From assembly GCA_963699255.1 (NCBI GenBank), contig OY969425.1, forward strand, positions 990,001 to 1,022,000: a DNA stretch of 32,000 nt. The letters run 5' to 3'. Source of the DNA: an uncultured bacterium. Lineage in GTDB: Bacteria > Margulisbacteria > WOR-1 > CAVSGV01. The translations under genes were made by a program, and so were the position numbers. Positions within the stretch are counted from its first letter, which is position 1. Each line of letters starts with the position of its first letter. This document shows positions 1 to 32,000 of the stretch, one piece after another. The notes below the pieces were generated by a model. The model was not told the DNA's origin. It did no database searches and saw nothing but the letters and a program-made list of their open reading frames with translations.

Positions 1-48
1 GTGTATCTATTGAAACATTTATATCGAATTTCTAAGGAGCTCACACAG

Positions 49-612
49 ATGCTTGGATTTGCTCAGCATGACACACAATGTCGCTCTGAACGAAGTGAAG
101 GATCTGCCTTGAAGGAAAGTCTGCGGCGTTCTGCAGGGTTCACCTTAGTGGAATCCGTTTTAGTGCTGGCTATGCTCGGTTTTTTGATGGTCGTGATCTT
201 TTACGCCTTCACGGCCTCCATGCGCATCTTCACGAGTGAGATGTCCGAAGCCGATACATCCCTGGAAACGCACAGGGCCATGGAGCGGATGACAAAAGAG
301 CTGAGGGGCGCCCTTCAGATAGTTTCGGCGGAGGCTTCAAGCATAACCTTCTGGTATAACGATCTAAATGGTGATGGAACAATGGAAGCGAATGAAACCG
401 TAACATATTCCTGGACAGGAGCATCTCCGGGATACATAAACAGGACTGTGCAAACTTCGACACAGGAGGTCTCGTCCGGGATCATGAACTTTTCTCTTAC
501 ATATAATGACCCGGACCCGTCCAATATCAACTTCATCACCATATTTATGGCCGCTCAGAATGGCTCTACCATGAGCACGCTCGAATCCAGTGTGGACTGC
601 AGAAATTTATGA
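49..612 (+). CDS. minor pseudopilin with a prepilin-type N-terminal cleavage/methylation domain (GspJ/PilW-like)
   Basis: Class III signal motif RRSAG|FTLVESVLVLAMLGFLMVV, followed by a small beta-rich domain. The start is ambiguous. ATG 49 has AAGGAG at 33-38. TTG 109 has AAGGA at 98-102 and gives a typical short leader, MKESLRRSAG. The frame is also open back to base 1. Confidence 0.75.
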   Translation: MLGFAQHDTQCRSERSEGSALKESLRRSAGFTLVESVLVLAMLGFLMVVIFYAFTASMRIFTSEMSEADTSLETHRAMERMTKELRGALQIVSAEASSITFWYNDLNGDGTMEANETVTYSWTGASPGYINRTVQTSTQEVSSGIMNFSLTYNDPDPSNINFITIFMAAQNGSTMSTLESSVDCRNL

Positions 613-624
613 TATAATCAGGTT

Positions 625-2241
625 GTGCCGGGAAATAATATAGTTATTGGACTGGACATAGACGGAAAATCTGTCAAGTTCGCAAAGCTTAAGAAAACTG
701 ACAGCGAAACGACCCTTTTAAAATACGCCGTCCGCGAAGTTCCCCCATCAGAAGATAAGATCAAAGCGGTCTCAGACATCCTTAAAGACCTGTTCAAGGG
801 CGAAAGACAGGACACCGAAGTTTACACCTGCGCGTTCGGGACAAATGTTAGCTTAAAACGCCTGACCATCCCCGTGATGCCGGATGAAGAGATAAGGGAA
901 GCCCTGCAGTGGGAAGCCAAAAACCTGGTCCCCTTCCCTATCGAGAATTCCACATTGGATTTCTACAAGATAGGCAAGATATCCGACAAGGCTGTGGAAA
1001 AGTATGACGTCATGTTCGCCGTCGCCGGTGAGGAATTGCTCAGCTTCCTGACCTCCGTCTCAAAAGAATCCGGGATCCGATTTTCAGGGATATCGCTTAT
1101 CCCTCTTGCGCTAAGCGCGCTCCTGCTCCACAACAAAAAGTTCGATAAAGATAAGATCAATGCCATCATAGATATCGGGGCCGAAGCTGCCAGCATAAAC
1201 CTTTTCAAAGGCGATGTGCTTAACTTCACAAGGGTGATAACCGTTGCAGGCGACTCCCTCACAAAAGCCATGACAGGGCTCCTTGTGGCTGACCGATGGC
1301 AGCTGAATCTGACCTATGAACAAGCCGAGGAAATAAAGAAAAAATACGGCATACCAAAAAAAGACACGACCGAGGTCACGGACAGCGGGATACCGCTGGT
1401 CCACATCTACGAGATGATGGCTCCAACACTGCGCAGGCTCCAGAACGAGATCCTAAGATCTTTCGATTATTATAAAGAGGAATTCAGGGAGGAAAAGATC
1501 GACAGAATATTCCTTACAGGCGGCACCTCACACCTGATCAATCTGGAAGAATTCCTCTCCAACGCGCTCGGAATAAAGGTAGAGACCTTAAATCCCTTTG
1601 AAAACCTGAAAATAGACCCATCATCAGGAATAGCCCCCGCAGCATTAAAAGAAGCGTCGCCAAGGCTTGCCCTTGCTGCAGGTCTTGCCCTGGAACAAAG
1701 CGAAAAAATAAATTTCCAGAGGAAAATGGAAAAGTCGCGAAAGCTGATAGGCCTGGAAGGGATGTTCGGCAAGATCAAATTAAAGATCCCGGTACAGATC
1801 CCGGTAAATCTTTTCGCCTATGGTTTAGTGGCGTTATTGATCCTTGCTTTCTCATATAACTTTTACCTGACAAGACTTAGGGATCACTACAAAAAAGAGA
1901 TCGCGTCAAAACAAGCCATTCTAACGGATGTTAAGACCCTTATTGACAAAAGAACGATCCTTGAACAGATCTCAAAGGAAGAAACCCACATAAGAGAAAC
2001 CCTGTCGCAAATGACGCGGGTGCTGCCCGCGGGCATAACCCTGACGGACCTTACATACGATAACTCGCAGCGCCAGATATGGCTGGCAGGCGCCGCCAGT
2101 GACACAAATGCGGTCGGCAGACTGCTGAAGAACTTTGAGGATTCTCCGAACTTCAAAAAAGCGGTGCTGATAGAAGCGCGCAAAGGGGCGTTTGAAGGCG
2201 TCCAAAAGGTCATTTTTAAGATTACTTTTAACCTGACTTGA
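625..2241 (+). CDS. pilM: type IV pilus assembly protein, PilM-PilN fusion
   Basis: The N-terminal ~350 aa look like an actin-like ATPase fold of PilM type (VIGLDIDGKSVKFAKL, IIDIGAEAASINLF, IFLTGGTSHL). A TM helix (LFAYGLVALLILAFSYNFYL) follows, then a PilN-like coiled-coil tail. GTG start at 625, 13 nt after the upstream stop. Confidence 0.8.
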   Translation: MPGNNIVIGLDIDGKSVKFAKLKKTDSETTLLKYAVREVPPSEDKIKAVSDILKDLFKGERQDTEVYTCAFGTNVSLKRLTIPVMPDEEIREALQWEAKNLVPFPIENSTLDFYKIGKISDKAVEKYDVMFAVAGEELLSFLTSVSKESGIRFSGISLIPLALSALLLHNKKFDKDKINAIIDIGAEAASINLFKGDVLNFTRVITVAGDSLTKAMTGLLVADRWQLNLTYEQAEEIKKKYGIPKKDTTEVTDSGIPLVHIYEMMAPTLRRLQNEILRSFDYYKEEFREEKIDRIFLTGGTSHLINLEEFLSNALGIKVETLNPFENLKIDPSSGIAPAALKEASPRLALAAGLALEQSEKINFQRKMEKSRKLIGLEGMFGKIKLKIPVQIPVNLFAYGLVALLILAFSYNFYLTRLRDHYKKEIASKQAILTDVKTLIDKRTILEQISKEETHIRETLSQMTRVLPAGITLTDLTYDNSQRQIWLAGAASDTNAVGRLLKNFEDSPNFKKAVLIEARKGAFEGVQKVIFKITFNLT

Positions 2242-2258
2242 AAATAGAAATTGAAGAC

Positions 2259-2307
2259 CCGAGACTAAAGTCTCGGATAAGTTAACCGCGACTTCAGTCG
2301 CAAGGTT
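2259..2307. repeat. pair of short palindromic elements (C: CCGAGACT-AA-AGTCTCGG; A: AACCGCGACT-TC-AGTCGCAAGGTT)
   Basis: Read directly from the sequence: 2259-2276 is a perfect 8+8 dyad, and 2284-2307 is a dyad with a 2-nt bulge. Located between pilMN and pilO. Confidence 0.75.
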
Positions 2308-2320
2308 TAGGAAAAATAAT

Positions 2321-3139
2321 ATGCAGGAATTCTCATCTAAATGGCAGAATTTAATAGTGTGGACACTGGCGGTCCTCCTTCTGCTCTACGGCGCATACCA
2401 TTATCTTTATCAACCCAAGCTGAAGGAGATCGAAACCCTGAAAAGCTCGCTGAAAATGATCGACAACGAAATAATGATGATAGAAGGCGGCGACCTTTTG
2501 CTCAAGGACCTGAACGCGGCCAAAGTCATGCTGAAGAAAGAACTGGAAGAGCTTTCAGTAAAGATCCCTTCGGAGGTGGACACCCCCTATCTGATAAATA
2601 ACTTCATCTCTGTTGTTGGCAAAGGATTGAATATAGATTATAATCTTATCCAGCCTTCGGGTCTTGAGGATGAGCAGAAATATAAAAGACTTCCTCTTAA
2701 AGTTGAATTTGAGGGGGATTACTCTGGCCTGAATTCGTATCTGGCACAGTTAAAGAAGTTGCCGGTCACAATAAGAGTGGATTCCATGGAGCTTCGCAAG
2801 GTATCCGGGACCAACAAGCTTACCGTAAGCATGATGCTTTCTGCGTTCGTAATGCCCGGGGGACCCGAAAAACCGCCGGGAACAGTAAGAGGGTATTCTT
2901 ACATGTTCGATCCTTTTTACGTGGGAAGCGGGAAGGCAAAACAACAAAAGCCTGAAGGAATTCAAGGTTTGCAGTACTCCGGCTACTTTAAGGGCAGGGA
3001 AATAAAGGCCATTATTAACGATGAGCCCCTTCAGGCCGGGGAAAGCATACAGGGGTTCAGGATATTGAAAATTTACAAGGACAGGGTTATCCTTATTAAG
3101 GACAAAAAGTCGTATGTGCTTACTCTTGAGGGAAAATAA
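2321..3139 (+). CDS. pilO: type IV pilus assembly protein PilO with a C-terminal PilP-like beta domain
   Basis: N-terminal TM helix (LIVWTLAVLLLLYGAY), a coiled coil and a PilO-like core (LPLKVEFEGDYSGLNSYLAQLKKLP..IRVDSMEL). The tail KAIINDEPLQAGESIQGFRILKIYKDRVILI resembles PilP/GspC-type domains. RBS AGGAAAA lies before ATG 2321. The stop overlaps the pilQ start as TAAATG. Confidence 0.65.
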   Translation: MQEFSSKWQNLIVWTLAVLLLLYGAYHYLYQPKLKEIETLKSSLKMIDNEIMMIEGGDLLLKDLNAAKVMLKKELEELSVKIPSEVDTPYLINNFISVVGKGLNIDYNLIQPSGLEDEQKYKRLPLKVEFEGDYSGLNSYLAQLKKLPVTIRVDSMELRKVSGTNKLTVSMMLSAFVMPGGPEKPPGTVRGYSYMFDPFYVGSGKAKQQKPEGIQGLQYSGYFKGREIKAIINDEPLQAGESIQGFRILKIYKDRVILIKDKKSYVLTLEGK

Positions 3140-4963
3140 ATGAGATACATTTCGGAAACAATGAACCTGCGACTAAACCCCAACCAGGGTGTTGGGGTAA
3201 ACGTCGCGGTTCCTTTTAGTGAACGTAAATCGCTCAGATTTTGGAACCGAGAAGTTTATTCTCAGGTTCCAAAAATTATTTGTTTATTGATCGTTTTGAC
3301 CGCGGCATCTGCCGCCTTTCCGGCATCATCACACAGCATCCCGAACCAGACCGCGAACATATCCGCAACAAGAGCTGAGGCTTATTTCGCGCAGGGATAT
3401 CTTTACTTCCTGGAGAAAAGTTATAATGAAGCCATACCGGAATTCGTTAAAGCGCTCCAGCTTGTGCCCGATATGGTTAAAGCTCGTTACTGGATGGCAA
3501 AGACTTATTACCAGTTAGGGCGGTACAAGAACGTCGTAAATCAATGCTCCGCGGCTTTATCTGTCGCCCCGAAATATAAGAACGCGAGATCCCTTCTGCT
3601 TCGCGCGCAGACAATGCTTGATACCGAAAAGGCACCACGGACAAAGGCGGTCAGGGCAAGGAAAAGAACAGGGATAAGAAGAACCATAACAAGAAGGACT
3701 GAAACAAGAAGAACTGAAACAAGCACGGCCACGGTAAACAGCAACTCACAACACACGATCTCCCTGGATCTAAGGAACGTGGACATAAGTTCGGTGCTTC
3801 AGATCCTCTCAAGGGAAACAGGTATCAGCATAATTGCCGGCTCCGACGTATACGGAAAAGTAACGGCCATATTGAACAATGTTCCGCCCCAGGAAGCTCT
3901 TGATACCATACTTAAATCCAACGGCTATACATACACGAGGCAGGGCGACATCGTTCAGGTGTTCTCTTCATCCGAGCCCGCAAGAGTGGAAGAGCTTCCC
4001 GGAGGTGTATTTGTAAGGACGTTCATTATCAATTATGTGGGTCCCGACGAGCTTCTCTCGACCCTGACAAAGCTTATGCCCGAGGATACCAGCATATACA
4101 CAACAAAAGGAAGCAAGACCGTGGTCGTAAAAGGATCCGCCAATGATATCAGGAGAGCGGAAGTCCTGATAAGGAACCTGGACATTCCCCCCCGTCAGGT
4201 AATGGTTGAGGCCAAGATAATCGAGGTGGACCTGAACGAAACTCAAACCTTGGGAATGAACAACTCCTGGACCAATCCGGACAACGCCACTCAGAACCTT
4301 CAAACAACTGGACTTGCGAATCCGCCGACCGCCACCGGAGCAACAGGGCTTTATTACTCGATCACGGACCAGAACATCACATCCCTTGTTGAAGCGCTCT
4401 CAACCAGAACAGGCTTCAACATACTTTCCAGCCCGAAGGTCATGGCCCTGAACGAACAGAAAGCAGAAATAATGACCGGCTCGCAGCTTGGTTACTACGT
4501 AAATACCGTCACGACCACCGGACTTGTGCAGAACGTTGAGTTCATGGATGTCGGCACAAAACTGGACATAACGCCATCGGTAAAGAGCGACGGCATGATC
4601 GTAATGGACATTCACCCCGAAATATCTGACGGTTCGATCGTGAACAATCTCCCTCAAAAGAATTCAACGGAAACAACGACCCAGCTTATAGTGAAGGACG
4701 GGCAGACCATAATAATCGGCGGGCTGGTAAGGGACACTCAACAAAAAGAGGTCCACGGAGTCCCTGTTCTTATGGACATACCGGTTCTTGGAGCCTTTCT
4801 TAAAAGGACGGAATATACTTCCGAGAAAAAGGAGATCATAGTGCTGATGACCCCCCACATAGTGAATTCGAAATATATAGAAGAAATGGAAAGTAAAGCC
4901 TCGGACATGGAAAAACAAAGAAGGGATATCACCCCCTCAATGCCTCTCGACCTTGTAAGGTAA
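3140..4963 (+). CDS. pilQ: type IV pilus / T2SS secretin (PilQ family) with N-terminal TPR repeats and an R/T-rich linker
   Basis: Secretin C-terminal signature GVPVLMDIPVLGAFLKRTEYTSEKKEIIVLMTPHIV. N0/N1-like repeats (ISLDLRNVDISSVLQILSRETGISII). A TPR-like segment (AEAYFAQGYLYFLEKSYNEAIPEFVKALQLVPDMVKARYWMAKTYYQLGRY). Signal-like helix KIICLLIVLTAASAAF. ATG 3140 is translationally coupled (TAAATG). Codons 9-24 are a palindromic repeat insertion. Confidence 0.88.
   Translation: MRYISETMNLRLNPNQGVGVNVAVPFSERKSLRFWNREVYSQVPKIICLLIVLTAASAAFPASSHSIPNQTANISATRAEAYFAQGYLYFLEKSYNEAIPEFVKALQLVPDMVKARYWMAKTYYQLGRYKNVVNQCSAALSVAPKYKNARSLLLRAQTMLDTEKAPRTKAVRARKRTGIRRTITRRTETRRTETSTATVNSNSQHTISLDLRNVDISSVLQILSRETGISIIAGSDVYGKVTAILNNVPPQEALDTILKSNGYTYTRQGDIVQVFSSSEPARVEELPGGVFVRTFIINYVGPDELLSTLTKLMPEDTSIYTTKGSKTVVVKGSANDIRRAEVLIRNLDIPPRQVMVEAKIIEVDLNETQTLGMNNSWTNPDNATQNLQTTGLANPPTATGATGLYYSITDQNITSLVEALSTRTGFNILSSPKVMALNEQKAEIMTGSQLGYYVNTVTTTGLVQNVEFMDVGTKLDITPSVKSDGMIVMDIHPEISDGSIVNNLPQKNSTETTTQLIVKDGQTIIIGGLVRDTQQKEVHGVPVLMDIPVLGAFLKRTEYTSEKKEIIVLMTPHIVNSKYIEEMESKASDMEKQRRDITPSMPLDLVR
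3164..3211. repeat. nested palindromes: element A arms (AACCTGCGAC / GTCGCGGTT) enclosing element B (ACCCCAAC-N6-GTTGGGGT)
   Basis: 3164-3173 pairs with 3203-3211, and 3177-3184 pairs with 3191-3198. The whole element is 48 nt and lies inside the 5' end of the pilQ ORF. Confidence 0.75.
3676..3720 (+). repeat. three imperfect tandem 15-bp units inside pilQ encoding (K)RRT(I/E)T repeats
   Basis: The units are aagaagaaccataac, aagaaggactgaaac and aagaagaactgaaac. They translate to RRTITRRTETRRTET. Confidence 0.7.
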
Positions 4964-5656
4964 TCTGGGAACGGATTCAAGAAGCAGCTTCGTATAAGGA
5001 TGCTTCGGATTCGAGTATAGCTCTTCAACCCCGCCAGTCTCTATTATCCGGCCGTTCTTCATGACCGCCAGCACGCCGCACATGAATTTAACGACTGACA
5101 GGTCATGGGCGATAATAAGGAAGGTCAAAGCGAATTGAGCCTTCAGCTTCTTTAAAAGTTTCAATATCTCAAGCTGTACGGTCATATCAAGCGAGGAAAC
5201 CGGCTCATCAAGAACGATGAATTTAGGCCTGATGCTCATGGCGCGCGCGATGCAGAGCCTCTGCCTCTCCCCTCCCGAGAGCTCGTGCGGATATCTATCC
5301 GCGTAGCTTTCATCAAGGTCCACTTCGCGCAGGATCTCACTGATGTCCCTGGTTATCCCGTGAATTTTAAGCGGTTCCGCAAGGGCCTCCCCCACCTTCA
5401 TCCTGGGATCGAGCGACGTATACGGGTTCTGGAATACGATCTGATAGTCCTTCCTTGAGAAGCCCGGAGAATATGTAACTTCTCCCGAAGAAGCGGATAT
5501 CAGCTTCAGTATGATCCTCGCGAGCGTCGTCTTGCCCGATCCCGATTCCCCGACAAGCCCGAAAGATCCGCCCTCGTCGATCGAAAAGCTCACGCTATCG
5601 AGCGCTTTTAATCCGCCAAAAAGTTTTGAAATATTATTTACTTCCACTGATCTCAA
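4937..5656 (-). CDS. oppF: peptide ABC transporter ATP-binding protein (OppF/DppF-like)
   Basis: Walker A GESGSGKTT, ABC signature LSGGERQR, Walker B FIVLDEP. The TTG start overlaps the oppD stop (TTGA). Confidence 0.9.
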   Translation of the reverse strand: MRSVEVNNISKLFGGLKALDSVSFSIDEGGSFGLVGESGSGKTTLARIILKLISASSGEVTYSPGFSRKDYQIVFQNPYTSLDPRMKVGEALAEPLKIHGITRDISEILREVDLDESYADRYPHELSGGERQRLCIARAMSIRPKFIVLDEPVSSLDMTVQLEILKLLKKLKAQFALTFLIIAHDLSVVKFMCGVLAVMKNGRIIETGGVEELYSNPKHPYTKLLLESVPRLPYKVERH

Positions 5657-6438
5657 GGGTTCATCTCCCTGTAAGAGCTCACGAGCTTAGCCGTATAGGC
5701 GTCCTTCGGGACGGCGATGATATCGCTGGAGCTCCCCTCTTCCACGATCCGGCCGTTCTGCATCACGTATATCCTGCCGCAAAGCATGGAGACAAGCGCT
5801 ATGTTGTGAGAGATGAAAAGCATGGTCGTCTTAAGCTCCCGCAAAAGATCCAATATGTTCTTCTGCATCGTCACATCAAGGGCCGTTGTCGGTTCATCTG
5901 CAATAAGAAGGTCCGGAGAAAGCGCGTAAGCCATAGCCACCGCGACCCTCTGCTTCATCCCGCCGCTGAACTGGTGCGGATAGTCGTTCGCCCGCTGATG
6001 CGGGTCCTTTATGTGTACCAGGTCCAGAAGTTCAACCGCCCTGTCCCAGGCCTGCTTCCTTGGAAGCCCCTGATGGATCCTGAACACCTCCGCTATCTGC
6101 TCTCCTATCTTGAATACCGGGTTCAGTGAGGAGAACGGGTCCTGGAACACCATTGAGATATCCCCGCCCCTTATTTCCTGCATCTCCGCTTCGGAAAGAT
6201 TCAGCAGGTTCCTGCCTTTCCATTTGATCTCGCCATATATCTTTCCCGGCGGGTCGATCAACCTGAGTATCGCGAGCGCCAGCGAAGATTTGCCGCAGCC
6301 CGATTCCCCCACAAGCCCCACGATCTCGCCTTTTTGAATGTAAAGACTCGCGTTCTCAACGGCTTTTTTGATATCATCCTTGTAGCCGTAGTGAACGGAA
6401 AGTTTTTGTATGTCCAGCAGCCTGTCTTCCGTGTTCAT
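5653..6438 (-). CDS. oppD: peptide ABC transporter ATP-binding protein (OppD/DppD-like)
   Basis: Walker A GESGCGKSS, signature FSGGMKQR, Walker B LLIADEPTTALD. The ATG overlaps the oppC stop (ATGA). Confidence 0.9.
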   Translation of the reverse strand: MNTEDRLLDIQKLSVHYGYKDDIKKAVENASLYIQKGEIVGLVGESGCGKSSLALAILRLIDPPGKIYGEIKWKGRNLLNLSEAEMQEIRGGDISMVFQDPFSSLNPVFKIGEQIAEVFRIHQGLPRKQAWDRAVELLDLVHIKDPHQRANDYPHQFSGGMKQRVAVAMAYALSPDLLIADEPTTALDVTMQKNILDLLRELKTTMLFISHNIALVSMLCGRIYVMQNGRIVEEGSSSDIIAVPKDAYTAKLVSSYREMNP

Positions 6439-7238
6439 TCCTTTGGATTCAACTCCTCCCTTAAAGCTTCACCGACAAAGTAAAGAGAAAGCACCGCAAG
6501 AACTATCACAAGCCCGGGAATGACCGCCATCCACGGAGCATCCAGAAGATAAGACTGAGAATCCATCAGCATGTTCCCCCAGCTCGGCATGGGAGGCTGC
6601 ACTCCGAGGCCGAGAAAGCTCAAGGCTGATTCGGTAAGTATCGCTCCGGCCGCCCCCAGAGTGCCGGCCACAATAACAGGAGGCAGAGCATTGGGAAGGA
6701 TGTGCCTGAATATGATCCTGAGATCGCTGCAGCCTATCGCCCTAGCCGCTTCCACGAATTCGCGCTCCTTTATGGCCAGGAACTCCCCTCTTACAAGCCG
6801 CGCTATACCCATCCAGGAAGTCGCGCCGATCACGATCATCACGTTGAATATGCTGGGCGTCAGGACCGACTGTATCGCTAGTATCAGAAAAATGGTCGGA
6901 AAGGAGAGCATGATATCCGTAAAACGCATAATCACTTCATCAAGTATCCCGCCGTAATAGCCGGATACGCACCCGAACAGGATCCCGATCGTCAAGGAAA
7001 CGGAAACAGCTATCAGAGCGACCGAAAGGGATACTCTTCCCCCATATAAAAGGCGGCTGAAAATATCGCGCCCAAGATCATCTGTCCCGAATATGTGCCT
7101 CACCGAAGGCGCGGCGATATGGTCTTCCAGTATATCGTTCGGATCATACGGGGCAATAACAGGAGCGAACACCGCCAGAAAGAACAGAGCTGACAGTATT
7201 ATCAGTCCGAATAATGCGAGCTTATTTTTTTTCAGCAT
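6435..7238 (-). CDS. oppC: peptide ABC transporter permease (OppC/DppC-like)
   Basis: Multi-TM protein with the EAA-type loop FVEAARAIGCSDLRIIFRHILPN. I prefer ATG 7238 (MLKKNKLALFG). The ORF track extends to TTG 7259. Confidence 0.88.
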   Translation of the reverse strand: MLKKNKLALFGLIILSALFFLAVFAPVIAPYDPNDILEDHIAAPSVRHIFGTDDLGRDIFSRLLYGGRVSLSVALIAVSVSLTIGILFGCVSGYYGGILDEVIMRFTDIMLSFPTIFLILAIQSVLTPSIFNVMIVIGATSWMGIARLVRGEFLAIKEREFVEAARAIGCSDLRIIFRHILPNALPPVIVAGTLGAAGAILTESALSFLGLGVQPPMPSWGNMLMDSQSYLLDAPWMAVIPGLVIVLAVLSLYFVGEALREELNPKE

Positions 7239-8136
7239 ATCTGATCCTCGGGTCAACAACAGCGTACCCTATATCGGCCAAAAGGTTGCACAGGACTATC
7301 AAGACGGCGGTGAACAGGGTTATCCCCATGATAACAGGGTAATTCCTTGAAAATACGGCGGAAACGCCCAGCCGTCCCATTCCCGGCCATGCGAATATCG
7401 TCTCGATGATGAACGCGCCGCCGAAAAGGTCGGGAACCGAAAGACCGAGCAGCGTGACTATGGGTATGAGCGAATTCCTCAGCGCGTGCTTGAAAATGAC
7501 TATGTTCTCCGGGAGCCCTTTCGCCCTGGCGACCTTAATGTATTCCTGTCCGAGCACTTCCAGCATGCTCGCCCTCTGGTACCTTGTTATTCCGGCAAGT
7601 CCCGAAATAACCATCACCGCACATGGAAGGGCCAGATGGCCGAAAGGCGGGACCCATTCGAGCTTGAGAGAGAAAACAAGCATGAATATAAGGGCCAGCC
7701 AGAAGGACGGCATGGACATGAAGACGAATGATATGACGGTAAAAAGATTATCGAAGACAGATCCTTTTTTTACGGCCGATATGACGCCGACAGGTATGGA
7801 GATAAGGAGGATCAAAATGAACGAAAGGCCCGTTAACAGTAGCGTCGCGGGAAGTCTCTCGAATATCTCCTCGGCAACAGGTTTGCCGGAAATGTATGAA
7901 TATCCAAAATTCAGGACCGCGGCGTTCTTAAGCCACATGACATACTGGACGGCTACGGGCTTATCGAGTCCCCAGTTCGAACGGATCCTGGCGAGTTCCT
8001 CCGGCTTCACGTTCGGGTCCGTGAAAAGTGATGTCGGATCCCCGGGAGCAAGATGCATCACAAAAAAAGTTATTAGGGTAATCCCTATTAACAAAGGTAT
8101 TAGCTGTATTAATCTTCTTACTATATATTTTTTCAT
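7222..8136 (-). CDS. oppB: peptide ABC transporter permease (OppB/DppB-like)
   Basis: Typical OppB N-terminus MKKYIVRRLIQLIPLLIGITLITFFVMHLAPGDP and loop YIKVARAKGLPENIVIFKHALRNSL. Confidence 0.9.
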   Translation of the reverse strand: MKKYIVRRLIQLIPLLIGITLITFFVMHLAPGDPTSLFTDPNVKPEELARIRSNWGLDKPVAVQYVMWLKNAAVLNFGYSYISGKPVAEEIFERLPATLLLTGLSFILILLISIPVGVISAVKKGSVFDNLFTVISFVFMSMPSFWLALIFMLVFSLKLEWVPPFGHLALPCAVMVISGLAGITRYQRASMLEVLGQEYIKVARAKGLPENIVIFKHALRNSLIPIVTLLGLSVPDLFGGAFIIETIFAWPGMGRLGVSAVFSRNYPVIMGITLFTAVLIVLCNLLADIGYAVVDPRIRYAEKK

Positions 8137-8145
8137 ATAATTTCA

Positions 8146-8260
8146 AAATCCAAATGACAAAGCTCAAAGGAATCTATTAAATCCAAATCAAACAAAAACA
8201 TTTCCCTTGATTTGTCATTCTCAGATTCATTTGTCATTTGATATTTGTCATTTGTCATTA
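8146..8260. repeat. cargo-less long inverted repeat built from the CAAATGACAAA / TTTGTCATT motif
   Basis: 8151-8161 caaatgacaaa is a perfect complement of 8230-8240 tttgtcatttg. The inner stem is 8184-8191 caaatcaa with 8207-8214 ttgatttg. TTTGTCAT occurs four times at 8211-8258. It fills the oppA-oppB junction. Confidence 0.7.
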
Positions 8261-9780
8261 CTCTTTATGTAAACTTTCTCGATATCAACGAACAATCCTG
8301 CCGGGCCGGGTTCGGATAATCCTCCTACCCTGTCCCTTACCCCGGTCAGGACGTTCGGATACCACAGGAACACGTAAGGAGCGCTCCCCGTGATCTCCTT
8401 GTACATCCGCGCGTATATCTTCTTCCTGGCGGCTTTTGACTGTTCCCGTCTTCCGGCGTCAAGAAGCCTGTCCACTTTCGGATCGCTGTATCCGATAAAA
8501 TTAAGCCCCGCCGGATACTGGCTTGAATGCCATATCGAATATGAATCGGGATCGATGCCCGTGGACCAGCCGATTATGACCGCGTCAAAATCTTTCGGGT
8601 CCTTTCGCGCGTTGATCACCTTCAGCAGCGCGCTCCATTCAAGCACCCTTATGTTCATCTTTACTCCGACCCGCTTGAATTGCTGTTGAAGTATCGTCGC
8701 GGCCTTTTCCCTCTCTTTGTTCCCGTGGTTCACCAGGACGGTGAATTCAAGGTTCCTCACTTTTGCCTTACGCAGAAGTTCCTTTGCTTTTGCGGGATCG
8801 TATCCATATTTATCCACGTCATCGCTGTAAGCCCAGGAAACAGGCGCGGAAGGAGAGTATGCCGGCGAAGCCAATCCCATGAAGATAAGGCCGATTAGCT
8901 GCTTCCTGTTGACCGCGTAAGACAGGGCTTTTCTAACTCTTACATCCGAGAACTTTGGCGACCTGAGGTTGAATCCGAGATAGGTATACAGAAGCGCGTC
9001 GTACTTATAAAGGTTCACGTGTTTTATCGGATGGAAATCTTTCGGAGGAATGTCCGTTACATCAATGTCCCCCGACCTGAGGGCTACAAGCGCGGTGTTC
9101 TCATCGGGGATAATCTTGAAGAGTATCTGGTCAAGCTTCGGCACCCCGCCGTAATATTTTGGATTTCTCTTTACCAGCACGTGGTCGCCGGCCTTATATT
9201 CAACGAACACGAACGGCCCCGTCCCTACCGGACGCCTGTTGAAGGCGGACATATCAAGTTCTTTTCCTTTAAGGATATGCGCTGGCAGAATCCCCATCGC
9301 CGCGCTTACCAGGAACGGAGAAAAAGGTTTTGGGAGGATCGCTTTCACCGTATATTTGTCAACGACTTTGAATATTATCGGCTTTCCGTCGATCATGTAA
9401 TCGCCGCGCCTCACCGAGTTGATCTTCGGGTTCAGGATCGTGTCAAAGGTGAATTTGACGTCATCTGCTGTAAAAGGCGCCCCGTCGTGCCAGGTCACGT
9501 CTTTCCTCAAATAAAAAGTCCATACAAGGCCGTTCTTTGAGACTTTCCAGGACTTCGCCAGGTCAGGGATAAAGTTAAGGTCCTTGTCCGTCTTCACCAG
9601 ACCGGTAAAAATGACCCCCTCGATCGCAGACGAGGTTGTATCCGTTGAAAGTATAGGATTTATGACCGAGACTTCTCCGCCGAGCGACATTATAAGCCGG
9701 CCGTTGGGATCGTAGTCTACAGCAGAAGTAAAATTCATGAAGACCAGGAATGATAATAAAGTAAGTATAAATCGTCTCAC
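8248..9780 (-). CDS. oppA: ABC transporter substrate-binding protein, family 5 (OppA/DppA-like)
   Basis: 510 aa. Signal peptide MRRFILTLLSFLVFMNFTSA. Family-5 SBP-like sequence throughout (VTWHDGAPFTADDVKFTFD). It heads the BCDF genes on the same strand. GTG start. The last four codons (SNDK) are read from the TTTGTCATT repeat. Confidence 0.88.
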   Translation of the reverse strand: MRRFILTLLSFLVFMNFTSAVDYDPNGRLIMSLGGEVSVINPILSTDTTSSAIEGVIFTGLVKTDKDLNFIPDLAKSWKVSKNGLVWTFYLRKDVTWHDGAPFTADDVKFTFDTILNPKINSVRRGDYMIDGKPIIFKVVDKYTVKAILPKPFSPFLVSAAMGILPAHILKGKELDMSAFNRRPVGTGPFVFVEYKAGDHVLVKRNPKYYGGVPKLDQILFKIIPDENTALVALRSGDIDVTDIPPKDFHPIKHVNLYKYDALLYTYLGFNLRSPKFSDVRVRKALSYAVNRKQLIGLIFMGLASPAYSPSAPVSWAYSDDVDKYGYDPAKAKELLRKAKVRNLEFTVLVNHGNKEREKAATILQQQFKRVGVKMNIRVLEWSALLKVINARKDPKDFDAVIIGWSTGIDPDSYSIWHSSQYPAGLNFIGYSDPKVDRLLDAGRREQSKAARKKIYARMYKEITGSAPYVFLWYPNVLTGVRDRVGGLSEPGPAGLFVDIEKVYIKSNDK

Positions 9781-9804
9781 AGCTTGATTATAACGAAAAT
9801 TCTT

Positions 9805-10306
9805 GAAGTGTGGTAGTTAGAGATTGGAAGTGGGTTATGAATTGTGATGTGGGATGTTTGATTGCATTCCTTGTCGACCAAAAACCATCCAGTTTCGCTT
9901 AAGGTTATAAAGTTGCTTTCCGGCAATTTCATAGGTATCTATAAGATAATTGCATAATTTGTCATCAATCCCATAAACATCCCTGCAAATCACTAAATGC
10001 GGGTTCATTTCATTGCATTCGCCCAGTGCGTCATCCAAATATTTCTTAAAAGCTCTCAATTGATGCTTTTTTGCATAGCCCTCCGCGATGAGTGCAGGTA
10101 TTGCTTTGCAGCATCGTCGCATTTGATCGCCGAGATCGAATTTTTCATAAGTCGGCAACCTTGGGATTAACTTTATTAAGGTTATCTTGGTTGCTTCAAG
10201 AACCCTTTGATAGACATTCAAATCCGTAAAACTTCTTATGCTTTTATTATTCACTTCCAACTTCTCAATTCCAAACTCATTTCCCATTTCCAAATATCCC
10301 ACTTCC
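9805..10306 (-). mobile_element. inverted-repeat-bounded cassette carrying a four-helix-bundle ORF (arms use the GGAAGTG motif)
   Basis: Arms at 9805-9856 and 10252-10306. For example, 9817-9833 ttagagattggaagtgg resembles the reverse complement of 10252-10268 (ttgagaagttggaagtg), and 9805-9813 pairs with 10298-10306. Mobility is inferred, not shown. Confidence 0.5.
9835..10302 (-). CDS. four-helix-bundle protein (23S rRNA intervening-sequence protein / Avd family)
   Basis: FTDLNVYQRVLEATKITLIKLIPRLPTYEKFDLGDQMRRCCKAIPALIAEGYAKKHQLRAFKKYLDDALGECNEMNPHL matches the family pattern as I recall it (L.VWQKA..L...IY..T..FP..E.F.L..Q.RRAA.SI..NIAEG......KE...FL.IA.GS..E). Both ends of the ORF are translated from the flanking repeat arms. 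The real start may be ATG 10287 or later. Confidence 0.8.
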   Translation of the reverse strand: MGYLEMGNEFGIEKLEVNNKSIRSFTDLNVYQRVLEATKITLIKLIPRLPTYEKFDLGDQMRRCCKAIPALIAEGYAKKHQLRAFKKYLDDALGECNEMNPHLVICRDVYGIDDKLCNYLIDTYEIAGKQLYNLKRNWMVFGRQGMQSNIPHHNS

Positions 10307-10311
10307 GCCTT

Positions 10312-10719
10312 TTACATATTGCTCAATTCAAGGAGTTCTGAAGATCCGTTCCTTTTATATCCGATCAGCTTGTACGATCCTGTCGAATCATCATAAACAT
10401 AAATGATCTTCCCGGCCTTATCCGATTCCGTATATGCCCTGCCTGTAAAGGGATTTATGGGCACCGAAGTGGCGTATCCGCCCTGGCTCAAATAATTATC
10501 ATACAGCTCTTTAAGCGATATGTTGCTTCCCATTGGATAGGCTTCATTTTCCATGTTATACGCCTCTACGGCGAGCTGGATCGAGTGCATGACGGCTTTA
10601 ACTCCTGTCTCCTTCGCCCTGTCCTGCACGCCGATGAAGTTCGGCATCATGAAAGCGGCGATGATGCTGATGATAGCTATTACCACCAATAATTCTATCA
10701 AGGTGAATGCTTTGCTCAT
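10312..10719 (-). CDS. type IV pilin / T2SS pseudopilin (GspG/PilA-like)
   Basis: MSKA|FTLIELLVVIAIISIIAAFMMPNF class III signal, plus a small alpha-beta pilin domain. GGAGG lies 7 nt upstream of ATG 10719. The ORF track starts one codon earlier, at TTG 10722. Confidence 0.88.
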   Translation of the reverse strand: MSKAFTLIELLVVIAIISIIAAFMMPNFIGVQDRAKETGVKAVMHSIQLAVEAYNMENEAYPMGSNISLKELYDNYLSQGGYATSVPINPFTGRAYTESDKAGKIIYVYDDSTGSYKLIGYKRNGSSELLELSNM

Positions 10720-10737
10720 CAATTAACCTCCTTCGAT

Positions 10738-11215
10738 AAATTACAAATCACAATTTACAAATTACAAACAAATTACAATTCACAACAAATAAACCATACA
10801 CAAATAACCATCAAGCCTTACTTAATATTGAAGAGAATATATTGCGCAATTCCCGCGATTCTTTATATAACTTATTGACTTCTTCTCCAATGTTCGGATT
10901 AGCTTCTTTTACTAATTCCAGCCAATAACTGCTCTCTTTTGCCTCTTTTCTTGTGATTCTCATCCTATGGACAAAATCTTTTTGACTTAAAGCTTCATTT
11001 GCTTCCCTGTAATTTGCCCCGACAGATCCGGCAGCCCTAACAAGCTGTCCTATTAATGTGAAATTAATTGTGTTTGCCGGCATTTTTTTGCATAATCTAA
11101 TTACGCATTTTGCATATTCCTAGGTTCTTTCCTCCAGATCAAATGGTTTTTTGTCGTTTTGATCATTGTAATTTGTATATTGTTTGTGATTTGTGTATTG
11201 TATATTGTGATTTAT
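10738..11215 (-). mobile_element. inverted-repeat-bounded cassette carrying a truncated four-helix-bundle ORF (arms use the ATTACAA/ACAAAT motif)
   Basis: Arms at 10738-10810 and 11164-11215. There are two perfect 11-bp complements: 10769-10779 caaattacaat with 11165-11175 attgtaatttg, and 10743-10753 acaaatcacaa with 11184-11194 ttgtgatttgt. Mobility is inferred. Confidence 0.5.
10811..11083 (-). CDS. four-helix-bundle protein (23S rRNA IVS protein / Avd family), 5'-truncated and possibly a pseudogene
   Basis: LIGQLVRAAGSVGANYREANEALSQKDFVHRMRITRKEAKESSYWLELV matches the second half of the family. Family-like sequence continues in frame upstream (EYAKCVIRLCKK) to a TAG at 11120-11122, which sits 8 nt after a GGAGG. 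Confidence 0.65.
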   Translation of the reverse strand: MPANTINFTLIGQLVRAAGSVGANYREANEALSQKDFVHRMRITRKEAKESSYWLELVKEANPNIGEEVNKLYKESRELRNIFSSILSKA

Positions 11216-11229
11216 TTGATCCTGCATCT

Positions 11230-12231
11230 TTATCCTCCCAATACACTGATTAACTTAATGATCGGCATGAACATGGCAAATACGATCAAACCGACAACGA
11301 GACCCGTCGCCAGGGTTGAAGCAGGCTCAACAAGACTTGAGAATGTTTTCAGCCCGTTCTCGGTACCTTCTTCGTACAGGACCGCCAGTTGAGCAAATAC
11401 TTTATCAAGGGAAGATGAACGCTCTCCCGCTGAAATAAGTGAAATATCCGTCTCGTCGAACAGCCCGGTATTATTCAACGACTCGCTTAATGCATCCCCT
11501 TCCGAGACCTGCTTGATGGAAGCCTCAAGCTTTTCCTTGTACAACCTGCTGTTCACCAGACCGGCCGATAGTGAAAGGGAAGCCATTATGTTCATCCCCG
11601 AAGCAAGCGATTCAGCCATTGAACCAAAAAAAGAGGCCAAAACAAGCTTTGACCTGAATTTGCCGATGACAGGGAACCAGAAACCTTTATCGCCCATTAA
11701 ATATCTGACGAACAAGTATAATAAACCGATCAAAACAACCGCCACAAATGGGAAGAATTTGCCCGAATCTAAAATAAATCTGCTTAAAGGCGGAAGCGTC
11801 ACTCCGACGGACTGGAAGATCCGCGCGAATGAAGGAAGAAGGACCGATATCAGGATAAAAAGAGATACGCAGCAAAGGAACAAGACGAACGCTGGATAAA
11901 GCAGAGCCCCGAAGATCCTTTTCTTAAAGGCTTCTTTTTTCTCCAGATACCGGCAGGCCCTCGCGAGCCCCGCCGGGAGGCTGCCGCTGTTCTCCGCGAC
12001 TGAAATAATGCCTATCACCGCGGCCGGGAAAACGGCCGGGTCAAGAGCGCCGGTGAGCGAGCCGCCAGATTTTACCTTTTCCGCTATTCCCCTAAAATAA
12101 TCCGATCTCGCGGCCAGGTCAAGAGCGCCGGATATTGACATGCCCGCACCCATTAAAAGGGCGAGCTTTTTAAAAAAGTGTATCATTTCGCCGTGCTTTA
12201 CTTTTTTATATATTAAAAAGCTTTTTAGCAT
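11230..12231 (-). CDS. pilC: type II secretion system F family / type IV pilus platform protein (PilC-like, short)
   Basis: Two T2SSF-like repeats (FFKKLALLMGAGMSISGALDLAA and FFGSMAESLASGMNIMASLSLSAG) with TM helices, and a C-terminal PIIKLISVLGG. ATG 12231 overlaps tatD by 26 nt. The alternative ATG 12186 lies 20 nt after the tatD stop. Confidence 0.8.
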   Translation of the reverse strand: MLKSFLIYKKVKHGEMIHFFKKLALLMGAGMSISGALDLAARSDYFRGIAEKVKSGGSLTGALDPAVFPAAVIGIISVAENSGSLPAGLARACRYLEKKEAFKKRIFGALLYPAFVLFLCCVSLFILISVLLPSFARIFQSVGVTLPPLSRFILDSGKFFPFVAVVLIGLLYLFVRYLMGDKGFWFPVIGKFRSKLVLASFFGSMAESLASGMNIMASLSLSAGLVNSRLYKEKLEASIKQVSEGDALSESLNNTGLFDETDISLISAGERSSSLDKVFAQLAVLYEEGTENGLKTFSSLVEPASTLATGLVVGLIVFAMFMPIIKLISVLGG

Positions 12232-12967
12232 TATCTGTTGTGATCTCCCCTATACGTTCGATCGTCTCCCCCTTGATACCGGCAAGAGCCTGTGCCACAT
12301 ACCTTACGTAAGACGGCTCATTCCTCTTCCCCCGGTTCGGCTCTGGTGTAAGATATGGGCAATCGGTCTCTATAAGTATCCTGTCCAGAGGCGCTGTCTT
12401 TGCTATCTCGATGATATTCTTTGCTTTTTTGAACGTGACCATCCCGGAAACGGAGATATAAAAGCCGTTGTCCAGCACCCATTTGAGCTGGTCAAGGGTA
12501 CCCGCAAAGCTGTGAAAAACGCCGCGAACTTTGCCCTGGCCTTCCGAATGAATAATATCGACCATATCATGATATGACTCCCTGCCATGGAATATCGCGG
12601 TTTTTTTCTCCTCCCGCGCGGTCCACAGCAATTTGGAGAACATCCTCTTTTGCTCTTCATGAGAGGATAGATCATAATGATAATCAAGGCCGATCTCTCC
12701 AAGAGCCACCACTCTTGGCTGTTTCAGAAGTTCAGTGATCTTCTTGTAACATTCTTCATTGAATGATTTTGCGTCATGCGGGTGGATCCCGACCGCTGAA
12801 TAAATATAATCGCTGTCAGCCGATAATAGTGTTGATTTTTCCGACGATGCCATGTCGAAACCGACATCAATTATGAATTCGAGGCCTGCATCTTTAGCAC
12901 GGCTCAAAACCTCATGAATATCCTGATATTCAGGCATCGTGAGGTGCGTGTGGGTATCGGTAAGCAT
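12206..12967 (-). CDS. tatD: TatD family metal-dependent hydrolase/DNase
   Basis: MLTDTHTHL, GEIGLDYHY, IFHGRES and ETDCPYLTP motifs. It follows metG, which is the conserved metG-tatD(ycfH) pairing. Confidence 0.9.
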   Translation of the reverse strand: MLTDTHTHLTMPEYQDIHEVLSRAKDAGLEFIIDVGFDMASSEKSTLLSADSDYIYSAVGIHPHDAKSFNEECYKKITELLKQPRVVALGEIGLDYHYDLSSHEEQKRMFSKLLWTAREEKKTAIFHGRESYHDMVDIIHSEGQGKVRGVFHSFAGTLDQLKWVLDNGFYISVSGMVTFKKAKNIIEIAKTAPLDRILIETDCPYLTPEPNRGKRNEPSYVRYVAQALAGIKGETIERIGEITTDNAKKLFNI

Positions 12968-12978
12968 AAAACTCCTTT

Positions 12979-14562
12979 TTATGTCGCGATCCTGGGAAAG
13001 AGTGGCATACCTTTGTTGATCTTAGCAGCAATTTTTTTGCCAAATTCGAGGTTTTTTGGGTCGTCAAGTTCTGACTTTGACAGACCCATCTGGGCAAGCA
13101 TTGCGTTCGAAGTGGCCGGCATAAAAGGCCCTATCATGACCGCCGTTAACCTTAATATTTCAAACAAATTATACATCACGGCCTTCAGTTCTTCGTTCTT
13201 CCCTTCCTTTGAAAGTTTCCAGGGAGCTTCTTTTTCAATATAATTGTTCGCCAGATTGATGAGCTTCCAGACGGAGGCAAGCGCCTCGGAAAATTGAAGT
13301 CCATCCATGTGTTTTGAATATATAGCCGGGGTCTCCTTCGAGAGTTTCACCAGCTGGGAGCTTATGTCGTCAAAGTCCTGCTTAACGGGCATTGACACTT
13401 CGCCGTTGAAATATTTCTCGACCATCGTGAGAGACCTGTTAAGGAGGTTGCCCATATCGTTCGCAAGATCGGAGTTGAACCTCGTTATCAGCGCGTTCTT
13501 TGAATAATCACCGTCATCGCCGAAAGGAACTTCCCTTAATAAAAAGTACCTTACCGCGTCAACGCCGAATTCTTTTGACAGCGCTATCGGGTCAGCGACG
13601 TTCCCTTTTGATTTGGACATCTTCTGGCCTTCGGACGTCCACCATCCGTGGCCGAATATTGTCCTGGGAAGCTTAAGTCCCAATGCCATCAGCATGCACG
13701 GCCATATGACCGCATGGAACCTGACGATCTCTTTCCCCATCAAATGCACGTCCGCCGGCCATAACCTTTCGAACCTCGGCTGGTTCAAGCCGTATCCGGG
13801 CGCCGTAATATAATTGATAAGCGCGTCGAACCAGACGTAAACCACGTGTTTCGGGTCTTCCTTTACCGGGACACCCCAGCTGAAGGCCGTTCTTGTGACG
13901 CTTAGATCCTTCAGCCCGTGCTTCATGAAGCTGATGACCTCGTTCCTGCGCGATTCGGGCTTAATGAAATCGGGATGCGCTTCAATGTGATGGATCAGAT
14001 CCTTCTCATATTTGGAAAGCTTGAAGAAATACGTCTTTTCTTTGATCTTTTGCACCGGCCTTCCGCAATCCGGGCAGAAGTTGCCGTGGGGCTTATGCTC
14101 CACATCGATCGTCTTTGCTTTCGGAGTGTCAAGTTTCGTTTCCTTCAGCTGAAGATCGGTCCAGAAAGTTTCACACGGCGTGCAATACCATCCTTCGTAT
14201 TCTCCCTTGTAAATGTCCCCGGTCTCCAGCAGTTTGGAAAAAACGCTCTGTACCACCTTTACATGCCTGTCCTCCGTAGTGCGGATGAAATCATTATAAG
14301 AAACATTGAGCATTTCCCAGGCGGACTTGAACCTGGTCACAATATCATCACAAAATTCCTGCGGATCTTTGCCCTGGGCTTTTGCCGCCTCCGCTATCTT
14401 TTGGCCGTGCTCATCAGTTCCCGTCAGGAAAAATACGTCATCCCCTTTTAATCTTTTGTAGCGCGCCAGGACATCCGCTGCAATGGTCGTATAAGCATGC
14501 CCTATGTGAGGAATGTCATTGACGTAATAAAGAGGTGTGGTTAAGTAGAATTTCTCTTTCAT
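12979..14562 (-). CDS. metG: methionine--tRNA ligase
   Basis: HIGH motif (PHIGHAYTT), KMSKS motif (QKMSKSKGN), Zn-knuckle cysteines (CTPCETFW..CPDCGRP). Start taken at ATG 14562 (MKEKFYLTTPLYYVNDIP). The 46 upstream ORF-track codons are read through a GC hairpin and a repeat arm. Confidence 0.95.
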   Translation of the reverse strand: MKEKFYLTTPLYYVNDIPHIGHAYTTIAADVLARYKRLKGDDVFFLTGTDEHGQKIAEAAKAQGKDPQEFCDDIVTRFKSAWEMLNVSYNDFIRTTEDRHVKVVQSVFSKLLETGDIYKGEYEGWYCTPCETFWTDLQLKETKLDTPKAKTIDVEHKPHGNFCPDCGRPVQKIKEKTYFFKLSKYEKDLIHHIEAHPDFIKPESRRNEVISFMKHGLKDLSVTRTAFSWGVPVKEDPKHVVYVWFDALINYITAPGYGLNQPRFERLWPADVHLMGKEIVRFHAVIWPCMLMALGLKLPRTIFGHGWWTSEGQKMSKSKGNVADPIALSKEFGVDAVRYFLLREVPFGDDGDYSKNALITRFNSDLANDMGNLLNRSLTMVEKYFNGEVSMPVKQDFDDISSQLVKLSKETPAIYSKHMDGLQFSEALASVWKLINLANNYIEKEAPWKLSKEGKNEELKAVMYNLFEILRLTAVMIGPFMPATSNAMLAQMGLSKSELDDPKNLEFGKKIAAKINKGMPLFPRIAT

Positions 14563-14596
14563 GAATGGAATTATAGCATAAAAATGAGGTGTGAGA

Positions 14597-14616
14597 CCCC
14601 GCGACTTCGCGCGGGG
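14597..14616. repeat. GC-rich hairpin CCCCGCG-ACTTCG-CGCGGGG
   Basis: Perfect 7-bp stem in the metG / proteasome-like divergent intergenic region. Confidence 0.6.
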
Positions 14617-14656
14617 CAAGCGCGAGATGGGAAGTGAGAGATGTGAAAATACAAAT

Positions 14657-14682
14657 AGTACGATCGTTATAGTACGATCGTT
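14657..14682. promoter_or_regulatory. two tandem copies of AGTACGATCGTT, each with the perfect palindrome ACGATCGT; candidate operator
   Basis: Copies at 14657-14668 and 14671-14682 (14-bp period). The second ends 2 nt before the -35 hexamer. Confidence 0.45.
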
Positions 14683-14683
14683 T

Positions 14684-14712
14684 TTGCAAATATCGGTCAA
14701 AAGGAATATAAT
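14684..14712 (+). promoter_or_regulatory. sigma70-like promoter: -35 TTGCAA, 17-nt spacer, -10 TATAAT
   Basis: TTGCAA at 14684-14689 and TATAAT at 14707-14712, read directly. The predicted TSS is near 14718-14720, which is downstream of ATG 14715 and 7-9 nt upstream of ATG 14727. Confidence 0.55.
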
Positions 14713-14714
14713 CC

Positions 14715-15449
14715 ATGACGGTTGTTATGTCATTAGTCATTACAATATATGTACGCGAGGGCATCGTCATGGCCAGCGACAGCAGGCTGACCCTGAACGC
14801 CACGCAAAACCAGCCCGGCAGCCCTCAAATAGTGAATGTGGCGGTCGGACAAAGCGATACGGTATATAAAACTTTTTTGACCTCTAACAGGATCGGCATC
14901 TCAACTTTCGGCGCCGCGGATATCAAAGACGTACCGATCACCGGTTTTATGGAATCCTTCATAAACGACCACATCGCGCAAAAGAACGTAAGCCTTAACA
15001 ATGTGCCTCAGGAATTATTAAAATATTTCAGGAACATCTCCCCGGACCTCCAGATCGGCTTTCATGTAGCCGGCTATACATCGGCCAGCAACGTGCCGGA
15101 ACAAAGCGTCTGGGCGGTCGATGTTCACGGGAACGCTATCACCCGTCTTAATAAACCCGGGCAGCCCGGAGCATCCTGGGCGGGTGAAGCCGAGATACTG
15201 GCGAGGCTGATCAATCCGGTAAGGGTCGAGAACAGTCCAGGTAATTTTATCGATCTTCCTTTTGCCCAGATCCAGTTCGGATACTTTACCATACAGGATG
15301 CCGTTGATTTCGCCGTTTACGCGATAAGAACAACTATCGATTCTTTCAGGTTCCAACCCCGGCCCAAAACCGTCGGCGGGCCGATAGATATCCTGGTAAT
15401 AAGGCCGAACGAGGCTTTTTGGGTTCAGAGAAAAGAATTACACGCTTAG
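14715..15449 (+). CDS. proteasome beta-subunit-like Ntn hydrolase (Anbu/BPH/HslV-like), orphan
   Basis: The N-terminus M(TVVM)SLVITIYVREGIVMASDSRLT resembles HslV [22 protein letters not shown] and the Anbu-type ..GLVF.SDSRTNAG as I recall them. A downstream VYKTFL...IGISTFGAADI resembles the Lys33 / GxxG region. Start is either ATG 14715 (AAGGA 9 nt upstream) or in-frame ATG 14727, which the promoter geometry favours. Confidence 0.6.
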   Translation: MTVVMSLVITIYVREGIVMASDSRLTLNATQNQPGSPQIVNVAVGQSDTVYKTFLTSNRIGISTFGAADIKDVPITGFMESFINDHIAQKNVSLNNVPQELLKYFRNISPDLQIGFHVAGYTSASNVPEQSVWAVDVHGNAITRLNKPGQPGASWAGEAEILARLINPVRVENSPGNFIDLPFAQIQFGYFTIQDAVDFAVYAIRTTIDSFRFQPRPKTVGGPIDILVIRPNEAFWVQRKELHA

Positions 15450-15564
15450 ACAATATTTTTATGCTCCCTCGTCACAACTCCCTACAATTGTCGAATATCA
15501 CCACATCAATATAAGTCAATTAAACATAAAGCAATTGGAATAATAATTGCTTATCTCAATTTAC

Positions 15565-15951
15565 ATGTACATGAAACCCATTAAGAAAGTATTCGCAAGA
15601 CAGCTCAGAAGATACGAAACTAAAGCAGAAAAGATAATATGGAGACTTCTAAGAAATAGACGTTTTCAAGGGTTTAAATTCCGCCGACAGCATGTTGTAG
15701 AAGGTTTCGTAGCAGATTTTTGCTGTCATAAGCTCAAGTTTATTGTAGAAATTGATGGATGGGTTCATAAGAAGCAGAAAAGATATGACGAAATTCGGGA
15801 TATTATTTTGATGTCAAAAGGCTATTCAATTATCAGATTCAAGAATGAGGATGTCGTCGAAGATTTATCGAAAGTATGCCAAGATTTGGAGAACGCCCTC
15901 ACCCTAGCCCTCTCCCCGGGGGAGAGGAAAGCAAAACGAAAGCTATTCTGA
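15565..15951 (+). CDS. DUF559 / Vsr-like endonuclease domain protein
   Basis: ARQLRRYETKAEKIIWRLLRNRRFQGFKFRRQHVVEGFVADFCCHKLKFIVEIDGWVH...IIRFKNEDV is the DUF559 pattern (restriction-endonuclease-like fold). Start uncertain: TTG 15547, ATG 15565 or ATG 15571. Confidence 0.8.
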   Translation: MYMKPIKKVFARQLRRYETKAEKIIWRLLRNRRFQGFKFRRQHVVEGFVADFCCHKLKFIVEIDGWVHKKQKRYDEIRDIILMSKGYSIIRFKNEDVVEDLSKVCQDLENALTLALSPGERKAKRKLF

Positions 15952-15996
15952 AGCTCTAGTGGGTGAGGTACTTTTCTCATCTCACATCTCTCATCT

Positions 15997-17226
15997 CTAC
16001 TTTCCCTGATATACCGGGAACAAGATCCTTATATGTGAAACATCCTCCATCGCGGTATTCGCCCATCTCGGAAGCTGTTTGTTAAGCGACATGTGGTAAA
16101 CCGGCATCATTTCCCATCCTTCTTTACCTTTGTATTTGACCTCCACCAAAAATCTCTCGAGCAGCCGTTTTTCCCAATCAGGCTTTTCTATGTCATCTTC
16201 ACTATATCTTGGTTGAAGATAATACTTGAAAAACGGAGCCATTCCCTCAAAAGACTGATCGAGAGCGTTCAAGGGGCCTATCACCATCCACTGGGTGAGA
16301 GTGCGTGCCGTGATCATCTCCTTGCTCATCCCGTGGCCGGAGGGGATTATCTGGAACCCTCCGATCAGGCCGAGCGGGGAAGTGGCTATGCAAATTACCC
16401 CCGCGTGGTTCGCGCGTATTCGCCCGACATCGGCGTATTCGGAACCGAGGAACCTGCCAACTCCCTCTATCGGGCGCAGGACCTGTCCGATGTAACGCTG
16501 CTCCCCGTCAATATATTTGATGGTTATCAGCCCGCCGAACCTGTTCTCAAAAATGATCTCTTTCGGGTATCTCGCCGGCCTTTCGACATTGATCAAGATG
16601 ACATCCCCGATGCGGGGGATATATCCGGTCTTGAGCGGGTAAAGGTTCCCGCTTGAGTCGGAGGTGGACACCGTGTTGCCAACAAAAGGGGAATATCCTC
16701 CGCCGAATATGCCATGTCCTGCATTGATGTCCGTGTATATGGTGGCTTCCTGGCTTGTTCTCATTTTGGGATCGGCAGAGTAATCTTCTTTTGGAAGGAT
16801 GTTGAAGATAACGCCTTTATCATCGATCGAGTTGTAATCGGTCTTTATGTGGATGGCGTTCACGGCCGTAGCCGCAACGTCGCCGTCGTCGATCCACTTA
16901 GAAGCCGTATATCCCTGGTTGCTCACCATCTTAGCCGGAAGAATGACATGCCCGAGAGTTTTCCAGGTCTGGCCCTTATTTTCACTGACCTCGATCGATC
17001 CCCCTGCGGCGTTGGATATCCTGATCCTGTACATTTCCATCATCATGGGCCTGTTCTCCGGAGCTATTGATTCTGAGGTCCCGATAGTTTGGAGAGAAGA
17101 ATATGATTTACCCGCAAAAAACACTAAACCTGCGACTAAAGTCGCGGTTAAAGTCAAAATTATCCGAGACTTTACCCCAACACGTTGGTTGGGGTTTAGT
17201 TTCGGGGCATTTTTTTCATGTGGCAT
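15997..17226 (-). CDS. hypothetical protein with one Asp-box (BNR) motif
   Basis: Long ORF with codon usage like its neighbours. It has a SENKGQTW Asp-box (16963-16986). The first ~36 codons are translated from palindromic repeats at 17127-17205. An alternative start is the ATG triplet at 17046-17038 (MMMEMYRIR). Confidence 0.55.
   Translation of the reverse strand: MPHEKNAPKLNPNQRVGVKSRIILTLTATLVAGLVFFAGKSYSSLQTIGTSESIAPENRPMMMEMYRIRISNAAGGSIEVSENKGQTWKTLGHVILPAKMVSNQGYTASKWIDDGDVAATAVNAIHIKTDYNSIDDKGVIFNILPKEDYSADPKMRTSQEATIYTDINAGHGIFGGGYSPFVGNTVSTSDSSGNLYPLKTGYIPRIGDVILINVERPARYPKEIIFENRFGGLITIKYIDGEQRYIGQVLRPIEGVGRFLGSEYADVGRIRANHAGVICIATSPLGLIGGFQIIPSGHGMSKEMITARTLTQWMVIGPLNALDQSFEGMAPFFKYYLQPRYSEDDIEKPDWEKRLLERFLVEVKYKGKEGWEMMPVYHMSLNKQLPRWANTAMEDVSHIRILFPVYQGK
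17127..17205. repeat. element A (AACCTGCGACT-AA-AGTCGCGGTT) followed by element C split by a nested element B
   Basis: A occupies 17127-17149. CCGAGACT at 17164-17171 pairs with AGTTTCGG at 17198-17205. Between them, ACCCCAAC at 17174-17181 pairs with GTTGGGGT at 17188-17195. Confidence 0.75.
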
Positions 17227-17229
17227 CGG

Positions 17230-18729
17230 TCACAAGTTCTTGAAAAAATCAGCGAGAAGTCTTACGCCGAACCCCGTAGCACCGTTGCTGTTATACCCTG
17301 ATCCCTTTTCAAGATAAGCAGTGCCGGCGATATCTATGTGCGCCCAGGGAGTATCCTCCACGAACTTTTGAAGGAATATCCCCCCCACCGACGCGCTCGC
17401 TTTGCCTCCGCTCTCGGTGCAATTCATGATATCCGCGACATCGCTTTTCAGGTATTCCTTGTATTCCTCGTAAAGCGGAAGCCTCCAAAGTTTTTCGCCT
17501 GTCGTTTTAGAGGACCCTATGAGCTTCCCTACCAATTCATCGTCATTGCCCATTACCCCCGCAGCAGCATCACCCAGGGCGACCCGGCAGCCGCCGGTAA
17601 GTGTGGCTATGTCTATCAGTTTTTTTGCCCCGAGTTCCTTCGCGTACGCGATCGCATCGGCAAGTATCAATCTTCCTTCGGCATCCGTGGAGATGACCTC
17701 TATTGTCTTTCCGGACATGGAACCTATAACGTCCCCCGGCTTGTAAGCGTTCCCGCCAGGCATGTTCTCTGTCACCGGGATAACGGCGATCACGTTCACT
17801 TTCAGTTTAAGCCCGGATATGACTCTCATTACTTCTATTACGGTAGCGGCACCCGCCATGTCGGTCTTCATTTCAGCTAACTTAGAGGAAGGTTTAAGGG
17901 ATATCCCGCCGCTGTCGAAAGTTATACCCTTTCCGATCAATCCATAAGTTTCACTTTTCGCGCCGCCGCTGTATTTCAGGACTACAAGTTTTGGCTCTTC
18001 CTTTGATCCCCTTGATACGGAAAATAAGGCGTCCATGCCTTTTTTTATTATTTCATCCCTACCGAATACCTCGCAGGAGAGCTTCATTTCCTTTGCCATG
18101 GCTGCGGCATATTCCGCAAGATGGGTTGGAGTGTTCTTGTTAGAGGGGGAATTCACAAGGTCCCTTGCTTTGTTCGTGCTGTCCACAAGCACCTTTGCGA
18201 GTTCAACGCCGGGCTCTATCGACTTGATCTTTTCAGGGTCATAATCGACGATCACGAGCTCATCGACGACCGGTTCATCGTTTTCGATCTCGGTCTTAAA
18301 GCCCTTGAATTTGTATTCGCCAAGCAGCGACCCTTCCACAACAGATTGAGCAGCCCTCATAGGATCCAGGCCGCCGATCCCGGCTCCGTGTATGATGGTG
18401 GCGACCCTCTTTGCCCTGCATTTTTTTGCCGCTTTAATAGCGGCATCAGAAACTATCCTTACCTTGTCCAGATCAAAATCCCCGCTCTTGCCCAGCCCCA
18501 CGCAGATGACCTCATCCGCTTTTATCTTGCCGTATGTCTGGATCGGATACGTCGAGCCAAGCTTGCCGTTGATCGCCCCGCTGGCAAGAAGCTTCGATAT
18601 TTCTCCGCCCAGAGCTTTATCAACAGCGCCTGTCGCCCCGCCCGGATGCTTGACACCTTCAAATTCATTGACGATCAGGACATCGCACTTGCACTCGACC
18701 ACGGAAGCACATTCAAGTTTGATTTTCAT
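17230..18729 (-). CDS. pepA: leucyl aminopeptidase (M17 family)
   Basis: M17 signature NTDAEGRL-like STDAEGRLILADA, plus GKGITFDSGGISLKP. Start at ATG 18729 (MKIKLECAS), preceded by AAAGGA. The ORF-track extension to 18831 is read through palindromic repeats. Confidence 0.92.
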   Translation of the reverse strand: MKIKLECASVVECKCDVLIVNEFEGVKHPGGATGAVDKALGGEISKLLASGAINGKLGSTYPIQTYGKIKADEVICVGLGKSGDFDLDKVRIVSDAAIKAAKKCRAKRVATIIHGAGIGGLDPMRAAQSVVEGSLLGEYKFKGFKTEIENDEPVVDELVIVDYDPEKIKSIEPGVELAKVLVDSTNKARDLVNSPSNKNTPTHLAEYAAAMAKEMKLSCEVFGRDEIIKKGMDALFSVSRGSKEEPKLVVLKYSGGAKSETYGLIGKGITFDSGGISLKPSSKLAEMKTDMAGAATVIEVMRVISGLKLKVNVIAVIPVTENMPGGNAYKPGDVIGSMSGKTIEVISTDAEGRLILADAIAYAKELGAKKLIDIATLTGGCRVALGDAAAGVMGNDDELVGKLIGSSKTTGEKLWRLPLYEEYKEYLKSDVADIMNCTESGGKASASVGGIFLQKFVEDTPWAHIDIAGTAYLEKGSGYNSNGATGFGVRLLADFFKNL

Positions 18730-18753
18730 ATTGATCCTTTCACCTTCAATTCC

Positions 18754-18821
18754 GGAACCTGAGAGTAAAACTCTCGGTTCCTCTCTAATAAAAGGAACCG
18801 CGACTTTCAGTCGCAGGTTCC
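18754..18821. repeat. pair of short palindromic elements sharing a GGAACC/GGTTCC clamp (C-variant TGAGAGT..ACTCTCG; A: GCGACT-TTC-AGTCGC)
   Basis: 18754-18781 is ggaacctgagagtaaaactctcggttcc. 18794-18821 is ggaaccgcgactttcagtcgcaggttcc. Located between lemA and pepA, in the same C-then-A order as at 2259-2307. Confidence 0.75.
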
Positions 18822-18834
18822 AGGCTTCCACTAT

Positions 18835-19410
18835 CTAGAATTTCACCTTGGGAACTGCTTTTGCGGAAGGCGCGGCCTCAAAATACGGCTTCACCTTATC
18901 AAAACCGAATTTGTGAACAAAGAAAACCCCGGGGATCTTTTGCGCCGCGGTATTATACCTTTGAACGGATTCGTTATAACGCATCCTCTCGACCGCTATC
19001 CTGTTCTCCGTGCCGGCAAGTTCATCCTGAAGCCTTACAAAGTTCTCGCTGGCCTTTAAGTTCGGATAATTTTCCGCTATGGCTAGAAGTCTGGACAGAG
19101 CGGAATTCATCTCATTTGCCGCGACTATCTTATCCGCCTGCGACCCTATCTTTATTGCGCCGGCAAGCTTCGTGCGTGCCTCCGCGACCTGTATGAATAT
19201 GCTCTTTTCATGCTTCGCGTAGCCTTTCACGACCTCGACAAGGTTCGGTATAAGGTCATTCCTTCTCTGGAGCTGGTTCTCGACCTGCGCCCAGGATTGG
19301 ATCACGCTCTGATCGAGCCCGACAAAACTGTTATACATGCCGACAGTGATAAGTATCAGAACGATCAACACGCCGAGGACCCACACCCAAGGCTTATTCC
19401 ATTTTTCCAT
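18835..19410 (-). CDS. lemA: LemA family protein
   Basis: N-terminal TM helix, then SWAQVENQLQRRNDLIPNLVEVVKGYAKHE and YNTAAQKIPGVFF. GGAGG lies before ATG 19410. The ORF-track extension overlaps the Gly-rich tail of the upstream gene. Confidence 0.88.
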   Translation of the reverse strand: MEKWNKPWVWVLGVLIVLILITVGMYNSFVGLDQSVIQSWAQVENQLQRRNDLIPNLVEVVKGYAKHEKSIFIQVAEARTKLAGAIKIGSQADKIVAANEMNSALSRLLAIAENYPNLKASENFVRLQDELAGTENRIAVERMRYNESVQRYNTAAQKIPGVFFVHKFGFDKVKPYFEAAPSAKAVPKVKF

Positions 19411-19435
19411 ATTTATTCCTCCTCTAGAAGCTTCG

Positions 19436-20269
19436 TCAGAAGCTTCTTCCTGACCCTCCTCCGCCGCTTCGCCCTCCTCCAAATCCGCCGAATCCCCCTC
19501 CGCCGCCGAAACCTCCAAAGCCCCCTCCCCATCCGCCAAAACCGCCGTAATAGCCGCCCGTGGAAAAAAGGGCCCCTATCACGAACCCGAACAAAATACC
19601 GGCAACTCCGGCGACAAAAAATCCGACAACAGCCCCTATCAAACCGGAAACCAGAGCCCCTGTCAGCGTGCTGCCCAGGAACGCAATGATCCCGATCAAT
19701 ATTATAACAGAAAGAGCCAGCAAAACTGAATATATGTTCAGGTTGATCTGCTCAAGTTTTGACTGCGGCTTGTTCGAGTATTCCTTCATTATCCGGTCGT
19801 AAAACGCGAGGCTGGCCATGTACAATCCCCTGCCGTAGTTGCCATCTTTGAATTCGGAAAGGGCGTACTTATCGAGGACCTCGCCGGCGAAACCGTCGGT
19901 TATGACGCCTTCAAGGCCATAACCCACTTCAACTTCTACGCGGCGTTCTTTCTTGCTTTTCACCAGAAGTATGAGGAGCCCGTTGTCCTTTTCCTTCTTG
20001 CCTATTCCCCATTTTTCGAACAGCTGCGTCGCGTATGACTTTGAATCCAGAGGATATGTTGATTTTACGGTGACTACCGCCAGTTCAGCTCCGGTGTTCT
20101 CTTTCAGCTTGTCCGCAAGGACATCCAGTTTCGAGGAATTTGCCTGATCGATGACCTTTGCGAAATCATTCACGTATCCTGTGTAAGCGGGGAATTGGAT
20201 TTCCGCGCAGTAAGAGATGGTGGCCAGTGCCGCGATGAGCAGAAAGCTATTTAAGATCTTTTTCATCAA
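19436..20269 (-). CDS. TPM-domain protein (YgcG-like) with a TM segment and a Gly-rich tail
   Basis: Signal peptide, TPM-like YVNDFAKVIDQANSSKLDVLADKLKENTGAELAVVTV, C-terminal TM helices and a GGFGGWGGGFGGFGGGGGFGG tail. The pairing with lemA is common. Confidence 0.75.
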   Translation of the reverse strand: MMKKILNSFLLIAALATISYCAEIQFPAYTGYVNDFAKVIDQANSSKLDVLADKLKENTGAELAVVTVKSTYPLDSKSYATQLFEKWGIGKKEKDNGLLILLVKSKKERRVEVEVGYGLEGVITDGFAGEVLDKYALSEFKDGNYGRGLYMASLAFYDRIMKEYSNKPQSKLEQINLNIYSVLLALSVIILIGIIAFLGSTLTGALVSGLIGAVVGFFVAGVAGILFGFVIGALFSTGGYYGGFGGWGGGFGGFGGGGGFGGFGGGRSGGGGSGRSF

Positions 20270-20687
20270 AAAATATCGCTATTTCCTTTTTTGCGGATCC
20301 GGGTGAATCAGACCCGTGGCAGACATTCATCATCGTCCCGTCTTCTGTGAATAAAGGTTCGCCGATATTATCGCCCCTTATGGTGCCGGGAAGGGCCTGC
20401 CTGGGGTCGGTCGCTCCCATCATGCTCCTGATACGGGCTACCGCATCTTCTCCTTCAATAATGGACATTATCACAGGCCCCGAGGTGATGAACTTGATCA
20501 GCCCTTCATAAAAAGGCTTCCCTTTATGGACGGAATAAAGCTGCTCCGCCTGCTCCCGCGAGATGCCCACCCTTCGCTTTATCAATATCTTGAATCCCGA
20601 CTCAACGAGGTGCGAGAAGATAAGATTTGAAAGATATCTCTTTACTCCGTCGGGCTTCACCATGAAAAAAGTTCTTTCGACAGCCAT
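20247..20687 (-). CDS. ndk: nucleoside-diphosphate kinase
   Basis: ERTFFMVKPDGV and the active-site NVCHGSDSPGSAKKEI. Confidence 0.95.
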   Translation of the reverse strand: MAVERTFFMVKPDGVKRYLSNLIFSHLVESGFKILIKRRVGISREQAEQLYSVHKGKPFYEGLIKFITSGPVIMSIIEGEDAVARIRSMMGATDPRQALPGTIRGDNIGEPLFTEDGTMMNVCHGSDSPGSAKKEIAIFFDEKDLK

Positions 20688-20692
20688 ACCGG

Positions 20693-22063
20693 TTAAATCC
20701 TTTTTTTCGCGCTCTGTATGGCCCTGAGGACCTGTCTGGTCGCGGTCCCTCCGATCACATTGCGCGCTTCAATGCTTTTCTCGATCGTTATTGACCCGTA
20801 AACATCTTCATCGATCATGTTCGAAAATTTGCGGAACTCCCGCAGCGAAAGGGCATTGATATCCTTTTTTGACTTCTCGCAGTAAGCCACTATATTCCCC
20901 GCGGTTTCATGCGCCGCGCGGAAAGGCATGCCCTTCCCCACCAGGTAATCAGCCAGGTCCGTTGCGACGATAGTGTTCCTCACCGCGTTCTTCATCGCTT
21001 TCGCGTTTATCTTCACGCTCGACAACATCTCGGAAAATATGTTAAGCGATGCCTTAAGCGTATCTAAAGAGTTGAATAAAGGCTCCTTGTCTTCCTGAAG
21101 GTCCCTGTTGTATGTAAGAGAAAGCCCTTTCATTACCGTTAATATATTGAAAAGGTCGCCGTAGACCCTTCCTGTCTTGCCGCGCACCAGCTCCGCCACG
21201 TCCGGGTTCTTTTTTTGAGGCATAAGTGAACTGCCGGTGGTATACGCGTCCCCGATCTCGATGAACCCATAATCCGAGGACGACCAGAGGATAAGCTCCG
21301 AGCAGAACCGGGACAGATGCATCATCGCGAGCGACGTGCAGAAAAGCGCTTCCGCCACAAAATCGCGGTCCGATACGGCATCCAGGCTGTTCAGGGAGAT
21401 GTTCTTAAATCCCAGTGCTTTAGCCAGAGCGGCCCTGTCAACGGGGTACGCGCAGCCCGCCAGGGCGCCGGATCCCAGAGGCATTACGTCTATACGCTTC
21501 AGCGCATCGTTGAATCGCTCCCTGTCGCGCTGGAGCATCTCGAAATAAGCCATTACATAGTGGGAAAACAGTATCGGCTGGGCCTGCTGCATATGCGTGT
21601 AGCCAGGCATGATGACGGAGATGTTCTCTTGCGCTATCTTTATCAAGACTTTCTGGAGGACGGATAAATTATTCAATACCTCGCTAATATCTTTCTTCAG
21701 GTAAAGGCGCAGGTCGGTAGCGACCTGGTCATTACGGCTGCGTCCCGTATGGAGTTTCTTGCCCGTGTCACCGATCTTCTTTATCAGAAGGCTTTCAATG
21801 TTCATGTGGATGTCTTCGAGCTCTCCCTTTAACTTGAGCTTCCCATTTTCTATCCCGGCCAGGATGCCGCTAAGGCCCTTTATGATCCTGCCCGCTTCAG
21901 CCGACGTGATCACTTTTGCCCGCTTTAGGGCATTCGCCCAAGCGATGCTCCCCGCCACGTCTTCTTTATAAAGGCGCTTGTCAAAGTCGATGGATGAGGT
22001 GAACTTTTCCGCGCTCTTGCTCATCTCGCCCTTAAAGCGTCCCGACCAAAGCTTTTTAGCCAT
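20693..22063 (-). CDS. argH: argininosuccinate lyase
   Basis: Fumarate-lyase signature [17 protein letters not shown]-terminal LWSGRF, 456 aa. Confidence 0.95.
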
Positions 22064-23261
22064 TTTTATGCTTCCTTCCCCAAACCTTCATGGGCAGCCC
22101 GAACAGATTGATGAAGCCTTCTGCATCTTTCTGGTCGTAGACCTCCTCTTTTTCAAAGGTCGCCAGGTGCGGATCATACAGGGAATCAGGCGACTTTCGG
22201 CCGACCACCGAGCAGCTGCCTTTATAGAGCTTCAGCCGCACGGTGCCGTTCACGGACTTCTGGGTTTCATCGATGAACTTATCAAGGGACTCTTTCAGCG
22301 GAGAGAACCACTGGCCGTTATATATCATCTCGGCATATTTTATGGCGACCGCTTCCTTGTAATGCGCCGTGTCGCGCTCAAGCGTGATGGATTCGATGTC
22401 CTTATGGGCGGTCATCAGTATCGTCCCGCCGGGGGTTTCGTAAACTCCGCGTGATTTAATGCCGACAAGCCGGTTCTCCACGATATCGACGCGGCCGATC
22501 CCGTTCTTCCCTCCAATCTCGTTCAGTTTCGAGACCAGCGACACGCCGTCCATTTTCTTCCCGTCTAGAGCCACGGGAATGCCGGCTTCGAATGTTATCT
22601 CGACATAAGTAGATTTGTCAGGAGCTTTTTCGGGGGAAATGGAGAGCACGAACATGTCGTCTCCTGGCTCTTTCCAGGGATCCTCCAGGATGCCGCCTTC
22701 AAAGCTTATGTGCCACAGGTTGCGGTCAGATGAATAAGGCTTTTCCTTCGTTACCGGAACGCTGATCCCTTTTTTCTTCGCATATTCCATTTCTTCCTGA
22801 CGCGATTTTATATCCCACTCGCGCCATGGAGCTATTACCTTAAGCTCGGGAGCCAGCGCTTTATATGTAAGCTCAAAGCGGACCTGATCATTGCCTTTTC
22901 CGGTGGCGCCGTGGGCAACGGCATCCGCGCCCTCTTTTTTGGCGATCTCAACTTGCCGCTTCGCTATCAGCGGGCGCGCTATCGAGGTCCCCAGAAGATA
23001 CCGGCCTTCATATACGGCTCCCGCCTTTATCATCCTGAAAAGATAGTCCTCGACGAACTCCTTTTTAAGGTCTTCTATATAGACCTTTGAAGCCCCCGTT
23101 TTGCTCCCCTTTTCCTTAAGCCCTTCGAGCTCTTCCGCCTGGCCGACGTCAGCCGCCATGGCAACGACCTCGCAGCCGTACTTTTCCTTGATCCACGGTA
23201 TCATCACTGATGTATCAAGCCCACCCGAGTATGCCAGAACTACCTTCTTAATACTTTTCAT
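22056..23261 (-). CDS. argG: argininosuccinate synthase
   Basis: [12 protein letters not shown]-binding motif and [13 protein letters not shown]. Start at ATG 23261 ([14 protein letters not shown]). The ORF-track extension to 23300 runs into the AATTAACAA repeat arm. Confidence 0.95.
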
Positions 23262-23276
23262 ATATTTTTCCTTTTT

Positions 23277-23392
23277 AATTAACAATTTCTCAATTAACAA
23301 TTAACAACAAGGAAAAATTACAATTAAATTACTAATATAAGTCGCCGAAGGCGACACCCTGTTGTTCATTGTGTCATTGTTAATTGTTAATT
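23277..23392. repeat. cargo-less long inverted repeat (AATTAACAA motif) with a central GC hairpin
   Basis: 23292-23308 aattaacaattaacaac matches the reverse complement of 23376-23392 (aattaacaattaacaat) at 16 of 17 positions. The central hairpin is GTCGCC-GAA-GGCGAC at 23341-23355. It fills the argF-argG junction. Confidence 0.7.
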
Positions 23393-23397
23393 TATTT

Positions 23398-24333
23398 TCA
23401 GTCCTCCATCAATAACGCCAGTATCGCCTTTTGCACATGGAGCCGGTTCTCCGCCTGGTCAAAAACCACGGAATATTTGCTGTCCATCACGTCGCTCGTT
23501 ATCTCCTGTCCGCGGTGGGCAGGCAGGCAGTGCATCACTATAACGTCTTTTTTCGCCTTATTTACCAGGTTAAAATTGACCTGGAATTTCCTGAACGCCT
23601 TGATCCTTTTCGCCGTTTCTTTTTCCTGCCCCATGGATGTCCAGACATCCGTGTAGATGACATCCGCGCCGACGACCGCGTCGCTGGCGCTGTTCACTAT
23701 CTCTACGGCCGCCTTGGACTTCCTGGCATCTTCCCGCGCGACAGCCAGCAGCTTCTTATCCGGCTCATATCCTTTTGGGCACGCCGCTATGAATTCCATC
23801 CCCGTCTTGGCGCAGGCGGACATAAGGGAATGGCACACGTTATTGCCGTCCCCGATATAAGCCACCTTGACACCCCGGAGCTTTCCTTTTTTCTCCCATA
23901 TTGTGAACAGGTCGGATAACGCCTGGCATGGGTGGAGAAGGTCGGTCAGGCCGTTTATCACGGGGATCGACGCGTATCGCGCGAATTCAATGACGCTTTC
24001 ATGCGCAAAGGTGCGTATGACAACGCCGTCCACGTAGCGGGAAAGGGTCCTTGCTATGTCCGGCACGGATTCGCCCTTTCCGAAACGGAGTCCCGCGGCA
24101 TCCAGGTCGACGGCAAGCCCTCCGAGCTGCCACATCCCCACCACAAAAGAGACGCGGGTACGGTTCGACGGCTTGTCGAATATCATCGCGAGCGTTTTGC
24201 CTTTCAGAAGTTTGGGGGTTAAGCGTTTTTTTGCCCGATTTTTCATGAATTTCGCAAGGTTGAGGATCATCTGGACCTCTTCCTTTGAAAGGTCATGGAT
24301 GGCTATCAGGTCTTTATTTCGCAGTTTTGCCAT
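23398..24333 (-). CDS. argF: ornithine carbamoyltransferase
   Basis: SNRTRVSF carbamoyl-phosphate motif, HPCQ, DVWTSMG, and HCLPAHRGQE. Confidence 0.93.
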   Translation of the reverse strand: MAKLRNKDLIAIHDLSKEEVQMILNLAKFMKNRAKKRLTPKLLKGKTLAMIFDKPSNRTRVSFVVGMWQLGGLAVDLDAAGLRFGKGESVPDIARTLSRYVDGVVIRTFAHESVIEFARYASIPVINGLTDLLHPCQALSDLFTIWEKKGKLRGVKVAYIGDGNNVCHSLMSACAKTGMEFIAACPKGYEPDKKLLAVAREDARKSKAAVEIVNSASDAVVGADVIYTDVWTSMGQEKETAKRIKAFRKFQVNFNLVNKAKKDVIVMHCLPAHRGQEITSDVMDSKYSVVFDQAENRLHVQKAILALLMED

Positions 24334-24357
24334 AAAAACCCCCTTTAGGAAGACTCA

Positions 24358-24386
24358 AATATAGCATAAGGAAAGGGCGTTTTCAA
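24358..24386 (-). promoter_or_regulatory. sigma70-like promoter for argF-argG-argH: -35 TTGAAA, 17-nt spacer, -10 TATATT
   Basis: The minus strand reads TTGAAAacgccctttccttatgcTATATTtgagtcttcctaaaGGGGGtttttATG. The hexamers lie at 24386-24381 and 24363-24358. Confidence 0.5.
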
Positions 24387-24388
24387 AT

Positions 24389-24553
24389 AAGGCAAGGCAC
24401 ATGATGGCAAAGGAAGGCAAAAGAAGATGTTGAAGATTATAAGGCTTAAGGCTTGGGGCAAAACAATAAATTCAAAAGCCTTACGCCTTAAGCCTTGTAC
24501 CTTAAGCCCTTATACTGCCATCAATCGCCATCCTTTGCCATTTTTTGCCTTTT
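24389..24553. repeat. cargo-less doubly nested inverted repeat (outer GGCAAAGG motif, inner AAGGCTTAAGG motif)
   Basis: The outer pair 24404-24414 atggcaaagga and 24531-24541 tcctttgccat is perfect over 11 bp. The inner pair 24441-24451 aaggcttaagg and 24486-24496 ccttaagcctt is also perfect over 11 bp. Confidence 0.7.
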
Positions 24554-24622
24554 TTTTGACAAAAATAATTGCTCAAAAAATGAAATTTTCAGGCCGACTT
24601 GACGATATAAAGGCAGAAAATA

Positions 24623-24696
24623 ATAAGCCCGTTTTGGAGACTCAAGCGCTCCCCTCTAAAACCTCAGATGCTTGATCCCTTCGGGCTTATTTTTTT
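24623..24696. terminator. long-stem structure with flanking T/A runs; candidate bidirectional intrinsic terminator after the giant gene
   Basis: ATAAGCCCG at 24623-24631 pairs perfectly with CGGGCTTAT at 24682-24690 and encloses a partly self-complementary 50 nt. TTTTTT follows on the plus strand (24691-24696), and ttattttct follows on the minus strand. Confidence 0.3.
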
Positions 24697-24761
24697 GCCC
24701 AGAAAAACCTTATTGCGCGGGTAATATTATTCCGGAAGGAAGAGATGGGGAGTTCTTGAGG

Positions 24762-27700
24762 CTAAGGTATCACCCTGTAAACTTTTTTCGGGATCGTTTC
24801 ATCTTGAACGGCTGTATAAACAGGGAGGTTGGCGGCGACATTCTTGCCGATGACCTCATCAAACTCTTTTTGCATCATCTTTCCGGCAATATCAGCGTCA
24901 ATTTGGGTGATAGCATTTTTTCCGTCTGTGCCCAGCATCTTGTTTATCGCGAGGGACATCACCTCAACGAACTTTGATTCCGGCAACTTATCAAGCTGAT
25001 AAGTGGGCATGCTCGTTAAAAGGTTCGCCCTTTTCTGAACGACGATCCCGTATTTACCCATTGCCTGCTGTAAAACCCCCGCCTTGTCCAGAAGATCCGT
25101 GACCTGCCTATATAATGCCTTGCACTGACGCAAATATTTAAGGTCTATGGTCATTGAATTGCTTGCGATATCGTTCAATTTAATGACGCTTACCGTGTAG
25201 TCGGACAACAGCAATCTGGCCAGTTCGGGGCTGAAATATATGCTTTTGCTGAACCCCTCGTTTCCTACCGCCTGGCAATCAATGTAATTCGGCTTGAACA
25301 CGCCTTGCGCGACCTTGTCATTGATATAATCGTGAAGCGCCGCCTTGATCATTATTCTCGTCTTATATTCTTCCGTGTAATCAGCATATATCACGGCATA
25401 ATTCTCTCCTGATTTCGAGATATAATTGATCTTGTTCCCAACTTTCTTCAAATAACCCAGTTCAAGAAGGACGCCAGCTATGTCCTGCTGAAGATTCGGC
25501 GAATTCTTGAACTCCTGGCTCTCTATGCCGAATCCCATCGGCAGTTCTTTTAACGCCTCTTTTGTATTCGCGATATCTGAAAGGTTTTTCTTTGTGCCCC
25601 AGTTCTCTTGCGGACCCAGATCCTGAGACAGCAAAAGAAGGCTGACTGTGGCTCCAAGGGTCTTTAAGGCGCCGTTAAAGAGCACCGCCGATACCACTCT
25701 CCATTCAAGCGCCGTCCCGACGGCTCCAACAATTCCCTGTACAACGGGGCTTTTGAACTTGCCTGCGATTATTTCTGCGGGATTATATTCTCTGTCGATC
25801 TCTGAGGCCATAAGGCCCATTTGAACGACCGGGTTATCCACTACCGCTGTGAATTTTTCGCTTAGCCACTTGCCGCCATCTTCACCTTTCTGTTGGAGTA
25901 TTAAGCCAAGGCCTAAAGCAAATCCGTCCTTTATATATTCCAGGTATCCGGGTACGTGTATTTTTGACGCGATATACATGGGCGTCGTAAACCCTGCTAT
26001 ACCGCCGACGCCTTTAACCACATCTTCCGGTGTCTTCCAGGTGCGGAAATTTTGATAAACGTAAGTGAAGTTAGAGCCTTTTCCCGAAGAAAGTCCTCCT
26101 GCCGCTTCAACAAGCTTTGTTGTTCCGTAGAATAACGTCAACCCTGCAAAGCCACCGGCGGCATCCTTCAGTATGATCATTCCGTCTACTTTCTCACCTT
26201 TTGCCAACTTGGCCAACTCGTTCACCATTGTCCCGACTACAACGAACATCGCTGCCGCGGCTCCGAAAGTCTTAATTTCTGTTATTGCTTTATCCCCTAA
26301 AGTCGTTACATCATTCCATTTTCCGTTTTCTATGTCAGGAGTGTATTTCCAGACCCTGTTGTTCTCTGTTTTCTTGTAGTACACTCCGTCCTTTTCAAAT
26401 AAGGTCACTTTCCCCAGCGGATTGCCCTTTGAATCGAATTCATGCAGCAAGCCGTCTTCTCCCATCCTTATATTTCTTGGCGCTTTGCTATCCTTAATGA
26501 TATCAACTTTCACGCCGTTGGTTCCTTCGACCATCTTCGCCACTCTGCCGTCCGTTGTAACGACGCAAAAGGCGGGTTTACCGGTTACGCCTTTTACGTT
26601 CGGGGCTTTACCAATCCCGTTCATTTCGATCTGCTTTGCCATAAGATGGATATTTTCTTCATTCAATAATGTTATTTCCGAGGGATTCAGCTGCGTGTTG
26701 CCTTCGAACGAGAGATTTATCTCCGTGTTCCCGCGGAGATGCGTTTCCGCAGTCTCATGAAGCATGGCTTTTATCAGTTTTGAGTTGCCAAAGCCTCTAT
26801 AGAACACCCTTATCAGCCTGTCAAGGCAGCTCTTTTGAAAGACCGTTTCTTTAAGGTATATGGTGCATTTGCCATTTTCGTCGATCCTATATACAGCATC
26901 TCCCGGCGTATCGCCCCAACCCTCCTTAGAAACTTTCTTAAATTTAATCGATTCGCCGTCCCTGATCTTTTCTTCCATGCCTTTAAAGAGAAGATTTTTG
27001 CTTTTTAGTGTTTCAATGACCTCGTCTATCTTCGCCTGTTCATAGCTGTTAACATCGGTACTGTTCGATTTGTTTATAATGGCGTCGATCTCATCTTTGG
27101 TCACTTCCGCTCCCGCCTGCGAGCCGCCCACATTATTGATCCTTTGCTCGGGGAGCCGGATCTTCTGTCCAACTTTGATCTTGGTGGAGTCTTTGATCTC
27201 AGGGTTAAGTTCAAGCAGTTTTTTTACCGTTGTTCCATACTTTCTGGCAATGGACCACATCCTGTCCCCATCTACAACTGTATAGATATTATCTGCGACT
27301 GCTGGCCCCAAATTCGCGTGAACATTATCCTTTTGCTTTATATCAGCTTCCTTTTTATTAACGTCATCGGAATTTGTGTCGGCTTTTTTCTCCTGCTTTA
27401 TTCCGGTCGTCTTCTTTTCAGAGTCCCCCGGCTTTGTACTCAACTTGCTCTTCGTTTCTTCTTTTGATTTTTCCGTGGACGCGGTTTTTTGCTCCGGATT
27501 AATTTCCGTCTTTTTATTAATAGGTTTGTCCTTTTCAACTTTTTTCTCGTTCGGATTAGGATCGTTCTTTGTTCCCGTTCCTGTTGGTTCATTCTTCTGT
27601 GCCGGCTCCGGGGTCTTTCTCCCGAAGACTTTTTTGACAGTTTTCCCGCTCCAGGACAACCCGCGGCCGATCAAAGCATTGTATCTGCCTTTCCTGATCC

Positions 27701-30137
27701 GTGGCATTATTTCGCTGAGCTTTATGCCTTCGATCAGCAATATTTTATCCGCCGCGGACTGCTGCACGAACCGTCTCACATCGGGGATCTGCTGGCCGAT
27801 GATGTTCTCGCATATGGATTCGTAGATCATGTTGCAGGCCTCAGGATCGCCGTTAGCTGATTCGAATTGATCTGGGTAATATTGCTTGATCTCCTCGATA
27901 GGATAAAGATCCTTGCTGTGCTCATAGATGGAACGCATTGTTTTGTTATATACTTTTTCTTGTATGGAATTCCTCCACTTCCTGTGGGGCTGCATAACAT
28001 CATAATTGAAAGCTCTTGCCGGATTATCCAGTTTGAACTGTAAGATTTGAACTCTGACAAGATTTAAAAAATCCTCGCCTGTCATCCTCAGTACCGGGAC
28101 ACCCTCATCGTTCGTCATGGTTATGAGCTTGTTCCTCTTGCTGTATTTGCAATAATCAGCGGCAAGGTCCAGGTTCTGAAGGAATTCCCGTTCCTTCATG
28201 ACTGCTACGGATTTGCGATCGACCTCATTCGCTTTGTTCAGGATCCCTTCAAGCTCGGCGGTCTTCATCCCTTTCTTGACTTTTTCGCCGCTCGCCCGCA
28301 GACTTTCGACAAGCGCCTTTTTTTCCTGCGGGGTGACATTTTTTGCCAGCCAGTCGGAAACCGCCCCTCCCATCGCGTCCTTGACCGCCCCTTTATACTT
28401 GGGATCCAGGGCGATCTTTATGATATCGCTGCTTGTGAGAATGACGGATTTGGCGGCTTTTGCCCGGGACCGATTAAAAAGTTCATATATCGCTTTTATC
28501 TCATTTTTCGCTGCCCGGGAAAGTTTCTGTTGCGTTGAAGAAAAGATCCCCAAAAGTTCGATCCTTTCAAGTTCGCTCATTTCCCCTTTAATCGCGAGGG
28601 TCTTGGTCGCGTCATCGTACCTGTATGTATCCGCGTGTGAGGCGATAAATTTATCCAGCATGTCATTTTTGGTGACCTTTACAGCGGCTTCTCCGTTCTT
28701 TTGTACAAGATTGATCTGGAATTCCTTGTCAAACTTCTTGTCGGCAAGGGCGGTCTTTATCATGCCTTCGAAAGCATCGTCCCCATCTTCGATACTGGGG
28801 GCTTCGGAAATGATCTCGCTGTCCATTTTATTGAAATCATCCAGGAATTCCTTTTGAGCGGAGGTCAAACCGCGCAATCCGCGCAATACCCTGGAGATAT
28901 TCTTTATCAGATCGTAGGGGTGAATAGAATAATCCACTGCCTGATTAAGCTTGTTCAATCCCCAGGAAGTCCCGTTTATCGCTTTGTCCAGGCCTGTAGA
29001 AGCTGATCTCTCGGCGGGATCCGCGACAAGGCGGCTGGCTGGTATCTCCTGCCATTCGATATCGAATCCCTCGAACGATTTACGGGACTGGGTTATTCTT
29101 CGGGCTCCCCGGTCGTAATAGCTTTTAGCCAATTGATAAAGCCCCATGGTCGCAATGTAAGCAAAGTACAGGTCAATGCCCCCGGCAGTGACATTTTTCC
29201 TTTTCAAGTTCTCATAGGCATCCTTCAGCAAGGCATATGGATTTAAGCGGAAGGCCTCCAGGCTGACCCTGTTATTTACAAGTGACCTTAATAATTCCAG
29301 CCCGTCGGATAAAGCGCTGCCATCCCCATGTATGGCGGCTATTATCAGCTGCGGCAGTTGAGCCACTAATGCGGTCTGGGTCTGGATGCTGATCATCGGG
29401 GTCATGGCAAAATTAAGAGAAAGATACTGATCGATCATATCTTCAGCTTGGTCCAGGCTCGTCCATCCAAATCCGCGCGGTAGATCTCCCGATTTGTCCT
29501 CATTGATCGTAAAGGAGGTCGGTTCCCGTAAATCCTGATGCAGCAACTCGATGTCGCCCGAACTTTGCCCCGAAAGTTTGTTCAAGACCGCCCCGATATT
29601 GAAAGGAGCTTCCGACACTCTGGACAGGTCCTGGTCCATGGGGACAAAATAGCGGGAGAAGAATTTGAGGGCTTCCGCGGTCGTATTATCCAGACCGGAA
29701 AAAAGGTTCATATATGTAAGGTCGTATTCCTCGGATCCATCCATTTCTTTCGCTCCATAATTAAGGTCGGCCGCATATCCCATCAGCTCGCCGAATTTGT
29801 CCTGGGTCTTGAATTCGTACCCTGAAGACTCAAAGGACTCGATCAACTCCTTTTGCTTATTCGGGGCATTCTTATATTTTCCCAGGAATGTACTAAGGAG
29901 AAAACCCGCGCGGTCCACGATCTTTTTATTCACCTTTTCGTTGTTCAGGCTTATTCCTTTGCCCCATTTCATATAATCGCTTTCGATGAGGTATCCTTTT
30001 AAGACCAGGGCATAAGGATAGGTGGTGCTGCCATTGACCATCATGTTCACTGTTTTTTCGGCCGCGTTCAGGTTCTTCTTGACCCGACCGTTGCAGCTTT
30101 CTTCCCCCGGGTCCCACTGCAGGATGGCGGTTTGCAA
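24762..30137 (-). CDS. giant orphan protein (1791 aa): helical N-terminal half, K/E/T-rich disordered linker, LysM domain, cluster of Gly/Ala-rich TM helices
   Basis: Uninterrupted 5.4 kb ORF. LysM motif YTVVDGDRMWSIARKYGTTVKKLLELNPEIKDSTKIKVGQKIRLP (27150-27284). Low-complexity linker at about 27285-27625. Hydrophobic cluster at about 25621-26290 (FGAAAAMFVVVGTMV, GGFAGLTLFYG, GGIAGFTTPMYIA, GFALGLGLIL, GIVGAVGTALEWRVVSAVLF, LGATVSLLLL). No N-terminal signal peptide. Start is TTG 30137 (70 nt overlap with the upstream ORF) or ATG 30044, 24 nt after the upstream stop. Confidence 0.7.
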   Translation of the reverse strand: MQTAILQWDPGEESCNGRVKKNLNAAEKTVNMMVNGSTTYPYALVLKGYLIESDYMKWGKGISLNNEKVNKKIVDRAGFLLSTFLGKYKNAPNKQKELIESFESSGYEFKTQDKFGELMGYAADLNYGAKEMDGSEEYDLTYMNLFSGLDNTTAEALKFFSRYFVPMDQDLSRVSEAPFNIGAVLNKLSGQSSGDIELLHQDLREPTSFTINEDKSGDLPRGFGWTSLDQAEDMIDQYLSLNFAMTPMISIQTQTALVAQLPQLIIAAIHGDGSALSDGLELLRSLVNNRVSLEAFRLNPYALLKDAYENLKRKNVTAGGIDLYFAYIATMGLYQLAKSYYDRGARRITQSRKSFEGFDIEWQEIPASRLVADPAERSASTGLDKAINGTSWGLNKLNQAVDYSIHPYDLIKNISRVLRGLRGLTSAQKEFLDDFNKMDSEIISEAPSIEDGDDAFEGMIKTALADKKFDKEFQINLVQKNGEAAVKVTKNDMLDKFIASHADTYRYDDATKTLAIKGEMSELERIELLGIFSSTQQKLSRAAKNEIKAIYELFNRSRAKAAKSVILTSSDIIKIALDPKYKGAVKDAMGGAVSDWLAKNVTPQEKKALVESLRASGEKVKKGMKTAELEGILNKANEVDRKSVAVMKEREFLQNLDLAADYCKYSKRNKLITMTNDEGVPVLRMTGEDFLNLVRVQILQFKLDNPARAFNYDVMQPHRKWRNSIQEKVYNKTMRSIYEHSKDLYPIEEIKQYYPDQFESANGDPEACNMIYESICENIIGQQIPDVRRFVQQSAADKILLIEGIKLSEIMPRIRKGRYNALIGRGLSWSGKTVKKVFGRKTPEPAQKNEPTGTGTKNDPNPNEKKVEKDKPINKKTEINPEQKTASTEKSKEETKSKLSTKPGDSEKKTTGIKQEKKADTNSDDVNKKEADIKQKDNVHANLGPAVADNIYTVVDGDRMWSIARKYGTTVKKLLELNPEIKDSTKIKVGQKIRLPEQRINNVGGSQAGAEVTKDEIDAIINKSNSTDVNSYEQAKIDEVIETLKSKNLLFKGMEEKIRDGESIKFKKVSKEGWGDTPGDAVYRIDENGKCTIYLKETVFQKSCLDRLIRVFYRGFGNSKLIKAMLHETAETHLRGNTEINLSFEGNTQLNPSEITLLNEENIHLMAKQIEMNGIGKAPNVKGVTGKPAFCVVTTDGRVAKMVEGTNGVKVDIIKDSKAPRNIRMGEDGLLHEFDSKGNPLGKVTLFEKDGVYYKKTENNRVWKYTPDIENGKWNDVTTLGDKAITEIKTFGAAAAMFVVVGTMVNELAKLAKGEKVDGMIILKDAAGGFAGLTLFYGTTKLVEAAGGLSSGKGSNFTYVYQNFRTWKTPEDVVKGVGGIAGFTTPMYIASKIHVPGYLEYIKDGFALGLGLILQQKGEDGGKWLSEKFTAVVDNPVVQMGLMASEIDREYNPAEIIAGKFKSPVVQGIVGAVGTALEWRVVSAVLFNGALKTLGATVSLLLLSQDLGPQENWGTKKNLSDIANTKEALKELPMGFGIESQEFKNSPNLQQDIAGVLLELGYLKKVGNKINYISKSGENYAVIYADYTEEYKTRIMIKAALHDYINDKVAQGVFKPNYIDCQAVGNEGFSKSIYFSPELARLLLSDYTVSVIKLNDIASNSMTIDLKYLRQCKALYRQVTDLLDKAGVLQQAMGKYGIVVQKRANLLTSMPTYQLDKLPESKFVEVMSLAINKMLGTDGKNAITQIDADIAGKMMQKEFDEVIGKNVAANLPVYTAVQDETIPKKVYRVIP

Positions 30138-31990
30138 ATTCTTTTCCCCAGCGTTATGGGGTTCTTTATGGTCTTGTATTCATTTCCCACCTGGATCTTG
30201 AGATCTTTAAGGCGCTGATCATCATTGACGTTAAAATACAGGCTGTTAAAGACTATCCCTTTATCTTTCATCTTCTGCGCAAGGCTGTTCAGGAATTCCT
30301 TCGGATTATCAAGCGCCCACTGCTCGTTCTTTTGGTCCGCCTTTTCAGATTTGGTCCCTATCATGGCGTTCACGGCGGCGGGCGTCAGGTATCCTTCATA
30401 GTTTTTGACGAATGCCTGTATAAAATCCCAGCCTATGCTGATGGAGCTTTCGCCCTGAAAGTAATCTTTATCCTTTGCGTGGCACGGCTTATCATCATTT
30501 TCAGCGAAGAACGTTCCATTTTTTTTCGCTTCGACTTCTTTCTTGAACAGGATCTCCTTTAATCCTATCACCCTGGTATTATCCACAGCTTCCAGGGCTT
30601 TTCGGTTGGCGGGCGTCGGCATTGTTAAAAGGGAATAATGGATAGGGTCCCACAAAAAGTCATATACGAGCTTCTGCCATATGCTCTTACTGCCCTTTTG
30701 ACCGCCTTCCTTTGCCGCTTTCCTTTGGGCCTCCTGATCAGCGATGTACTCTCTTTCTTGTTTGGGCTCCGCCTCCTGGGTGACGCGTGAGATAACGTTA
30801 TATAGCCGCCTTAAGATAATTAGGACCTGGTTGGCTTCCTCCGTGGCCTCCACATCTTCGGTCTCCCCGTTCTTTAAAATGACCGATTCATTCGCATTTT
30901 TGATCATGTCCTCATCAATGTAAAATCTTCCATCCTGCACATAATCCGCCACCCTGTTTATGGCACGAATTTGGTTCGGGTCAAGCTGCTGCTTATAAGG
31001 GCTGTTACTGGCGAGCTTATCCTGCCAGTTGGCCAACGCTCTTAAATAGGCCGGAGATAGATAATCTGTCCCTTCTATCGTCAAAGTTTTGCCTTTCATA
31101 TGTATAGGATTAGGCGCGTAGCCCTGATCAGCAAGATAGAGCATTATGCTGAGTATCGGCAGTTCTTCGACAACTTCATGGTGATCCTTATCGGGATTCA
31201 ATGATATTGTATTTATATTGTCCCCTGATATTATCTTCCATGTCTTTTTGACAACTTTTTTGACAATAGGTTCCCTGACGATCTTATATCCCGGCGCCGC
31301 CTTGTCCTGCTCATTTTTATTTTCCGATATGTGGGACATGTTCGCATTTTCGGAAAGCAGTGACTGGGCCATGGTCCCGTCTATCACAAGATATTCCTTT
31401 TCCTGTTGATCCTTTATGAGCGGGACATCCTTCAGGGACGCGTAATTTTTTGTCATTACCCCCAGAATTTGATCGGCAGCCGATAAAAGGCTGTTTTGAT
31501 CCAGCTTTTCAGCTGAAGAAAGGCCCAATTCATCTATCAGTTGCTGGGCAATGAACCCCCCGAGTTCCGAGATCTTCGCGATCTTCTTCTTCTTTTCCTC
31601 CAGATCCATCTGATTATTTTTGATTATCTGCAAATTGCATCCAATATTGAATTTGATGTTCAATTCCTGTGCGTTCAAATTCATGATCTGACCGTTCACC
31701 TGCTTGTTGATGAAAGCCTCATATTGCTTAAGGTAAGCTTGCATGGCTTTCTCGTCTATCGTTCCCCCATCTTTCTTGGCGGACGCCCGCAACTCTTTTT
31801 CCTTTGCGTCCTTTTGCTTTTCCGCGGCATCTTTTTGCTTCTTTATTTCATTTTTTATGTTGGCACTCTGTGTTTGAATGTTCGCCAGATATTCATCGTT
31901 CTCTTTGCGTGTGCGGTCCAGCTGCCCAAGGACTTCGTCAAGGTTTTCTTGAGATATTTTCTTTATTTCCGCGACTATAGATCCCTGCAT
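30068..31990 (-). CDS. large orphan protein (at least 640 aa) with a coiled-coil K/E/Q-rich N-terminus; possibly 5'-incomplete
   Basis: Long ORF on the same strand as the 1791 aa gene and directly upstream of it. The N-terminus has heptad-like KNEIKKQKDAAEKQKDAKEKELRA. The three codons upstream of ATG 31990 are also open (I-K-Y), so the gene may extend past the window. Confidence 0.6.
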   Translation of the reverse strand: MQGSIVAEIKKISQENLDEVLGQLDRTRKENDEYLANIQTQSANIKNEIKKQKDAAEKQKDAKEKELRASAKKDGGTIDEKAMQAYLKQYEAFINKQVNGQIMNLNAQELNIKFNIGCNLQIIKNNQMDLEEKKKKIAKISELGGFIAQQLIDELGLSSAEKLDQNSLLSAADQILGVMTKNYASLKDVPLIKDQQEKEYLVIDGTMAQSLLSENANMSHISENKNEQDKAAPGYKIVREPIVKKVVKKTWKIISGDNINTISLNPDKDHHEVVEELPILSIMLYLADQGYAPNPIHMKGKTLTIEGTDYLSPAYLRALANWQDKLASNSPYKQQLDPNQIRAINRVADYVQDGRFYIDEDMIKNANESVILKNGETEDVEATEEANQVLIILRRLYNVISRVTQEAEPKQEREYIADQEAQRKAAKEGGQKGSKSIWQKLVYDFLWDPIHYSLLTMPTPANRKALEAVDNTRVIGLKEILFKKEVEAKKNGTFFAENDDKPCHAKDKDYFQGESSISIGWDFIQAFVKNYEGYLTPAAVNAMIGTKSEKADQKNEQWALDNPKEFLNSLAQKMKDKGIVFNSLYFNVNDDQRLKDLKIQVGNEYKTIKNPITLGKRICKPPSCSGTRGKKAATVGSRRT

Positions 31991-32000
31991 ATATTTAATG

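Follow-up and report, generated by a model that had tools for sequence, protein, structure and literature searches.

Gene-bearing intervening sequences (IVSs) are familiar from 23S rRNA, and the function of the S23p/PF05635 protein that they encode, like the origin of the IVSs themselves, has been a standing question since the early 1990s. Why, then, do two genes of this family occupy consecutive junctions of a pilC-pilin-oppA gene string, among ordinary protein-coding genes? We analysed this locus in a window of 32,000 nucleotides, to which all coordinates refer, together with the corresponding junctions in relatives and a family-wide sample of PF05635 loci.

Two PF05635 genes in a pilC-pilin-oppA string

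The pilC (T2SSF), pilin and oppA genes and both cassette ORFs all lie on the minus strand, as listed here with three ORF-less hairpins of the window.

11230..12231, minus strand: T2SSF/PilC-like gene (PF00482, E = 3.4e-41), stop codon TAA at 11230-11232; upstream host of cassette 2
11150..11216, minus strand: 5' arm of cassette 2 (c2), an array of A/C-rich heptamers (xACAAAT units) whose translation gives a low-complexity N-terminus
10811..11227, minus strand: c2 ORF, 138 codons, PF05635/TIGR02436; a pseudogene, interrupted by an in-frame TAG (11120-11122)
10735..10805, minus strand: 3' arm of c2, a non-coding G/T-rich heptamer array ending just ahead of the pilin Shine-Dalgarno sequence
about 10727-10733, minus strand: pilin Shine-Dalgarno sequence AAGGAGG
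10312..10719, minus strand: pilin/pseudopilin gene between both cassettes (PF07963 N_methyl, 28.2 bits against a cut-off of 21.2)
10252..10306, minus strand: 5' arm of cassette 1 (c1), a purine-rich heptamer array (GGAAGTG/GGAAATG units) that includes the ORF's ATG at 10285-10287
9835..10287, minus strand: c1 ORF, 150 aa, intact, PF05635/TIGR02436
9804..9858, minus strand: 3' arm of c1, C/A/T-rich, overlapping the ORF's last 7 codons and stop codon
9778..9792, minus strand: promoter-like signal read from the sequence, with a -10 box TATAAT at 9787-9792, a 6-nt spacer and GTG at 9778-9780
8248..9780, minus strand: oppA, family 5 solute-binding protein (SBP_bac_5; PF00496, E = 3.3e-103); downstream neighbour of c1
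8151..8254, minus strand: ORF-less heptamer hairpin (GACAAAT units) in the oppA/oppB spacer, fold z = -4.05
23277..23392, minus strand: ORF-less heptamer hairpin (AATTAAC/GTTAATT units) between two co-oriented genes, fold z = -6.49
24410..24552, minus strand: nested hairpin of low complexity without an ORF, ahead of the gene at 23398-24333, fold z = -2.31, with weak centroid structure

A simple promoter scan did not report the TATAAT-N6-GTG signal before oppA.

The first-pass annotation had recognized two same-strand ORFs of a four-helix-bundle family in these junctions, an identification borne out by both the profile scores and the families of the neighbours. The c1 and c2 products score 67.5 and 66.5 bits, respectively, against PF05635 (Pfam cut-off 33.8) and 64.1 and 86.6 bits against TIGR02436 (cut-off 24). 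In sequence comparisons, c1 matches PDB 2GSC (E = 3.7e-4), which is XCC0516 of Xanthomonas, and the c2-family profile matches PDB 2RLD (E = 5.5e-24); each entry has five chains, the basis for a putative pentameric assembly. Both proteins are mildly basic (pI 8.8-9.0), and the exact 150-aa product of c1 is present in public gene calls (P0200). The cassette protein is under purifying selection, with dN/dS values of 0.05-0.21 (0.09 for c1 against relative L101), except for the c2 copy of the window, which is a pseudogene: codon 11120-11122 is TAG where the orthologues carry TCG (Ser). Read-through or recoding of this codon is ruled out by those orthologues and by the use of TAG as the terminator of 5 of the 25 window genes. 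An assignment to defence systems or phages was dropped because neither PADLOC nor PHROGs returned a match; a viral contig collection held only five distant relatives.

Each cassette takes up the space from the upstream gene's stop codon to the ribosome-binding or promoter signals that serve the following gene. It is in sense orientation, and a simple scan, which gave nothing above expectation, detected no promoter or terminator belonging to it. The ATG of c2 (11227) lies 2 nt past the pilC stop codon, and the start codons of c2 and c1 lie 2-24 nt past the upstream stop. The window contains no rRNA motif, no Rfam hit to rRNA and no tRNA (ARAGORN), which upholds the earlier placement of the arrangement outside rRNA. 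With protein genes as flanks and no enclosing rRNA helix, the cassettes are not rRNA IVSs in the strict sense. An rRNA motif scan of 101 sequences gave one PTC-like motif, in L037, which was discarded as an rRNA location when Rfam found no rRNA there; no hit in the fetched loci places a cassette in rRNA.

Complementary heptamer arrays form the arms

In both cassettes the PF05635 gene sits in the loop of an imperfect stem of 50-70 nt, whose strands are complementary degenerate arrays of 7-nt units. The c2 arms contain a 50-nt inverted repeat (10736-10785/11166-11215) that is 78% complementary and an exact 11-mer complement (10743-10753/11184-11194); another 11-mer pair, 10769-10779/11165-11175, is exact as read off the sequence and falls within a detected inverted repeat. 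TRF places period-7 arrays in these arms at 10738-10785 and 11165-11208, and RNAduplex pairs 11216-11150 with 10805-10735 at -38.1 kcal/mol. For c1, a 35-nt inverted repeat (9807-9841/10243-10277; 71% complementary) is accompanied by shorter matches, and RNAduplex pairs 10306-10252 with 9858-9804 at -37.4 kcal/mol. Imperfect inverted arms are thus present where the first-pass annotation had placed them, with 41 (c1) and 54 (c2) predicted pairs. Its description of the ORFs as enclosed by these arms holds for the stem-plus-ORF architecture but not in the sense of an ORF clear of its arms: the 5' arms lie partly or wholly within the ORFs, the c1 ATG (10287) is inside its own arm, and the c1 3' arm runs over the last 7 codons. 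In whole-cassette MFE and centroid folds the ends are paired in both (z = -1.46 and -3.65). The arms of c1 (GGAAGTG type) and c2 (ACAAAT type) are unrelated in sequence.

Both arm pairs are better than composition-matched shuffles, but the margin within the window is modest: 28 of 500 shuffles were as good for c1 (z = -1.74) and 9 of 500 for c2 (z = -2.04). We regard the window arms as real, though individually modest by this measure, mainly because of the family-wide survey and the conservation in orthologues. The modest margin would also suit a neutral origin, in which polymerase slippage produces heptamer simple sequence repeats (SSRs) in AT-rich spacers and the complementarity arises from low complexity only. 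Heptamer SSRs are overrepresented in the intergenic regions of many bacteria, with slippage proposed as the cause (PMC4692102), and the classes of stem mismatches in our data match random expectation.

The hairpin is a widespread attribute of PF05635 loci

To set these two cases in context, we surveyed 76 homologous non-rRNA loci from many phyla against geometry-matched controls; the named related records come from CPR bacteria, Omnitrophota, Proteobacteria, Planctomycetota, Bacteroidota and others, with no cyanobacterium among them. Raw duplex energies, by which the loci were indistinguishable from the controls, were dropped as a statistic; they are uninformative because the coding controls are GC-richer, so shuffle-normalised z-scores were used. 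These have a median of -3.55 for the flank-to-flank duplexes, with 72% below -2, against a median of 0.02 and 4% below -2 for the controls (Mann-Whitney p = 5e-21); 28% of the surveyed copies have no significant stem. Cognate arms pair at -46.4 kcal/mol, as against -35.7 for non-cognate arms of the same style (p = 1.5e-8). The same flanking-arm pattern recurs at 20 additional loci of the c1 subfamily, so that arms around other copies, envisaged in the first-pass annotation, are indeed found. Autocorrelation peaks at lags of 7, 14 and 21 appear in both arms of both subfamilies, whereas coding controls have a 3-nt periodicity only; the arms are degenerate tandem heptamer arrays. The two arrays always run in opposite polarity and lie close against the ORF, at median distances of 8 and 2 nt, and the first in-frame ATG falls within the 5' arm in 40 of 55 loci.

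These observations weigh heavily against the neutral origin, under which neither the z-scores relative to controls, nor the superior pairing of cognate arms, nor the constant polarity and tight flanking would be expected. Together with the conservation of the arms, considered below, they largely refute it, and we hold it to be very improbable.

The neighbours of the surveyed loci are diverse housekeeping genes (median gaps of 94 and 85 nt in the neighbour analysis). Of 75 loci, 69 have an upstream neighbour in the same orientation, compared with a background of 76% (p = 6e-4), a modest excess; the downstream excess is not significant. Among the 25 Pfam families most frequent in the neighbours of the 76 loci there is no reverse transcriptase, transposase or integrase. 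This bears on a further reading, in which the cassettes are remnants of diversity-generating retroelements (DGRs) and their ORFs are Avd accessory genes. Avd-like proteins are assigned to PF05635 (PMC10053308) and would share the homologous four-helix-bundle fold. However, neither cassette has a reverse transcriptase or a TR/VR pair beside it, the genes being instead hairpin-enclosed in a housekeeping setting of pilC, pilin and oppA; with the lack of a reverse-transcriptase family among the commonest neighbours and of a PADLOC match, and with the paucity of viral relatives, this makes a DGR origin the least credible of the alternatives. An integron gene cassette does not fit either: repeats stand at both ends of the ORF, the loop is about 400 nt, the cassettes occur singly between housekeeping genes, and no integrase is among the commonest neighbour families.

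Conservation and turnover among relatives

The constraint on the arms was gauged by comparing their identity with that of 4-fold sites and by the cognate/non-cognate pairing. The 5' arm of c2 is 69-86% identical to its orthologous counterparts and the non-coding 3' arm 77-82%, where 4-fold sites in the same lineage comparisons are saturated at 32-45% identity. This comparison indicates that the arms are under purifying selection, and conservation of a non-coding arm at such a distance is a further argument against neutral slippage.

At the same time, occupancy varies among relatives, as the first-pass annotation had foreseen. Both sites are empty in L006-L008; c1 is additionally absent from L002, L004, L010, L013 and probably L009 (whose contig ends ~500 nt past the pilin gene), and is present, with a conserved 5' arm, in L101 and L103. 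Empty sites have spacers of 18 nt and 48 nt. The cassette types in relatives disagree with the relationships of the host genes, and the pilC/pilin junction of L101 holds a third type with GGNGATC-type arms. In L101, too, a direct repeat of the pilin 3' end, 61 bp long and perfect, flanks the cassette. Comparison of filled and empty junctions revealed no short target-site duplication. As these comparisons show, the cassettes are inherited mostly vertically and are occasionally lost, gained or swapped for another type at the same junction, with turnover probably occurring by recombination in the conserved flanking genes. A purely selfish element, one of the options raised in the first-pass annotation, is too simple a reading in view of the strong conservation of both protein and arms.

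Three further heptamer hairpins without an ORF lie at other gene junctions of the window. For the one at 8151..8254, 0 of 200 shuffles fold as well; its oppA/oppB spacer is absent from L002, L004, L006 and L010, and L013 has a different hairpin at that junction. The stem base overlaps the upstream stop or follows it by 5-13 nt, and precedes the next start by 14-23 nt, in both window cassettes and in two of the three hairpins that lack an ORF. Because ORF-less heptamer hairpins occupy other junctions of the same genome, the hairpin would seem to be the core element and the gene a cargo that may be missing, much as rRNA IVSs come in short and long forms.

Much of this could also be accommodated by a DNA-level, MITE-like or foldback transposon with cargo, whose arms are terminal inverted repeats for a transposase acting in trans, whose RNA stem is incidental and whose non-autonomous forms are the ORF-less hairpins. 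Presence/absence polymorphism, independent occupation of the same junctions, the ORF-less hairpins in the same window and the 61-bp repeat around the L101 cassette all suit it. So does the pattern of pairing: G.U mismatches in the stems are not in excess over A.C (115 vs 103, p = 0.46), and in both window cassettes the antisense strand folds as well as, indeed slightly better than, the sense strand, so that a sense-strand-specific constraint at the RNA level is not demonstrated. Yet the unrelated arms of c1 and c2 imply that there is no common transposase site, no transposase or integrase is among the commonest neighbour families, no short target-site duplications were seen, and a repeat of 61 bp suits recombination more than transposition. 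Orthologous cassettes, moreover, retain the same site despite synonymous saturation, their arms are far above neutral conservation, and they show a bias to the sense orientation. MITEs and REPINs resemble the cassettes in being small inverted-repeat elements of intergenic DNA that are polymorphic for presence/absence and encode no transposase; unlike them, the cassettes have arms that are not conserved between copies in one genome, no visible target-site duplications, and a conserved protein gene long fixed at one site under purifying selection. We therefore regard a DNA-level element as improbable.

Relationship to rRNA IVSs and heptamer repeats

The closest parallel is offered by the ORF-bearing IVSs in the 23S rRNA of Leptospira, Coxiella burnetii, Brucella and Xanthomonas, which share the S23p/PF05635 protein family. 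In them too, terminal inverted repeats pair into a stem whose loop holds a sense ORF; they lack a promoter and are carried on the host transcript, are sporadic among relatives and exist in short ORF-less versions. In the Coxiella IVS, tandem GACAGAT heptamers precede the S23p ATG, and RNase III cuts at the first heptamer repeat, within a 28-bp stem (PMC4990558); heptamers of the ACAAAT, GGAAAT and GACAAAT types likewise directly precede the start here. Thus the parallel drawn in the first-pass annotation stands as to architecture, and the heptamers make it closer than had been claimed. The differences are nonetheless substantial. The rRNA IVSs sit in helix 25 or 45 of 23S rRNA, as against an mRNA spacer between protein genes; the stems described here are longer, with 41-54 predicted pairs against 28 bp, and they are also more interrupted and AU/GU-rich. 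For the rRNA IVSs, excision by RNase III has been demonstrated, whereas here it is proposed by analogy, and fragmenting an rRNA differs in its consequences from cutting an mRNA. S23p appears dispensable in Coxiella, whereas the cassette protein, barring the c2 of the window, is under strong purifying selection.

Tandem heptamers are also the hallmark of the STRRs of heterocystous cyanobacteria, which consist of 7-nt units in operon spacers and can form hairpins. They differ in having no enclosed gene or PF05635 link in the literature searched and in their cyanobacterial hosts, the named carriers of the present cassettes not being cyanobacteria. The canonical STRR units are reportedly CCCCAAT, TTGGTCA and CAACAGT (Mazel 1990); none of the units found here (xACAAAT, GGAAGTG, GACAAAT, AATTAAC) is among them. 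An STRR has been found inserted in the RNase P RNA gene, according to a paper citing Vioque 1997, and for the STRR hairpins in the hupS-hupL spacer a role in transcript stability or translational coupling has been suggested (PMC2670836). The GGGAATC repeats of Xanthomonas are intergenic heptamer arrays mostly between co-oriented ORFs, conserved in position and variable in length between species, with 70-75 sites being convergent inverted pairs capable of forming stem-loops (Rehm et al. 2015, PMC4692102). The third cassette type in L101, with its GGNGATC-type arms, resembles them; in contrast to the cassettes, they were studied as G-quadruplex-forming DNA, with no enclosed PF05635 gene reported (PMC4692102). 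We found no description of PF05635 hairpin cassettes outside rRNA in a search that covered few papers from subscription journals, so an earlier description is possible.

A model for the cassettes in mRNA

Taken together, we favour the reading that both elements are IVS-type hairpin cassettes in mRNA spacers, probably processed by RNase III as judged by the rRNA precedent, and give it a probability of about 0.6. Under this model, a cassette would be co-transcribed with its host genes, and its arms would pair in the transcript, looping out the cassette, restoring the stop-to-start spacing to near its empty-site value and burying the start region of the cassette's own gene. By analogy with the 23S IVSs that have the same gene family and heptamers, the stem would be an RNase III substrate, and cleavage would free the cassette RNA and split the flanking messages. 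A specific uncoupling of the pilus and opp messages, as the first-pass annotation proposed, is weakened by the TATAAT-N6-GTG signal, which is conserved before oppA in L002, L004 and L006, in filled and empty relatives alike. Because oppA keeps this signal of its own after the c1 3' arm, c1 probably closes the pilin transcription unit and does not interrupt an operon joining pilin to opp.

The same hairpin might instead be an uncleaved RNA device of benefit to the host, with a stem that stabilises, couples or insulates the messages, a protein that is a domesticated RNA-binder gated by the stem, and no role for RNase III. The strong conservation of the arms, the purifying selection on the protein and its mildly basic character accord with such a device, as do the starts of c2 and c1 at 2-24 nt past the upstream stop and the arrangement that invariably leaves the downstream Shine-Dalgarno sequence outside the stem and the cassette start codon inside it; the hupS-hupL STRRs (PMC2670836) furnish a precedent. 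It fits less well with the empty sites of close relatives without visible compensation, with the intact arms of the c2 pseudogene and with the interchangeability of cassette types at one junction. Furthermore, RNase III generically accepts long dsRNA of this size as a substrate, and cleavage does occur in the homologous rRNA element. We accordingly judge this device to be rather unlikely.

There is also a broader, tentative proposal, which we consider possible without deeming it likely: PF05635 genes and heptamer-array hairpins may constitute one widespread, unrecognised class of RNA-level elements. Its members may colonise highly transcribed spacers, including rRNA helices, RNase P RNA and operon junctions, and the rRNA IVSs, cyanobacterial STRRs and Xanthomonas GGGAATC inverted pairs may be its manifestations. 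The presumably pentameric protein may bind the heptamer-repeat stem of its own cassette, so as to govern how RNase III processes it and, with that, whether the cassette persists or spreads.

Heptamer repeats, such as the STRRs and GGGAATC arrays, have been on record for decades with their function unexplained, and the cassettes offer a way to account jointly for three repeat phenomena that were described separately. They also have a practical consequence for annotation, in that the odd low-complexity N-termini ('QITNHK...', 'KSQI...') of many small ORFs are translated hairpin arms. More generally, the IVS architecture is not peculiar to rRNA, as the same gene family and the same heptamer hairpin are found between ordinary genes in many phyla, and their occurrence outside the ribosome makes the IVS problem experimentally approachable.

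RESULTS

Hairpin-enclosed PF05635 genes

The minus-strand gene string around 9781-11229 encodes MetRS, TatD, a T2SSF/PilC-like protein, a pilin-like protein, OppA and OppBCDF, and holds one ORF in each of the gaps pilC-pilin (cassette 2) and pilin-oppA (cassette 1). The family assignment made in the first-pass annotation is borne out: the two ORFs match PF05635 at 67.5 and 66.5 bits (cut-off 33.8) as well as TIGR02436, and 2GSC and 2RLD are solved relatives of their products. No third PF05635 copy was detected by tblastn across the 32 kb window. Within 11230-12967, the T2SSF/PilC-like gene is short (typical PilC/GspF matches have ~400 aa), shares 26 nt with the TatD gene and has no adjoining secretion ATPase.

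Genes and cassette arms in the window
11230-12231, minus strand: T2SSF/PilC-like gene, 333 aa
5' 11216-11150 and 3' 10805-10735, minus strand: arms of cassette 2 (54 predicted pairs, duplex -38.1 kcal/mol)
10312-10719, minus strand: pilin-like gene
5' 10306-10252 and 3' 9858-9804, minus strand: arms of cassette 1 (41 predicted pairs, duplex -37.4 kcal/mol)
8248-9780, minus strand: oppA

Inverted arms lie at both ends of each ORF, where the first-pass annotation had placed them, and whole-cassette folds pair end to end in MFE and centroid structures alike. The view that the arms simply bracket the ORFs needs amending, as the 5' arms include coding sequence: the start ATG of cassette 1 (10287) is inside its own 5' arm, and the frame of cassette 2 opens with an ATG at 11227, 2 nt past the pilC stop, with the entire 5' arm translated as a low-complexity peptide. 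The 3' arm of cassette 1 overlaps the final seven codons of its ORF. The arms fold better on average than dinucleotide-shuffled controls, but the window's stems taken alone are modest (z = -1.74 with 28/500 shuffles at least as good for cassette 1; z = -2.04 with 9/500 for cassette 2), because the shuffles retain the complementary base composition. A scan of the window's cassettes revealed no promoter or terminator excess. The cassette 2 gene has a premature in-frame TAG at 11120-11122 (codon 36) and is split identically, into 35-aa and 90-aa products, in an independent Logan assembly (L001). Since its orthologues have TCG (Ser) at this position and the window's genes use TAG as a normal stop codon, this copy is a pseudogene. 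Its arms are intact despite the broken gene.

To survey the family, one genome per species was scanned, yielding 80 loci that encode close relatives of the cassette 2 protein in Patescibacteria, Omnitrophota, Gamma- and Deltaproteobacteria, Planctomycetota, Chloroflexi, Nitrospirota, Bacteroidota and others; none of the 80 is located in rRNA. In the 76 copies with enough flank, two 120-nt segments, one preceding the conserved core and the other following the stop codon, were folded against each other, and 129 geometry-matched controls were treated alike. The median duplex z was -3.55 for the cassettes and 0.02 for the controls (Mann-Whitney p = 5e-21), with 72% against 4% falling below -2 and 58% against 0% below -3. 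Thus, as the first-pass annotation had anticipated, other copies of the family are also flanked by inverted arms. Arm sequences vary among copies, and each arm pairs best with its own partner (cognate, -46.4; non-cognate, -35.7 kcal/mol; p = 1.5e-8); the cassette 1 subfamily displays the same pattern in 20 metagenome loci. In the survey copies, a median of 8 nt separates the 5' arm from the core and 2 nt the stop codon from the 3' arm, and the first in-frame ATG falls within the 5' arm in 40/55 copies. Many annotated PF05635 proteins, in our alignment A1 and in public records, have odd low-complexity N-termini (QITNHK..., KSQI..., NYNKQITNN...). These termini result from translation of the 5' arm with its A/C-rich heptamers, which makes the start codons called for the family inconsistent.

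Both arms in both subfamilies are made of degenerate tandem heptamers. Their autocorrelation has maxima at lags 7, 14 and 21, the first of these reaching 0.43-0.49 over a baseline of ~0.30; coding controls have a 3-nt period only. The 5' units are A/C-rich (xxCAAAT) in the cassette 2 subfamily and purine-rich (xGGAAAT) in the cassette 1 subfamily, and the 3' arms are their complements. A third cassette type, with GGNGATC units, occurs in a relative (L101).

Genomic context

The surveyed genes are co-oriented with the upstream gene at 69/75 loci, compared with 76% for other adjacent pairs at the same loci (p = 6e-4), and with both neighbors at 57/72 (58% expected; p = 3e-4); downstream co-orientation on its own is not significant at these loci. 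Distances to the neighboring genes have medians of 94 and 85 nt, so that the arms fill the spacers. The neighbors are unrelated housekeeping genes, including those for MreB, ClpP, RuvB, aminoacyl-tRNA synthetases, GARS and ABC permeases. The 25 Pfam families found most often among the neighbors include no reverse transcriptase, transposase or integrase, and descent of the cassettes from a DGR, as its remnant, is essentially excluded.

Cassette turnover at fixed junctions

Relatives of the locus were recovered via PilC and the cassette proteins, and the order MetRS-TatD-PilC-pilin is kept throughout the clade.

Cassette occupancy in relatives (PilC identity is to the window's PilC)
L006-L008: PilC 66%; pilC-pilin junction empty (18-nt spacer); after pilin empty (48-nt spacer)
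L002: PilC 84%; pilC-pilin cassette; after pilin none
L004: PilC 75%; pilC-pilin cassette; after pilin none, unrelated 201-aa ORF
L009: PilC 74%; pilC-pilin cassette; after pilin none seen, contig ends ~500 nt past pilin
L010: PilC 57%; pilC-pilin cassette; after pilin none
L013-L020: PilC 66%; pilC-pilin cassette; after pilin none
L101: PilC 57%; pilC-pilin cassette; after pilin cassette
L103: PilC 32%; pilC-pilin cassette; after pilin cassette

The presence/absence polymorphism that the first-pass annotation had asked to be checked is real: both sites are empty in L006-L008, and the site after pilin is filled in L101 and L103 and vacant in L002, L004 and L010. All cassettes at the pilC-pilin junction fold end to end. 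Those of L002, L004, L009, L010, L013, L101 and L103 belong, with that of the window (10735-11227), to at least four types, including further types in L101 and L103, with 33-56% protein identity between types and an arm style specific to each. Host-gene relationships disagree with cassette type. The window and L002 have pilins 94% identical (dS 0.54), yet their cassette 2 proteins are just 54% identical and their arms differ; the window and L009 share one type (protein 83% identical), although their PilC identity is 74%. By PilC (86%) and pilin (96%), L004 is the sister of L009, yet the two differ in type, and the cassettes of L002 and L004 (dS 0.54) are closer than their pilins (dS 1.22). A cassette 1-like element (69% identical) lies in an unrelated context in L104. 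In L101, the cassette 1-type element lies between two perfect 61-bp direct copies of the end of the pilin gene (3' end; L101:3922-3982 and 4491-4551). This repeat fits recombination-type acquisition better than transposition; it could stem from Campbell-type or homology-facilitated recombination, or be a very long target duplication.

The orthologous cassette 2 of L013 has its 3' arm interrupted by a nested GC-rich insertion with two small hairpins (CCCGC...GCGGGATCCCGCAAAGCGGGAT; ~5460-5515), which L018 shares; the outer stem is intact despite it. Directly upstream of MetRS, L013 has a further PF05635 gene, encoded on the other strand (L013:1202-1573, minus strand), which is absent from that place in the window.

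Selection on protein and arms

The dN/dS values of window-type cassette 2 (0.05-0.09), the L002 type (0.21) and cassette 1 (0.09), alongside 0.03-0.09 for pilin, indicate that the cassette proteins are constrained. When the window is compared with L009, L013 and L010, identity is 77-82% in the non-coding 3' arm and 69-86% in the 5' arm, against 32-59% at the 4-fold sites of pilC, pilin and the cassette core (32-45% in the two host genes). Hence, the arms are functional sequence rather than products of neutral slippage, and neutral simple-sequence repeats are essentially excluded as an explanation. G.U shows no excess over A.C among stem mismatches (115 versus 103), and the two strands, sense and antisense, fold equally well. 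These data do not prove that the sense RNA is the selected entity, and a MITE-like element acting at the DNA level is a possible alternative.

ORF-less hairpins and the oppA start

Three further heptamer hairpins, lacking an ORF, lie at minus-strand gene junctions of the window.

ORF-less hairpins
8151-8254, minus strand: oppA-oppB spacer, fold z = -4.05
23277-23392, minus strand: between two co-oriented genes, fold z = -6.49
~24410-24552, minus strand: upstream of gene 23398-24333, fold z = -2.31 (weak)

The oppA-oppB hairpin spacer is missing in L002, L004, L006 and L010, and L013 has a different hairpin at this junction (L013:8285-8425, z = -5.63). For both cassettes and the two strongest ORF-less hairpins, the base of the stem either overlaps the stop of the preceding gene or follows it by 5-13 nt, and on the other side it keeps 14-23 nt from the next start, with the downstream Shine-Dalgarno outside the stem.

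The first-pass annotation had further proposed that the stems uncouple the pilus and opp messages. This is doubtful: a conserved CGTTATAAT 6-7 nt ahead of the oppA GTG start (TATAAT-N6-GTG; window 9778-9792, L002:7970-7990, L004:8608-8628, L006:7455-7476) is kept in relatives both with and without cassette 1. Thus, oppA probably has its own start. The motif, which was missing from the output of a simple promoter scan, points to a promoter dedicated to opp whose transcript may be leaderless.

DISCUSSION

The best-supported reading of the window elements is that they are IVS-type hairpin cassettes resident in mRNA spacers. They combine PF05635 affiliation with a stem-loop-ORF anatomy, heptamer arms and a sense-orientation bias, and the architecture recurs across phyla; arms and proteins are conserved, the cassettes are gained, lost and exchanged at fixed junctions, and the window also has ORF-less versions. 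The Coxiella 23S IVS (428 nt) has a 28-bp terminal stem cut mid-stem by RNase III, and its S23p (PF05635) ORF follows three or four tandem GACAGAT heptamers, strain-variable in number, with the 5' cleavage site at the first (PMC4990558). Cyanobacterial heptamer STRRs form hairpins in operon spacers (PMC2670836). They are also present inside the RNase P RNA gene. Xanthomonas has ~190 GGGAATC arrays, studied as G-quadruplexes, of which 70-75 lie as convergent inverted pairs in spacers of co-oriented genes (PMC4692102). We found no report linking heptamer repeats to PF05635 genes outside rRNA in a search that covered the older subscription literature thinly.

A cassette in a spacer would be co-transcribed with its host genes and looped out in the RNA, which would bring the flanking stop and start close again and may occlude the start region of the cassette gene itself. 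By analogy with the 23S IVS, RNase III might cut the stem; an uncleaved stabilizing or coupling device is also possible. The phenomenon is real and broader than the first-pass annotation had supposed. Rather than constituting a categorically new system, the cassettes belong with the IVS/S23p elements and are linked to the STRR-type heptamer hairpins.

Follow-up and report, generated by a model that had tools for sequence, protein, structure and literature searches.

Positions 14563-15996 of the window, the 32,000-nt stretch of DNA analyzed here, hold an accessory island in the 1.77-Mb genome of a member of the Margulisbacteria (G000). Comparison with relatives indicates, with a probability of about 0.7, that this island was built in at least three to four steps, and that the inverted heptamer arrays at its edges are independent additions of unequal age and not the termini of a mobile element. 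As the preliminary description recorded, the long open reading frames from 4937 onward all lie on the minus strand, with the exceptions of 14715/14727-15449 and 15565-15951, which encode a proteasome-beta-like Ntn hydrolase and a DUF559 protein. The island is bordered by metG, encoding methionyl-tRNA synthetase (12979-14562, minus strand; Pfam PF09334, E 7e-115), and by p409 (15997-17226, minus strand), a conserved 409-aa gene without assigned function that belongs to the class core and is present in 40/41 genomes. Both island genes are single copy in the genome, and there is no second copy of the block.

Empty and Filled States of the Junction

The metG-to-pepA interval was compared across relatives (G- and L-numbered below), which form the comparison set for the p409-metG junction. 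The block proves to be an insertion, the site being empty in G003, G005, and G006. In these three genomes p409 abuts metG, with its stop codon overlapping the metG start or lying within ~25 nt of it, and the empty sites contain no heptamers whatever. The empty junction of G005 reads GGTTTCA up to the insertion point and AGTTTTCCCCTCCC beyond it. In the empty-site relatives, stop and start overlap in TTGA and translation of metG begins with its TTG; in G000 the start is ATG 14562-14560. Judged from the predicted C-termini, the insertion has also remodelled the last codons of p409, which end in YREGKT* in the empty-site G005 and in L058, YTEGRT* in the empty-site G003, YQTK* in L044, L045, and L047, and YQGK* in G000.

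Filled sites differ in content. DUF559 is found alone in G001, L058, and L065, with a 145-aa gene in L059-L064, and with the Ntn gene in G000, L045, L046, and L057; the Ntn gene is found alone in L047 and with a 347-aa gene in L044. L058 and G005 form a clean filled/empty pair with 89-91% identity as far as the junction, and the insert of L058 comprises 544 bp plus a duplicated TCA (3 bp) that might be microhomology (chance ~1 in 64). Inspection of this 544-bp unit revealed, apart from the TCA duplication, no terminal inverted repeats and no transposase gene. At its left, where the predicted metG promoter described below lies, the inserted unit has a constant end, TTTATG(C/A)TATAATTC, which is shared by G000, G001, L044-L047, L058, and L059. 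Homology of G000 to L058 ends at 14583; relative to the L058-type unit, G000 carries an extra 886-nt block (14584-15469) and the right arm.

The arrays at the two edges have different distributions. Most filled relatives have some version of the left array: its position is taken by other 7-mers in L046 and L044 and by 8-mers in G001 and L059, the array is short and degenerate in L045 and L047 and of opposite orientation in L065, and L058 has none. The right arm, a 26-nt addition directly after the p409 TAG, is found in G000 only and is absent from 8/8 other readable junctions (L044, L045, L047, L057, L058, L059, L065, and G001); at that of L058 there is only the 10-nt GCGAGAGAAG. The sequence of L046, the closest relative, breaks off before the right junction and the within-family tree is an unresolved polytomy, so that gain of the right arm is argued from parsimony and from near-identical arm-less junctions. 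A metagenome pattern scan for further right junctions returned only chance matches in an unrelated gene.

These states bear on how the island was first understood, namely as a two-gene cassette bounded by its arms. Insertion between the neighboring genes is upheld; delivery of both genes as one unit is not, as they arrived separately. Nor are the arms supported as boundaries of a cassette. Relatives with both genes but without the arms had been named beforehand as the finding that would refute this, and L045 and L057 do carry both genes without the right arm, the left array of L045 being short and degenerate. Arms and cargo are not gained or lost together, the DUF559 unit of L058 being free of arrays.

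Heptamer Arms and Other Junction Elements

The left arm (14621-14648, plus strand) is a (GAGATGN)-type heptamer array, GAGATGG GAAGTGA GAGATGT GAAAA. The right arm (15972-15996) reads GAGATGA GAGATGT GAGATGA GAAAAG on the minus strand and ends at 15996, next to the p409 stop codon (15997-15999). The 12-bp inverted match described earlier is exact, with TGAGAGATGTGA at 14635-14646 and its reverse complement at 15982-15993. Longer imperfect arms link 14635-14655 with 15973-15993 (21 nt, 81%), and a second imperfect pair links 14629-14646 with 15989-16006 (18 nt, 78%). Inverted arrays of at least three heptamers thus lie on both sides of the cargo, as in cassettes of the type found in rRNA intervening sequences (IVS), and the A-rich ends of both arrays point toward the cargo.

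A remnant of the left array, TGAGGTGTGAGA (14585-14596, plus strand), lies outermost and is cut off from the remaining array by a GC-rich hairpin, CCCCGCG-ACTTCG-CGCGGGG (14597-14616), and L046 has the same order of outer remnant, GC hairpin, and array. The hairpin represents a small element that nests in heptamer arrays; of its roughly six related genomic copies, several are embedded in CATCTC arrays, and at the p409-metG site it occurs in G000 and L046 only. Its position before the metG promoter would be terminator-like. That promoter is a predicted extended -10 element, TGCTATAAT (14570-14578, minus strand), 7 nt upstream of the metG ATG, a spacing that predicts a leaderless metG mRNA. On the cargo side of the left arm, a tandem duplication of ATAGTACGATCGTT, comprising two ACGATCGT palindromes (14655-14682, plus strand), lies just upstream of the Ntn promoter; it is specific to G000 and is not found in L044-L047. 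The ACGATCGT palindrome was considered as a HIP1-like genome signature and shows no enrichment in the genome.

A Genome-Wide Family of GAGATGN Tracts

The arms appear, on sequence grounds, to be independent members of a genome-wide (GAGATGN)n family that colonizes gene junctions. A dedicated GAGATGN tract scan found 71 such heptamer tracts in the 1.77-Mb genome; it was used in place of a TRF-based array-pair search, which missed the left arm of the island and the arms of the four-helix-bundle cassette in the window. The 12-mer TGAGAGATGTGA has 9 occurrences in the genome, every one of them within (GAGATGN)n tracts, and an identical stretch of at least 12 nt is shared by 25.7% of all 2,485 tract pairs. 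With 71 tracts and sharing at this rate, the estimate that a 12-mer match at the two junctions is very unlikely to arise by chance is not confirmed.

Close and distant tract pairs behave differently. Tract pairs less than 100 nt apart are hairpins in 11/11 cases, with the G-rich arm 5'. Those 100-4000 nt apart number 16 (11.0 +/- 3.3 under random placement), with orientations ++ 4, -+ 3, +- 5, and -- 4, so that the inverted arrangement is not enriched among them. Short hairpins of the GAGATGN family are frequent at gene junctions, one lies in frame inside tsaD, and some arrays overlap stop codons or run in frame within genes. A rule that the G-rich array always lies sense after a stop codon fails for lone arrays (~6 conform and 5 do not). 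The arms of the island share the polarity of the short hairpins, with the G-rich arm 5' and the A-rich array ends toward the cargo, and since agreement of this kind has a chance of only ~1 in 4, functional pairing evolved after insertion retains some probability.

What the tracts enclose was also surveyed, in line with the proposal that arm pairs mark a general insertion or cassette system. The motif is indeed not unique to the locus; the content enclosed by kilobase-spaced pairs is mostly ordinary, such as a nickel-uptake operon, with the exception of one four-helix-bundle gene. A GAGATGN-armed hairpin at genome positions 716294-716788 encloses a four-helix-bundle gene, and an inverted-arm four-helix-bundle cassette of the same design lies in the window at 9835-10302, 4 kb from the island.

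The tract at genome position 1157022 is the best match of the right arm (26 nt). Copying of the right arm from this tract was considered and rejected, as chance agreement at three variable heptamer positions suffices. The two arms rank 57 and 29 of 70 in their mutual matches, the left arm being 57th for the right arm. Complementarity rank proved uninformative about pairing: even within short hairpins, one arm ranks only 27-59 of 70 for the other.

The DUF559 Unit

The DUF559 gene (15565-15951, plus strand) encodes a 128-aa protein of Vsr-like PD-(D/E)XK nuclease fold (PF04480, E 1e-35; 122 bits against a gathering cut-off of 20.6). With a GC content of 0.388, at the 6th percentile, it is compositionally foreign. 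The gene is under purifying selection (dN/dS about 0.06-0.31, around 0.15). Its third-codon-position identity between lineages, used in place of YN00 dS where pairs were saturated, is 0.65-0.76 against 0.47-0.53 for the flanking pepA, a silent-site argument for horizontal spread that draws on 126-128 codons, those of a gene rich in AT. The non-coding 5' region of the unit (15470-15564, plus strand) is homologous in L058, L059, L065, L045, and L057, and L058 is 0.72-0.73 identical there to L059 and L065. It is probably a decayed 5' arm, a reading adopted because there is no hairpin in this region.

The 3' end of the gene contains a triplex-motif-like element, CCCTCACCC TAG CCCTCTCCCC GGGGGAGAGG (15896-15927, plus strand), and CCCTCACCC at 15896-15904 pairs with the right terminus of the unit, GGGTGAGG (15961-15968, plus strand). 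This GGGTGAGG is also the right inverted terminus of ~13 gene-less repeats (~95 nt) in the genome, and a solo GGGTGAG end is kept in L044 and L047 after loss of DUF559. Among 30 DUF559 loci of the class, the 3' hairpin is present at 29, the 5' hairpin at 28 (the exceptions are G000 and G001), and the left terminus at 20 (missing in G000 and G001). The arrangement of a CCCTCTCCC-loop-GGGAGAGGG hairpin with outer CCCTCACCC/GGGTGAGGG termini on both sides is therefore not found in G000, which has the 3' arm only (15896-15968). Assignment of the triplex motif to Rfam whalefall-1 was rejected, the score being sub-threshold (21.9 bits vs. 37) and not reproduced in 20 other DUF559 loci. Among PADLOC defence models, DUF559 gives only a weak 'HEase' match.

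The suggestion that the DUF559 gene looks selfish is borne out by its presence at the same site in several lineages, its lower divergence at silent sites, and a hairpin that is dispersed gene-less. Horizontal same-site spread of the unit would account for this pattern.

The Ntn Hydrolase Gene

The neighboring gene (14727-15449, plus strand; the real start is ATG 14727) encodes a 240-aa protein. Its predicted promoter, TTGCAA, 17 nt, TATAAT (14684-14712, plus strand), belongs to a conserved block, which precedes the gene in L044-L047 as well and, in a different context, in L048. No Pfam or NCBIfam family is matched at E<=1 beyond noise, Proteasome PF00227 included, and there is no sequence match in the PDB. 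The AlphaFold2 model (pLDDT 76, pTM 0.77) gives 517 PDB matches at E<=1e-3 in Foldseek (E down to 7e-8, TM 0.57-0.70), of which the best 50 are all 20S proteasome chains. The modeled fold is the alpha-beta-beta-alpha sandwich of proteasome-beta and HslV. Homologs number at least 1,606, mostly of 239-244 aa. In the aligned homologs, position 2 is S or T in 30/30, D18, S19, and R20 are invariant, and K48 is nearly so; Ser2 aligns with the Thr1 nucleophile of the proteasome, in a register taken from a hand alignment. The N-terminal motif S-x4-x-YVREGxVMASDSRxT aligns with T1...G11..D17.R19.T21 of proteasome beta and HslV. Unlike these, the protein has Ser in place of Thr after Met1, is ~40 residues longer, and is encoded alone, without an alpha subunit or ATPase partner.

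This gene is likewise under purifying selection (dN/dS 0.05-0.11). Comparison of composition with the flanks separates the two genes, in that DUF559 deviates as noted and the Ntn gene, at GC 0.503, matches the flanks (0.499 and 0.481). The Ntn gene is present in 0/40 species-level relatives, and elsewhere it stands alone in unrelated contexts. A search for it on phages and plasmids gave no match.

Proposed Assembly of the Island and Alternative Explanations

The hot spot would be the overlapping TTGA stop/start that once coupled p409 to metG. In a first step, a small DUF559 unit would have inserted there, its simplest form being the 544 bp with the 3-bp TCA duplication. The outer end of this unit would bring, 7 nt from the newly made ATG, an extended -10 promoter (TGnTATAAT), and metG, severed from its operon, would be expressed from this outward promoter as a probably leaderless mRNA; we infer the promoter function from the sequence. 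In a second step, the gap between promoter and DUF559 would gain a heptamer or octamer array, and would be joined by the Ntn gene with its own promoter in the G000 clade and by a 145-aa or 347-aa gene in other lineages; the small GC hairpin element would be added in G000 and L046. In a third step, confined to the G000 lineage, the 26-nt heptamer array would be placed after the p409 stop. Since they joined the island at different times, the arms do not terminate a mobile cassette. The insertion polymorphism, the sequence of additions, the tract family with its statistics, the protein folds, and the purifying selection on the two genes are shown by the data; horizontal spread of the DUF559 unit to the same site and any role of the arrays are inferred.

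That the arms are nevertheless a functional pair, evolved after insertion, is unlikely. Several observations speak for such a pair. In a read-through pepA-p409-metG transcript, a GAGAUG array after the p409 stop and a CAUCUC array before metG might form a long-range stem like that of a 23S rRNA IVS, which RNase III could cut, removing a 1.3-kb antisense segment. The polarity is that of the 11/11 short hairpins, the A-rich ends face the cargo, the second arm arose in a lineage already possessing the first, and RNase III is encoded in the genome; the Coxiella IVS, with an RNase III-cut 28-bp stem containing variable heptamers, offers a precedent (PMC4990558). However, the complementarity is just 21 nt at 81% over a 1.3-kb loop, the arms are poor mutual matches by rank (57 and 29 of 70), inverted pairs at kilobase distance are not in excess, and eight related islands work without a right arm. 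We consider it quite improbable that arrays arise de novo at the margins of foreign inserts and with time become complementary pairs, G000 having just gained its second arm. If this were true, IVS-like stems would be a secondary adaptation for processing an operon transcript around an antisense insert, and not arrival termini.

The order of events could also be reversed, with a complete heptamer hairpin present first at the p409-metG junction, the cargo entering its loop, and the right arm later lost by all relatives. Frequent short GAGATGN hairpins at gene junctions, including that in frame in tsaD, and the family hairpin at 716294-716788 with its enclosed four-helix-bundle gene would suit such a landing pad. 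It is very improbable, however, as no relative has an empty hairpin at the junction, the empty sites are heptamer-free, the L058 unit lacks the left array and has 10 nt only at its right, and the right arm would have had to be lost at least twice, independently and with identical bounds. The view that one cassette, with the GAGA/TCTC arms as its terminal inverted repeats, brought in both genes together draws on inverted arms exactly at both junctions and on similar architecture around four-helix-bundle genes in the same window, but it is scarcely credible given two genes of different history and composition, their joint presence in L045 and L057, where the right arm is missing, the unequal age of the arms, and the single copy of each gene with no second block in the genome.

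Relation to Known Systems

The STRR heptamers of cyanobacteria are related heptameric simple-sequence repeats. So are the intergenic heptameric repeats of GGGNATC type found in Xanthomonas and Nostoc (Rehm et al., 2015, PMC4692102), with which GAGATGN tracts share a 7-nt period, variable copy number, many copies per genome, and placement between co-oriented ORFs, tens of nt after a stop or before a start. Unlike those repeats, the GAGATGN unit has no G-tracts and thus no quadruplex potential, its tracts lie in inverted orientation with the G-rich arm 5' whenever two are close together, and some of its arrays overlap stop codons or sit in frame in genes. A gene between inverted heptamer-built arms is also found in the ORF-bearing 23S rRNA intervening sequences of Coxiella burnetii and Leptospira (Warrier et al., 2016, PMC4990558). 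The island differs from these and from other heptamer-armed cassettes in its cargo, which is PF04480 plus a Pfam-less Ntn gene and not a PF05635 four-helix bundle, in its 1.3-kb loop with two unrelated genes, and in arms and cargo that come and go separately; in contrast to the IVS, it lies outside rRNA.

The CCCTCNCCC ... GGGNGAGGG design at the DUF559 3' end resembles the intrastrand triplex motif repeats TMECO, PIT, and BoxC (Holder et al., 2015, PMC4666352), as do the ~13 gene-less ~95-nt genomic copies and the variability of loci around such motifs. That study names no associated gene and makes no mention of DUF559, whereas the motif flanks a DUF559 gene here and at 28-29/30 class loci; in the island copy the 5' arm is gone. 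Further parallels are REP/RAYT and Ssn/NTS (Chenal et al., 2025, PMC11893778), nuclease genes tied to dispersed repeats on which they act, in that a hairpin dispersed gene-less through the genome here frames a small nuclease gene present in one copy. DUF559, a predicted nuclease, differs in its Vsr-like PD-(D/E)XK fold, which is neither GIY-YIG nor an HUH transposase.

A last parallel is with mobile genes that occupy one site. Free-standing homing endonuclease genes include seg and mob of T4-like phages. Like these, DUF559 is a small nuclease gene that several lineages carry in one and the same gap between conserved genes, with a clean filled/empty pair and less silent-site divergence in the element than in its flanks. 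A homing gene is expected to occupy a single site across several lineages, to have alleles that lack it, and to be younger than the sequence around it, and DUF559 shows all three features. To our knowledge, DUF559 is not an established homing family, and the site departs from homing in its 3-bp duplication, which is not expected, and in showing no flank co-conversion.

Implications

The p409-metG junction provides a rare time series, from an empty site to a nuclease unit, then an array, a cargo gene, and a second array. It shows as well that genes can have inverted heptamer arms on both sides without being part of a mobile unit, a caution for the reading of heptamer-armed cassettes. The DUF559 protein is a likely partner nuclease of the triplex-motif (PIT/BoxC-like) repeats, a testable proposal. 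Its neighbor points to Ser-type proteasome-like hydrolases as a large family that has no name and is likewise open to testing. The unit is, in addition, a candidate for an insertion that would repair the operon it splits, through a promoter for leaderless metG, and this too is testable.

An Insertion Between p409 and metG

The conserved 409-aa gene p409 (15997-17226, minus strand), for whose protein no family was found, is present in 40 of 41 genomes of the class, and in the complete source genome G000 (1.77 Mb, GC 47.5%) an island of two genes lies between it and metG (12979-14562, minus strand). These two, a proteasome-beta-like Ntn gene (14715/14727-15449) and a DUF559 gene (15565-15951; PF04480, E 1e-35), are the only long ORFs off the minus strand between 4937 and the end of the window; metG and the M17 aminopeptidase gene (pepA) stand on either side of the region. 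The preliminary description gave this setting correctly, as well as the 12-bp inverted match, both being re-found at their coordinates. The 12-mer TGAGAGATGTGA occupies 14635-14646 in a left array of GAGATGN-type heptamers (14621-14648, plus strand) and its exact reverse complement 15982-15993 in a right array (15972-15996, minus strand), whose end at 15996 abuts the p409 TAG (15997-15999). The match extends imperfectly over 14635-14655 and 15973-15993 (21 nt, 81% complementarity) or over 14629-14646 and 15989-16006 (18 nt, 78%).

The island is supported as an insertion by relatives, in which the p409/metG site is polymorphic. It is empty in genomes G003, G005, and G006, where the stop of p409 and the start of metG overlap or adjoin (a TTGA overlap in G003 and G005), and the metG start is TTG in G003 and G005 versus ATG in filled variants. 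Filled sites hold DUF559 only (G001 and contigs L058 and L065), a 145-aa gene with DUF559 (L059-L064), the Ntn gene with DUF559 (G000, L045, L046, and L057), the Ntn gene only, with GGGTGAG kept as a solo end from the DUF559 unit (L047), or a 347-aa gene with the Ntn gene, this solo end again being kept (L044). Common to all filled variants is a left end, TTTATG(C/A)TATAATTC, predicted to be an extended -10 box, with the ATG 7 nt away. Homology of G000 to the simplest unit (L058) runs through 14583 and resumes only at 15470; the intervening 886 nt (14584-15469), comprising array, GC hairpin, duplicated palindrome, promoter, and Ntn gene, are therefore an addition. The composition check that had been proposed for the block shows a deviation for DUF559 (GC 0.388, GC3 0.403, 6th GC percentile), which resembles the two four-helix-bundle genes of the window (GC about 0.38, GC3 0.33-0.39, about 5th percentile), and not for the Ntn gene (0.503, 0.598, 74th), which is indistinguishable from the flanking p409 (0.499, 0.600, 69th) and metG (0.481, 0.603, 47th).

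The DUF559 Unit and Its Framing Repeats

Within the island it is the DUF559 unit that looks mobile. The empty-site G005 and L058 are sisters in the p409 tree (100/100 support) with DNA 89-91% identical right to the junction, and L058 differs by a 544-bp insert plus a duplicated TCA. Third-position identity among G000, L058, L059, and L065 is 0.65-0.76 for DUF559 (a noisy measure at 126-128 codons) versus 0.47-0.53 for pepA, and the non-coding 5' region of L058 is 0.72-0.73 identical to those of L059 and L065. Silent sites less diverged than the flanks suggest that DUF559 passed between lineages, entering one and the same site. The selfish character ascribed to such genes is supported; the gene is under purifying selection (dN/dS 0.06-0.31). 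In the empty target, CCCCTCCCT, which complements the metG ribosome-binding site, stands about 8 nt away from where the unit inserted; speculatively, this may explain the choice of site.

Across the class, DUF559 genes have a fixed framing design (30 loci), with a CCCTCTCCC-loop-GGGAGAGGG hairpin on the 5' side (28/30) and the 3' side (29/30), an outer left terminus CCCTCACCC (20/30), and an outer right terminus GGGTGAGGG (25/30); the copy at the p409/metG site has the 3' arm only (15896-15968). The framing hairpin resembles the TMECO/PIT triplex motif, the paper on which makes no mention of DUF559 (PMC4666352). Assignment of the hairpin at 15895-15930 (minus strand) to Rfam whalefall-1 was rejected: the hit reached 21.9 bits, below the gathering score of 37, and 20 further DUF559 loci did not give it. 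The G000 genome also contains about 13 gene-less repeats of about 95 nt, bounded by CCTCACCCC...GGGGTGAGG and sharing the inner hairpin of the DUF559 design, an arrangement of nuclease and dispersed repeats like that of Ssn/NTS (PMC11893778) and of REP/RAYT. In these repeats (at genome positions 81832, 185240, 622893, 899385, 1231108, 1327785, and 1554689, for example) the inner hairpin is CCCCTCTCC/GGAGAGGGG and the core, TCTACTAATTCTAGTTGCGTAACT, is conserved; they look like miniature DUF559 cassettes in a genome with one DUF559 gene.

Ages and Abundance of the Heptamer Arrays

The inverted arms had been read as the termini of a two-gene cassette. Most filled variants have an array next to the promoter of metG, in differing form: heptamers (G000, L046, L044), a short degenerate run (L045, L047), octamers sharing GAGATGACGAGATGA (G001, L059), an array of opposite orientation (L065), or none (L058). 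At the right junction, (G)GGTGAG(G)xx runs straight into the stop codon of p409 in L045, L047, L044, L057, G001, L059, and L065, and L058 has 10 nt, GCGAGAGAAG; G000 alone has the 26-nt AGATGAGAGATGTGAGATGAGAAAAG after TAG. The reading as termini fails on the refuting condition named when it was put forward, that relatives have the two genes but not the arms: L045 and L057 hold the same two genes without the right arm. Since the p409 C-terminus YQxK* of G000 is found also in the arm-less L044, L045, and L047 (that of L057 is similar, with the same junction reading), a single gain of the right arm is much more parsimonious than repeated losses with identical bounds, the caveats being that the p409 tree is polytomous within the family and that L046 breaks off before the junction. 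A general system of cassettes marked by arm pairs finds no support at this locus, where the arms differ in age.

Nor is the 12-mer match very unlikely by chance, as had been estimated. The genome has nine copies of the 12-mer, each within a low-complexity GAGATGN run, and a scan in three-heptamer windows, with a match required at 15 or more of the 18 fixed positions, found 71 tracts, of whose 2,485 pairs 25.7% share an identical stretch of at least 12 nt. The best matches of the right arm are the tracts at genome positions 1157022 (26 nt), 1191156 (23 nt), and 1307072 (22 nt), the left arm ranking only 57th of 70. Tract pairs less than 100 nt apart are all hairpins with the G-rich arm 5' (11/11 '+-'); their two arms mutually rank 27-59 of 70 and are not best matches, so arm pairs seem not to evolve in concert. 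At 100-4000 nt, 16 pairs were observed versus 11.0 +/- 3.3 expected under random placement (++ 4, -+ 3, +- 5, -- 4), which puts an inverted pair at kilobase spacing at chance level. Two of the five '+-' pairs re-use one arm of a short hairpin. The motif is not unique to this locus. Of the other three pairs, one surrounds a four-helix-bundle gene (716294-716788), a second surrounds a nickel-uptake operon situated downstream of nikR (1307072-1308956), and the third is that of the present island. The inverted-arm observation itself stands, but not the statistical weight that was attached to it.

GAGATGN arrays frequently overlap stop codons (about 10 tracts). p409 (15997-16020) and nikR (genome 1307066-1307100) share the same terminal 22 nt, TAGAGATGAGAGATGTGAGATG, the stop codon being supplied or abutted by the array itself. 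A tsaD/Kae1-like gene contains an in-frame GAGATGN hairpin (genome 1153010-1153085, about 131 kb past the window end) translated as ...ETRDARREMRKNKSHLTSHTSHLT..., so that arrays persist inside an essential gene too. In L010, from the distant class member G007, the gap after the p409 stop is filled by CTTACAAATAAC-type units; the same junction was thus colonized independently by another array family.

The left array lies immediately upstream of the metG -10 box and in G000 and L046 is split by a GC-rich hairpin, CTTGCCCCGC-loop-GCGGGGTCTC (14593-14621), in a position where termination of read-through from upstream would be of use. The element has about six genome copies (also at 418213, 834343, 835470, 1127780, and 1317132), several nested in same-orientation CATCTC heptamer arrays. 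The right array comes after the p409 stop, and G000 has an RNase III gene. A long-range stem between the two arrays, of the kind known from 23S intervening sequences (PMC4990558), is a less probable function, for which the polarity of the arms is the sole point in support.

A Proteasome-Like Family

The Ntn gene has no match in Pfam, NCBIfam, PADLOC, or PDB sequences. Its homologs number at least 1,606, of about 240 aa, and start at the second ATG (14727); distant aligned ones are 53-60% identical, some source-named Chloroflexi, Deltaproteobacteria, or Gallionella. In 30 aligned sequences position 2 is always S or T, D18, S19, and R20 are invariant, and K48 nearly so; by hand alignment Ser2 appears to replace Thr1. 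An AlphaFold2 model built from the homolog alignment (pLDDT 76, pTM 0.77) gave 517 PDB matches at E<=1e-3, and the 50 top-listed were all 20S proteasome chains, so the label "proteasome-like" was right at the level of fold. In other genomes the gene stands alone amid unrelated neighbors; it was found in none of 40 species-level relatives of the class and had no match on phages or plasmids. Purifying selection is strong (dN/dS 0.05-0.11). The family is large, unnamed, and patchily distributed, with no Pfam family, a proteasome-beta fold, and Ser (sometimes Thr) right after Met1. Two contigs from one metagenome sample, L045 and L047, have flanks 94-100% identical, an Ntn interior just 61-76% identical, and DUF559 in one and not the other, a pattern that indicates a segmental replacement of alleles within the island, between strains that are nearly identical.

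The interest of the locus lies in an insertion that splits an operon, is predicted to bring its own promoter, and has a stepwise history that is well resolved, in the corroborated link between DUF559 and triplex-motif repeats, in an unnamed Ser-type proteasome-like family, and in one documented instance where a heptamer array arose beside an existing insert.

Follow-up and report, generated by a model that had tools for sequence, protein, structure and literature searches.

Gene location and surroundings

We analysed a window of 32,000 nt from the genome of an uncultured bacterium, in which a first-pass annotation had pointed to an open reading frame for an orphan, proteasome-like N-terminal-nucleophile (Ntn) hydrolase. 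The frame is present as described, together with the 3 sequence elements (GIVMASDSR, VYKTFL and IGISTFGAADI) that had drawn attention to it. Its neighbours are metG, a gene for a DUF559 protein and an orphan gene of 409 aa, and all genes from ~4.9 to 32 kb of the window, other than those for the hydrolase and the DUF559 protein, are on the minus strand. In the sister genus G086, whose metG is 75% identical to the metG of the window, the 409-aa gene ends in a stop codon that overlaps the metG start. Since the 2 flanking genes abut there, the opposite-strand block that separates them in the window is an insertion. Features of the locus are collected in Table 1.

Table 1. Features of the hydrolase locus (window coordinates)
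Feature	Position	Strand	Basis or remarks
Opposite-strand block inserted between conserved 409-aa gene and metG	14562..15996	.	Comparison with sister genus G086
Sigma-70-like promoter	14684..14712	+	-35 TTGCAA 14684-14689, 17-nt spacer, -10 TATAAT 14707-14712
ORF of Ntn hydrolase	14715..15449	+	244 aa
In-frame upstream extension MTVV, probably untranslated	14715..14726	+	Homologue starts at Met5; conserved -10 box ends at 14712
Coding sequence, proteasome-like Ntn hydrolase	14727..15449	+	240 aa with initiator Met; mature protein 239 aa, first residue Ser
Ser codon TCA, predicted nucleophile (proteasome Thr1)	14730..14732	+	HHalign and HMMER (yeast beta1) registers
Asp22-Ser23-Arg24 (proteasome Asp/Glu17-x-Arg19)	14778..14786	+	HHalign; D in 103/104 and R in 99/104 relatives
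Insertion of 14 residues, compared with proteasome beta, between strands S3 and S4	14805..14846	+	HHalign gap; model
Lys52 codon (proteasome Lys33)	14868..14870	+	HHalign; K in 99/104 relatives
Gly66 codon (proteasome Gly47, oxyanion hole)	14910..14912	+	HHalign; G in 98/104 relatives
Insertion between helices H3 and H4, small beta-hairpin and loop, mature ~162-187	15213..15290	+	Model; HHalign gaps
R-P-K-T-V-G-G-P-I-D motif, homologous to proteasome R165-D166-x-x-S169-G170 loop	15360..15389	+	HHalign; column composition
DUF559 gene (Vsr-like endonuclease fold), neighbour only	15547..15951	+	PF04480, E 1.3e-35

The DUF559 endonuclease had been regarded as the companion of the hydrolase in an island bounded by an inverted repeat. 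Both the gene and the repeat are real, the latter having 21-nt arms (14635-14655 and 15973-15993) with 81% complementarity and a core of 12 nt that pair perfectly; the companionship, however, is not conserved. It is extremely improbable that the 2 genes function together as one mobile or defence unit delimited by the repeat: both run opposite to all of their neighbours in a block that is missing from the sister genus, the repeat arms lie near both block edges, and the DUF559 protein weakly matches a PADLOC homing-endonuclease model, yet the closest relative of the hydrolase gene, L001 (88% identical, at the same site, with an intergenic gap of ~45 bp), lacks both the DUF559 gene and the right arm and has another additional gene instead, a DUF559 gene is beside the hydrolase at none of 80 further loci examined, the hydrolase has no PADLOC match, the right arm is TCTC-rich simple sequence, and the distinctly lower local GC content at the DUF559 gene (36-40%) suggests a separate insertion. 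To judge from these comparisons, the DUF559 gene is a neighbour and not a conserved or functional companion, and the hydrolase gene would be an accessory unit of one gene that has its own promoter and was inserted into a housekeeping operon between 2 of its genes.

Neighbouring genes were also clustered by BLAST at 2 stringencies, and no neighbour family recurred at more than 6 of the 83 loci. As had been stated earlier, none of the usual Anbu partners (ATP-grasp, alpha-E, transglutaminase) and no HslU gene is adjacent to the hydrolase in the window, and Anbu operon genes are absent as well from 3 contexts annotated with Pfam. A tricorn-like protease (S41, Tricorn_C1, PD40) is encoded within ~3 kb at 6 of the 83 loci, in 3 lineages, which we note as a weak lead, and an M17 aminopeptidase gene lies 2 genes from the hydrolase in the window.

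Start of translation

In what follows, Ser6 of the ORF is Ser1 of the mature protein. Translation almost certainly begins at ATG 14727, the codon for Met5, because of the N-termini of the family and the position of the promoter. Nearly all homologue N-termini coincide with Met5 of the query in a family that forms >1,600 clusters when grouped at 90% identity and has 1,007 representatives at 50%. Among the 227 relatives with an intact N-terminus, 189 start with Met-Ser and 18 with Met-Thr (~91% together), and the position behind the initiator, from which the conserved Asp is 16 residues away, holds Ser in ~87% and Thr in ~10%.

The sigma-70-like element gave 10 of 12 matches in a promoter scan and has a predicted transcript start at ~14718-14721; as the -10 box ends at 14712, ATG 14715 would lie at or upstream of the position where the transcript is expected to begin. 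The same TTGCAA-N17-TATAAT element occurs in L001, 49 nt upstream of its ATG, and is followed there by GGAGGA. The start region of L001 reads GGAGGAATT-ATG-TCA, so that the GGAGGA ribosome site precedes a Met-Ser start, and there is no upstream ATG in this relative. Because the promoter element is conserved in L001, the AAGGA sequence inside it is probably a part of the promoter rather than a ribosome-binding site for ATG 14715.

Initiation at ATG 14715 would instead give a 5-residue propeptide, MTVVM, to be removed autocatalytically before Ser6 in the manner of proteasome beta subunits. This codon is in frame, with AGGA located 9 nt upstream of it, and we saw no good Shine-Dalgarno sequence for ATG 14727 in the window. 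We nevertheless consider the propeptide improbable, for it would be at odds with the relatives, which so largely begin exactly with Met-Ser or Met-Thr, and with the strong GGAGGA of L001; the AGGA belongs to the promoter element common to both genes, and the transcript probably starts past 14715. Autoprocessing sites of proteasome beta subunits usually have Gly at position -1, and Met at this position is unlike them. The hydrolase thus appears from its gene to be made without a propeptide. A 535-aa protein, P0269, considered as a case of N-terminal extension or fusion, seems to reflect a mistaken gene call at a GTG start and is without Pfam domains.

Relationship to proteasome subunits and catalytic residues

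Profile comparisons identified the gene product as a homologue of proteasome beta subunits. HHalign aligned the family profile with 4 archaeal beta subunits over 176 columns (95.6% probability, E 1.3e-8), and a 63-sequence family profile run against the PDB matched yeast beta1 (E 3e-4), Thermoplasma acidophilum beta (E 5e-3) and, more weakly, connectase (6zvz, E 0.067); Anbu appeared in the same search at E 1.1, and HslV and BPH were not among the matches listed. No proteasome match was obtained in the PDB with the single sequence or with a narrow 29-sequence profile. The Pfam proteasome model, PF00227, was matched weakly by 25 of the 63 relatives (best E 1.9e-5), and the connectase model, PF09894, by 3 of them; the hydrolase itself fell below the Pfam gathering threshold for PF00227, and scans of it with Pfam, NCBIfam, PADLOC and PHROGs gave nothing useful.

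The HHalign register places Ser6 on Thr1, Asp22 on Asp/Glu17, Arg24 on Arg19, Lys52 on Lys33 and Gly66 on Gly47 of the proteasome. The nucleophile had been proposed from the 16-residue spacing to the conserved Asp, and this reckoning is borne out: Ser6 comes directly after Met5, and the distance from it to Asp22 is exactly 16 residues. An HMMER alignment to yeast beta1 that put the family Lys on Lys40 was dropped in favour of the HHalign register, in which the Lys-to-Gly spacing of 14 residues equals that of the archaeal beta subunits (alignment A4). In an alignment of 104 relatives, position 1 is Ser in 87 and Thr in 15 (102 of 104), and the residues equivalent to Asp17, Lys33 and Gly47 are kept in 94-99%; the Ser nucleophile that had been suggested is supported. 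A Ser1 nucleophile is not unprecedented in this superfamily, as that of Methanocaldococcus jannaschii connectase works once methionine aminopeptidase has exposed it (PMC7980362), and a 2021 catalogue gives the shared triad as Thr1/Ser1 (PMC8665760).

The second shell of the active site is different. Equivalents of Ser129, Asp166 and Ser169 are not kept among the 104 relatives: the Ser129 position is aligned to a variable Ala/Gly, position 166 is variable (Pro in the hydrolase), and position 169 is Val or Ile in 104 of 104 (Val in the hydrolase), while G170 is present in 103. In proteasomes, these 3 residues support the Thr1 amino group, and with their loss the activity of the family could be weak, different or absent. 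The family has near-invariant residues of its own, including an Asp in the hairpin described below, Trp-x-Gly-Glu, Gln-Asp, and a family-specific Lys in the R-x-K-T-V-G-G loop.

The hydrolase could accordingly be imagined as a catalytically dead structural protein or pseudoenzyme, a reading to which the missing second shell lends itself. We regard this as very improbable, because the equivalents of Ser/Thr1, Asp17, Arg19, Lys33 and Gly47 persist in 94-99% of relatives with identities down to 28%, which points to purifying selection on the active site. The gene product is probably, on this evidence, a real and active, partner-less relative of the proteasome catalytic subunit with an N-terminal Ser.

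Predicted structure

The AF2 model of the hydrolase (pLDDT 95.7, pTM 0.91) has an alpha-beta-beta-alpha core of the proteasome-beta type with helices H1-H4, of which H1 and H2 are H70-83 and H89-103. Foldseek found 286 matches to this model in the PDB at E<=1e-3 (E down to 7e-9, TM up to 0.73), and all 50 of the matches listed are 20S beta subunits; an earlier, weaker model gave the same picture. The proteasome-beta-type Ntn fold that had been surmised from the letters alone is thus upheld by structure and profile comparisons alike.

Two insertions set the model apart. The one between S3 and S4 extends a long beta-hairpin that adjoins the active site (strands E20-27 and E34-42 in mature numbering, pLDDT 82-85). 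Its loop is variable in length, and one relative, P0122, has a Pro/Gln-rich expansion of ~50 residues there. The other insertion is flanked by H155-161 and H188-206 and has the strands E165-169 and E172-175. The C-terminus of the model consists of strands E220-224 and E229-233, and a C-terminal helix H5 is absent.

Distribution of the family

Members of the family occur in at least 414 bacterial and archaeal species, almost all of them uncultured. Relatives at 41-58% identity come from many bacterial phyla and from Methanoregula, Bathyarchaeota and Thermoplasmatales, and identities between bacterial and archaeal members reach 50-60%. In the host phylum, by contrast, a full-length copy is found in 1 of 146 genomes. 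From this rarity, from the relatives across domains and from the abutting flanking genes of the sister genus, we infer that the family is patchy and horizontally spread and that the gene of the window was acquired horizontally. We found no match to a close relative in collections of isolated phages or plasmids.

The host phylum lacks HslV and the proteasome almost entirely (3 of 146 genomes have either). Throughout the 1.77-Mb genome, no protein scores above the PF00227 cut-off, so that there is no alpha-subunit partner, and none scores above the cut-off for HslU (TIGR00390), the best being a 419-aa frame with 99 bits against a cut-off of 362. The hydrolase is the sole proteasome-type protein of its genome, in a lineage otherwise without HslV and proteasome. 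Archaeal carriers of the family, on the other hand, retain a full canonical proteasome.

Comparison with characterized and catalogued homologues

The 20S beta subunits (PF00227; yeast beta1/PRE3, archaeal PsmB) are the best profile matches and the best structural matches in the PDB. They have in common with the hydrolase the register of nucleophile, Asp/Glu17, Arg19, Lys33, Gly47 and Gly170, and the hydrolase has the same ADSR motif as yeast beta1. The hydrolase differs from them by Ser at position 1, by the lack of a propeptide and of Ser129, Asp166 and Ser169, by insertions of 14 residues (S3/S4) and ~25 residues (H3/H4), and by having no alpha subunit or ATPase. We rejected identity with a canonical 20S beta subunit on account of the score below the PF00227 threshold, the missing second-shell residues and the missing alpha subunit.

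A resemblance to HslV, Anbu and BPH had been suggested earlier. It holds in the general sense that the protein is a proteasome homologue, which like these is bacterial, has no propeptide and would expose its nucleophile by Met removal; the M-T-T... start of HslV aligns with M-S-L... of the hydrolase in the same triad register. The protein is, however, not specifically similar to any of the 3, and its nearer relatives are proteasome beta and the PMI-type homologues described below. HslV was rejected because the genome has no HslU, because the protein has 240 aa with 2 insertions as against a compact ~175 aa, and because HHalign with the single Escherichia coli HslV gave a non-significant 5.8% probability over 28 columns, although in the right register. 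Anbu was rejected for lack of its operon genes and of the long C-terminal coiled-coil helix H5 and for its profile E value, and BPH since it was not among the listed matches of the PDB profile search.

Connectase (MJ0548/PF09894) is likewise a stand-alone enzyme with Ser1/Thr1 after Met removal and an insertion at the S3/S4 site by the active site, and there is weak profile similarity to the family. Yet connectase lacks helices H1 and H2 and has a signature two-helix element at S3/S4 (PMC8665760), whereas the hydrolase family has both helices and a beta-hairpin insertion; connectase is confined to hydrogenotrophic methanogens, with MtrA as substrate, whereas the family occurs in many phyla. 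For these reasons we did not identify the protein as a connectase.

Orphan proteasome-like homologues were catalogued by Fuchs, Alva and Lupas in 2021 (PMC8665760), and by comparison with their published descriptions the family most resembles the PMI-type group II homologues (PMI stands for proteasome homologues bearing multiple insertions), with PMI-4, PMI-5, PHD or an uncatalogued family as candidates. PMI and PHD of group II share the core with Thr1/Ser1, Asp17, Lys33 and Gly47 and have no propeptide, conserved genomic context or AAA+ partner (PMC8665760), as we observed for the hydrolase family. They too are broadly but sparsely spread in bacteria and Euryarchaeota, with few phage copies (noted for PMI-4). 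The H3/H4 insertion is found in PMI-2 to PMI-6, and that at the S3/S4 site in PMI-5 and PMI-6; the long insertion after H2 of PMI-3 and PMI-4 is not seen in the hydrolase model. Accessions of 10 relatives (MBI3941571.1, KPK89597.1 and others) differ from those of the published representatives (HDY66466.1, OGZ26396.1, OGP72033.1 and WP_179179973.1). We found no functional work on the PMI families in the literature.

The best structural match overall is a phage protein, A0A8S5LJV3 (Siphoviridae sp. ct3o911, BFVD; TM 0.77/0.84, rmsd 3.1 A, E 8.6e-12), which has only 19% identity to the hydrolase. The match suggests, as far as the models go, a shared set of insertions. A0A8S5LJV3 is viral, whereas the gene of the window is chromosomal and has no phage genes around it.

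Proposed mechanism and alternative functions

Our preferred reading, to which we give a probability of roughly 0.75, is that the gene was acquired and encodes a cytosolic, stand-alone Ntn hydrolase of the proteasome-beta superfamily, without propeptide and of narrow specificity. Following initiation at ATG 14727, methionine aminopeptidase would strip the Met, as expected when the second residue is small like Ser, and expose Ser1. Lys52 would activate the Ser1 hydroxyl, with Asp22 in an orienting role, for attack on the carbonyl of a peptide or amide; the oxyanion would be stabilized by the main-chain NH of Gly66, and water, aided by the free Ser1 amino group, would resolve the acyl-enzyme. In view of the replaced second-shell residues and the conserved hairpin beside the substrate channel, we would expect a peptidase or amidase of narrow specificity that is independent of an ATPase, and not a machine for general protein breakdown.

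A lesser possibility, which we hold tentatively, is a protease that, like HslV, BPH or Anbu, forms its own compartment as a ring or double ring, breaks down unfolded proteins or peptides with no ATPase dedicated to it and possibly feeds downstream peptidases. The protein has the core fold and H1-H4 of the ring-forming homologues, its host phylum is nearly devoid of HslV and proteasome, and the tricorn-like and M17 peptidase genes mentioned above would fit a peptide-degrading pathway, although such neighbours are mostly a matter of lineage-specific synteny. Against ring formation, the H3/H4 insertion lies at the ring-ring contact and helix H5 is absent; moreover, the archaeal carriers retain their canonical proteasome, so that the gene is no replacement for it, and its rarity in the host phylum argues against a housekeeping role.

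It is more doubtful that the protein resembles connectase in its action and is a sequence-specific transpeptidase, a protein ligase or a specific processing enzyme for one conserved substrate; in that case it would probably be monomeric or form a small oligomer, and the S3/S4 hairpin would clamp the substrate. Such an enzyme is suggested by the insertion at the very site that bears the connectase signature element, and by the H3/H4 insertion where proteasome rings touch (PMC8665760). The Ser1/Thr1 alternation after Met removal and the weak matches to 6zvz and PF09894 point the same way, and the 50-60% identity across domains of life suggests a tightly constrained interaction. On the other side stand the presence of H1 and H2, the form of the insertion (a hairpin and not 2 helices), its tolerance of large low-complexity expansions, a taxonomic range far beyond methanogens, and the lack of a conserved substrate gene in the neighbourhood of the 83 loci.

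A related and equally speculative view would combine several of these features: the family would be a Ser1 enzyme of its own kind, horizontally mobile, in which the surroundings of the active site have been remodelled and a conserved beta-hairpin lies over the substrate channel, and it might be no bulk protease but a sequence-specific enzyme (for processing, as an amidase or as a ligase) whose target is common to bacteria and archaea. Connectase, the one characterized divergent homologue, proved to be a useful protein ligase, and a second specific enzyme of the superfamily would be of practical interest; if a sequence-specific Ser1 enzyme is the true reading, the family could provide a second tool enzyme of the connectase kind. 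Apart from HslV, Anbu, BPH and connectase, the proteasome-like Ntn hydrolases have been catalogued but are wholly uncharacterized. Returning to the stand-alone hydrolase that we prefer, its family is a good candidate for first biochemistry, being large, strongly conserved and partner-free, with a natural Ser1 and a very confident model.

As a minor observation, an integrase gene lies beside the hydrolase gene at 4 Chloroflexia loci, which may serve as a weak lead.

Reading frame, fold and relatives of the hydrolase

The longest reading frame at 14715..15449 (+) is the hydrolase ORF described in the first-pass annotation, and all of the motifs quoted there were found in it, so that the observation of a proteasome-like hydrolase frame is confirmed. 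Direct scans of the protein against Pfam, NCBIfam, PADLOC and PDB gave no assignment, and the proposal of an Ntn hydrolase was therefore tested through relatives (1,606 clusters of homologues at 90% identity; 1,007 representatives at 50% identity) and through predicted structure.

AlphaFold gave a pLDDT of 74.7 with 29 sequences as input, and a pLDDT of 95.7 and pTM of 0.91 with the mature sequence and 104 sequences. When the first and second models were compared with PDB by Foldseek, 418 and 286 matches, respectively, were obtained at E<=1e-3 (for the second model, best E 7e-9 and TM up to 0.73); among the matches listed, all were 20S proteasome beta subunits. A viral structure library yielded one strong match, from a phage, under the name 'Proteasome beta type-2 subunit' (TM 0.77/0.84, rmsd 3.1 A). 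A profile of 63 divergent relatives matched yeast beta1 (E 3e-4), Thermoplasma beta (~5e-3) and connectase (0.067); 25 of the 63 matched PF00227 weakly, and 3 matched the connectase N-domain. Canonical beta subunits were then taken from archaea whose genomes encode this family as well, and in HHalign the family profile aligned with theirs at 95.6% probability (E 1.3e-8, 176 columns). The structural matches, the HHalign result and the yeast beta1 match bear out a proteasome-beta-type Ntn fold.

Initiation codon and promoter

The first-pass annotation had singled out an internal Met5, directly before Ser6, and the relatives favor this codon as the start. Residue 1 of almost every full-length relative aligns with Met5, and the consensus N-terminus of a 29-sequence alignment is M-S-F-I-I-T-L-Y-V-R-E-G-I-V-M-A-S-D-S-R. 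Among 227 relatives with intact N-termini, the residue 16 positions before the conserved Asp, together with the one preceding it, reads M-S in 189 and M-T in 18. In the closest genomic relative, the syntenic locus L001 (88% identity), GGAGGAATT lies immediately 5' of ATG-TCA (Met-Ser), with no ATG upstream of that start. The window and L001 also share the sequence TTGCAA-N17-TATAAT, which we regard as a promoter because it lies 49 nt upstream of the start codon in L001. Since the -10 box of the window copy ends at 14712, the transcript is predicted to begin past ATG 14715, at about 14718-14721. From the family N-termini and the promoter conserved with L001, we infer that translation starts at ATG 14727 and that the protein begins Met-Ser.

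Two tandem 14-nt repeats lie directly upstream of the -35 box (see table); they are absent from L001 and could function as a regulator's operator.

Predicted active site

In the HHalign register, Ser6, Asp22, Arg24, Lys52, Gly66 and Gly221 of the ORF correspond to Thr1, Asp/Glu17, Arg19, Lys33, Gly47 and Gly170 of proteasome beta, respectively. Ser6 thus occupies the nucleophile position, as first proposed. In 104 relatives, reaching down to 28% identity, Ser/Thr is kept in 102, Asp in 103, Arg in 99, Lys in 99 and Gly in 98. The conserved Ser/Thr1-Asp17-Lys33-Gly47 set, together with the Met-Ser start, indicates a probably active Ntn hydrolase. Removal of Met by methionine aminopeptidase would free the nucleophile, as in connectase, where Ser1 and Thr1 are both functional (PMC7980362).

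Other parts of the site differ from proteasome beta. The equivalents of Ser129 and Asp166 are both variable in this family, and Ser169 is replaced by Val/Ile. At the S3/S4 site 14 residues are inserted, which the confident model shows as a long beta-hairpin (mature strands 20-27 and 34-42); a second insertion, containing a hairpin, lies between H3 and H4, a site which in proteasomes is a region of ring-ring contact (PMC8665760). Loss of the 3 residues, with a hairpin beside the substrate channel, suggests an active site that is remodelled and probably more specific. Family-specific conserved residues (mature numbering) are Asp43, Trp150-x-Gly152-Glu153, Gln189-Asp190, Asp220 and the loop Arg211-x-Lys213-Thr-Val-Gly-Gly. 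One 298-aa relative, P0122, carries a Pro/Gln-rich low-complexity expansion of ~50 residues exactly within the S3/S4 hairpin loop, which shows that this loop is surface-exposed and tolerates change.

Placement and distribution

The first-pass interpretation was essentially right, except in its resemblance specifically to HslV and Anbu/BPH: judged on criteria of membership, the hydrolase falls outside HslV, Anbu, BPH and connectase alike. At the level of the group rather than of a named cluster, it fits the description of the 'PMI' homologues (group II) catalogued in 2021 by Fuchs, Alva and Lupas (PMC8665760). It shares the H3/H4 insertion with PMI-2 to PMI-6, the S3/S4 insertion with PMI-5 and PMI-6, and a wide occurrence in bacteria and euryarchaea, with phage copies, with PMI-4. 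Both this type of protein and its Ser1 variant have been described before; we found no later functional work on PMI families, and the present family is a good candidate for a first biochemical characterisation.

Relatives are encoded by at least 414 species of the genome collection. Among these, 80 loci were retrieved; all are from MAGs, and they represent Chloroflexota, Deltaproteobacteria, Bacteroidota, Acidobacteriota, Firmicutes, Nitrospirota and CPR groups, and among archaea Methanoregula, Bathyarchaeota and Thermoplasmatales. Distant relatives occur on a few viral contigs; none was found in the isolated phages and plasmids searched. Archaeal carriers retain normal proteasome alpha and beta subunits, which rules out the family as a proteasome substitute. 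Among 146 genomes of the phylum, a full-length copy was found only in the window's own genome, and a canonical PF00227 protein (proteasome or HslV) in 3. The absence of HslU near the hydrolase, noted earlier, extends to the whole genome, which also lacks a PF00227 protein. One of the PF00227 matches in the phylum, locus L008 in G082, a genome of the same taxonomic family, has a reading frame just 153 aa long.

When the neighbours at 83 loci were clustered by BLAST, the most widespread family within three genes of the hydrolase reached no more than 6 loci, and within 6 kb no more than 9; those that recur reflect mostly lineage-specific synteny. This agrees with the catalogue of proteasome homologues, in which genomic context was uninformative (PMC8665760), and is a further likeness to PMI. 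A tricorn-like protease (~1,100 aa; PD40, Tricorn_C1, Peptidase_S41) lies within ~3 kb in 6 of the 83 loci, from three lineages (L015, L027, L047, L061, L016 and L023), which hints weakly at a connection with peptide breakdown.

Locus and inserted block

From ~4.9 to 32 kb the window is a minus-strand gene array (T2SS F protein, TatD, MetG, a 409-aa orphan, M17 aminopeptidase, LemA, NDK and arginine-synthesis genes, among others), in which only the hydrolase and DUF559 genes are on the plus strand. In the sister genus G086 the 409-aa gene and metG overlap, the stop codon of the former with the start of the latter; the block between them in the window is therefore an insertion.

Features of the hydrolase locus, in window positions
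Feature	Position	Strand	Remarks
Inserted block	14562-15996		
GC-rich perfect hairpin	14596-14618		CCCCGCG-ACTT-CGCGGGG region; between metG start and hydrolase promoter, within inserted block
21-nt inverted repeat	14635-14655 and 15973-15993		Perfect 12-nt core; near both block edges
Tandem repeat	14655-14682		Two perfect copies of ATAGTACGATCGTT, each with palindrome ACGATCGT
DUF559 (Vsr-like endonuclease) gene segment	15450-15996	+	GC 36-40%; missing from otherwise syntenic L001
409-aa protein	15997-17226	-	62-82% identity across 7/7 genomes of the order

The first-pass annotation had described an island bounded by inverted repeats, with DUF559 as companion gene. The DUF559 gene does lie beside the hydrolase in the window, but L001 has the hydrolase at the same site with a different additional gene, and the DUF559 segment appears to be a small selfish insertion in its own right, placed in the intergenic gap between convergent genes. 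An inverted repeat is likewise present, but its right arm is a TCTC-rich expansion not found in L001, and we therefore doubt that it marks a mobile-element end. The 409-aa protein, which has no Pfam or NCBIfam match, is a lineage-wide orphan; its gene is translationally coupled to metG in a sister genus.

Follow-up and report, generated by a model that had tools for sequence, protein, structure and literature searches.

The window (the whole 32,000-nt stretch of DNA analysed here) most likely carries, judging from the sequence, one giant chromosomal gene at 24762-32000 and beyond, which a one-base assembly error in a T-run has split into two reading frames. The visible region is probably the 3′ portion, half or more, of this gene, and the gene itself is somewhat favoured as the orthologue, in this organism, of an undescribed family that is very small, evolves fast, and occurs in Margulisbacteria-like bacteria. 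As to the product, we lean slightly towards an envelope protein that is specific to the lineage, evolves fast, and is held on peptidoglycan, with a C-terminal module that a SecA-like motor of its own may export. The features that define the gene are the following.

24762-30137, minus strand: ORF of 1,791 codons, confirmed as an open reading frame
30068-31990+, minus strand: second ORF, continuing past the window edge
24762..32000, minus strand: visible part of the giant gene, at least 2,526 codons including 343 nt from L001
30136..30138, minus strand: T-run with the gene-splitting 1-nt indel, TTT in the window and TTTT in L001
30068..30137, minus strand: out-of-frame overlap (70 nt) of both called ORFs
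24617..24696, minus strand: probable terminator of the giant gene, a hairpin (15-nt arms, complementary at 93%) with a T-rich run behind it

The initial annotation had described two consecutive ORFs, which conflicts with their out-of-frame overlap and with the extra T of L001, which was assembled independently from the same organism, as this T fuses both into at least 2,526 codons (a count that includes the 343 nt supplied by L001 past window position 32000). Over the 8,635 nt compared, L001 and the window were 99.94% identical; besides one substitution, they differed by four 1-nt indels, of which two adjoin GATC, one lies within CCCGGGGG, and one falls in the T-run. When one T was added to the window at 30136-30138, a single frame stayed open between L001 base 3 and the stop codon at 24762-24764, and of all 16 ways to combine the four indel variants, only the window plus T gave an uninterrupted frame. 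Past the T-run, the frame of the upstream ORF reads ICKPPSCSGTRGKKAATVGSRRT and then stops, unlike the remainder of the protein, and the homologues are encoded by single ORFs. The suspicion that the upstream ORF might extend past the window proved right, as it runs off the edge and the merged frame reached no start, being still open at the 5′ end of the 343 nt added from L001. Since the true N-terminus lies off the window, the absence of a signal peptide reported initially carries no weight. Programmed −1 frameshifting at the ORF junction was also considered, while no in-frame canonical X XXY YYZ heptamer was found and a read error was preferred.

The source contig of the window measures 1.77 Mb, so a long-read assembly is likely. 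The breaks could instead be genuine, that is, the ORFs would be relics of the family in a frameshifted, decaying pseudogene, or else two real genes, and we consider this quite unlikely. In both assemblies the frame is broken within one 700-nt stretch, and L001 holds three more frame-breaking indels, but the assemblies disagree at every break, and 1-nt indels at homopolymers or GATC are the signature of read errors; the same type of error splits argF, argG, and argH in a related MAG (L003). The public record, in which the giant gene is annotated in split form, has a separate 1,760-aa CDS, and a Shine-Dalgarno-like GGGGA lies 8 nt ahead of the TTG at 30137, and both speak for this alternative. 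A single correction, however, restores 2,526 codons without any other stop, whereas in a decaying gene stops would be scattered. In L002 and L003, the closest two relatives in GTDB (80-89% arg-protein identity), no giant gene is seen within the 1.9 kb upstream of argF, so the gene may be dispensable, and the SecA module of the family is not visible in the window; against decay, the core is well conserved and all invariant residues are kept. With one split gene as the preferred reading, a practical warning follows, that one-base errors of long reads together with word-index searches made one conserved gene resemble two orphans.

The relatives were found by an exhaustive HMMER search (phmmer), which returned five proteins, P0002-P0006, at E values between 9.5e-122 and 5.6e-7 and with 29-48% identity in core alignments of up to about 480 aa, and the label of orphan was thereby overturned. 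Four of the five are full-length single proteins of 3,369-4,436 aa, and P0005 (MFA5103800.1) is annotated as Candidatus Margulisiibacteriota. Word-index searches were too insensitive to detect them, as only the self match was returned with the whole 1,791-aa ORF, and nothing, known members included, with the N-terminal 845 aa or the core alignment. Scans of GTDB genomes and JGI metagenomes, for which the upstream ORF or the core alignment served as query, likewise gave no match. Every full-length relative lacks a signal peptide and has few hydrophobic segments, and the N-terminal halves of the family diverge very fast, while the neighbouring arg proteins keep 54-72% identity. The family-wide homology is concentrated in the C-terminal core, which together with the sequence just ahead of it is composed as follows.

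27288..27620, minus strand: K/E/T/P-rich low-complexity spacer of ~110 aa, by composition
27150..27284, minus strand: LysM peptidoglycan-binding domain (Pfam PF01476), aa 952-996
27108..27134, minus strand: NNVGGSQAG element, start of the family-wide core in alignments A1 and A2
26619..27098, minus strand: alpha/beta subdomain, tentatively zincin-like by its invariant motif, AF2 model, and Foldseek
26739-26759, minus strand: invariant H-E-x-x-E motif, reading HETAETH in the window protein
26646-26648, minus strand: invariant His of the following helix, 36 residues beyond the first His
26310..26573, minus strand: beta-hairpin-rich subdomain of ~90 aa in the AF2 model
25623..26300, minus strand: Gly/Ala-rich helical module, conserved in five of five homologues
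26211-26267 and 25629-25733, minus strand: marginally hydrophobic segments of the helical module, by hydrophobicity scan
24765..25622, minus strand: helical C-terminal domain of ~286 aa ending in VYRVIP, with a weak profile match to P0004 and P0005

The LysM domain had been located exactly by the initial annotation; it scored 53.9 bits with PF01476 (cutoff 20.9) over profile positions 1-43 of 43, and PDB LysM chains matched the same segment with a best E of 1.7e-13. The low-complexity spacer ahead of it was likewise confirmed, with 29 K+E per 100 aa, and has no counterpart in the homologues. Except for LysM, nothing meaningful was returned by Pfam (E ≤ 5), NCBIfam, PHROG, PDB sequence, and PDB profile searches, and neither internal repeats in the protein nor a tRNA or Rfam element within the window were found. 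As in LysM-anchored hydrolases of the periplasm or cell wall (such as DipM, NlpD, MltD, LytE, and P60-type endopeptidases), whose LysM the segment matches, the domain stands beside a putative hydrolytic domain. Unlike these enzymes, the protein comprises at least 2,526 aa, its likeness is limited to LysM, and no M23, NlpC/P60, SLT, amidase, or signal peptide was found.

LysM precedes the GGxQAG element in the window protein, follows it in P0002, and is absent from P0003-P0006. This shifting position suggests that the junction works beside peptidoglycan, and the envelope reading is drawn from the presence of LysM and from its occurrence on either side of this one junction when the window protein and P0002 are compared. 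The general idea of a giant envelope or peptidoglycan-associated protein, as initially proposed, is thus retained, while its suggested T4SS, conjugation, and tape-measure analogues are not. At the element itself, alignments A1 and A2 contain two invariant Gly (G56 and G60), and a GG(A/S)xAG-like sequence occurs in every member.

Zincin metallopeptidases, of which the SprT/Wss1-like proteins are minimal forms, are built from a mixed sheet, an active-site helix with the HExxH motif, and a helix with the third ligand. A possibly comparable arrangement is predicted for the alpha/beta subdomain, in which the AF2 model m751a5a5e961a (pLDDT 68.6) places three strands and then helices 99-112, 115-130, and 154-167, that is, a small beta-sheet, a helix with H-E-x-x-(E), and an invariant His on the next helix; the invariant columns of alignment A4 are H121, E122, E125, and H158. 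The top two BFVD Foldseek matches of the subdomain were also SprT-like, with E of 1.2e-3 and 5.6e-2, although at a TM-score of only ~0.16. The invariant motif is, however, H-E-x-x-E and not the canonical HExxH, and neither PDB Foldseek nor any sequence profile supported a zincin fold. The subdomain with HExxE and the following His may tentatively be called zincin-like on the basis of its motif, the AF2 topology, and the SprT-like matches.

The beta-hairpin-rich subdomain is kept in P0002-P0005 and missing in P0006; its AF2 strands span residues 183-270, with a pLDDT of about 57-84 per 10-residue block, and Foldseek gave only non-significant matches (beta-hairpin repeat, lectin, and choline-binding folds). 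For the Gly/Ala-rich module, long helices were predicted at pLDDT 45-60, and GxxxG-rich motifs are conserved within the family. It had been described as at least five hydrophobic TM helices, a count that was not confirmed; two or three marginally hydrophobic segments are seen, as only three overlapping or adjacent ones reach a Kyte-Doolittle value of ≥1.5 (1.5-1.63) and a crude Hessa-scale sum of +3.5 to +5.2 is marginal. The hydrophobicity scan showed no convincing TM segment between the N-terminal part and LysM. The profile of the C-terminal domain matched the C-termini of P0004 and P0005 weakly (12.5 bits, E = 2.4e-6 against a single target), and its phmmer and tblastn matches had E of about 0.01-0.03; the relatives end in VRVIPMITP or VRVVPMITP. 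For the 842 aa at the C-terminal end, AF2 gave a low-quality model (pLDDT 44), whose PDB Foldseek matches were discarded as meaningless.

A SecA_DEAD domain was found in all four full-length relatives, and SecA domains were the only ones detected in the relatives by Pfam search, LysM in P0002 excepted. Their motor, of genuine SecA type and composed of NBD1, a PPXD-like region, and NBD2, lies mid-protein, and the conserved C-terminal core follows 800-1,400 aa later. P0006 matched E. coli SecA with E = 1.3e-39; GxGK[TS] and DExD are retained in three of the four motors, and P0005 has GYGKS with DEP as motif II. In the 2,526 visible aa of the window gene, no SecA-like domain was detected by Pfam (E ≤ 5), the family HMM, hhalign, or Walker A and DExD scans. 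Either the spacer of the window gene is far longer than in the relatives, or its motor has been lost. A Walker A candidate, GLSWSGKT at merged aa 1561, is directly followed by the disordered spacer and was judged a chance match.

Under the preferred reading as an envelope protein, the SecA-like motor and the large, helical N-terminal region that contains it would stay cytoplasmic, and the motor would thread the downstream part of its own polypeptide through the inner membrane. In the sub-lineage of the window, LysM, once exported, may then anchor the zincin-like and beta-hairpin domains on peptidoglycan, while the Gly/Ala-rich helices would keep the protein within the membrane or at its surface, resulting in a lineage-specific device for envelope remodelling or cell contact. 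The stronger proposal of a compact (~4-5 kaa) self-exporter, in which an embedded SecA-derived motor moves a signal-less wall-binding and peptidase module in cis, is judged rather improbable. If it is true, the 30-150-kaa giants of uncultivated bacteria, whose SecA domains are unexplained, would have a tractable model in this small, syntenic Margulisbacteria family. The conserved C-terminal core includes a peptidoglycan anchor in some members, the size is clonable, and the locus yields a testable prediction, namely export of the downstream LysM and HExxE module by the motor.

SecA_DEAD-containing giant proteins have been described in Omnitrophota and Actinobacteriota (West-Roberts et al., 2023, 10.1101/2023.11.21.568195; Nielsen and Lui, 2026, 10.64898/2026.06.07.730766), and self-export and wall-directed roles were proposed for them by the authors (10.1101/2023.11.21.568195; 10.64898/2026.06.07.730766). 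Genes of the Omnitrophota type combine an ORF of >30,000 aa with SecA_DEAD, many TM regions, and sets of enzyme or dockerin domains (10.1101/2023.11.21.568195). Such giants with embedded SecA-like motors have been noticed only recently, in preprints on Omnitrophota. Like them, the relatives of the window protein are each encoded by one very long ORF, contain a divergent SecA motor that lacks scaffold and wing domains, have hydrophobic segments towards the C-terminus, and are largely domain-dark, fast-evolving, and from uncultivated bacteria. Unlike them, the relatives are about ten times smaller (3.4-4.4 kaa vs. >30 kaa), belong to the phylum Margulisiibacteriota, have few hydrophobic segments and none of the enzyme, dockerin, or TSP3 domain sets by which the published classes are defined, and are syntenic with an arg operon instead of a T2SS-like locus; SecA was not seen in the gene of the window. 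With 3,369-4,436 aa, only SecA domains, and another phylum, the family falls outside the Omnitrophota type, and the locus represents a much smaller version at a fixed chromosomal position in a phylum other than Omnitrophota (sister lineages of Cyanobacteria).

The same features might also describe a secreted or injected effector or toxin, of which the whole protein, or a C-terminal fragment freed at the GG element, leaves the cell; LysM would dock on the target wall, the zincin-like domain would cut wall or surface proteins, and glycine-zipper-like amphipathic helices would enter the target membrane and form a pore. We regard this as unlikely. The lack of a signal peptide in full-length relatives, a marginal hydrophobicity as in pore-forming toxins that need solubility, and the conserved GxxxG-rich motifs agree with it, as does the linkage of SecA-domain giants to prey adhesion and cell-wall attack (West-Roberts et al., 10.1101/2023.11.21.568195). 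Fast N-terminal divergence next to 54-72% identical housekeeping neighbours is typical of conflict or contact proteins; however, a conserved C-terminal part with a variable N-terminal part is the opposite of polymorphic toxins. Moreover, searches for toxin, colicin, Rhs, and T6SS/T7SS markers found none, an immunity-like gene downstream on the same strand is lacking, and the loci of the relatives have no conserved dedicated secretion genes alongside.

The genomic setting is chromosomal and shared with relatives. In the window, argF-argG-argH-ndk-TPM-LemA-pepA lie directly downstream and co-directional, and the order is identical in four loci of relatives (L083, L084, L088, and L089), so that the chromosomal position is conserved among relatives sharing only 54-72% arg-protein identity. 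Orthology is supported by this gene order and by the shared C-terminal end. On the upstream side of the relatives' gene, an ORF of 72-87 aa and another of ~600-780 aa are conserved, as in L084 and L085. The initial placement next to pilus genes does not hold, since the nearest pilus-type genes are ~12.5 kb or more from the giant gene, beyond housekeeping genes, and none occur within 10 kb in the loci of the relatives. In the locus of one relative (L082), AbiE and Fic genes come after the giant gene. No meaningful PADLOC match linked the protein to a defence system, its sole entry being a sub-threshold GajA ATPase (E = 0.0052, 13.3 bits).

Tape-measure and polyvalent proteins are of great length and helical bulk, with hydrophobic segments and occasional LysM or peptidase modules. 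The window protein resembles some of them in its size, helical bulk, LysM, hydrophobic segments, and possible metallopeptidase, and the AbiE and Fic genes of L082 also point that way; yet a mobile-element origin, as a phage tape-measure-like or a conjugative wall-breaching or polyvalent protein, has almost no credence with us. The conserved C-terminal 782 aa have no relative among 50,697 phage records, 72,556 plasmids, or the viral contigs of IMG/VR, and PHROG matches are confined to the LysM segment, with none to a tape-measure protein. Neither lytic transglycosylase nor NlpC domain was found that would suit a conjugative or T4SS protein, and integrase, tail, capsid, relaxase, and T4SS genes were not found in the window. 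Instead, the neighbours are housekeeping genes (arg, ndk, and pepA) whose order is conserved across deep divergence, and the GC content of the giant gene is similar to that of the rest of the window.

The initial annotation described two consecutive giant ORFs at 24762-32000. ORF calls recovered both on the minus strand, with a 70-nt out-of-frame overlap between them, and the public record annotates a separate CDS of 1,760 aa here.

24762-30137, minus strand: ORF of 1,791 codons
30068-31990, minus strand: second ORF, open up to the window edge

A word-index search returned P0001 as its sole match, leading to the independent Logan contig L001, a second assembly of the same organism. L001 was 99.94% identical to window positions 23367-32000 and reached 343 nt further upstream. 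The comparison of the two assemblies revealed four 1-nt indels and one substitution in total, packed into a stretch of about 1.3 kb within the 8.6-kb alignment.

29487, 30108, 30136-30138 and 30198: 1-nt indels, window vs. L001
about 28899: substitution, window vs. L001

Two indels lie beside GATC, one in CCCGGGGG and one in the T-run at 30136-30138, and the differences look like methylation- or homopolymer-linked long-read basecalling error; the window is very likely a long-read assembly, because its source is a 1.77-Mb contig. When all 16 combinations of the window and L001 indel variants were evaluated, a single one, the window with the extra T of L001, produced a single open frame, which is already open in the first bases of L001 and comprises 2,526 codons up to the stop at 24762. 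The two ORFs thus become one frame after a single-base correction, and the window contains only part of the giant gene. Past the T-run, the upstream frame reads ICKPPSCSGTRGKKAATVGSRRT and then a stop, and is unlike the remainder of the protein. A canonical slippery heptamer in frame was not found at the junction of the two ORFs. In L003, a related long-read MAG (MFD03726.bin.2.164), argF, argG and argH each fall apart into shorter ORFs (2009-2945, 3001-4110 and 4855-5577); this is the same error signature as in the window and warns about gene calls in the long-read MAGs of this lineage. The split of the giant gene quite probably reflects nothing more than an assembly error; that the frameshift is real, or the gene a pseudogene, is improbable.

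The ORFs had also been regarded as orphans, a claim that did not survive exhaustive searching. Word-index searches missed even known family members, and phmmer with the last 782 aa of the window protein against 1.84 billion representatives found five relatives.

Relatives of the window's giant protein (length, identity, state)
P0002: 578 aa, 48%, fragment, LysM also present
P0003: 4,207 aa, 38%, full length
P0004: 4,436 aa, 33%, full length
P0005 (MFA5103800.1, from a Candidatus Margulisiibacteriota MAG): 4,056 aa, 29%, full length
P0006: 3,369 aa, 30%, full length

Conservation spans query aa 1-495, which takes in the post-LysM region and the Gly/Ala-rich helices. Weak similarity extends to the very C-terminal end, with a P0004 and P0005 C-terminal profile matching aa 2398-2474 of the merged protein, and the ends read VYRVIP in the window protein vs. 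VRVIPMITP and VRVVPMITP in relatives. The visible N-terminal ~1,650 aa of the window protein had no match, and among the relatives only P0003 and P0006 have N-terminal halves in common.

The window is ordinary chromosome of a diderm bacterium. The next genes downstream on the strand of the big ORF are argF, argG, argH, ndk, a TPM-domain gene, LemA and a pepA-type (M17) aminopeptidase gene, followed by metG, tatD, a GspF/PilC-like gene, a prepilin gene and an Opp-type ABC importer; pilMN-pilO-pilQ are on the opposite strand. The pilus genes, supposed to be adjacent, are at least 12.5 kb off with housekeeping genes between. On four contigs carrying relatives' loci (L083, L084, L088 and L089), a single small gene separates the giant gene from argF-argG-argH-ndk-TPM-LemA-pepA downstream, the same order as in the window. 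Because this order is kept while the arg proteins are only 54-72% identical to those of the window, the locus is old and orthologous. In the two GTDB genomes nearest to the window, whose arg proteins are 80-89% identical, the 1.9 kb ahead of argF contained no trace of the giant gene.

Upstream of the relatives' giant genes, conserved genes were found, consisting of a 72-87-aa ORF and a 594-781-aa ORF.

L084 4691-9996, L085 7882-9949 and L082 602-3388: conserved upstream genes (34-49% identity, L084 vs. L085)

These ORFs may encode partners of the giant protein, and their window counterparts would sit beyond the window. SNF-transporter and LPG_synthase_C genes precede them. Three independent assemblies (L083 1-462, L088 1-408 and L089 1-422; one a 200-kb contig) all stop some 400 nt ahead of the P0004/P0015 giant gene, a hint of repeated or hypervariable sequence at that point. 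In one relative (L082 16261-19750), an AbiEii/AbiEi toxin-antitoxin pair and a Fic/HATPase gene follow the giant gene, not the arg operon.

Within the window protein, LysM is followed by a GG-type element that lies where the variable N-terminal part gives way to the conserved core.

27150-27284, minus strand: LysM domain, aa 952-996 (Pfam 53.9 bits vs. 20.9 cutoff; PDB LysM chains)
27108-27134, minus strand: GG(A/S)xAG-type (GGxQAG) element at the core start, from alignments

The LysM domain, exactly where the initial annotation had placed it and preceded by the K/E/T-rich spacer it described, is the sole family match in either ORF. PHROG and NCBIfam matches were all confined to the LysM segment, and a relaxed Pfam scan (E <= 5, four pieces) and PDB sequence searches gave nothing beyond it. 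Relative to the GGxQAG element, LysM is on the N-terminal side in the window protein and on the C-terminal side in P0002; P0003-P0006 have no LysM. That a peptidoglycan anchor occupies two different positions at the same junction argues that the surrounding part of the protein would work next to the wall. A resemblance of the GG(A/S)xAG element to a double-glycine processing site is pure speculation.

Alignments ordered the core as the GGxQAG element, an alpha/beta domain, a beta-hairpin-rich domain (absent in P0006) and a Gly/Ala-rich helical module of about 210 aa. The alpha/beta domain carries an invariant H-E-x-x-E, an invariant His 36 residues past the first His, and several further invariant Gly, Leu and Trp residues. 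AF2 modelling of the alpha/beta and beta-hairpin-rich domains (pLDDT 68.6, pTM 0.56) ordered a three-stranded sheet, the HExxE helix, the invariant-His helix and a hairpin stack, a predicted layout the same as that of a minimal zincin. The best two Foldseek matches in BFVD were SprT-like but weak (E = 1.2e-3 and 5.6e-2; TM about 0.16), none in PDB fell below E = 0.1, and the motif is HExxE instead of the HExxH of zincins; therefore, the modelled domain is only tentatively called zincin-like, and may be catalytically divergent. In the helical module, where at least five hydrophobic helices had been counted, only three segments reached KD >= 1.5, and crude Hessa sums ran from +3.5 to +5; this hydrophobicity appears marginal for TM segments and more like that of amphipathic or glycine-zipper helices. 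The AF2 model of the 842-aa C-terminal part (pLDDT 44) was too poor for use.

All four full-length relatives contain a SecA_DEAD domain mid-protein, 800-1,400 aa ahead of the core, and two of them P-loop_SecA too. The P0006 module matched E. coli SecA residues 95-386 with E = 1.3e-39. Three of the four motors retain both GxGK[TS] and DExD; P0005 has GYGKS with DEP replacing DExD. A SecA motor was not found in the visible 2,526 aa of the window gene's product by Pfam, family HMM, hhalign or motif scans, so that it is either further upstream, the gene then being longer than the relatives', or lost.

Among described proteins, the nearest counterparts are the giant SecA-DEAD-domain proteins of Omnitrophota and Actinobacteriota, recently recognised and poorly understood. 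Both groups have an embedded motor without scaffold and wing domains, domain-dark, fast-evolving sequence, and C-terminal hydrophobic segments. However, the window's family is about ten times smaller, belongs to another phylum, has no enzyme or dockerin domain sets, and has its genomic linkage with the arg operon, not with a T2SS-like locus. No paper describing the family was found; a literature search on Margulisbacteria and a term search of the main genome paper (PMC6349859) gave nothing comparable.

For the Omnitrophota giants, self-export by the SecA motor has been proposed (West-Roberts et al., bioRxiv 10.1101/2023.11.21.568195). We infer a comparable function: the N-terminal bulk and SecA-type motor would stay in the cytoplasm, the motor would export the signal-less downstream part of its own chain, LysM would anchor the HExxE and hairpin domains on peptidoglycan, and membrane association would fall to the Gly/Ala-rich helices. 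Weak points of this export model are that the window protein has no TM segment ahead of LysM and that its visible part shows no motor. The main rival is an effector that leaves the cell and inserts its helices into the membrane of another one; it would fit the fast N-terminal divergence and the marginal hydrophobicity of the helices, but no toxin, immunity or secretion markers were found in its favour, leaving it a small yet appreciable chance. The observations of the initial annotation are partly confirmed, and its envelope or wall reading is partly supported in its general form by LysM and its junction, while its specific analogues failed: a phage tape-measure protein was rejected on PHROG matches restricted to LysM, phage and viral searches and synteny, and a conjugation protein on the plasmid search and synteny. 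PADLOC gave no meaningful match, with one sub-threshold GajA match (E = 0.0052).

The intergenic region between the giant gene and argF contains a nested imperfect inverted repeat (24389-24551), just upstream of an argF promoter-like site at 24386-24358.

24394-24418 / 24527-24551: outer repeat arms, 84% complementary
24438-24459 / 24478-24499: inner repeat arms, 82% complementary

The inverted repeat could serve as a regulatory hairpin or represent a small repeat element. It is overlapped on the opposite strand by an 82-aa ORF (24427-24675, plus strand), called on L001 by Logan's gene caller, which has no Pfam match on record and is probably spurious. Elsewhere in the window, 625-2241 and 3140-4963 (plus strand) encode a PilM-PilN fusion (538-aa ORF) and a PilQ-like secretin with N-terminal TPR repeats and an STN domain. 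At 9835-11083 (minus strand), 23S-rRNA-intervening-sequence-type genes (155 aa and 90 aa) lie either side of a prepilin-like gene (10312-10722), and 10012-10236 is also matched by the protein from the truncated first gene of L082 (bases 2-442). Between metG and a 409-aa ORF, a 244-aa ORF without family match and a DUF559 endonuclease-like gene on the opposite strand (14715-15951, plus strand) may be a small insertion.
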